Assembly (NCBI GenBank): GCA_965372715.1
Contig: CBDVDH010000040.1
Location: 1-36,697 of the forward strand
Source: an uncultured bacterium
GTDB lineage: Bacteria; B130-G9
Direction: 5' to 3'
Length of the DNA stretch: 36,697 nucleotides
The notes under the pieces were generated by a model that saw only the letters and a list, made by a program, of their open reading frames with translations, was not told where the DNA came from and did no database searches. Positions within the stretch are counted from its first letter, which is position 1, and every line of letters starts with the position of its first letter. Of this stretch, positions 1 to 36,697 are shown piece by piece. The translations under genes were made by a program, and so were the position numbers.

Positions 1-62
1 TGGCCCCGCTCTACAACCTCGTATGTGAAAGGTAAATAAGATACACTACACTAGCAGATCAG

Positions 63-118
63 AAGTTCCAAGTTCCAGGTTCCAAGTTGCAGGTTCCAGG
101 TTCCAAGTTGCAGGTTGC
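63..118. repeat. Tandem heptamer repeat, 8 x ARGTTSC
   Basis: AAGTTCC AAGTTCC AGGTTCC AAGTTGC AGGTTCC AGGTTCC AAGTTGC AGGTTGC, read directly. Confidence 0.9.
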
Positions 119-168
119 GCAATCCCAAATGCGAAGGCGGATGACGCTGCTGTTAGATAGTGCGTGCG

Positions 169-1962
169 TTATGGAACAGGACTGGGCTTGCGCATTCCCG
201 CCAACTCGTAGAGCTGAACTGGCGCCGATTTGCCCTTCAGCGGGATGGCCTTGGTGGGCCGAAGATCGAACATCTCTTTAGTGATGCTGTTGTATGTTGA
301 TGGGCCGACCAGTATCTGGTCCGGTAGAGCTTCGGTCTCGATTCTTTTGGCTGTATTGACGGGGGCGCCCAGGACGGTGTAGTCCATCCTTCTCAGGCAT
401 CCCACATCGCCCACAAGCACTCGGCCCGTGTTTATTCCTATTTTGACCTGAAACCGCATGTCTGGCGGTCTCCTGCTGTTGAGTCCCGTCAAGGCTTGCC
501 TCATTTCAAGAGCCGTCAAGAGCGCTCGTTCTGGATCATCCGAATGCGGAAACGGGACCCCGAAAACGGCGAGTATCTCGTCCGCGATATACTTGTCAAG
601 TGATCCTTCCCGCCTGAAGATCACATCTGTCATCTCGCTAAAATACTCGTTCAGCATGTTGCGGACGACTGCGGGCTTGTGCCTCTCGCAGAAGACGGTG
701 AAGTCCGTTATATCCGCAAAGAGGACCGTTACCTCGGCTTCGTGCACATCGAGTGCGTCCTCTTTCCCCTCAACTATCCTATCGATAACGGCTGGGGAGT
801 GGTATCGCGCCATCCTACGTCGGAAGTTTTCCTGTCTCCTGATCTCGCTATTCAGCTGCGCCCGGCTGATCGCGACTGCGGCGTGGTTACCGAGTGCTGT
901 GATCATGTCGAGGTCATCCTGGGTGAAGCGGTCGGAGGCGTCCGAAGTGTCCAAGTATATGAGGCCCAGCACAGCGTCGAGGTGAGAAAGCGGGACGCAC
1001 ATAGCTGACCTTATTCCCAGAAGCTTGACGCTCTCTTGGGACTTGAAGCTCGGGTCAACTAGGGCATCGTTGATCAGGACGGATTTCCTCTCCCTTAACG
1101 CCACGCCGGCAATGCTCTTGCTCAAAACAATCTTCTCACCAGCCTTAGCATCGCTGGCATACCTGACCTTTTGTGGTACCCACTCTCCGGTCTCGCCGTC
1201 CACAAGAATCATCACCCCGCGCTTCGCGCTAACGTTCTCAAAGACCAGGTCCATTACCTTCTCGAGCAGGTCATCAAGTGATGTTGCGGATATGAGCGCC
1301 TTGCTGGCCTGGTATAGGACGGAGAGCATCCGCGTCTTTTTTCTGAGTTGGGACATCTGAGGTGACTCTTTGCTGAGTTCCTCGGCGAGAGCTATGGGCG
1401 TGCCACCTGCGATCGGTCTCATGATCTCATCAACGGGTCGCATGATTGTCTTTCCCATGTCCAGCGATGAGTCCGAATCGGCTAATTCAACGAGAGAATG
1501 ATCGCCGCCGATCGAAAGCGTGGGCTGGTCAATTGCCGCGTCCTTCGGCCGTGCCGGAGGTCCATCGCCGCTTGGTGTGTATCCGGAAAGAACGAATATG
1601 AGCCTGTAATTGCCAATTGCGACAACGTCGCCCGACTCGAGCGTGGCCATATCGACCCGAAGCCCGTTCACATACGTCCCGTTCCTGCTTTCCAGGTCGG
1701 TCAGCTCGCAACGACCACCCGGATGAAGCTCCAGTTTGGCGTGGCGCCGGGACACGTTGGAGCCGGGGAGCGCGATATCGACGCCAAGCGTATTCTCAGC
1801 GACTCTCCGACCTACGAGATTGGTTCCGGTCGAAAGAAGGTGTTCGGTCTTTGCGGAGCCCGGCTCAATTATCATGAGTCTAGCCGATCCGCCGGTTGGC
1901 GAGACTGCGCCTTTGGCGAGCAACGCCTCGCCGGATGTTGGGCTAACTGCTGGCAGTGTCAC
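169..1962 (-). CDS. FHA-GAF-class III adenylate/guanylate cyclase
   Basis: FHA motifs (VGR, VSRRHA, SRNGTYVNG); GAF (IRSAMCVPL, LGLIYLD); cyclase motifs TVLFADI, DKYIADE, GINTG, YTVLGAPVNTAKRIE. The Lys and Thr at the specificity positions suggest ATP. Exact start uncertain. Confidence 0.92.
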   Translation of the reverse strand: MTLPAVSPTSGEALLAKGAVSPTGGSARLMIIEPGSAKTEHLLSTGTNLVGRRVAENTLGVDIALPGSNVSRRHAKLELHPGGRCELTDLESRNGTYVNGLRVDMATLESGDVVAIGNYRLIFVLSGYTPSGDGPPARPKDAAIDQPTLSIGGDHSLVELADSDSSLDMGKTIMRPVDEIMRPIAGGTPIALAEELSKESPQMSQLRKKTRMLSVLYQASKALISATSLDDLLEKVMDLVFENVSAKRGVMILVDGETGEWVPQKVRYASDAKAGEKIVLSKSIAGVALRERKSVLINDALVDPSFKSQESVKLLGIRSAMCVPLSHLDAVLGLIYLDTSDASDRFTQDDLDMITALGNHAAVAISRAQLNSEIRRQENFRRRMARYHSPAVIDRIVEGKEDALDVHEAEVTVLFADITDFTVFCERHKPAVVRNMLNEYFSEMTDVIFRREGSLDKYIADEILAVFGVPFPHSDDPERALLTALEMRQALTGLNSRRPPDMRFQVKIGINTGRVLVGDVGCLRRMDYTVLGAPVNTAKRIETEALPDQILVGPSTYNSITKEMFDLRPTKAIPLKGKSAPVQLYELAGMRKPSPVP

Positions 1963-1980
1963 TTGGCGCCCACGCGGCCT

Positions 1981-2463
1981 CTACATCTTGTATCTGCCAA
2001 AATCCTCGGGCTCCAAGCTCTTGAGAACCTCGAGCAGCTTGTCGCTCTCGCTAATATCCTGCGTCAAATCGACAACCGTCGTCTTTGAGAGGACCTCGTC
2101 GCTCACATAGATCGGCGCCGAACACCGCAGCGCTAGGGCAATCGCATCGCTTGGACGAGAATCGATTCCGATGACGGTCTTTCTGCACTTCAGGTAAAGG
2201 GTCGCGTAGTAAGTGCTATCCCTGAGATCGTTGATCTCTATTCTCAGAAGCTTCGCGCCCAACTCCCCCAGAGCGTTCTTCAATAGATCATGTGTCATCG
2301 GTCGAGGCGCTTGAATGTTCTCCATAGCGACAAAGATCGCGTTTGCCTCGGCGTGCCCGAGCCAGATCGGTATCATCCTCTTGTCTTCAACATCGACCAG
2401 AAGCACAATGGGGCTTTGTGTTACAGGATCAAGCGCTACCTTTCTCGGCTTGAACTCGATCAC
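1981..2463 (-). CDS. Bifunctional nuclease family protein (DUF151)
   Basis: IPIWLGHAEA, RPMTHDLL and IDSRPSDAIALALR motifs. GTG at 2463 after GAGG is preferred over the ORF-track start at 2523, because a promoter lies at 2511-2539. Confidence 0.9.
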   Translation of the reverse strand: MIEFKPRKVALDPVTQSPIVLLVDVEDKRMIPIWLGHAEANAIFVAMENIQAPRPMTHDLLKNALGELGAKLLRIEINDLRDSTYYATLYLKCRKTVIGIDSRPSDAIALALRCSAPIYVSDEVLSKTTVVDLTQDISESDKLLEVLKSLEPEDFGRYKM

Positions 2464-2510
2464 TTCCAGAACCTCTTCGTTCACTTTTAAGATCTGAGAC
2501 TTCATTGTAA

Positions 2511-2539
2511 AAGGTAGTCCCATGTCAAAGGTTTGTCAA
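2511..2539 (-). promoter_or_regulatory. Sigma-70-like promoter for the DUF151/cyclase genes
   Basis: Minus strand TTGACA (2539-2534), 17-nt spacer, TACCTT (2516-2511). Confidence 0.55.
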
Positions 2540-2540
2540 T

Positions 2541-2675
2541 TGCAGCGAGGACCTTGGTCAGAGTAAAACAGCGAGCCGCTTGCCGCAGGTCCCTGCGAGT
2601 GAATTCCAGACCCGGTATTGAACTGCCGGCCCATTGGTCAGAGGAGCCACATACCAGCAACTGAGCTCTCAATAC
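2541..2675 (-). ncRNA. Candidate structured RNA of unknown family
   Basis: Nested stems with G-U pairs on the minus strand: GTATTGAG/TTCAATAC and TTGCTGGT/GCCGGCAG. A second hairpin pairs GGACCT/AGGTCC. TTGGTCAGAG occurs twice. Confidence 0.3.
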
Positions 2676-3427
2676 GACAGCGAGTTCTTCTTCTCATCGA
2701 CAGTTACCCCGTCGGGAGGCACAAAGGCGAAAAGCGAATCGGCGAGCTCCCGATTGATCTCAGTTTTTGTGAAGCTGATTGCCGTCCTGTCGCCGTTTCT
2801 TTCTATGGAATGGAACCGAAGGGGTAATCCGGTTTCCCTACTAATCAGAATACGAAGCTCGGCAATAAGCCTTGCCATTGCCTCCTCTTTTGGCTTAAGC
2901 AGAACCTCGAAAGCGGCCTGTGTTTCAGCGGTCAGCTCGATCGAAAAGACGTCCGCCAGGTCGCAAAGCGGTCGCTCAAAGCCGAGGCAGAGCTTCTCAA
3001 AAGCACGACTTCTCGTCTTGAATTTCTCCATATCGTAAACTTCAGCCTGCTTCAATGCCGGGAAATAGAGCCATATTCTTGTTCCATCGGAGATGGTGAA
3101 ACTCTCGTCGGGAGGCAAATAGTGCCAGATGAACTTCCGGCCAGCCTTATAGAAGAACTCCCCCTTCGAGACGACCGGTCCGGTCAGCATCGATAAGTGT
3201 TTCTCTTGGACAAACTCGGCTTTCACCGATCGCAGCTTGTCGATCTTGGCGCGGGTCCCCTCCAAGTGCCGCATTGCCGCTGCCTGTCGATTGCCGCTGG
3301 CGATCGAAGACCCTGACGATGGTGTTTCCTGCTTGCCATCGGGCGCCTCTGAAGCCATTGCCACGGCCCAGAAGACGAAGACAACAGACAGGAATGCGCG
3401 CAAATACGAGAGAGTCAGCCTGTTCAT
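2669..3427 (-). CDS. lolA: Outer membrane lipoprotein carrier LolA family protein
   Basis: Signal peptide; AEFVQEK, G.FFYK..KFIWHY.PP, ISDG.RIWLY and C-terminal FAFVPPDGVTVDE; ATGA overlap with the upstream gene. Confidence 0.85.
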   Translation of the reverse strand: MNRLTLSYLRAFLSVVFVFWAVAMASEAPDGKQETPSSGSSIASGNRQAAAMRHLEGTRAKIDKLRSVKAEFVQEKHLSMLTGPVVSKGEFFYKAGRKFIWHYLPPDESFTISDGTRIWLYFPALKQAEVYDMEKFKTRSRAFEKLCLGFERPLCDLADVFSIELTAETQAAFEVLLKPKEEAMARLIAELRILISRETGLPLRFHSIERNGDRTAISFTKTEINRELADSLFAFVPPDGVTVDEKKNSLSY

Positions 3428-4800
3428 TTGCCCGCGAAACTGTTTTGTGCCCTCACGGCAGTCTCGATCATCAAGGCGTCGAGGTCGCCGTCGCCGCCGA
3501 CAGCCTCGGGCACATTGTCCATAAAGACGACCTCAAGCCCATTGTCGATGGCGGTCCTGGCAGCCACATCGACTGAGGCGGCCTTTAGTTCCGTGATGAG
3601 AATATCGGCGTCGGGAAACTCCGATATCGCACTAGCGAGTTCCTTTCTCAGTCGCGGGCGGTTTGAGAGGCTGTGTGTTGTGAAAAGCACGTCGCAACCA
3701 TACACGGACGATAGATGGTCAGTTAACGTGCTCCGGGACGCAACCGGGGCGGTCGTTGCGACGATAGCCTTCTTCTGCGCCACATCGATCAATGGTTTTG
3801 GCCGAAAGACTGTCCAGACGACCTTGATTGCGGGGTTGACCTCTCTTATAGCCCTGTCCAGCCTCTCAACCTTGCTGCCGTCGGCGGACGGCGGTTCGCA
3901 GAGCGTTATGACCGCCAGACTCGCTCGGCGAATCCGATACGGCCCCATATATCCGGACACATATTCCAGCGGCTGGTTCGCGCCTACAACAGCGACAGTC
4001 TCGTCGGTTGCGACATCCGGGAACGAGGCGCCGCTGCCCTCAAAAATGATAAGGTTGACGGGCAGCTCGTTAGCTATTTGGACACCTCGGGCAATCGTCG
4101 AGGTGAACACCCTTCCCGAGAGCCCCCCACCGCAGCGCCGGCAACCGACGGTCGCTACCCGTGACACGAGGGCATCCTCGAAGTGATCGGACGAGGCGTG
4201 GACACCCTTTGCGCTCATGTCGAGAAGATAGCTCGGTGTTATCTCGAGCTCGTCGCCCCGTATCACCTCCGGCTCGGGAGGGCCGCCTCTTCCCATAGTC
4301 ACTATACAGGGTGCCCACGTCGTCTCGAACTCCCGCTCCTGACCGCTGAGAACACGCGCCATGTAAGCGGCGATGGCCGTCTTGCCGATCCTCTTGCCTG
4401 TGCCGATGACCGCAATCGACGGGTTGCGGCACATTTTGGGGAACTCAGGCGGAGTGAACTCGAAGTCGGGGCCTTTGTAAACCACGCCCAGGCTCAGAAT
4501 CTCACACGCCATCGCCATCCGCTCGTGATAGCCCACCACTGGTTCGTCTGAAAGATCGAAGACGACGTCCGGCTCAAACTCCTCTATCGCCTGACGAATC
4601 CCCGAAAGCGGCCCCTCGGGCACAATCACCGGGACGTTGAGCTGCCTCAAGTCCTCGGGCGTGCCGATCTTCTCTGTCCCGCCGATGAACACGGCCGCAA
4701 CCACCTGAGTGTCCGGCGCGCTCCCGAGCTCCTCTAGCGCCGCCTGCGTTACCGGCAGGTAGTGCTCGCCATCCACAAGCGCGACAACCCTTTCGACCAT
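3424..4800 (-). CDS. cpgS: Cyclic 2,3-diphosphoglycerate synthetase
   Basis: Family signatures LVDGEHYLPV, FIGGTEK, DLSDEPV, IGTGKRIGKT, MGRGGPPEPE, ASSDHFEDAL, GCRRCGGG, EGSGA, TELKAA; 458 aa. Confidence 0.88.
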   Translation of the reverse strand: MVERVVALVDGEHYLPVTQAALEELGSAPDTQVVAAVFIGGTEKIGTPEDLRQLNVPVIVPEGPLSGIRQAIEEFEPDVVFDLSDEPVVGYHERMAMACEILSLGVVYKGPDFEFTPPEFPKMCRNPSIAVIGTGKRIGKTAIAAYMARVLSGQEREFETTWAPCIVTMGRGGPPEPEVIRGDELEITPSYLLDMSAKGVHASSDHFEDALVSRVATVGCRRCGGGLSGRVFTSTIARGVQIANELPVNLIIFEGSGASFPDVATDETVAVVGANQPLEYVSGYMGPYRIRRASLAVITLCEPPSADGSKVERLDRAIREVNPAIKVVWTVFRPKPLIDVAQKKAIVATTAPVASRSTLTDHLSSVYGCDVLFTTHSLSNRPRLRKELASAISEFPDADILITELKAASVDVAARTAIDNGLEVVFMDNVPEAVGGDGDLDALMIETAVRAQNSFAGK

Positions 4801-4812
4801 TCCACTGTCTCC

Positions 4813-6225
4813 CTACTTCTCGTAATCGTGCAGGACTATGCGCCTAAAGATCGAGAAAAACGCCCGTACGTGCATCACAAGCTCCTTACGAGAAGTTATC
4901 CTCATCGCTCGCCTGAGTATATAGCTCGGGCGAAGGTAGAACTCCCGATACGCGCGGCTGCGAAGCTCCCAGACCTTCTCCGTCGAGAGATTCCCGGTCC
5001 GCACGTTCGGGCGCGAAACGTCGTCAAACAGGTCCCACTCAGTAAGAACAGTCCCGTCGCTGCGCACCGCCTCGCCCAGCTTGGTCCCCGGATGTGGCAT
5101 CGGAAGCGAGAACGCCGCAACGTCGCAGTTGAGCTCCTTTGCAAACGCGATCGTCTTGAGCACCGTCTCCTCCGTCTCGCCCGGCATCCCGATTATGAAA
5201 AAGCCATTCGTCGTGATCTTGTGCTCCTGACAGAGAGCAAAGGCGCGCCTCGTCCGCTCGAGCGTTATCCCCTTCGACATCGTCTGAAGGATGCGTTCAT
5301 CGCCGCTCTCAACGCCGAATTGGATGCTGTGGCACCCCGCTTGCTTCATCAGCCTTACCCGCTCCTCGTCGATTATATCGACACGGGACTGGCACATCCA
5401 GACGAGGCCCAGCCTCGCGTCGATCATCTTCTGGCAAAGCTCCCTTAGGTGCTCGCAGTTGGCCCCAAAGCTCGAATCTTGAAACAGTACTTCTTTGACG
5501 CCGAGCGACTTGATGAACCGCAATTCCTCGATCACGTTGTCAACGTCCCTGAGCTTGAAACCGAGTGTCCCCGGGATGCAAAACGTGCATTTGAATGGGC
5601 AGCCCATGCTCGTCAAAACCGCCGTATAGACCCGGTGCTTCGACAGCGGGAACATATACCTCTTCAGCGGAAACAGATCGTGCCTCGGCACCGGATACGA
5701 GAACCGCTTGTGATGCTCGCGTTCGCGCTTGATAATCGCTCCATCCTTGCGAAATATGAAGCCCTTGAGATTCTCGTCATCACCTCGAAGGTAGTCCAAG
5801 ATGTCCGGCTCCGTGAAATCAAGCATCACGGCGTCAATATGCGGGAACTGCTCCATCGCACTCTCGCCCTTGAAGAGAAGGAACCCGCCGTTGGCGATCG
5901 TGGTCATGCCGAGCTCTTCTTTCAGCCGCTTCACAAAAGCAAAATCCCTATCCCACGACGCGGAGCAGGTCAAGAAGATCACGATGTCCGCGGCCATCGC
6001 CTTGATGCGCTCAAAGCTCTCCTCAAACGACAGGTGTTCTGCTATCGCGTCGAGCACGAACAGCTCGTGATGGTCCTTCAAGTAGCCGCTCTGGACGAGC
6101 AGATCGACCTGCGGCCAGTAATAGCTGGTCTTGCTGACCGACGTGCAGTATTTGTCCCTGGCGTAGAGCTTCTCGCCCGGTGGATTGAGCAGCAATACTT
6201 TGCGACGGTTCATCTGGCGATTCAC
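4813..6225 (-). CDS. B12-binding domain radical SAM protein
   Basis: KVLLLNPP N-terminus, CxxxCxxC (GCPFKCTFC), FGVESG, FIIGMPGET, P.PGT. The start could instead be the ATG at 6213. Confidence 0.9.
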   Translation of the reverse strand: MNRQMNRRKVLLLNPPGEKLYARDKYCTSVSKTSYYWPQVDLLVQSGYLKDHHELFVLDAIAEHLSFEESFERIKAMAADIVIFLTCSASWDRDFAFVKRLKEELGMTTIANGGFLLFKGESAMEQFPHIDAVMLDFTEPDILDYLRGDDENLKGFIFRKDGAIIKREREHHKRFSYPVPRHDLFPLKRYMFPLSKHRVYTAVLTSMGCPFKCTFCIPGTLGFKLRDVDNVIEELRFIKSLGVKEVLFQDSSFGANCEHLRELCQKMIDARLGLVWMCQSRVDIIDEERVRLMKQAGCHSIQFGVESGDERILQTMSKGITLERTRRAFALCQEHKITTNGFFIIGMPGETEETVLKTIAFAKELNCDVAAFSLPMPHPGTKLGEAVRSDGTVLTEWDLFDDVSRPNVRTGNLSTEKVWELRSRAYREFYLRPSYILRRAMRITSRKELVMHVRAFFSIFRRIVLHDYEK

Positions 6226-6395
6226 TTATCCCGCAACTTTCGAGAGCCTTTGCCTCTGCCCCTGTGAATGCAGTCGAAGTCCTTAGCCCGGCGAACTACC
6301 CTCGAAGGACCGCCGGCCACCGCCATCCCCGGCCGACACCCTGAAATCCCCAGCGGGTCTATAATCATAACCTTGAAATCGCTCTCTATCTCCAT
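6222..6395 (-). CDS. Possible 57-aa small ORF (below the track cutoff)
   Basis: GGAG-N6-ATG; MEIESDFKVMIIDPLGISGCRPG...KLRDK; its TGA overlaps the GTG of the radical SAM ORF. Confidence 0.3.
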   Translation of the reverse strand: MEIESDFKVMIIDPLGISGCRPGMAVAGGPSRVVRRAKDFDCIHRGRGKGSRKLRDK

Positions 6396-6502
6396 ACCTT
6401 GCTCCGAATTACCGCACGTCCTTGCCCCGTGCCGAGCCTCCTCAATTCTCCCCGATTATCCTTGCGGCAAGCGGCGCTGTCAAGGTTCTGGCATTACACC
6501 AT

Positions 6503-6519
6503 CCCGGATTGTTCATAAA
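6503..6519. mobile_element. IS1380-like terminal inverted repeat (3' end relative to the transposase)
   Basis: CCCGGATTGTTCATAAA matches the reverse complement of 11251-11267 at 14 of 17 positions. Confidence 0.7.
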
Positions 6520-6887
6520 CGGTGGAGATTGGGTTGTTGATCTGGTTTTGGGACAGGCTTTTGGGATTTTAGGTTGGATTGTTGGTGAGTTGATGGAGGG
6601 GCGGACGGCATTCTCCTCAGATTCAATGCTGAGATCGCTGCGATGCGCTTGATTCGTGCCCCTCTTACGTGATTTTTGCCGTAATAATCCCTGGATTGTG
6701 GCCCAACGGAGTTTTTGTGCTGGCTCGACGCTATGGACAATGTGCGGTTATCTGTTCGGGGCGAGTCGCTTGAACGGCCTTGGGGGCTCTCGGGCGTATA
6801 GGCGGCTGCGGGCTCCTGAGGCGCCGCCATCAGCAACGTCAGTTTTCGGCTGCTGTGCTGTTCAAATCCACATTATCCGCAGTAGAG

Positions 6888-8096
6888 CTAATCGAACCCA
6901 AGGGTCCTTTGAACTTGGGATTCCCGACTAGCCGCCGGCTGCTTCGTCAGAAGGTCCATCAGCTCCCACGCAACGTAAAGCTTCTTCCGTCCTCCCAAAC
7001 GCGATGGGCGAAGAATGCCGATTTCCCCAAGTCTCTCGACACCTGTCTTGACGGTGTTGTAAAGCCTACCCCACTTGCGGCTAATATCCCTGATTGAAAT
7101 ATAGGGATTGAAGAAGACCTCTTCCACAAGACGATGTGCCAGTTGTGGTATATAACTTGTCTTCTCAAGCCTTTCTCTGTAATTCTTGCGCAGCTCCAGC
7201 ATCTCACTTGCCACCGAGAGAGCGTTCCTAGCTTGCGCGATAACACCTTGCATGAAGAATTCAAGCCATCCCTGCCAGTCGCCCTTCTGACTCACCGCCA
7301 GAAGTCTGGAGTTATATCCATCTCTGTCTCTCTCAAAGAACTCGGATAGATACAATAGAGGTTGACTGAGTATCCTTTTGCGCACCAGGTAATACGTTAT
7401 CAATAGCCTTCCGACGCGACCATTGCCATCATCAAATGGATGTATCGCCTCAAACTGATAGTGCATCAGCGCGCATCGCACCAAATCAGGCTCCTTTGCC
7501 TCGGCATTGAGATAGCTCTCCCATGCCGTCAAACACTCAGACACGTGTGTCTCAGGAGGTGGAACGTATCTGGCTCCCGACAATCCCGGGCTCTTGGAGC
7601 CTATATAAACCTGACTCTGTCGTAGCTGCCCGGGTTCCTTCGACGTTCTGTCCACACCGAGCATCAGAACCTCGTGAATGGACCTGACCAGCCAAGTAGT
7701 TATCAGAGGAAGGCCCTCCCGCGGTTCAAGCGAGAATTCCATAGCCCGCACGTAGTTTATGACCTCCTGGACGTCGGGGCCAAGGGGCTTCCCTTCGGAA
7801 ACCTCTGACAGGTAGAGCTCCGAGAGTGTACTCTGCGTTCCCTCAATCCGGCAGCTCGCTAGGGCCTCACGCCTCAAATAGGGCCGAATCAGAAGATATG
7901 GGTTGTCCATCCGGAGGCCCTCCCGCGACAACTCCCCGAGCGCACCTCGCGCGTCTTGCAGCAGTGAGATCAATTCGTGACCATAATCCACGTGAGGAGG
8001 CAATGGGTCTGGGATGAACGCCCAGGACGGCCCCTCATTGGTATTTACTTCAACGCACGTACCCGGCGCGGATTTTGTGAAGTCCTCGCGATTCAA
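6888..8096 (-). CDS. Fic family protein (AMPylase) with N-terminal inhibitory motif and likely C-terminal HTH
   Basis: Canonical HPFDDGNGRVGR; SCRIEG matches (S/T)xxxE(G/N); PLLYLS. TTG at 8096 after AGGAGAAAGGA is preferred over the track start at 8195. Confidence 0.93.
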   Translation of the reverse strand: MNREDFTKSAPGTCVEVNTNEGPSWAFIPDPLPPHVDYGHELISLLQDARGALGELSREGLRMDNPYLLIRPYLRREALASCRIEGTQSTLSELYLSEVSEGKPLGPDVQEVINYVRAMEFSLEPREGLPLITTWLVRSIHEVLMLGVDRTSKEPGQLRQSQVYIGSKSPGLSGARYVPPPETHVSECLTAWESYLNAEAKEPDLVRCALMHYQFEAIHPFDDGNGRVGRLLITYYLVRKRILSQPLLYLSEFFERDRDGYNSRLLAVSQKGDWQGWLEFFMQGVIAQARNALSVASEMLELRKNYRERLEKTSYIPQLAHRLVEEVFFNPYISIRDISRKWGRLYNTVKTGVERLGEIGILRPSRLGGRKKLYVAWELMDLLTKQPAASRESQVQRTLGFD

Positions 8097-8192
8097 TTTC
8101 CTTTCTCCTGGCTTCTCAAGCTTGTCGCATATTTCCGGACAAGACCGTTCTGCCAGAGATTGTACATCTCTGGGCGAATGAAACGAACTACG

Positions 8193-8366
8193 CATTACAG
8201 AATCATGTCAATTTCTGTAATGACTCGGCTGATTATTACAGCAGCTGTAACAGAGAATAGGGCTATTACAGAATCATGTCAAATTCTGTAATGACTTGGT
8301 TGATTATTACAACAGCTGTAATAGAGAACAGAGCTGTTACAGAATGTTACCAAATTCTGTAACAGC
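8193..8366. repeat. AT-rich tandem array of ~2.4 x 71 bp built from TTACAG/CTGTAA inverted repeats
   Basis: Units start at 8194, 8265 and 8336. Long stems at 8193-8222, 8265-8292 and 8333-8366; short palindromes at 8236-8250 and 8306-8322. Confidence 0.9.
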
Positions 8367-8396
8367 CGAGCGCGGGACGGAAGCGTTCGGTGGCCC

Positions 8397-10861
8397 TCAC
8401 GGGCTATTCTTTAGGCTCTTGTTCTTGAGGCGCTTGCGGATGCGGTCTTCTGTGCGGCGGGGCAAGCGCTTGAAGGGCTTTTGCGGCTCGTCGGACTTGA
8501 TGGCGGCAATGGGTTCTTGAGGCGCGAGCTGAGGGGGTTTTGGTTTGATGAACCTTGGCTTGTAGGGCTCAAGGCCGAGTATCTCGTGGAGTAGGACAAG
8601 GGCGACCTCCTTGTCGGGCAAGACGCCTCGCGTGCCCGAATCGATGCTTGTCATGGCGAAACTTGGCATGGCGCTTCCGACGCACGAGGGGCAGCCCTCC
8701 CTGCACTGGCAGGTCTTGATGACCTTGAGCGTGTCGGCCAACACCTTGTCGATAACGTCGTAGAGCCGCGCAGCGTAACCGATGCCGTAGGGATAACGGT
8801 CATAGACGAAAAGCGTCGGGGAGCCGACGTTGGTCGCGTCTACGACGGTCCCGATGTCGCCCTGGTCGGCCATCAAGTGAAGCGAGGCGATATCGACAAG
8901 GACGTTCGCCACTCCTTTGAGCGCATCCGCCGCGCTCGCGCCGAAGCTGGCTACCTTCGCAATTGCCTCTGCGTCGGGCACAAGCCACGTGGCCACTGTC
9001 TCGAGCTTTTCGGGCGGCAGCGACAGCTTCTCATACCCGATGCTGTCGCGGTTGTAGAACTTCACCTTCTTGAACATCGGGATGACCGTCGTTACGGTTA
9101 CGTCGCCGAAACAGACGGCATTTGCGAGCCACGACTTCTCGTCCTCGGTCTCATCAACGAGGATGCTCGATTCGCTCATCACCCGCGTGTAGTAATCGAG
9201 GTTCTTTCGCTCCACAAAGACGATCTGGTGCTCGTTGTCGAGCTTTGACACGAGATAGGTGTCTGCGTCGTGGAGATAGACCGCATTCTGGTGCGTCTCG
9301 AACGGCACGCTGGAGGCGTCGATGTTCCCGATGACCCGTTTGCTCGTGGTGTCCATTATCGCGTAGATGTCCGCGCCGCCGTTCCTCAGACCTACATTGG
9401 CTGCTGGGTATTCTTGGCTCGTCCAGTGCCATTTATCCCCCACGTACGCCGTGCGTTCCTCATCCTCAGTATCTCAAGCATCGCGCGCGTGTGCTCGCCG
9501 AAGAGAGATTCCTCGGAAGGCCCAAGCGGCAGCTCCCGAAGCGCACACTGCAAATGGAATATCGCGATCTGTGGATTTTCGGGGTCAATCGTTGCGTGCT
9601 CAGGCGATTGCTTAAAGAGATAATCCGGGTTGTTCATCAGGAACTGGTCTATCGGTGAGTTCTGGGCGATCAGAACCACAAGAGCCTTGCCATCGCCTCG
9701 ACCGGCGCGGCCCGCCTGCTGCCAGAAGCTCGCGATCGTGCCCGGGTAGGAAACGATTAACGAGGCGTCCAGGCCGCCGATGTCGATGCCGAGCTCCAGC
9801 GCGTTCGTGCTGACCACGCCAAGCAGCGTGCCCTCGGCCAAGCCCCGTTCGACCTCGCGTCGCTCGACAGGAAGATAGCCGCTTCGATACGCCTTGACCG
9901 ACTGGGCAAGCGACGGGCTCTTTTTGGCCAACGTGTCCTGGCAATAGCGATAGATAAGCTCCGTCGCATAGCGGCTTCTGACGAAGGTAATCGTCTGGAT
10001 GCCCTCCTTGATGAGGTTCGCGAGCATCTTTCTGGCCACACCGAACGGCCCTCGCCTTATCAGTCTTTCCTTGTCGATGAAGTCGGGATTAAAGAGCAAG
10101 AACTGCTTCTCGCCGTGCGGGGAGCCGTCCCTGTTGACCTCAACCGTCGGCACACCCGTTATGCCCTCGGCGTGCTCCTTTGGATTGGCGATCGTCGCGC
10201 TGCACGAGACGAACGTTGGGCGCGAGGCGTAATGCCCTGCGATTCGTTTCAGGCGCCGCGTCACGTTGGCCACGTTTGAGCCGAAAACGCCGCGGTAGGA
10301 ATGGATTTCGTCGATGACGACGAACGCGAGGTTCGCAAAAAAGTCGCCCCAGCGCGCGTGATTGGGGAGGATGCCCTGATGCAGCATGTCGGGATTTGTC
10401 AGAATGATGTTCGCGCCGTCCCGAAGCTTGCGCCTCAGGTCAGGAGGCGTGTCCCCGTCGTAACAGCCCGCCTCAAACGACAGCTTGGCGTTTGCGGTTC
10501 TGAATCTAAAAAGCGCCTTCAACTGATCCTGCGCCAGCGCCTTGGTCGGATAGATGAGGAGAGCCCTTGCCCGAGGGTCGTTGAGTATCCGGTCGATTAT
10601 CGGCAGCGTGTAGCAGAACGTCTTGCCGCTCGCTGTTGACGTTACGATGACGACCGATTGGCCCAGCCGGACGTTGTCGATCGCCTCGGCCTGGTGCGAG
10701 TAAAGGCCCTCGATGCCCATCTGGCTGAGGGCTGCCTCGAGTTCTGGATGCAGCGACTCGGACGGCGCTTGGTAGTTGGCCGGCGACCGCGGCATCCTGA
10801 CCCGATGCACGATCTCTTTCTTACTGGCGAGGAATCTATCGAAGAATTGTGCCGTGTCTAT
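8397..10861 (-). pseudogene. MrfA/YprA/Hrq1-type DEAH helicase with C-terminal DUF1998, frameshifted
   Basis: ORF 9392-10810 has Q motif LYSHQ, TASGKT, DEIH, SAT, TNALELGIDIG and QQAGRAGR. ORF 8397-9443 has FVYDRYPYG.G and CQCREGCPSC. Restoring one base at 9467/9468 fuses them (ILEDEERTAYVGDKWHW). Could be an assembly error. Confidence 0.85.
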
Positions 10862-10901
10862 TTGCCCGGCCTCCTCTATTGCTGACGGTCTGAAGCGCTG
10901 T

Positions 10902-11168
10902 CATGTTCGCATCGTTACAGTCTTCGTAGCCCATGGCGATCTGATAGACCCGCTGGCGGATAAGCTCGCACTGATCGTGCTTCACGTAACGACTATCCCG
11001 CCTATCTTGCATACATCCAGCAATCGCGTCGGTCAAACGCCCTCACCGATCAACTTCAGAAAGCAGCACGAAACCACCATCGCTCGTCGTCCTGCCACCG
11101 TCAAAACCAACCTCGATACGCTTCTTGCACTTGACCTTTGACCTGCGCTTTCTGATACACTCTGCCAT
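10902..11168 (-). pseudogene. IS1380-family transposase, 5' fragment with internal stop
   Basis: MAECI...FDGGRTTSDGGFVLLSEVDR*GRLTDAIAGCMQDRRD...ELIRQRVYQIAMGYEDCND; TGA at 11043-11045; similarity ends after about 88 codons. Confidence 0.88.
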
Positions 11169-11250
11169 CGGGCGACTCTTTCTCGTTATTGCTTGACATT
11201 AACCTTTGAGAGCCACAATAACACGGGTCGCCCCCAAAAAGCTACCCTCA

Positions 11251-11267
11251 TTTATGAGTTATCCGGG
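11251..11267. mobile_element. IS1380-like terminal inverted repeat (5' end)
   Basis: Minus strand CCCGGATAACTCATAAA, ~100 bp upstream of the transposase ATG and abutting the TAG of the upstream gene. Confidence 0.75.
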
Positions 11268-13466
11268 CTAGGGGAAGGCGAGGTATCGGCTCGGGTGCTG
11301 GGTGGGGAATATGAGAGGGAGTTTGCCCAGCGGCGTGTCACTTCTCAGTGCGGGCCCAAGCTGCGTTGACCAAGGCGGGAGCCTGAGCCGCGAACTCGAG
11401 ATTAGGCCCTGCGATTGCACAAGCTGCGCCTCGCGGAGTGGAACGCTGCGACCCCTGTCGAGAACTGTGACGCGAACCTCGTCGATGTGGCCGGCGAGCA
11501 GCCATTTCTCGCTTTGCTCCAGGCGCACGGTGGCCTCAGTCGCCTCGAAGCTAGCTGGAAGCGTGAGCAGGGTGACGAACCCCTCTGAAATGAGCTCGAG
11601 GCCCACGGTGACGTTTCCCAATGGTCTATCAGCGACGATATCGAGCCGGTCAATCAGGCCCACATCGGCGTCAGGGATTAGTCGAGCCTGAGTGGTCGGA
11701 AACTTGGAGTCGGCGAATCTTGCGTGCACCACATCGTGGTGCAGGTTCAGGTAGGACCGCTGACGAGCTAGCACGCGGGCCGAGATGTCTCGGAGCTCGA
11801 GAGCCTTCCGGCCGTCGAACGCAAGAGCCCGAAGTGACATCCCAGCCGGAATGGACTTGTATTGAAATCTGCTCACCCATAGACTGAAGGGCAGAGCATC
11901 GACACGTCTGCCATATTCCGCACGGATTGGCGCCCGGATGTTCCAGCAAGATGAGCTCCTGTCGATGAGGGACTTGTCCTGGAAGACGATGAGAACGAGC
12001 GTGTTGTCCGGCACCTCGGGCTGCGCCGCCACAATCGCCCTGGGAAGACGGGCGCCCTCCTGCGCCTCATCGACAAACATCGCGAAGAGCTTCAGAAAGC
12101 CTGCCATGTAGGCGCCCACCAATAGCAAGACCATCCCAACGATCAAAAACTTGAGCGGAGCGCGAGACATTCTCGGTGAGAGCCGTCGGCACGCAGCACA
12201 TCTTATCACAACGGCGGCGGCCGCGACTAGGGCGATGGCATACCTTGTGCTCGTTGTGGAGGCGCCCTGGGCGAAGAAATCGGCCCAACCTGCTCGAATC
12301 AGCTCGAACACCCAATAGATTACTGAGGCGGCTATCACCCAATCGAGGACTTGGGACACGGCGGGGCGCCTGCGGCGATCAAGAATCGTCTCCGGCAGCA
12401 GCACAAGAAGATAAGCCATCAGGCCCGCGACACCAAACGAGCTGAGCAAGACGCGATGGTGGCCAACCCCCGCAAGGGGGAACGCCAAAGCTGGCGTGAT
12501 AGCTATCCATAGCACCAGGAAGAGTGTCAACCTCCAATTGGTCCTGAAGCCCACGTAAAGGATGAATGCGGCTACTACGCAGAGCACGGGGGAGAACTTC
12601 AGCGGGAACACGCTTGTGTAAAGCATTGCGGGCATCCTCTCGATAATCCTTAGGAGCGTGAGGTCCCTTACGCACGCGAAGTAGAAGTGGTTGAGGACGA
12701 CGTTAGTGCTGAGTAACAGCGCTCTGAGGCCGAGAAGGGCGGCGGCCAATACCCACAGTGGCAGATTGACCTTCAAAAGGTGTCGGAAGAGGCTTTCTGT
12801 GCCGTGTCCCTTTCTCCATATCAGTTCGTAGATCAGTAGCAGAAGCGGCATTAAGATCGTGTATTCGTAGAAGAGAAAGCCGGCGACGTACGTAATGCAG
12901 GCTAGGACGATCTTGGTGCGCGATGGGCTCCTGTGGTAACCGGGGCCCATCAGCCAGAACGTAAGAAGCGCCAACAGCGCTGAGTTGAGACCCTGTATCT
13001 GTGACATCCAAAACACAGGAAGGACGTGGCATGTCATCACGGCGAATATCAGCGAGCCGAGCGCCCCTATGAGAAAAGATTGGGACAGCGCCTCGAGGCT
13101 CAGGAATACCAGAAGGCATATCAAGGCATAGACCGCAGAGTTGATCGCCCTTGGCACAAGCGGGTTTGTCCCGAACAGCTTATACTCGGTCGCCTGCATC
13201 ATTGCGGCGAGCGGCCGGTAGTACTGCGACCCGTATTCGCTCTGGAGAACGACTGGATAGCCCGCTATCTGCCCCCAAGACTGCGGTTTGAAGGACACCC
13301 AGCTCTCCGTCAAATAGTATGCATTCAGACCCGAGGCGGTCATCGCGATCGGAAGCAGCACGATCGCGACAATGAACCATCGCCTGGCCTTGGCGCCCGG
13401 TGATTGAAGTCTGTCAGGCCAAAACTGCACGCGCTCTCCGATCTCAACAGTGTCTTTTTGCCGCAC
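11268..13466 (-). CDS. Polytopic membrane protein, GT-C/TMTC-like glycosyltransferase fold probable
   Basis: YYRPL motif followed by H..PVFW and FYE...LMP; many hydrophobic helices; soluble C-terminal domain. Confidence 0.6.
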   Translation of the reverse strand: MRQKDTVEIGERVQFWPDRLQSPGAKARRWFIVAIVLLPIAMTASGLNAYYLTESWVSFKPQSWGQIAGYPVVLQSEYGSQYYRPLAAMMQATEYKLFGTNPLVPRAINSAVYALICLLVFLSLEALSQSFLIGALGSLIFAVMTCHVLPVFWMSQIQGLNSALLALLTFWLMGPGYHRSPSRTKIVLACITYVAGFLFYEYTILMPLLLLIYELIWRKGHGTESLFRHLLKVNLPLWVLAAALLGLRALLLSTNVVLNHFYFACVRDLTLLRIIERMPAMLYTSVFPLKFSPVLCVVAAFILYVGFRTNWRLTLFLVLWIAITPALAFPLAGVGHHRVLLSSFGVAGLMAYLLVLLPETILDRRRRPAVSQVLDWVIAASVIYWVFELIRAGWADFFAQGASTTSTRYAIALVAAAAVVIRCAACRRLSPRMSRAPLKFLIVGMVLLLVGAYMAGFLKLFAMFVDEAQEGARLPRAIVAAQPEVPDNTLVLIVFQDKSLIDRSSSCWNIRAPIRAEYGRRVDALPFSLWVSRFQYKSIPAGMSLRALAFDGRKALELRDISARVLARQRSYLNLHHDVVHARFADSKFPTTQARLIPDADVGLIDRLDIVADRPLGNVTVGLELISEGFVTLLTLPASFEATEATVRLEQSEKWLLAGHIDEVRVTVLDRGRSVPLREAQLVQSQGLISSSRLRLPPWSTQLGPALRSDTPLGKLPLIFPTQHPSRYLAFP

Positions 13467-13518
13467 AGTAAACTAACACTGTGCGTGGCGTGCCGCAACC
13501 GCCGTGCGGCCCAGGAAT

Positions 13519-13662
13519 CCCGCCCGTGTCGATAAGGACTGTTCTCTCAAGTCCCTGGACAACGCAGGCGAATCCCCAGCCAGTCTTCATCCCCACTTGG
13601 TGTAGATAATTGTCGAACGTTACTGTTATTGCTGTCTTTTTCGACGTCTCGTCACCAGTCAT
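13519..13662 (-). pseudogene. N-terminal fragment of an MBL-fold metallo-hydrolase
   Basis: ITVTFDNY...WGFACVV...TVLIDTGG; the expected SHxHxDH motif does not follow. Confidence 0.7.
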
Positions 13663-13878
13663 GGCACCGATTCTTTCGCAAAGCTCACGTGGTCGCAGTT
13701 GGCGGCTATCGCTAATGTGTGAATTCGGGACACCTCGCAGTCGAGAATCCTCTGTCGAAACACATCCGGCCCCCGTCGGCTTGAACTTTGAATCTCGATC
13801 TATCACTATTGGAGTATGTTATCATAACAAGTCATTCGGCGGTTTAAGTGCAAAGAAGAGGATTAAGGAGGCCGTATA

Positions 13879-14487
13879 GTGCAGAAGACGAGCGTTACCG
13901 AGGCCCTGACCAAAGTTCTTGAAGACGACCACTGGATGCGCAAGACGCTCTTGGGCGGGCTTCTGCTGGGGATACCGGTTCTTTTCTTTCTCGCCAAGGG
14001 TTATCTGCTCCAGATACTCAGGGCAACAATGCGAGGCGATAGAGACAAGGGACTGCCGGCGTGGAGGGTCTCGGAGTCGTTTGTCCTGGGCGCAAAGGGG
14101 TTCGTCGTTTGGCTCGTGTATTACATCCTGCCGGCCTTGTTTTTCTGGCTGGCGAGTCTCAACCGCGGCAACACGGCCTTCGGGACATTCTTAATGATCG
14201 GGATAGCGCTCGCCATTATCGCGACCGTATTGCTGCCCTGGGGCGCGGCGATTTGGCTGAGCACGGGCTGCGTCAAGAGCGCGTTTGACGTTCGCCGTCT
14301 AGTGAAGGTGTTCGGTTTTCTCGGCGAATACCTTGATGTCTTTGTCCGGTGCTTCTTGCTGGTTCTGTTTTCCACCGGGACGGTGTTCGCAGCGTTTTTC
14401 GTTGCCATGGCCTGTATGCATCTCTTTGGGGAGGTAGCAGGCAAATACCTCAAGCAAGAGGGGAATGAGGCGCTCCAGGCCGTCTAG
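13879..14487 (+). CDS. DUF4013 family membrane protein
   Basis: AAGGAGG RBS; W..K.LLGGLL..IP....GY, LPAW, G.KGFVV..VY and AFD motifs. Confidence 0.8.
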   Translation: MQKTSVTEALTKVLEDDHWMRKTLLGGLLLGIPVLFFLAKGYLLQILRATMRGDRDKGLPAWRVSESFVLGAKGFVVWLVYYILPALFFWLASLNRGNTAFGTFLMIGIALAIIATVLLPWGAAIWLSTGCVKSAFDVRRLVKVFGFLGEYLDVFVRCFLLVLFSTGTVFAAFFVAMACMHLFGEVAGKYLKQEGNEALQAV

Positions 14488-14942
14488 CTGACCCCTGCTT
14501 CCTCGTCTTTTTTGCTTTCTAGAAGGCAATCACTGACTATTTCAGTGATTTCAGCGAGCGTTGATGGCTTTCTTATTACGTGTCGATAGGCGCCTTCCTG
14601 AACTGCCTGGGCTATGTTCTCCTCCACGTCGGGGTATCCGGTCATCATGATCACAGGAAGGGCGCCATGCAGGCTTCTGATCTTGCGGAACGTGTCCAGC
14701 CCGTCGAACGGTCCGGTCTTGAAGACCTCGTCGAGCAGCACCAGGTCGAACCTCTCACTCTCGAGCACAGAGAGCGCGCGTTCCGGGCTTTCTGCTGTTT
14801 CGACCTCGTAGCCCTCCTCCAGCAAGACCTCTTGCCAGACATCCCTGAGCGTTTGCTCGTCATCAACTATCAGGATACGCGGCCGCTTGTGCTTCTTCTC
14901 GAGCACTGGGTCGATTCCTTTTGACGCAAAGCTATCTGACAT
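14484..14942 (-). CDS. Single-domain response regulator receiver
   Basis: ILIVDDE, DLVLLD, DGLD, MMTG, RKP; GGAGG RBS. Confidence 0.92.
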   Translation of the reverse strand: MSDSFASKGIDPVLEKKHKRPRILIVDDEQTLRDVWQEVLLEEGYEVETAESPERALSVLESERFDLVLLDEVFKTGPFDGLDTFRKIRSLHGALPVIMMTGYPDVEENIAQAVQEGAYRHVIRKPSTLAEITEIVSDCLLESKKDEEAGVS

Positions 14943-15363
14943 ATTCGGCCCTCCAGCTTGACGTTTTCGTCAGAAAGTTCGCGAATGCGCACAGTCCTAG
15001 CTTCTCCCGATCCAATGAGGCTGATACTAGCGTCAGAAGAGCATACTTCGCGTTCAGAACTCCCCATAATCCATCGACTGGCTTGACGAGGATGCTCCGC
15101 TGTTGGTTGCGGATATGAAATCTCATCTTTACAGATGTAAAAAAGAATGACTTTAACGACAATTCATGTATCAAAGGGCAGGACTAAAGGACAGATGTAC
15201 CCGGCGGACTCTCTGTCTCGTCAATGGCAAGCATCCGATACTCATCGCCTCCAGCCTCGCTATCCTGCAAAGAGTTAACAGCGTTGGCCGACCCGATGCG
15301 CCAGCGTTGGTGTATCTGGTTGGCCCACCTACAAAAAAAACAAAACACCTCTATTGTGATATT

Positions 15364-15380
15364 AGCATTGCTTGTGCCAA
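15364..15380 (-). promoter_or_regulatory. Sigma-54 (-24/-12) promoter
   Basis: Minus strand TTGGCACAAGCAATGCT, with exact GG-N10-GC spacing, ~200 bp downstream of a sigma-54 activator gene. Confidence 0.65.
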
Positions 15381-15585
15381 ATCTGCAAGTTCCTTTCTCT
15401 TGATTCTCTGGTCGTCTCGTGAAGTTGCTTCTGCACGAAGGGCTCGGCACGCACACGGTCAGAGCTCTGACCCTCGGAGCCGTTGAGGCGTGACCGCAGC
15501 ACTCGCCCCGGCAAGAATCCATGTAACATTATGTGACCGCACGAGAGCTCCGGGACGAAAGACCGGAGGTCCGGCGGCGAGAAGA

Positions 15586-18500
15586 TCAGCTGCGTCCCGA
15601 TGGACGGTATTCGTCTAAAGATAGACTGTGCTTTTTCAAAAGGCGGTAGAAGTTCTGCCTCGAAAGGCCGGCCATTCTCGCAGCCTGAGCCACATTGCCG
15701 CCAGAGGCTCTCAGCGCGGTCTTGAGTCGTGAAGCCTCGACGCCGTCCTTCACCTCTTTGAGTCGTGCAATCTGGCTGTCTTCCCTTCGTATCAGCCCGA
15801 GATCGGCATCAGTTATAGTGTTGCCAGTGGAAATCAGAATGGCCTTTTCGACCTTGTTCTGAAGTTCCCGCACATTCCCCGGCCAGCGGTGGCTCATCAT
15901 CCTTTCGACGGCCTTTACTGAGAACATCTTCTTTCTTTTATTGTATTTCTCTTTGCCCAAGCTGAGGAAGTGATTCGCGAGGCGAAGGATGTCATCCTCA
16001 CGCTCCCTAATTGGCGGTAATTCAAGATGAATCACGCTGAGACGATAATAGAGGTCTTCCCTGAATGAACCGTCCTTCACCGCGGTCTCCAGGTTGCGGT
16101 TGGTCGCTGCGATGATTCTGCAATCGATCTCTATCTCTCCTGCGCCTCCAATCCTCTCGATCGTTTTAGTCTCAAGGAATCTCAAGAGTTTTACCTGCAT
16201 ATCGAGCGAAAGTTCGGCAATCTCATCAAGGAAAATCGTGCCCTTGTCGCCATATTCCAGCCTTCCTCGCTTCTGCTTGTGAGCGCCGGTAAACGCGCCT
16301 TTCTCAAAGCCGAAAAGCTCCGCCTCGACAAGGTCTCTTGGGATTGCGCCACAATTGATGACTAAAAGCGGAGCATCTTTGCGAAGGCTTCTCCTGTGGA
16401 TCGCCTGGGCAAGCAGCTCCTTTCCGGTTCCGGTCTCTCCCGTGATCGATATCGTAACGTCTGTCTTGACGATCTTCACGGCCTCCCGGATAACTTCCAG
16501 CAGCCGCTCGCTTGCCCCAATGAGCTCCGGGAAGGCCGAGGCCTTTTCAGACCTGATGGTCGTGCCGGGAACGAGCATTGGCGGCACGCCTCGTTCGCCC
16601 GATAGCAGCCTCGTCCGATCGACCAGTTCCTTTATGTAGGCGTTCTGGCGTTCCCGCAGGACCGCGTCCTCGATCATTTTCGTCGCAAGCCGCTCAAGCG
16701 ATTGGACGGCGAGGAGGGGATGGTCGCTGGGCATCTCAAGAAGCTCGGTAGAATCAAGATAAATCGTCCCCAGTCGTTCCCGCTTGCCGCAGAGCGGGAC
16801 GCACATAATAGACCCACTAATGTCCAAATCTCGCAACCAGTCAGGCTTTTCGGCTCCGCGGCGCGTAAGGACGGGTGTTCCGGTCAAGTTAACGTGTCTG
16901 CTCACAGATGCGGGGCCGCCAAGCTGCTTGGGGTCCAGGACCCGACCGCTCTTATTCAGCGCGCGAGTCAGCCTCAGCCTGCCGCTATCCGCTCGTATTG
17001 CAATGCACCCTCTCTCAAAGGGGGTGGCTGCAAGTAGGTGAGATATGATGATGTCAGAGGCTTGTATCAACTCCATCCCTGTGCTACCGGTCGCTACACG
17101 CACCATCGAAGCCGCTACCTCCTCGTCGCCAGCCCAAGCGTCCTTTGGCTGAGTTCTCCCAGGCGCATCTTCGTCGAGCTCGAGCCTTATGGCGCCCCAC
17201 CGCATTCGGAATCGCTCCAAGCTCCTTTTCTTGGCAAAAAGTTCCTGTTTGTCTTCAGGAAGGGTCGCCGCTAAGGCCTCGAGTCTTGAGGCGGCGTGCG
17301 CATACGAAGTGTAGCTTTCGGCGAGGTTGTTCGTCTTGAGGTGATAGTCGCCCAAGGCCCAATAGAGCTGAAACTGTGGGAACGGCGAGTTGAGTTCTTT
17401 AATAGTTGAGCTCGCGCGCCGCAGGCAGTCTCCTGCATCATGGAGTCGCTCGTCCCGCACGTGAACGCGGGACAAAGTGATCAGGCACGAAGCCTCTTCA
17501 ATAGGTCTTCTCACCCCCTCAAGCAGTGACAGAACCTCGTTACAGAGCTTGACGGTCTTGTCCCTGTTTCCGGCCTCGAGGTGGGCTCTGGCAAGCCCCA
17601 ATATTGCTGACACTGCAGTCGATGGTTTTATCTCGTCCCTACGACTCAGAAGAAGCTCGAGGCTGAAAAAGGCCGATTCGATAGCGCCGAACTCCAAATG
17701 GTCCAGCCCGATTTGAAGTAGTGCGGTATCCGATATGAGAGGTTCGTTTTGGGACATCAGCGTCTGAAAAGCCTCATAATGCGCGCTCAGGGCCCCGTCA
17801 TAGTCCCCCATTTCCCTGAGTATCTCGCCTCGAGTGATCAAAGCCGCTGACCGGCCACCAATGTCCCCGATGATCTTCTTGATCGAGATCGCATCTTCGA
17901 TCCTCTCAAGTGAGGGGCCGATATCTCCCATCCAAAACAGACAACTGGCGAGATTCTGCAACGTCGTTGACATATTGCGACGGTCGCCGAGGCGCTGGAA
18001 CACAGAAAGCGCCTCCGAGAAGTGCTCCATCGCCAGCTTCGTTTCCGACTGCTCCGCGTGCGTCGAGCCGATACTGTTAAGTGTAATGGCTCGCATGTGC
18101 TCCTCGCCCACCTTCTCACAGATCTTTTTGGCCTGCGTGAAGCGTTCCTTAGCTCGCTCATAGTTCCCCTGCGCCCAATACACAGAGCCAATGTTATGGA
18201 GAATCGCGCCTCGCTCGCTCTCGTCCTTCATTTCTTCCGCGCATTCAAGCGCGGTATTGAAGCTCCGTAGGGCGTCGTTGAGTTTCCCCTGATGCCAGTA
18301 TGCTTTCCCTATGGCGTGGGCGGCCATGGCCTGATTACGGACATCTTTGTGCGCCGCGGCCACTGATTTGGCCTCGCCGAGCACCTCCAGGGCCCGATGC
18401 AATTCGCCCGTGAGCCGATGAACCTCCGCCATCCTCAGATTGCAGGCGCATTGGTCGGGTATAGACCTCGCGTCCTGCGCAAACGACAAGGCTTTGGCGT

Positions 18501-20856
18501 AATCTCTCAGCGCGCGCCTGTAGTCAGACAGTAGCAGGTTTAGGTCCCCGCGCCGGCAATAGAGCTTTGTGCCGTATGTGTCTCTCGCTGAATCCGAAAG
18601 ACCCAGCGCAGTCGCGCTGAACAAGTCAATCGCCTCTTCGAGCAACTCGGCGGCCCGGAAATAACAGCCGCCCGACTGGAAGACCGCCGACAGCGACTCG
18701 AGAAACTCCAATGAGCTCTGGTCCCCATCGGACTTCGCCAGATGATAATTCAGGTTCAGGTGCGACGGGACCTCAGGGCCTTCTCCTGAAGACAGTTGTT
18801 CCCAATACTTAGCAGCCCTTTGATGGATTTCGAGGATCCTCTCGTCAGGGACAGAGCCGAGGCAAGCTTGCTTGAAAAGCTCGTGCCCGAAATCCACGAA
18901 GACGGACGAGCCAGCGTGCTGCCAGACCAGAATCCCCTTCCGACAAAGCTCGTCAATGCGATGTATTGTTCCTTGGTCGTCTGCGTCAAAGACGGCCTCG
19001 ATCAGGTCTAACTTTCTGAACGCTGGAAGTACTGCGACCGCCTCAAGTAGCTTCTTGGAAGCGGTATCCAGAGCAGACGTCATAGCTTCGGCCAAGTGCT
19101 CTGCGTTTGGAATCTCCTCGTGGCCATCAAGAGCTTCGAGATGTCCCGCGGACCCATCATCAACCGGTGTTGAAATGCCTTTTGTCGAGCATATCAATCT
19201 CGCGCCCGCGGCGAGCCACGCGGGGCGCCCGCCAAAACGGTCATATAGAAACGATGAGAAATCTCGAAGGGGTTTCCTGGAGCCCACAATCGATTCTACA
19301 AGAAGCCTTGCCGGGTCCTCTTCAAGCACATCCAGGTTGATCGTTTCTATGATCGCTCTGGAGCCTAGGACATCAATGGAAGCGAGCGGGGGCCTCTGAA
19401 AGCGCACATCTGGCCCTTTGAGTGAGGGGCCTTGTCGTCCAAAGTCAGGAACCGTCAAGACCACAAACAGCCCACCCTTTGTGCGAGTCTTTTTTCTCGC
19501 CTTTTCTGCTAGCTGCCGCATCAGCTCGCTCAAGAGAGAAGCACCCGGCCCCAAAATGCTGTGTGCATCGTCGAGAACGAATACCCAGAATTCGCCCTTC
19601 ACCAGGTCCATCATCGCCTGAAGCACCTTTCGCCGAAGCGCTTCGGCTCCGGCCGGAAGATTAACGCCGCACAGATGAACGCTGCGCCTCGCCGGTCGCT
19701 TCAACAGCTTCAAAAGATCTGCCCGAACCGCGTCCGCTAAGGCCAGTAGAGCCTGGCTACGGTCCCTGTCAACATGCTCGGCGGCAGTTTCAAGGAGCTG
19801 CAAAACGTTGCAATACGGGTTGAGCGCCAAGAGAAAGCAAGAAGACCGTGCGACACGATAACCTCTCTCTTCGCATTCAAAGAGAAACTCCTGAGCAATC
19901 CTCGACTTGCCTGAACCCGTCTCCCCGACGACCTTTGCCGCTCCTACGCCCCGCCGACGAGCGTCCTCCATCGCAGTATGCAATCGCTTGAGGACATCGT
20001 TGCGGCCCACAAACTCCGCGCAGAGCGCAAACGGCACTTTCTCGGGCGCCCGAATCGAACCAATCTGCTTGGTCCCCAGAACCGGTCGCAGTAACTCCAG
20101 GAGCTCTATGCAGGATTGGGGTCTTTGCGAAAGACGCGGGCTCGTTGTTTCAAGAATCAGGTTGAGGACGTCGGACTGAATGTTCTTTGCATGAGTTCTG
20201 AGCCATTCGCCCGCCGCCTCCCGGTCGTGTGAGAGCAGTCCGGCCAGCGCCTCGTTGTCAACTTGAAGTCCAGTGAATAGCCCGAAAGCTAAAAGGCCAA
20301 AGCCGTAGAAATCGGACCGCACGTCAGCAAGGCGAGTCCTTCTCAGCTCGGGGGCCCAATAGATGCGGCCCGATGTGTTCCTGGGCTCCCACTGCTTGTA
20401 ACCCCAGAAGCCGAGGTCCAGAAGGAACAGCTTGCCCTCATCCGCGTCATACAGCACGTTGTTGGGTTTCAGGGCGCCGTGGAACTCACCAGAGGAGTGC
20501 AGCTCTGACAGAGCCGAGAATAGACAGGCCAGAAGCTTGGGGCGGGAATTGCGCCGAGCGGCAATTGCTTTGCCAAATGGCAACCCAGGCACGAATTCGC
20601 TCTCGAAGAACAGGACCTTGTTCTTCTTGCAAATCGGGCCGACCTTGGGAACGAACGGTAGATCGATGTTGCTCAACTGTTCGTGGCTGCGAAGAAAGGC
20701 CAACTTCAACGAGGGGTCGCACGACTCCTCGTCAAGCGCCTTCAGCACGACCTTCTTGCCGCTCTTGCTGTCGGTCGCGGCAAAGGTCCCGAGCACGCCC
20801 TTGTCGGCGAGCTGGCTCGACAATATGTACCTACCCGGAAACCAAGAGGCATCCAT
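15586..20856 (-). CDS. Multidomain sigma-54 activator: degenerate Ser/Thr kinase, STAND/AAA ATPase, TPRs, GAF, AAA+ activator, Fis-type HTH
   Basis: VVLK, HGALKPNN, DLG, WAPE, SDFYGFG; FVGR, GETGSGKS, FVLDDAH; TPR runs; GETGTGKE, ELFGFEKGAFTGA, FLDEI, DLYYRL, WPGNVRELQN, GNVAQAARMAGLSRQNFYR. Confidence 0.92.
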   Translation of the reverse strand: MDASWFPGRYILSSQLADKGVLGTFAATDSKSGKKVVLKALDEESCDPSLKLAFLRSHEQLSNIDLPFVPKVGPICKKNKVLFFESEFVPGLPFGKAIAARRNSRPKLLACLFSALSELHSSGEFHGALKPNNVLYDADEGKLFLLDLGFWGYKQWEPRNTSGRIYWAPELRRTRLADVRSDFYGFGLLAFGLFTGLQVDNEALAGLLSHDREAAGEWLRTHAKNIQSDVLNLILETTSPRLSQRPQSCIELLELLRPVLGTKQIGSIRAPEKVPFALCAEFVGRNDVLKRLHTAMEDARRRGVGAAKVVGETGSGKSRIAQEFLFECEERGYRVARSSCFLLALNPYCNVLQLLETAAEHVDRDRSQALLALADAVRADLLKLLKRPARRSVHLCGVNLPAGAEALRRKVLQAMMDLVKGEFWVFVLDDAHSILGPGASLLSELMRQLAEKARKKTRTKGGLFVVLTVPDFGRQGPSLKGPDVRFQRPPLASIDVLGSRAIIETINLDVLEEDPARLLVESIVGSRKPLRDFSSFLYDRFGGRPAWLAAGARLICSTKGISTPVDDGSAGHLEALDGHEEIPNAEHLAEAMTSALDTASKKLLEAVAVLPAFRKLDLIEAVFDADDQGTIHRIDELCRKGILVWQHAGSSVFVDFGHELFKQACLGSVPDERILEIHQRAAKYWEQLSSGEGPEVPSHLNLNYHLAKSDGDQSSLEFLESLSAVFQSGGCYFRAAELLEEAIDLFSATALGLSDSARDTYGTKLYCRRGDLNLLLSDYRRALRDYAKALSFAQDARSIPDQCACNLRMAEVHRLTGELHRALEVLGEAKSVAAAHKDVRNQAMAAHAIGKAYWHQGKLNDALRSFNTALECAEEMKDESERGAILHNIGSVYWAQGNYERAKERFTQAKKICEKVGEEHMRAITLNSIGSTHAEQSETKLAMEHFSEALSVFQRLGDRRNMSTTLQNLASCLFWMGDIGPSLERIEDAISIKKIIGDIGGRSAALITRGEILREMGDYDGALSAHYEAFQTLMSQNEPLISDTALLQIGLDHLEFGAIESAFFSLELLLSRRDEIKPSTAVSAILGLARAHLEAGNRDKTVKLCNEVLSLLEGVRRPIEEASCLITLSRVHVRDERLHDAGDCLRRASSTIKELNSPFPQFQLYWALGDYHLKTNNLAESYTSYAHAASRLEALAATLPEDKQELFAKKRSLERFRMRWGAIRLELDEDAPGRTQPKDAWAGDEEVAASMVRVATGSTGMELIQASDIIISHLLAATPFERGCIAIRADSGRLRLTRALNKSGRVLDPKQLGGPASVSRHVNLTGTPVLTRRGAEKPDWLRDLDISGSIMCVPLCGKRERLGTIYLDSTELLEMPSDHPLLAVQSLERLATKMIEDAVLRERQNAYIKELVDRTRLLSGERGVPPMLVPGTTIRSEKASAFPELIGASERLLEVIREAVKIVKTDVTISITGETGTGKELLAQAIHRRSLRKDAPLLVINCGAIPRDLVEAELFGFEKGAFTGAHKQKRGRLEYGDKGTIFLDEIAELSLDMQVKLLRFLETKTIERIGGAGEIEIDCRIIAATNRNLETAVKDGSFREDLYYRLSVIHLELPPIREREDDILRLANHFLSLGKEKYNKRKKMFSVKAVERMMSHRWPGNVRELQNKVEKAILISTGNTITDADLGLIRREDSQIARLKEVKDGVEASRLKTALRASGGNVAQAARMAGLSRQNFYRLLKKHSLSLDEYRPSGRS

Positions 20857-21108
20857 TGGCGCAAAAGAATCTCCGCTTATCCAAAAAGACAGGTCGCACA
20901 GCTCGATGCTCGCATGGCGGACTTATCGAGCCAGGCTTCCTGCCTCTTTAGCCTCTGGTCAAAACACTGTCATAAAAAGTTACAACCCTGATCTATCGAA
21001 TGCAAGCATCATTTCCGGAGGCGTTTCCGATTTGCAGGAAGCATTCGGTGGGGCTTGCTTTCGCAATGCAGCGCAGGCATGCTTGGAATTAACGAAAGGA
21101 GTCGCGAC

Positions 21109-21387
21109 TTGTTTGGGATAGGGCTTACGGAGCTCTTGCTGGTCTTCGTGATAGCGTTGTTGTTCATTGGTCCGAAGAGGTTGCCGGGCTTTGCCAGGGG
21201 CATAGGCCGCGTGCTCGGCCAGCTCTCCGAGGTCTCGAGGCAATTCTACAGAGCGCTGACCGATGCCGCCAAAGAGCAGGATAGCGACGCCTCTTCGCGA
21301 CCTCCAGGTTGGTTCTCGGACGTTGCCCGCCCAGGTAGCTCAATCAAGGTTCGCGAACGCGTTGACGACGATGACACTGAGGACTAG
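21109..21387 (+). CDS. Twin-arginine translocase TatA/TatB family subunit
   Basis: AAGGAG then TTG; (M)FGIGLTELLLVFVIALLFIGPKRLP; the track start at 21055 is too long. Confidence 0.88.
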   Translation: MFGIGLTELLLVFVIALLFIGPKRLPGFARGIGRVLGQLSEVSRQFYRALTDAAKEQDSDASSRPPGWFSDVARPGSSIKVRERVDDDDTED

Positions 21388-21414
21388 CCGCCGGCTCGCG
21401 GCCTTTCCACTCGA

Positions 21415-23313
21415 TCATTGCGAACGGGCTGCCCTGTAAAGCACGAGCGCCAGACCCACAAACAACGCCAGCGACACTGGATTGCTCAGGATGCCCATCC
21501 ACTCGCCGCCGCCGAGGCCCATCTCGATGCCTGAATAGGCCAGGACAGCGAATAGGATGCCGATCAGCGCTCCGCCGGCGATCAGCCCCGAACTGAAGAG
21601 CACGCCATTCCCGCGCCGTTCCTTGAGCTGCTCTTTATCCTTTGTCCTCTCTATTGCGCTCTTGACCAGGGCGCCGACCATGATAGGCGTCGTCAGGCTG
21701 AGTGGCAGATAGAGACCGACCGCAAACGGCAAGGATGAGATGCCGAAGAGCTCCACCACTAGGGCGGCGAACGCGCCGATCATGACCAGCGCCCAGGGCA
21801 TCTGCCCCTGGAAGACGCCTTGAACGACCATCTTCATCAGCGTCGCCTGAGGCGCGGGCAGCGCTGCCGATCCTATGCCGTAGCCGTCGTGTAGTATGAA
21901 CAGCGTCCACCCAACGAACAAGGCGGAGGTCAAGACGCCCAGAAACTCCCCTACCTGCTGAAGCCGCGGCGTGGCCCCGACCAGAAAGCCGGTCTTTAGG
22001 TCCTGCGAAGTGTCCCCGGCGATGCAGATCGAGATGCAGACGACCGCCCCGACGCTGAGCGCCGCGACCATCCCAGCGTTGCCGCCGATGCCGAACAAGA
22101 CGAAGATCAGTGAAGTCCCCAGAAGCGTCGCTATCGTCATGCCGGACGCGGGATTCGATGAGCTGCCGAGAATCCCCACGATCCTCGAGGAAACCGTTAC
22201 AAAGAAGAAACTGAAGACAACGGTCAAGAAGCCCCCGACGAAGCCGATATTAACCTGCGGCAGGAGCCAGATTGCGATGCCCATGGCGATGGCCACGATT
22301 GCGACGAGCTTGAGCGAGAGGTCTCGCTCGGTCCGCAAGGTTTCACCTGTCTCTCTTTTCTTGTAGGCCTTGCCCAGGCCTAGCTTTACCGACGCGATGA
22401 CCGTTGGGATCGCCTTGATGAGGCTCATAATCCCCCCGACCGCCACCGCCCCGGCGCCGATATACCTTATGTAGTTGTTCCAGATATCCGCCGGGTCCAT
22501 CTGGGAGATCGGTACCGAGGCCGGGTAGATTGGCTCGCCGACCGTTGAGCCAAGCGCGTAAAACAGAGGGATGAACACCAGCCAGCCGAGTATCCCGCCG
22601 GACAGCATGTAAGCCGATATCTTAGGCCCGATGATGTACCCCACGCCTAAAAGGGCTGGCAGCGTGTCAACGCCGACCTGTGCGCCTCGTGGGACAGGCA
22701 GTTGCCAGCTCGGGGATTCCTTCCAGATTCCAAGCCCGTGCGGGTCCATCAGGAACTTATAGACGGCGCCCCACGCCACGCCGAAAAAGACCTTCTTGGC
22801 CTTAACGCCGCCTGTGTCCCCTGCCACGAGCACCTCGGCGCACGCCGTCCCCTCGGGATACGGCAGCTTCTTGTGCTGCGAGACGATCAGATAGCGCCTC
22901 AGCGGAATCATGAACAGCACGCCCAGCCAGCCGCCCAACAGGGCAAGCACCATGATCTTCAGGATGCCAACATCGACAACGCCGAGCAATATGATAGCAG
23001 GAATTGTGAAGATAACGCCCGCGGCGAGCGACTCGCCGGCCGAGCCGATCGTCTGAACCATGTTGTTCTCAAGCACCGTGCCTCGTCGCATCAGGCCCCG
23101 CAGTATCGCCATCGAGATGACCGCTACTGGGATTGAGGCGCTGACGGTCATGCCGACCTTCAGGCCCAGGTATGCGTTCGCGGCTCCGAACACTATCCCG
23201 AGCACCGCGCCCAGAATGATCGAGCGAATCGTAAACTCGGGAACACTCCGCCCCGCAGGAATATAAGGTCGGAACTCCTCCTCAGGTCCTAAGTGGTCAT
23301 TATCCTCTTGCAT
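21415..23313 (-). CDS. Oligopeptide transporter, OPT family
   Basis: AYLGLKVGMTVSASIP, ENNMVQTIGSAGES, LPYPEGTACAEVL, SSNPASGMTIATLL, QDLKTG, APQATLM; ATG at 23313 after GAGG. Confidence 0.95.
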   Translation of the reverse strand: MQEDNDHLGPEEEFRPYIPAGRSVPEFTIRSIILGAVLGIVFGAANAYLGLKVGMTVSASIPVAVISMAILRGLMRRGTVLENNMVQTIGSAGESLAAGVIFTIPAIILLGVVDVGILKIMVLALLGGWLGVLFMIPLRRYLIVSQHKKLPYPEGTACAEVLVAGDTGGVKAKKVFFGVAWGAVYKFLMDPHGLGIWKESPSWQLPVPRGAQVGVDTLPALLGVGYIIGPKISAYMLSGGILGWLVFIPLFYALGSTVGEPIYPASVPISQMDPADIWNNYIRYIGAGAVAVGGIMSLIKAIPTVIASVKLGLGKAYKKRETGETLRTERDLSLKLVAIVAIAMGIAIWLLPQVNIGFVGGFLTVVFSFFFVTVSSRIVGILGSSSNPASGMTIATLLGTSLIFVLFGIGGNAGMVAALSVGAVVCISICIAGDTSQDLKTGFLVGATPRLQQVGEFLGVLTSALFVGWTLFILHDGYGIGSAALPAPQATLMKMVVQGVFQGQMPWALVMIGAFAALVVELFGISSLPFAVGLYLPLSLTTPIMVGALVKSAIERTKDKEQLKERRGNGVLFSSGLIAGGALIGILFAVLAYSGIEMGLGGGEWMGILSNPVSLALFVGLALVLYRAARSQ

Positions 23314-23432
23314 CGCCTCGCCCTTTGGTCTCAAAATAAATTGAAAAAGCGGAGACATCATAGCAGAACGCGCCGAGAGGCCAAAGTGGTTCTCGGCGGG
23401 GCGCAGGCAGCAGTTACTGGAGGGCTTTGGCG

Positions 23433-24848
23433 ATGCCAACAACGCACAAGATAATCTTCGGCGATAGCCGCTGGATGACGGAGGTGGGCGATGAGTCGGT
23501 GCACCTCGTCGTTACCTCGCCGCCATACTGGCAGCTGAAGGACTATGGCTCGAAGGGGCAGATCGGGTTCGATGACTCCTACGAGGACTACGTGAACAAC
23601 CTGAACCTCGTCTGGAAGGAGTGCGAGCGTGTCCTGAGCAAGGGCTGCCGACTCTGCGTCAACATCGGCGACCAGTTCGCCCGCGCCGCATACTACGGCA
23701 GATACAAGGTCATCCCAATCCGCACCGAAATCGTCAAGATGTGCGAGGCGCTCGGGCTCGACTACATGGGCGCCATAATCTGGCAGAAGGTTACCACCTG
23801 CAACACGACGGGCGGCGCCTCAATCATGGGCTCATATCCCTATCCGCGGAACGGTATCATTAAGCTGGACTATGAATTCATACTCATCTTCAAGAAGCTC
23901 GGGGAACCGCCCGAAGTCTCGGACGACGCAAAGAAGGCCTCGAAGCTCAGTTTGGCCGAGTGGAACGACTACTTCTACGGCCACTGGAACTTCCCCGGCG
24001 AGCGAATAACGAAAGGCCCTTCTGCAAAGAAAAAGAAGACGCCTCGTCCGGGATTGCCGAACGTCTCGTCGCCGTTCGGGGATGGTTCGGGGTTTCAAGT
24101 TTCAGGTTCAAAGTTGAAAGCTCCAGGCTCGGGGCTTGATCCCCAATCCCCAATCCCCAATCCCCAATCGCTTGAGCACATCGCGCCGTTCCCGGAGGAG
24201 CTCCCCAAGCGGCTCATCAAGATGTTCACCTTCGTCGGCGACACGGTGCTCGACCCGTTCCTGGGCAGCGGCACGACGACGCTCGCGGCCAAGAACCTCG
24301 ACCGGAACTCAATCGGCTACGAGATCAATCCCGACTACCGCCCCGTCATCGAGCAGAAGACCGGAGCTCGGGAGGCAGCGACTTTTGGAGGTGAGTCGGC
24401 GTTTCAGTTTGTCTCTCAAGAAGGCCCACAGTCGGATCTGAAGGTCGCCGTAAAGGCGCTGCCATACGTGTTCAAGGACGTTGTCAAGATGACGCGAAAG
24501 ATCGATCCGCGCAGGAGGACCTACGGCTCGCGCATCAAGGCGGGTCAGGCGCCGGACGACCGGCTCCGCAAGGTGAAGCGCATCCTGGGGCCGTGGCTCT
24601 TGGAGCTGGACGACGAGACGATGGTCCACCTGATCGGCTACCGCCCGATCGAGCGCAAGGAGGCGGAGGTTACCGCCCTGCTCGAGGGGCTCACAAAGGG
24701 CAAGAAGGTCTATCTACGAGAGTCCAAGCGCTTTAAGTTCGACGACAAGGGCCGCCTCCTGGCCTACGTCTATCTCGACGACGACACCTTCGTCAACGCA
24801 GAGCTGATCAAGTCCGGACTTGTTGACATCGATACGACGTATGAGTGA
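23433..24848 (+). CDS. Amino (N4-C/N6-A) DNA methyltransferase, beta class, fused to a C-terminal thermonuclease (SNase)-like domain
   Basis: VTSPPY precedes DPFLGSGTT and GYEINP; H.APFPEEL; C-terminal HLIG...KGKKVYL...GRLLAYVYL.D.TFVNAELIKSG; GGAGG RBS. Confidence 0.88.
   Translation: MPTTHKIIFGDSRWMTEVGDESVHLVVTSPPYWQLKDYGSKGQIGFDDSYEDYVNNLNLVWKECERVLSKGCRLCVNIGDQFARAAYYGRYKVIPIRTEIVKMCEALGLDYMGAIIWQKVTTCNTTGGASIMGSYPYPRNGIIKLDYEFILIFKKLGEPPEVSDDAKKASKLSLAEWNDYFYGHWNFPGERITKGPSAKKKKTPRPGLPNVSSPFGDGSGFQVSGSKLKAPGSGLDPQSPIPNPQSLEHIAPFPEELPKRLIKMFTFVGDTVLDPFLGSGTTTLAAKNLDRNSIGYEINPDYRPVIEQKTGAREAATFGGESAFQFVSQEGPQSDLKVAVKALPYVFKDVVKMTRKIDPRRRTYGSRIKAGQAPDDRLRKVKRILGPWLLELDDETMVHLIGYRPIERKEAEVTALLEGLTKGKKVYLRESKRFKFDDKGRLLAYVYLDDDTFVNAELIKSGLVDIDTTYE
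24092..24169. repeat. Heptamer repeats inside the methyltransferase gene
   Basis: GTTTCAA GTTTCAG GTTCAAA GTTGAAA GCTCCAG at 24092-24126 and 4 x ATCCCCA at 24139-24166. Confidence 0.85.
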
Positions 24849-24944
24849 GCCTTCCATGCCGAGCGGCCCAACTTGACTATTATCTTGTGTGGGTCTTCGT
24901 GCGCCGTCAGCTCTAAGAAAAGCCGGGTGTCGTTGCGAATGATC

Positions 24945-26099
24945 TTAGGTGGCTGTATTCGCAACTTCAGGGAAAGTGACCGAATCGCTTCCGCTGAGGC
25001 CTCTTGCTGTCTCTGAGCTGAATCTAGCTACGCGAACTTGCTCGTCTTTTTCAAGTTCTTTCAAGGCTTTTCTATACTGGGGCTCAGTTACAGGGGTGTC
25101 CTCATAGGACTCTTCTATTATGTCCATAAACCGGACTGTCCGACCAGAAAACCGCCGTACCAAGTATTCCTTGAGGCTGCCGCTGTCCTCCTCAAAAAGC
25201 CTTAGCTGGTTACGATAATAGACATCCTCTGGCCCGAGGTACGCGAACATGCCCTTGGGCCCTTGTTTATGCATTATATCCTTCATAATCTTCAGCCCTC
25301 TGAAGTGGTTAGTGGCGTGGATGAGATAGTAAAGAGTCTCGCATCTGTCATCTGTACAGACACGAAATGCCCAAGCATGCTTCACCTTGGCGTCCTCTTT
25401 CAAACGTCTAATGTAGAAATCCCTTAGCGTCTGATGTTGCTTCCCTGGGTCACACCTTTCCAACAGCCGGCGCCAATCGCTGGTCCCAAACAATTCGTCG
25501 AATCTATGGCTAAGATCCTCGTGGCCGAGAAAACGATTGATGTCGCGGGTCATGAATGTGAAAAAAACCTCCGTCCGTTTCATCGAAAGGATCTTTTTGA
25601 CAAGATCAAAAGGCACCCCCTTGAAGCCAAACGGGTCGATGAAAAAGAAGGACGGGGCTATGTCGCCGCGCAGATTCTGCAAGATCTCGTGCACAACGGG
25701 TGCGAATTCCTGATTGCGGAGATCGACTTTGCAGGCATCCACGTTTTTCAGCCTTGTCTGTTCCCGCGTTACTACCGATTCCAGATTCCGGAAATTGTCC
25801 GGGTCTTTCTCAATCAGGAAGCAGACAAACTCAGCAAACATCGGCTTCTGCGGATCCTCCTTACTTCGTTCCAGGTACTCGTCCGCGAGCCGCAATGCGA
25901 TGACAGGCGAACCTGGGGTAGGCTCTCCCTCGACGACATATTCACCCCGTCCTGCAAACGTATCGAAATAACATATTCTCTTGTGCCATTTCCAAAGAAT
26001 CCTAATCCAGGCCCATAAGTACTTGGATAAGATTTCATGCTTGACCCTAGTATGTTGGCTGTATACCCACTTGTCTGGATCGCTGTCCTTCAGTGCCAA
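24945..26099 (-). CDS. tcmP: Three-Cys-motif partner protein TcmP (SAM-dependent methyltransferase-like fold)
   Basis: HT..KH.IL..YL.AW, YFDTFAGRG, GSP.IAL, IEKD, FFFIDPFG, YYLIHATNH.RG...MK; GAGGAGG-N7-TTG start. Confidence 0.85.
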   Translation of the reverse strand: MALKDSDPDKWVYSQHTRVKHEILSKYLWAWIRILWKWHKRICYFDTFAGRGEYVVEGEPTPGSPVIALRLADEYLERSKEDPQKPMFAEFVCFLIEKDPDNFRNLESVVTREQTRLKNVDACKVDLRNQEFAPVVHEILQNLRGDIAPSFFFIDPFGFKGVPFDLVKKILSMKRTEVFFTFMTRDINRFLGHEDLSHRFDELFGTSDWRRLLERCDPGKQHQTLRDFYIRRLKEDAKVKHAWAFRVCTDDRCETLYYLIHATNHFRGLKIMKDIMHKQGPKGMFAYLGPEDVYYRNQLRLFEEDSGSLKEYLVRRFSGRTVRFMDIIEESYEDTPVTEPQYRKALKELEKDEQVRVARFSSETARGLSGSDSVTFPEVANTAT

Positions 26100-26128
26100 G
26101 TCAGGTCCTCCTCATGACTTGCAGGGGA

Positions 26129-27136
26129 TTACCAAACACAGTTACATTTTATCTTCGTGTAGTCCATGCCGAGTGTATCCCACATTCTAACGGTTTCCTT
26201 GCAGAGGGCGATCTTGTCGTAGCTGTACTTGGTTCTTAGGGATTCGATCATTGCTTGATACATCTCGAGTCGGACCTGAAATGCGATTTTCTTGCCCCAA
26301 TTCGAGCGTTCAGAGAGATATTCCGTCCAAGACTTGTCTGAGCTGCCGTTTATTGTGCTCTGAAGTCCACGCAGTGATCCAAGCGTGATTCGCTCTGGCC
26401 GGAAACAGGAGAAGATGTTCTCCAGGAGGGTCAAGTATTTGTCCTCCCAATTGGGGACCGGAATGAGAGGGTCTATCCTCAAGCGTACCGTAAACGCATG
26501 CTTTGCCAAGCGCCTCGCTGCCTCAATTCTCTGAGGAACAGTTGGGGCTAACATCTCCCATTTCTCCGCCACACTCTCCGCGTTCAAACTAAAGCTGACA
26601 ATGACTTGATCATGACTTGGCAGTTCAAGCAGGTGTTCTATTCTATCCGATTTTGTCACAAGTAGCACTTTGTGGCGCTTCTGCGACTCGAACAACGGGG
26701 TGATGGATTTGACAAAGGATTCGGCACAGTTCTCCTGCATAAGTGAATCAGCGATCTCGCCTGTGTTCAGGATCTCGGGTGGGCTTGAACTCTTGAGGAA
26801 CGCGCGCACGTGTTGCTCGACCTTCTGCCTGTCCTTGAATCTGGGGCTGGTCTTGGTGGGCAAGAACCTGAATGTCCCCTTTAGATAGCACCACGCACAA
26901 TCGAACGGACAGCCGTAGGCCCACTTCAGCTCAAGGAAATGAGGGCACACCACATCAGCCGGTTTGCTTGGCAACGGTGTTTTGTCAAATCTGACGATAA
27001 TCGAACCATCAGCTACTCTGGCTACGAGGTCTCTGAAAGAATCATCGAGCCTCTGTAACCTGGAGAACACTACCTTCGGTGGGTGCGTTAGGGGGGAGGG
27101 GGATTGAGCCTGTAGTTTAAGGATCTTCAAGGACAT
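26129..27136 (-). CDS. Spore photoproduct lyase-like radical SAM protein
   Basis: GCPFDCAWCYL, TGEIADSL, LVTKS, SFSLN, RI.AA, RIDP, LCKET, C-terminal CNC; GGAGG-N7-ATG at 27136. Confidence 0.85.
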   Translation of the reverse strand: MSLKILKLQAQSPSPLTHPPKVVFSRLQRLDDSFRDLVARVADGSIIVRFDKTPLPSKPADVVCPHFLELKWAYGCPFDCAWCYLKGTFRFLPTKTSPRFKDRQKVEQHVRAFLKSSSPPEILNTGEIADSLMQENCAESFVKSITPLFESQKRHKVLLVTKSDRIEHLLELPSHDQVIVSFSLNAESVAEKWEMLAPTVPQRIEAARRLAKHAFTVRLRIDPLIPVPNWEDKYLTLLENIFSCFRPERITLGSLRGLQSTINGSSDKSWTEYLSERSNWGKKIAFQVRLEMYQAMIESLRTKYSYDKIALCKETVRMWDTLGMDYTKIKCNCVW

Positions 27137-27296
27137 CTCTTTTCCTCCGTTTGCCCTGTGCCTATTGGCAGATGATACCACTGAGCCCAAAAAATCCCGT
27201 AACAGGAGCGCCTGGCACCGGATGTCTTAAGATCACAAAAGAGAGAATAACAGGACGCCCGTTAAAAGCCAAACATCTGTGGGCGGGCCCAAACGG

Positions 27297-28658
27297 CTAT
27301 CTCCACGTCAGCCGTTGGCGCGTGATCTGCTTGCCGAGCTCGACGCCGGGTTGGTTGAACGCGTTGACGTTGTAGAGCTCGCCGGCGAAGGCTGTCGCGA
27401 GCATGAACATCATCAGGAGCTGGCCCATTGTCTCAGCGCTGACCGTCGGGAGGGCTATCGAGCAGGTAGGCCTTGAGCGCTGTTTCAGGGCGAGCTCGGT
27501 GCCGAGCTTCTCTGTCCTGATCAGCTCGGTGAGCGTGTGGCCCGCGAGGTAGCCGATCTTGGAATCGTCCCTGAAGTCGTCTGGGATGATGAGGTCGCGG
27601 TCGAATCGCTCCACGTCAAGGAACGTTATGATCTTGTCGAACGGGCCTTCCATGAAGAGCTGGTTCTGCGAGTGCTGGTCGGTGGCGCCCACCGCCGGAA
27701 GCGGCGTCTGGCCGACGTTCACCGTCTCGCCATCGCGGCTCTTGGCCTTGCCGAGGCTCTCCGCCCACAGCTGCACGAACCAGTTCGCGAACGTCACTAG
27801 CCGCCCGCTGTACGGGAACATCACGTTTATGTGCTTGTCTCTCGTTGTGTCAGCGAGAAAATAGACCGTCGCGGCGAGGTATCCGGGGCTCTGCATCACA
27901 TCGCGCCCCCTGAGGCACGCCTCGACCATCCGGCGGGCGCCCTGAAGGAACCCGTCAACGTCGATGCCACAAAGTGCGGCGGGGAAGAGACCGACGGCTG
28001 AGAGCACTGAGAACCTGCCACCCAGCTTCGGCGGGATTGGCAATGTGTAGAACCCATTCTGTGTCGCAAGCTGGCGCAAAAAGCCCTTCTCGGGGTCGGT
28101 GATGGCGACCACGTGAGACGCCGCATTTGACTGGCCGACTTCGTTCGCGAGGCGCTTGTAGGCGATTACGAAGTTGGCCATCGTCTCGGGCGTCGTGCCT
28201 GACTTGCTCGTCACGACGAAGAGGGTCTTCGAGAGATCGAGCGTTTCGAGTAGCGCGGAGGTGATGTCAGGATCGACGTTGTCGAGCACGAACCACCTGG
28301 GCCTCCCGTTCCGTTGTTCCGCGCTCAACAGGTTGTGCATTGGATGCATTAGAGCTGAATGAAGCGTCGTGTTGCCGAGCGCCGAGCCGCCGATGCCCAT
28401 GACGACGAGGTTCTCGAACTTGCCGTAGAGCTTCTGCGCGAGCGATTTGGCCTCCGCTGCGACTTTCTCGTCGTAGATCACATCAGCGAAGGCGAGGTTC
28501 CCGTCCGCCCGCATCCCAGCCAGCGCCTCGGCCGCCTGTTTGCCTCTCTTTGCCGCAAACTCCGCAAGCAGGCCCTCATTTATGCCATTCTCTCTGCCGA
28601 CCGCGCTCTCCAGAGCGTTTGTGCAGTCAAACACCAAGACGTCAGTATCTTTGTCCAC
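27297..28658 (-). CDS. pgi: Glucose-6-phosphate isomerase
   Basis: GIGGSALG, SKSGTTPET, GGRFSVLS, QLWAESLGK, GATDQHS, FNQPGVELGK. Confidence 0.97.
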   Translation of the reverse strand: MDKDTDVLVFDCTNALESAVGRENGINEGLLAEFAAKRGKQAAEALAGMRADGNLAFADVIYDEKVAAEAKSLAQKLYGKFENLVVMGIGGSALGNTTLHSALMHPMHNLLSAEQRNGRPRWFVLDNVDPDITSALLETLDLSKTLFVVTSKSGTTPETMANFVIAYKRLANEVGQSNAASHVVAITDPEKGFLRQLATQNGFYTLPIPPKLGGRFSVLSAVGLFPAALCGIDVDGFLQGARRMVEACLRGRDVMQSPGYLAATVYFLADTTRDKHINVMFPYSGRLVTFANWFVQLWAESLGKAKSRDGETVNVGQTPLPAVGATDQHSQNQLFMEGPFDKIITFLDVERFDRDLIIPDDFRDDSKIGYLAGHTLTELIRTEKLGTELALKQRSRPTCSIALPTVSAETMGQLLMMFMLATAFAGELYNVNAFNQPGVELGKQITRQRLTWR

Positions 28659-28842
28659 CAGGTCCTCCGAATCTGCGAGTGCGGTTCATGTTCCTTGGTT
28701 TCCTCCCTCGTATCAATCTATTCAAAGAGCCTGGACGAGTCAATCGTTCAAAGCAGGCTGACTTTTTGCGGCGATTGAGTAGTATTGCACAAATGTTGAT
28801 CTGACCTTGGGCCCTATTTGCTCTGTAATCGAGGAGAACCAA

Positions 28843-31800
28843 ATGCTAAAGAAAACGTTGTTTGTGGTGTTATTCTGCCTTGTGGCTTACGTTTTGACGA
28901 TCGCTATCGTCCCCGAAGGCGTCGAGCCGCCGCTTCTAAAGCTGCGGCTTTTGACTTTCAACCCGGCGGAGATTGACGCGCTCGGAATACCGGACGAGCT
29001 TCTGCTCCAGTCGTATCCGCCGGGCGCCGATGGCCTCTATATCGTCCAATTCTCGGGCCCCGTGGAGCCTGAGCAGAGGGAGGCGCTGCTCGATGCGGGC
29101 GCGGGCATTGTCGGCTATCTGCCTGATTACGCCTATCTCGTTACGATGGCAGACGAATGTTGGGACCAAGTGTCTCAGTGGCCTCACGACGGCGCGTGGG
29201 ACGCGGCCTGGGCGGGGCTTTATCAGCCAGCCTTCAAGATAAGTCCAAGCCTGCTTCAAGTTTCTTCGGGCGATGATTCCGTGGAGATCATTGTCCAGCA
29301 ATATGGCGAAAGCCGCGAGTCGCTCGACTCGCTGGTTGATGCGGTGTTTGCGAGCGAGGCGCGGACGGACATCGTGGGAGAATCCGCGTTCAAGACCACT
29401 CAGCGGCTTAGGGTCAGGGTCTTTCGTGACGATCTGTATCAGTTTGTGACCGAAATAGCCCGCCGTCCGAATGTCCTGTGGATTGAGCCGTATTACGTCC
29501 CTGTTCTGCTGAACGACAACTCTCGCTGGATATGCCAGTCTTATTCGTCAGGCGCCATGCCGGTGTGGGACAATGGCATCCACGGCGAAGGGCAGACAGT
29601 AGGTATATCCGATACGGGTCTCGACGCCGATAGTTGTTTCTTCTACGACTCGTCGGAGGGACTTCCGGATTCGTCGGTCAACAACGACCAGCGAAAGACC
29701 ATCGTGTATTACGACCTTGCGGGCGACGGCGGCTGGGATAACTACGGTCACGGGACACACTGCGCGGGCACGATAGCGGGAGATAACTCCGCGACGTTGG
29801 AGGGATACGACACCGGCGATGGAATGGCGTATTGCGCCAAGCTTGTCGTGCAGGACGTCGGGCTCGGCGGATCGCTGGTTGGCCTACCGGACAACCTGAA
29901 CACGCTGTTTGGTCAGGCAAGAAACGCCGGTGCGCGAGTGCATTCCAACAGCTGGGGCACCAGCTACAACGGCTATAGCGCTTCTTCACAGGACGTGGAC
30001 GAGTTCATGTGGGACAACCCCACGTTCCTGATCGTCTTCGCTGCCGGTAATAGCGGCCCGGACGTGCATACGGTTGGGTCCCCGGCGACGGCGAAGAACC
30101 TCGTTACGGCGGGCGCTGCGCAGAACGCTTATTCTGGGCAGGACCCCGAGAATGTGGCCTCTTTCAGCAGCAACGGTCCGACCGAAGATGGCCGCGCGAA
30201 GCCCACGGTGTGCGCACCGGGGCAGACGGTTCAGTCAGCTTCTTCCGATCACAATGTCTATACCTACAATTGTAGCCTAACACATATGCAGGGCACGAGC
30301 ATGGCCTGTCCCACGACGGCCGGATTGGCCACGCTTGTTCGACAGTACTATACCGACGGCTATTATCCCACTGGCTCTGCGACACCGGCCGACGAGTTCA
30401 CGCCGAGCGCCGCGCTTTTGAAGGCGACGCTTGTCAATTCCGGGATGAACATGACCGGCGATTACACCGACGACCCAATTCCCAGCACGGGTCAGGGGTG
30501 GGGGCGCATCCTTCTTGACGACGCGCTGTACTTCGTCGGCGATCAATGCCGTATGGATGTCTATGACGTGTCACCGGGGCTTTCAACGGGACAGGATGAC
30601 ACCTATCAGATAAAGTGCCCGGGCAACTGCAAGCTTGAGATCACGCTTGTTTGGACCGATTATGAGTCGACGCTTTCTGCCGGCGCCAACCTCGTCAATG
30701 ACCTTGACCTTACAGTTGAGGCGCCCGATTCGACTACTTTCAGGGGTAACAACTACTCCGGTGGGAGCTCGGCCCCAGACGGTTCCTACGACCGGCTGAA
30801 CGTCGTGGAATGTGTCCAGATAGATGACCCGAGTCCCGGCACGTATCAGGTAACTGTGACAGCCCACAACACACCAATGGGACCCCAGCCATACGCGCTC
30901 GTTGTCACGGGTGGGTGCTCCAACGAACCGCCGGAACTCTCCAACGGCGACGTCTCCCCCGACTCTGGCGTCGAGACAGATACGTTCACCTATTCGGTGG
31001 ATTATTTCGACGAGGACGGCGACAGGCCTCGCACGAAGAACGTCTATATTGATGGGCAGCCGCAAGCGATGTCGCTTCTGACCGGGGCCGAGAGCGACGG
31101 CAGATACTCATACGAGACGCTTCTGCCGTCGGGCACGCACAACTTCTACTTCTACTACGACGACGGCCGAGGCGACTACATAAGATTGCCTGCAACGGGA
31201 GCTTATTCGGGACCGAGCGTTGATGGTTCTCCGCCCCAATCGACGTGCTGGTGTGACGAGTATTCGAGCGCTCCGATAGCGGTGGACTTCTCGGCGTCCG
31301 ACGCCGAAAGCGGCGTGCTGAGGACCGACCTTTACTACAGATACGAATCAGGCGGCTGGACCGACTCCGGCGAATCACTGGGAGGCAACGCAGGGACGTT
31401 TACGTTCAATCCCCCGTACGGCGAGGGAATCTACTATTTCTATACAATAGCGACCGATGCGGCTGGCAATCAGGAGGAGCCCCCGGCAGAGCCCGACGCG
31501 CAGGTGTTCCACGATGCGGGCGCGCCCAGCTCGAGCTGCACTGGGCCTGATTGCGCCTCGAGCACAGTCGAGATCGATTTTACTGCGAGCGATGGCACCG
31601 GCAGCGGCGTCGATCAGACCTATTTGTGGTATCGGTATGAGAGTGGCTCTTGGCGCCAGCACGACGAGCCGATGAGCGGCGAGTCGGGGACATTCTCGTT
31701 CGCGCCTCAAGACGGAGACGGTACGTATTCCTTCTACACAATCGCCGCGGACAGAGCCGGCAATCAAGAGTCGGCGCCGGCTAGTCCAGATACTCAAGTC

Positions 31801-34800
31801 GAGGTGGAGACAGTTCCTCCTCAGTCGAGCTGCACGGCCCCCCGGATATCAAATGAGCCGGACATCTCGATTGATTACACGGCGTCAGATGCGCAATCCG
31901 GCCTCGAGGCCGTGCGGCTCTGGTATAGATACGGGACTGGCGCGTGGAACGACACCGGCGAAGATCGAACGGGCTCTTCGGGCGTCTATGATTTTCACTT
32001 CCAAAGAGGCGACGGCAATTACTACTTCTACACGATAGCGAGGGATGTCGCCGGGAATGTTGAGGCCCCACCCGTGGGTCCCGACACGTTCACGATCTTC
32101 GACACCGCCAAGCCGGTATCGTTCTGCACAGCGCCTGAGTGCACCCCGTCCGGCGCCATAACGATTTGGTTCGAGTCCAGCGACGAGGGGACAAACATCG
32201 AAGGCACCAGGCTTTATGCGAGATTCGGGGACGGCGAGTTCGAGGACACCGGCCTTTCGGAGCAAGGGACGTTGGGGCAGTTCGATTACGTGGCCGATCA
32301 GGGCGAGGGAACCTACTATTTCTACAGCCTGGCAGAGGACAAGGCAGGAAACGTGGAGGACCCGCCCCCAAGCCATGACACCGCCACTGTCCTCGATTCT
32401 ACTGAACCGAGCTCCGTGTGCGCCTCGCCCGAGTTCGCATCGACCATCTTCACGGTTACTTTCGACGCGGAGGACTGGGGATGCGGGATCAACCACACGA
32501 GTCTCTTCGTCAGCTTCCAGGGCGGCGCCTTCGCAGAGTGGGGCGACCCAGTCGAGGGCGACTCGGGCGCGTTTGAGTTTGCGGCTGCCGAAGGGGACGG
32601 CCCATACGGCTTCTACACACTGGCACTCGATCGGGCCGGCAACGAGGAGACCCCACCCGCGACCGAGGATACGATAACGATCGTGGATACCGTGCCAGCG
32701 AGTTCCTCCTGCACGTGTCCGCCGTACTCGACTCATGCAAGCATCGCTGTCGAGTTCCTCGCCTCCGACAATGGCTCCCAGGTGACATCGACAACGCTGT
32801 GGTATCGGGTCGCTGGTGGCGATTTCGCGGACTCCGACCTCACGATGCCGGGTGGCTCAGGCACATTCGAGTTCAGCGCCCCGGACGGCGAGGCACGATA
32901 CGAGTTCTACACAATCGCGACGGATAGGGCTGGCAATCGGGAGGGAAGGCCATCGGAGCCGGACGCCGCCTGCACGTTTGATGCGACCGCGCCCCAGTCA
33001 TCCTGCATCTCGCCAGCTGCCGCGAACGAGTCCCCCATTACTATCAGCTTCACGGCGAGCGATTCGCTCTCTGGCATCGCGCAGACGGAGCTCCTGTTCG
33101 GTTTCGAGGGAGGGGACTGGGAGTATTCGGGCCTCCAGGCGACAGGCACGTCAGGTGAGTTTGCATTCGCGTCGCCTTACGGCGCAGGCGCTTATGATTT
33201 CGCTGCGGTCTGCTCCGACCTCGCAGGGAACGTGGAGGGGTTTTCAGAAGTGGCCGACTGCTTCACGTTCTTTGATGAGAACATGCCAATCTCAAGCTGC
33301 TCATCTCCGGCGGTTGCGACCGGCACTTCGATTGATGTATCGTTCAGCGCGAGCGGAGGCCTAAGCGGCCTTCAGCAGGTTGAACTCTGGTTCACCTTTG
33401 AGGGAGGCGCCCCGCAGGACAGCGGGCTTGTGGCGAACGAGACGGAGGGCCGTTTCGAGTTTGAGGCAGACCTCGGCGATGGCCAATACGGCTTCTTCGT
33501 GATCGCTACCAACAATGATGGCATCCGCGAGCAGGAGCCGACAGCTCCCGATTCGGTTACGCTGCTCGACTCAACCCCGCCGGATACAACCTGCGACGCG
33601 CCGCAGTTTGCGACTGAGTCGTCAATCACGGTCGGCTTCTTCTCGACCGACGAGCATTCAGCGATCGGCAGCGCCTCGCTGTATTACCGAATCGACGGCG
33701 GCGAGTGGGAGCTCTTCGACACCATCGACGGTGCCGCGTGGGGAGCATTCTCGTTCGCGTTTCCGGGACCGGAAGGCGTCTATGACTTTGACGTTGCGGC
33801 TGTTGACGGTCTCGGCAATGCAGAGTCGATGGGCGGCGTGGCCTGTTCGACAACCGTCTATGATGTTACCCCACCAATCTCGAACAGTGTCTCGCCGGCG
33901 TATGCGATTCAGTCAGCGATTGAGGTTCAATATGAGGCCTCAGACAACCTCTCGGGCGTCGCGTTCGTTGACCTTTACTATCAGTTTGACGGTGGGAATT
34001 GGGAGTATTTCGGGACGAATTCCGACGATGCTGTCGGGACCTTTGATTTCAATCTTGCGCTCACTGAGGGTCTCTGGGGCTTCGCGACCGCGGCGCACGA
34101 CCCGGCCGGAAACGTCGAGCAGCTACCGGGTGACGCCAAGACCCAGACGGCCGTCGATTGGACCCCGCCCAGGGTCACCGTCTCGACCCTCGCGTGGGCA
34201 AGCATGAGCACGCTCGACATCGCCTTCGAGGCGACCGACGCCGTCTCCGGTTTTGCCGAGGCAACGTTGTGGTATCGGTTCGATCAAGGGGATTGGCGCC
34301 TGACTGACGTTACATTCGCGCCGCAGAGCGATATGCTGCAATTCGTATTCGCGGATGGTGAAGGCCCGTATGATTTCTGGGTTGAGGTGAATGATTCCGC
34401 TGGCAACACCACGGGCGAGCCTCAGGAGGCCCAGGCGAGCACGATTTACGACGCCGCGCCGCCGACCTCAAGCTGCACAGCGCCGGAGTATGCCACCGAC
34501 GCTCATATCACCGTATCATTCCAGGCGGGCGATGCGCTTTCTGATCGGGTCTTCACGGAGCTGCATTACAGTTTGAGCGGGGCTCAGTGGGTGAAAATGC
34601 CACAGGTTGTCGAAGGTTTAGACGGGGAGCTCGAATTCGCGGCCCCGGCCGATGGCAGATATGAGTTCAAGACGATCTCAACCGACCTGGCGGGCAATTC
34701 GGAACCAGGCGGCAAGACGCCGGGTTGCGCCACTATTCTCGATACCCACGCGCCTTCATCCACGTGCGAGGCGCCGGACCTGGTCACGTCCACGCTGGTT

Positions 34801-36603
34801 ACGATCGCCTTTTCGGCAAGCGACGAGACGAGCGGGGTCTTGCGGACGGCGCTCTGGGTCAGTTACGAGGGTGGCGAGTTTGGTGATACTGGCCTCGCGG
34901 TCGAGGGGGACACAGGTGAGTTTGATGTTGCGCTCGTGCAGGGCGACGGGGCGTATTCGTTCTACACGGTCTGTGAGGACGTGGCGGGCAACGTTGAGCC
35001 TGAAAAGGACACGCCGGACACGAGTCTGATACTCGATACGAGCGCTCCCGATTCGACGTGCGAAGGCCCGCAGTATGCCACGAAAACCTTCATATTGACG
35101 TTCACGGCTGGGGAGAGCGCATCGGACATCGACAAGGTCTCGCTTTACTACAAGTTCGAGGACGGAGCATGGGAGGACACGGGCCTCTTCGTTAGGGCGG
35201 CCTCGGGTGGGTTCACATTCACCCCCGAGGACGGCGATGGCTACTACTACTTCGCAACGCGCGCCCGGGATGTGGCGGGCAACGAGGAGGCGCCGCAGCA
35301 GCAGGCGGACTGCGTTACGATCGTTGACACCGAGCGGCCCACATCAACATCGAGCTGCGACGAGCTGACGAACCAGCCGCGAGTTTCGATTGCGTTCGAG
35401 GCGTCCGACACGTTGAGCGGCGTCGCCTCGGTTGATCTCTACTACTCGCGCGAAGGGGGATTGTTCTCCCCGACCGGGTACTCGTCGGACGAGGCGTCGG
35501 GAACGTTCGATTTTGAGTTGTTGGGTGGCAATGGTCTGTATGTCTTCTACACTGCTGCGACCGATAACGCCGGAAACACCCAGCCGGGACCATCGGCGCC
35601 TCATTGCTCGGTCCTATACGATTCTGTGCCGCCGGGGACGTCGTGCGAGTCGCCGGATTCAACCTCCAGCCCTTCGGTGGAGGTTTTTTTCATGGCGCTG
35701 GATGCGGGCAGCGGCGTTGTCGAGACAAGGCTTCTATATCGCCTGTCAGTGGCCTCTACGTGGTCCAATTCGGGCCTCACCATGCCCGATGGGGCAGGCA
35801 CGTTTGTGTTCGTCTTCCCCGATGGGGAGGGCCTCTACGAGTTCAGAGCCGTTTCGACGGACAGGGCTGGCAACGAGGAGCCTGCGGGCGACACCCCGTG
35901 CTCCACGACGCTGTATCAGCCAGAAGCGCCTGAGCCTGACCTGTGGGTCTCGGCGGAGTCTCACGATTTCGGCGCGCTTCAGGTAGGGAACGTGCGTGCC
36001 TTCAGACTCGTCGTCCGCAACGACGGCGCCGCCGAACTTTCTGTCGATGCCGTGGAGACCAGCGGCGACCCATTCTACTTCGTCGGTCCAGGTTCGTTCA
36101 CTCTCCCGCCGGGTGGGGAGACGGGCCTCAATGTCTTCTATCTGTGCGGCAGCGACATAGCCATGCCTGGGCACATTGACATTCGGTCGAACGATCCGGA
36201 CACGCCCGAGAAGCGGATAGGGCTTTCAGGTTCCGTGTCCCAGGATGACACGCCGTTTGTCACGGTCGTAACCGACAGGGCCGAGTATCATCTCGGTGAT
36301 ACCATCTGGGCGCTTTATACCGTCGGCAACCCCGGGCCTGATGTCCCGGTCGATGCATACGCGGCGGTTCAACTGCCCGGCGACCCGAACCTCTATTTCT
36401 TCCCGAGCTTCGGGACCTCGCCGGCGCCGATTTCATTGACACTGCCGCAGGGCGCATACATCCCGCCAACAATGCTCCTCACGCTCGAACTGGCCAATCC
36501 TATCCCAACGGGTGAATACGTTTTCTATGCCGCCCTATGCGTGCAGGGGTCTGATTTCGAGCTGATTAGCGAGCTATCGGTGGCCACCTTCAGCTACAGG
36601 TAG
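28843..36603 (+). CDS. Giant secreted S8 subtilase (KP-43-like) with 16 tandem beta-rich repeats
   Basis: GAGGAG-N6-ATG; signal peptide; catalytic ISDTG, HGTHCAGT, AAGNSG, GTSMACP; QGWGR; jelly-roll TLVWTD/VNDLDL; repeats; late Ig-like domain (HDFG...RNDG...SNDPDTP). Confidence 0.93.
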   Translation: MLKKTLFVVLFCLVAYVLTIAIVPEGVEPPLLKLRLLTFNPAEIDALGIPDELLLQSYPPGADGLYIVQFSGPVEPEQREALLDAGAGIVGYLPDYAYLVTMADECWDQVSQWPHDGAWDAAWAGLYQPAFKISPSLLQVSSGDDSVEIIVQQYGESRESLDSLVDAVFASEARTDIVGESAFKTTQRLRVRVFRDDLYQFVTEIARRPNVLWIEPYYVPVLLNDNSRWICQSYSSGAMPVWDNGIHGEGQTVGISDTGLDADSCFFYDSSEGLPDSSVNNDQRKTIVYYDLAGDGGWDNYGHGTHCAGTIAGDNSATLEGYDTGDGMAYCAKLVVQDVGLGGSLVGLPDNLNTLFGQARNAGARVHSNSWGTSYNGYSASSQDVDEFMWDNPTFLIVFAAGNSGPDVHTVGSPATAKNLVTAGAAQNAYSGQDPENVASFSSNGPTEDGRAKPTVCAPGQTVQSASSDHNVYTYNCSLTHMQGTSMACPTTAGLATLVRQYYTDGYYPTGSATPADEFTPSAALLKATLVNSGMNMTGDYTDDPIPSTGQGWGRILLDDALYFVGDQCRMDVYDVSPGLSTGQDDTYQIKCPGNCKLEITLVWTDYESTLSAGANLVNDLDLTVEAPDSTTFRGNNYSGGSSAPDGSYDRLNVVECVQIDDPSPGTYQVTVTAHNTPMGPQPYALVVTGGCSNEPPELSNGDVSPDSGVETDTFTYSVDYFDEDGDRPRTKNVYIDGQPQAMSLLTGAESDGRYSYETLLPSGTHNFYFYYDDGRGDYIRLPATGAYSGPSVDGSPPQSTCWCDEYSSAPIAVDFSASDAESGVLRTDLYYRYESGGWTDSGESLGGNAGTFTFNPPYGEGIYYFYTIATDAAGNQEEPPAEPDAQVFHDAGAPSSSCTGPDCASSTVEIDFTASDGTGSGVDQTYLWYRYESGSWRQHDEPMSGESGTFSFAPQDGDGTYSFYTIAADRAGNQESAPASPDTQVEVETVPPQSSCTAPRISNEPDISIDYTASDAQSGLEAVRLWYRYGTGAWNDTGEDRTGSSGVYDFHFQRGDGNYYFYTIARDVAGNVEAPPVGPDTFTIFDTAKPVSFCTAPECTPSGAITIWFESSDEGTNIEGTRLYARFGDGEFEDTGLSEQGTLGQFDYVADQGEGTYYFYSLAEDKAGNVEDPPPSHDTATVLDSTEPSSVCASPEFASTIFTVTFDAEDWGCGINHTSLFVSFQGGAFAEWGDPVEGDSGAFEFAAAEGDGPYGFYTLALDRAGNEETPPATEDTITIVDTVPASSSCTCPPYSTHASIAVEFLASDNGSQVTSTTLWYRVAGGDFADSDLTMPGGSGTFEFSAPDGEARYEFYTIATDRAGNREGRPSEPDAACTFDATAPQSSCISPAAANESPITISFTASDSLSGIAQTELLFGFEGGDWEYSGLQATGTSGEFAFASPYGAGAYDFAAVCSDLAGNVEGFSEVADCFTFFDENMPISSCSSPAVATGTSIDVSFSASGGLSGLQQVELWFTFEGGAPQDSGLVANETEGRFEFEADLGDGQYGFFVIATNNDGIREQEPTAPDSVTLLDSTPPDTTCDAPQFATESSITVGFFSTDEHSAIGSASLYYRIDGGEWELFDTIDGAAWGAFSFAFPGPEGVYDFDVAAVDGLGNAESMGGVACSTTVYDVTPPISNSVSPAYAIQSAIEVQYEASDNLSGVAFVDLYYQFDGGNWEYFGTNSDDAVGTFDFNLALTEGLWGFATAAHDPAGNVEQLPGDAKTQTAVDWTPPRVTVSTLAWASMSTLDIAFEATDAVSGFAEATLWYRFDQGDWRLTDVTFAPQSDMLQFVFADGEGPYDFWVEVNDSAGNTTGEPQEAQASTIYDAAPPTSSCTAPEYATDAHITVSFQAGDALSDRVFTELHYSLSGAQWVKMPQVVEGLDGELEFAAPADGRYEFKTISTDLAGNSEPGGKTPGCATILDTHAPSSTCEAPDLVTSTLVTIAFSASDETSGVLRTALWVSYEGGEFGDTGLAVEGDTGEFDVALVQGDGAYSFYTVCEDVAGNVEPEKDTPDTSLILDTSAPDSTCEGPQYATKTFILTFTAGESASDIDKVSLYYKFEDGAWEDTGLFVRAASGGFTFTPEDGDGYYYFATRARDVAGNEEAPQQQADCVTIVDTERPTSTSSCDELTNQPRVSIAFEASDTLSGVASVDLYYSREGGLFSPTGYSSDEASGTFDFELLGGNGLYVFYTAATDNAGNTQPGPSAPHCSVLYDSVPPGTSCESPDSTSSPSVEVFFMALDAGSGVVETRLLYRLSVASTWSNSGLTMPDGAGTFVFVFPDGEGLYEFRAVSTDRAGNEEPAGDTPCSTTLYQPEAPEPDLWVSAESHDFGALQVGNVRAFRLVVRNDGAAELSVDAVETSGDPFYFVGPGSFTLPPGGETGLNVFYLCGSDIAMPGHIDIRSNDPDTPEKRIGLSGSVSQDDTPFVTVVTDRAEYHLGDTIWALYTVGNPGPDVPVDAYAAVQLPGDPNLYFFPSFGTSPAPISLTLPQGAYIPPTMLLTLELANPIPTGEYVFYAALCVQGSDFELISELSVATFSYR
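31222..35915 (+). repeat. 16 x ~98-aa protein-level repeats
   Basis: Recurring P.S.C, F.ASD..SG, L.YR...G.W, G.F.F, G.Y.FYT.A.D.AGN.E; 16 AGN-type motifs counted, two of them variant. Confidence 0.88.
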
Positions 36604-36611
36604 GTACTTCC

Positions 36612-36678
36612 GTAGGGGCGGTGCTTGCCCCGCCCTTCATACGTTCGGAATCGGCGTGTAGGGGCGGTGTCTCAGACC
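36612..36678 (+). repeat. Two GTAG-type REP-like elements
   Basis: GTAG GGGCGG-TGCTTGCC-CCGCCC at 36612-36635 and a partial GTAGGGGCGGTGTCTCAGACC at 36658-36678. Confidence 0.6.
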
Positions 36679-36697
36679 TAACAATTGTACGCATATT

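Follow-up and report, generated by a model that had tools for sequence, protein, structure and literature searches.

An SPL-family radical SAM gene paired with tcmP in a variable genomic slot: a candidate DNA-acting module from the restriction-modification gene pool

The gene pair and the slot that it occupies

The window, that is, the whole stretch of 36,697 nucleotides that was analysed, contains on its reverse strand a unit of two genes, an SPL-family radical SAM gene followed by tcmP, which is situated between an orphan DNA methyltransferase gene and pgi. The unit and its borders consist of the following features.

23427..24848, + strand: N6/N4 DNA methyltransferase, orphan, with an SNase-like C-terminus, convergent to the pair (PF01555, 3.6e-41; PADLOC MTase_II, 2e-164)
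24945..26099, - strand: tcmP, 384 aa, with a predicted class I methyltransferase-fold domain and a C-terminal winged helix
26100..26128, - strand: 29-bp spacer between the radical SAM gene and tcmP, containing the tcmP Shine-Dalgarno sequence GAGGAGGA at 26113-26106
26129..27136, - strand: SPL-family radical SAM gene, 335 aa, with ATG at 27136 and TAA at 26131-26129
27143..27148, - strand: Shine-Dalgarno sequence GGAGGA of the radical SAM gene, 6 nt before the ATG
27195..27277, - strand: terminator-like hairpins at three sites between the pgi stop and the radical SAM start, from a consensus scan only

The coordinates and anatomy of the pair agree with an earlier note on this DNA, which had described a two-gene unit with a 29-bp gap and a strong ribosome-binding site for each gene. 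The tcmP Shine-Dalgarno sequence stands 6 nt ahead of a TTG start at 26099, a choice supported by the homologues, which can be aligned to the protein as far back as residue 2. The terminator-like hairpins would set the pair apart from pgi, and a promoter scan returned a single sigma-70-like site, which is on the wrong strand and no more than is obtained in shuffles. Among public sequencing runs, none with the pair was listed, whether of DNA or of RNA. The AT-richness that had been noticed relative to pgi and the OPT gene is likewise borne out: the GC content of the pair is 0.5005 (0.504 for the radical SAM gene and 0.495 for tcmP), compared with 0.612 in pgi, 0.603 in OPT, 0.589 in the methyltransferase gene and 0.567 in the genome (z = -3.0), and only 0.75% of 6,698 same-length genome windows are as low. 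Similarly, GC3 is 0.59-0.62 in the pair versus 0.77-0.82 in its neighbours.

Among same-family genomes the pair is found in only one of six, and the slot between the methyltransferase gene and pgi is occupied by other genes in three relatives (G001, G002 and G003); a TrmO-like gene and a class I methyltransferase are found in this slot in relatives. The assembly of the same-genus G001 breaks inside the slot, so the absence of the pair there is not proven. Repeats near the islet, whether direct or inverted, are short and at chance level, and no att-like borders were found. The pair has probably been acquired by horizontal transfer, in a slot of variable content whose flanks are a core DNA methyltransferase gene and pgi, and is an ordinary but clean case of a swapped-in accessory cassette.

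The earlier note had also remarked on the DNA methyltransferase next door; the gene is indeed present, yet it lends less support to a DNA-directed role of the pair than the note implied, being a conserved core gene of host-like composition. It adjoins OPT in G001, G002 and G003 as well (syntenic, 74-92% DNA identity), and its inclusion in the islet was rejected, since it accompanies OPT in these genomes, whose assemblies lack the pair, and retains the host-like GC given above. In the closest relative (L001), a fusion of TcmP and the radical SAM protein likewise faces the orthologous methyltransferase gene (81% identical) in convergent orientation, so that a functional tie between methyltransferase and pair is possible.

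The two proteins and their nearest relatives

The family assignments of both proteins are upheld by profile searches. The radical SAM protein matches PF20903 (SPL) at 57.6 bits (E 1.3e-15; above the gathering threshold, cut-off 27) over residues 90-261, as numbered on a 353-aa open reading frame, and TcmP matches TIGR04474 at 219 bits (cut-off 53) over profile positions 1-262 of 263. Four motifs and domains are relevant to what follows.

26888..26911, - strand: radical-SAM cluster motif Cx3Cx2C, CPFDCAWC (Cys76, Cys80, Cys83), 100% conserved in 104 family members
25944..25964, - strand: TcmP motif I, D46-x-F-A-G-x-G52, predicted SAM-binding loop, with D46 and G52 invariant in 40 TcmPs
25626..25637, - strand: TcmP motif IV-like D155-P156-F-G158, with D155 and P156 invariant and G158 at least 90% conserved in 40 sequences
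25029..25199, - strand: GMT-like winged helix of TcmP, residues 301-357 (PF22560, E 2.2e-9)

SPL (SplB) is the closest solved relative of the radical SAM protein: the 4FHC structure and related chains are its top PDB match by sequence (E 4e-6), Foldseek places 4fhc first (E 2.7e-9, TM 0.51) with the next match about five orders weaker in E-value, the position of the Cx3Cx2C motif is shared, and Tyr98 of SPL is aligned with Tyr84. The predicted model of the protein is of moderate quality (pLDDT 67), with residues 69-101, the cluster region, below 50. Nevertheless, the identity is only 17%, and an assignment as true SplB was rejected, in keeping with the earlier note, which had seen no sporulation genes in the window. 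Its score against TIGR04070, the SplB equivalog, is 71.9 bits for a cut-off of 400, and 30.1 bits against TIGR03886 for a cut-off of 437.55; the hydrogen-donor Cys140 of SPL from G. thermodenitrificans aligns by phmmer, with the C140S and C140A chains compared, to Glu127, which is 95% conserved among the 104 members (27-62% identity). The family moreover carries four additional near-invariant cysteines relative to SPL (C64, C312, C331 and C333, 99-100% conserved in the same 104 members), and the genome of the window, 95.9% complete, has neither a PF00269 match for an alpha/beta-type SASP nor a TIGR02875 match above cut-off for Spo0A.

The relationship to SPL, a direct-reversal repair enzyme, invites a reading of the pair as a DNA repair system, in which the SPL-like enzyme would reverse a base lesion without oxygen, for example aberrant methyltransferase alkylation, with TcmP as the lesion- or DNA-binding subunit; the pair might then be an anaerobe's stand-in for AlkB-type dioxygenases. 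Judged by their record titles, the hosts are largely of anaerobic lineages (Dehalococcoidia, Zixibacteria, WOR-3, ANME-1 and Methanophagales), one locus (L033) is situated between recA and recX, RecR, DprA-like and RadC-N genes adjoin a few others, and co-location with methyltransferases would suit the mending of their off-target products. On the other hand, the catalytic cysteine of SPL has been lost and four new ones gained, catalytic-looking methyltransferase motifs are kept in TcmP, and the patchy, mobile distribution and foreign GC of the pair are unlike those of core repair genes; fusion to an HsdS specificity domain, described below for the family, also makes little sense for lesion repair. 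The repair reading is regarded as improbable.

TcmP is predicted to adopt a SAM-binding class I methyltransferase fold in which motifs I and IV look intact, followed by a winged helix. Its AF2 model (pLDDT 86.5) retrieves Trm1, RlmJ, TYW2, COMT-type and other methyltransferases in Foldseek (E ~3e-6 to 1e-5), and together with the invariant D46, G52, D155 and P156 this bears out the methyltransferase-like fold that had been attributed to it. F48, A49 and G50 of motif I are also at least 90% conserved in the 40 sequences, of which 23 carry the PF22560 winged helix. The best fold matches, Trm1 and RlmJ, are nucleic-acid N-methyltransferases, and the nearest structural relatives of TcmP are RNA rather than DNA enzymes, which argues against a role in DNA modification. 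Weak Pfam matches to the RsmD-type Cons_hypoth95 family in 3 of the 40 TcmPs point in the same direction, as do the TrmO-like gene and class I methyltransferase in the slot of relatives and the tRNA-related genes (mnmA, mnmE, queH, miaB-like and alaS) that adjoin several family loci. By analogy with the methyltransferase-plus-radical-SAM steps of wyosine synthesis, the pair might therefore modify tRNA or rRNA. Several observations weigh against this: the only solved relative of the radical SAM protein acts on DNA, the proteins to which family members are fused are DNA specificity subunits and restriction-modification enzymes of the DNA N6-adenine type, enzymes that modify RNA do not typically show an accessory distribution with horizontal movement, and the tRNA-related neighbours are no commoner than we would expect of housekeeping genes, an expectation of our own and not a statistic. 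An RNA substrate is thus considered very improbable.

Partners of the radical SAM family across genomes

The radical SAM family comprises 1,614 clusters (50% identity) at E <= 0.001, 155 of them at E <= 1e-30, and is present in bacteria and archaea. When one genome per species was scanned, 80 loci were obtained that encode a near relative of the radical SAM protein, and in 31 of them a TcmP-like protein is fused to its N-terminus; in a further 30 it adjoins the radical SAM gene, lying immediately upstream in 25 and, as in the window, immediately downstream in 5. From the side of fusions, 427 long relatives were found, and 55 of 120 matches listed have PF22560 and SPL together; for long relatives of the window's TcmP, all 120 among the matches listed carry PF20903 and are TcmP-SPL fusions. 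An SPL-family radical SAM protein and a TcmP-type protein are hence fused or adjacent in most of the genomes, and the recurrent adjacency on which the earlier note had staked its proposal is found.

The same note had stated that TcmP is usually paired with DUF5131 and that an SPL-like enzyme fills the partner slot here. In 251 sampled genomes, 34 of which contain TcmP-type proteins, 23 of 35 TcmP sites have DUF5131 as the neighbour and 6 have a member of the SPL-like family, which is consistent with both statements; the genome of the window has no PF07505 (DUF5131) match.

Where TcmP is lacking, other DNA-targeting parts, among them HsdS domains and Type IIG N6-adenine methyltransferase enzymes, are often found joined to the radical SAM domain or beside it. 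For instance, three proteins (P0188, P0156 and P0174) are composed of two Methylase_S domains and the radical SAM domain, two others (P0195 and P0226) of HSDR_N_2, N6_Mtase/Eco57I, two Methylase_S domains and the radical SAM domain, and a Type IIG gene is directly upstream of the radical SAM gene in 8 loci (L012-15, L017, L024, L026 and L028). Fusions of this kind imply sequence-directed action on DNA. Of the 80 loci, 22 have restriction-modification genes among the neighbours that were examined, a raw count, which also disfavours the RNA reading; conversely, many loci have housekeeping neighbours only (recA-recX, yidC-mnmE, pyr genes, mtnA-mtnP), which argues against a DNA module.

These associations could alternatively reflect a minimal defence system resembling restriction-modification, in which TcmP would methylate host DNA and the radical SAM enzyme would damage unmarked DNA through strand breaks or cross-links. 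Such a division of labour would suit the presence of a methyltransferase-fold partner in most loci, either TcmP or N6_Mtase with HsdS, as well as the fused modification-plus-restriction architecture, which is like that of Type IIG enzymes, and the genes of toxin-antitoxin and abortive-infection systems (HicA, PIN, HEPN/NTase, AbiEii and SLFN-AlbA) that often adjoin the loci. TcmP-like proteins are furthermore modelled in PADLOC, in candidate systems only (PDC-M30A, 2e-40, and PDC-M41A), whereas the radical SAM protein is without a model and reaches E 0.007 only against PDC-M41B. We know of no radical-SAM nuclease, and P0195 and P0226 already possess the nuclease-type HSDR_N_2 beside the radical SAM domain. 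In three loci (L068, arranged as yidC-rSAM-mnmE, L031 and L020) no methyltransferase neighbour is detectable, so that a DNA-damaging effector would be hard to tolerate there. In addition, the known chemistry of the SPL fold and of gp53 from phage M6 takes place on bases, not on the backbone (PMC8989533). This restriction-like reading is considered unlikely.

Phage genomes provide further context. In Gordonia phage Easley, a canonical pair of TcmP and DUF5131 lies within the lysogeny module, with TcmP after the immunity repressor and DUF5131 convergent to it, an arrangement that would also suit the restriction-like reading. A position after the immunity repressor is typical of prophage defence genes, and the location of the Easley pair suggests a defence role of some general kind more than it suggests modification. 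The radical SAM family itself is rare in phages, with 3 loci among 2.9 million viral contigs, which counts against DNA modification; in its favour, these three phage contigs contain the radical SAM gene and a paralogue, with two DNA methyltransferases 3.5 kb upstream. A tblastn search of 50,697 phage records with the radical SAM protein of the window returned 3 weak matches, all to uncultured "Bacteriophage sp." and none to a named phage.

A candidate DNA-modifying module and its known counterparts

The radical SAM and TcmP family is best read as a large family from the restriction-modification and defence gene pool. For the pair in the window, the explanation to which we give an even chance is that the two proteins form one functional unit, a horizontally acquired DNA-acting module of that pool and most likely a writer of base modifications. 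Judged from sequence, a DNA-modification or defence role would fit the HsdS and Type IIG fusions and the restriction-modification neighbourhoods; the window itself has no nuclease partner, so that a self-mark there would have no obvious use, which counts against modification. More tentatively, the family may be at the core of a new kind of oxygen-independent, sequence-directed DNA chemistry, in which an SPL-fold radical SAM enzyme equipped with an additional metal or Fe-S centre would act on a base presented, and perhaps methylated beforehand, by a TcmP- or HsdM-type methyltransferase, leaving an uncatalogued base modification or a radical restriction lesion.

In the proposed mechanism, the winged helix of TcmP and the base pocket of its methyltransferase fold would bring the module to DNA, where an exocyclic amine might receive a methyl group from TcmP. 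SAM would be cleaved by the radical SAM enzyme to a 5'-deoxyadenosyl radical, for radical chemistry on the base once this is flipped or methylated, and the four extra cysteines of the enzyme could bind a further metal or Fe-S cluster. The outcome would be a base that is covalently modified as a self-mark or protective mark, much as gp53 of phage M6, itself SPL-like, takes part in installing a thymidine hypermodification (PMC8989533).

According to the same source, only two kinds of radical SAM enzyme were known to act on DNA as of 2021, namely SPL in repair and M6 gp53 in hypermodification (PMC8989533). In the present family, fusions exist to the very domains from which restriction-modification systems derive their sequence specificity. 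If the radical SAM and TcmP proteins write or erase a DNA mark, they would constitute a new enzymatic route to DNA modification, would explain the role of the TcmP-type proteins seen in 34 of the 251 sampled genomes, and would open a new approach to how uncultured lineages tell self from non-self; should their chemistry be sequence-directed, they would be the first radical-SAM-dependent systems of a restriction-modification-like kind. Enzymes of this type might also be put to use as tools for site-directed DNA chemistry. A literature search found no published function for TcmP, DUF5131, PDC-M30 or PDC-M41, only gene-table mentions and listings, and no paper on the function of the radical SAM family in a search for SPL/SplB-type radical SAM enzymes with defence or restriction-modification; SplB-like photolyases with DUF4130 and UDG (PMC3765255) belong to a different context.

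Among known systems, a coupling of methyl transfer to 5'-deoxyadenosyl radical chemistry on one base exists for RNA, in Trm5 followed by TYW1 and in RlmN/Cfr. The auxiliary cluster of TYW1 and the extra catalytic cysteine of RlmN/Cfr resemble the logic of the present pair; these enzymes belong to other radical SAM subfamilies and have RNA substrates, and the analogy suggests a mechanism only. Unlike SplB, the present family is mostly partnered with, or fused to, TcmP or restriction-modification parts.

The common pair of TcmP and DUF5131 (TIGR04474 plus PF07505; PADLOC PDC-M41) is likewise a two-gene unit and shares the TcmP family and often the same winged helix. The two partners differ in that DUF5131 has a Cx6Cx2C motif and the SPL-family protein the canonical Cx3Cx2C, and in the SPL-like family TcmP is often fused to its partner. 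RadicalSAM.org places DUF5131 (5-2) and SPL (5-3) within one megacluster (PMC9477430). An hhalign comparison of the radical SAM family with DUF5131 was not significant (probability 0.44%, E 0.14), so homology of the partners rests on that grouping and on the PADLOC E-value of 0.007; motifs of the form CxxC-Y, N-x-x-x-(A/S)-D and H-x-x-x-(L)-T-K do fall together in the local alignment.

Type I and Type IIG restriction-modification systems (HsdS TRDs; Eco57I/MmeI-like N6_Mtase) contain the parts to which family members are fused or directly downstream of which they lie. In contrast, the pair in the window has neither a TRD nor a nuclease, the only nearby gene of restriction-modification type is the core orphan methyltransferase, and the neighbours OPT, orphan methyltransferase and pgi gave no nuclease family match except the SNase-like tail of the methyltransferase. 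To our knowledge, no characterised restriction-modification system has a radical SAM component, and the literature search found none either.

The gp53 protein of phage M6 has no detectable sequence match to the radical SAM protein of the window, whose partner is a methyltransferase-fold protein, and the genes of the 5-hmdU pathway (kinase, amino-acid transferase and PLP decarboxylase) were absent from 251 neighbouring open reading frames scanned. It is an SPL-like radical SAM isomerase that acts on DNA in thymidine hypermodification (PMC8989533; Lee et al. 2021); being likewise SPL-like and installing a modification instead of carrying out repair, gp53 is the best functional precedent for the pair described here.

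Identity and composition of the gene pair

The SPL-like radical SAM (rSAM) gene and tcmP were re-read from the sequence, and the coordinates and 29-bp gap claimed in the earlier note were reproduced exactly; the TTG start of tcmP is supported by homologue alignments, which begin at residue 2.

Features of the pair, read from the sequence
27136 to 26129, minus strand: rSAM ORF, 335 aa, from ATG at 27136 to TAA at 26131-26129
6 nt 5' of the ATG at 27136, minus strand: Shine-Dalgarno GGAGGA of the rSAM gene
Between rSAM and tcmP, minus strand: 29-bp spacer, containing GAGGAGGA
26099 to 24945, minus strand: tcmP ORF, 384 aa, TTG start

Between pgi and the rSAM gene are hairpins that resemble terminators. 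The base composition of the pair is foreign: GC content is 0.50 against 0.59–0.61 in the flanking methyltransferase (MTase), pgi and OPT genes, which bears out the AT-richness previously claimed relative to the latter two, and 0.567 in the 3.56-Mb genome, where just 0.75% of 6,698 same-length windows show a similarly low value (z = -3.0); GC3 is 0.59–0.62 versus 0.77–0.82 in the neighbours.

The rSAM protein scores 57.6 bits against Pfam SPL (PF20903), contains the motif CPFDCAWC, and has SPL as its sole solved relative by sequence (E 4e-6) and as the top structural match of its moderate AlphaFold model (pLDDT 67, pTM 0.70; E 2.7e-9, TM 0.51), followed by DesII (2.7e-4). In phmmer alignments, SPL Tyr98 is aligned to Tyr84, and Glu127, within the invariant motif NTGEIADSLM, aligns with the SPL residue at which the C140S and C140A chains differ. 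Because the score against the SplB equivalog TIGR04070 is 71.9 bits (cut-off 400), Glu127 stands at the Cys140 position, and neither SASP nor Spo0A was found above cut-off in the window's genome (95.9% complete), true SplB is ruled out, and the protein is regarded as an SPL-fold enzyme, not a spore photoproduct lyase. Oxygen-independent DNA repair, as a role for the pair, is considered distinctly improbable. Among 104 family members (27–62% identity), conservation is 100% for the three cluster Cys, 95% for Glu127, and 99–100% for Cys 64, 312, 331, and 333; these last four, unlike the cluster, have no counterpart set in SPL and are probably the ligands of a second metal or Fe-S site.

By profile score, the downstream protein is clearly assignable to TcmP (219 bits against TIGR04474, cut-off 53), and its C-terminus is a GMT-like winged helix. 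Its confident structure model (pLDDT 86.5, pTM 0.86) matches class I methyltransferases, best of all tRNA m2,2G Trm1 and rRNA m6A RlmJ (E about 3e-6 to 5e-6). The motifs D46-x-F-A-G-x-G52 (motif I) and D155-P156-x-G158 are kept across 40 TcmPs (18–54% identity), three of which weakly match the RsmD family, and DPFG is presumably a Trm1-type motif IV. Set beside these RNA-enzyme matches, RNA modification is nevertheless rated as the function very doubtfully.

Regularity of the pairing

In a survey limited to one genome per species, 111 rSAM relatives were found and 80 loci were retained; an iterated TcmP profile detected a TcmP-like protein at 61 of them (47 by single-sequence search).

Position of TcmP at the 80 rSAM loci
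Fused N-terminally to rSAM in a single ORF: 31
Directly upstream of rSAM: 25
Directly downstream of rSAM, the window's order: 5 (L009, L034, L038, L049, L058)
No TcmP, rSAM at contig edge: 7
No TcmP though upstream DNA is available: 12

Protein databases hold 427 long rSAM relatives, PF22560 (the GMT-like winged helix) and PF20903 occurring together in 55 of the 120 matches listed; PF20903 is carried by 120 of the 120 matches listed for long relatives of the window's TcmP. In 251 diverse genomes, drawn independently, 34 had TcmP, at 35 sites: DUF5131 adjoins 23, in agreement with its claimed standing as the usual partner, the SPL-like family lies beside TcmP or is fused to it at six (genomes G000, G005, G161, G149, G101, G158), and neither occurs at six. 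Thus, an SPL-family enzyme fills the DUF5131 slot, as had been proposed, in the form of a regular minority variant. RadicalSAM.org groups DUF5131 and SPL in one megacluster (PMC9477430); a profile-profile comparison of DUF5131 with the SPL-like family was not significant. The three-Cys motif of DUF5131, aligned from 20 genomes (A3, L107–L126), reads Cx6Cx2C followed by Tyr, with one further invariant Cys near the C-terminus.

Genomic settings and phage carriage

OPT and the DNA MTase keep 74–92% DNA identity in three relatives (G001, G002, G003), and the content of the MTase-pgi slot varies between genomes.

Content of the slot
Window: rSAM and tcmP only
G003: TrmO-like gene and class I MTase
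G001 (same genus): TrmO-like gene and class I MTase, as far as assembled
G002: 186-aa ORF, function unknown
L001 (Coatesbacteria MAG): TrmO-like gene, class I MTase and TcmP-rSAM fusion

The TrmO-like gene (165 aa) and the class I MTase (about 220 aa; L104:2945-4098, L103:2364-4008, L001:1778-2948) have been lost from the slot in the window's genome. L001, which a matching 695-aa ORF only marks as probably the same genome as G005, shares 76% identity with the window in rSAM and 81% in the DNA MTase versus 32% in the TcmP part, so the parts have been shuffled. The rSAM is present in only one of six same-family genomes; in G001 the assembly is broken within the slot, and hence absence of the pair there is not proven. 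Since the DNA MTase is conserved with OPT while the slot varies, it is a core orphan enzyme; its adjacency, noted earlier, stands, but it does not belong to the islet. A functional tie is possible, given the repeated adjacency. The MTase, of the N6/N4 type (gene at 23427-24848, plus strand), has at its C-terminus an SNase-like domain (PF00565, 7e-6), and low-complexity sequence is inserted near residues 195–245. By eye, two further window ORFs are a 1,756-aa one (15586-20856, minus strand) with a kinase-like N-terminus, long TPR-rich middle, sigma-54-activator-like AAA+ region and C-terminal HTH, and a 2,598-aa one (28807-36603, plus strand) with a subtilase-like N-terminal region and then some twenty repeats of ~95 aa sharing the motif 'FYTIA-D-AGN-E'.

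Where TcmP is missing, the rSAM is frequently joined to other parts that target DNA: proteins P0188, P0156, and P0174 combine two HsdS specificity domains with rSAM, and P0195 and P0226 combine HSDR_N_2, N6_Mtase/Eco57I, two specificity domains and rSAM, an architecture divided among three genes at locus L040. At eight loci, TcmP-rSAM is immediately preceded by a Type IIG restriction-modification (R-M) gene. Among 251 neighbour ORFs (at most two per side at loci with TcmP; at loci without, every ORF within 3 kb that reached 90 aa), R-M families (N6_Mtase, N6_N4_Mtase, Methylase_S, ResIII, CfrBI, Type ISP, HsdR, GmrSD) occur near 22 of 80 loci, as a raw count, along with HicA, PIN, HEPN/NTase, AbiEii, SLFN-AlbA and Cas3 genes; housekeeping genes surround many loci. 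A minimal R-M-like system, with the rSAM as its damaging arm, is an unlikely alternative reading of the pair.

In at least 15 Dehalococcoidia loci, the module is flanked by an mtnA-like gene of the IF-2B family and a PNP_UDP_1 gene resembling MTA phosphorylase (L002–L008, L013, L014, L016, L019, L024, L028, L074, L077; also L047, L078), in some cases accompanied by a Type IIG R-M gene. Either this setting marks a hotspot of insertion, or it reflects a link with the salvage of 5'-deoxyadenosine and MTA, which SAM enzymes release as by-products. At L033:1402-8102, a fused TcmP-rSAM gene is flanked by recA and recX-alaS within an otherwise conserved row of repair and housekeeping genes.

Three IMG/VR contigs (L083, L084, L085), apparently one phage lineage with capsid and cement genes, carry rSAM and a paralogue in tandem (321 and 370 aa), two N6_N4 DNA MTase genes 3.5 kb upstream (L084:2300-14397; also L083, L085) and no TcmP; isolated phages gave just three weak matches to rSAM. 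Gordonia phages carry the canonical TcmP and DUF5131 pair between immunity repressor and integrase. For instance, in Easley (L106; MH155867.1 25937-35046), gp39, a TcmP with winged helix annotated 'methyltransferase', directly follows the repressor gp40, the DUF5131 gene gp38 (3.5e-102) runs convergently to it, and the integrase lies 1.5 kb off; thus, the canonical pair sits in a lysogeny module.

Proposed function and known systems

The module is a mobile pair of MTase-fold and SPL-fold radical SAM proteins, often fused, with relatives fused to DNA specificity domains. That it marks DNA bases is an evenly balanced proposal: TcmP would bind DNA, present a base and perhaps methylate it, the rSAM would then perform 5'-deoxyadenosyl-radical chemistry on that base, assisted by a putative second metal site, and a covalent mark would result. 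Radical-SAM-dependent R-M-like DNA chemistry would be the bolder reading.

No publication on what TcmP, DUF5131 or the SPL-like clade does turned up in a literature search, and PADLOC includes TcmP-like proteins in candidate systems only and no model for the SPL-like rSAM. A precedent for the module's rSAM as a DNA-modifying enzyme is gp53 of phage M6, an SPL-like rSAM by which a thymidine hypermodification is installed (PMC8989533).
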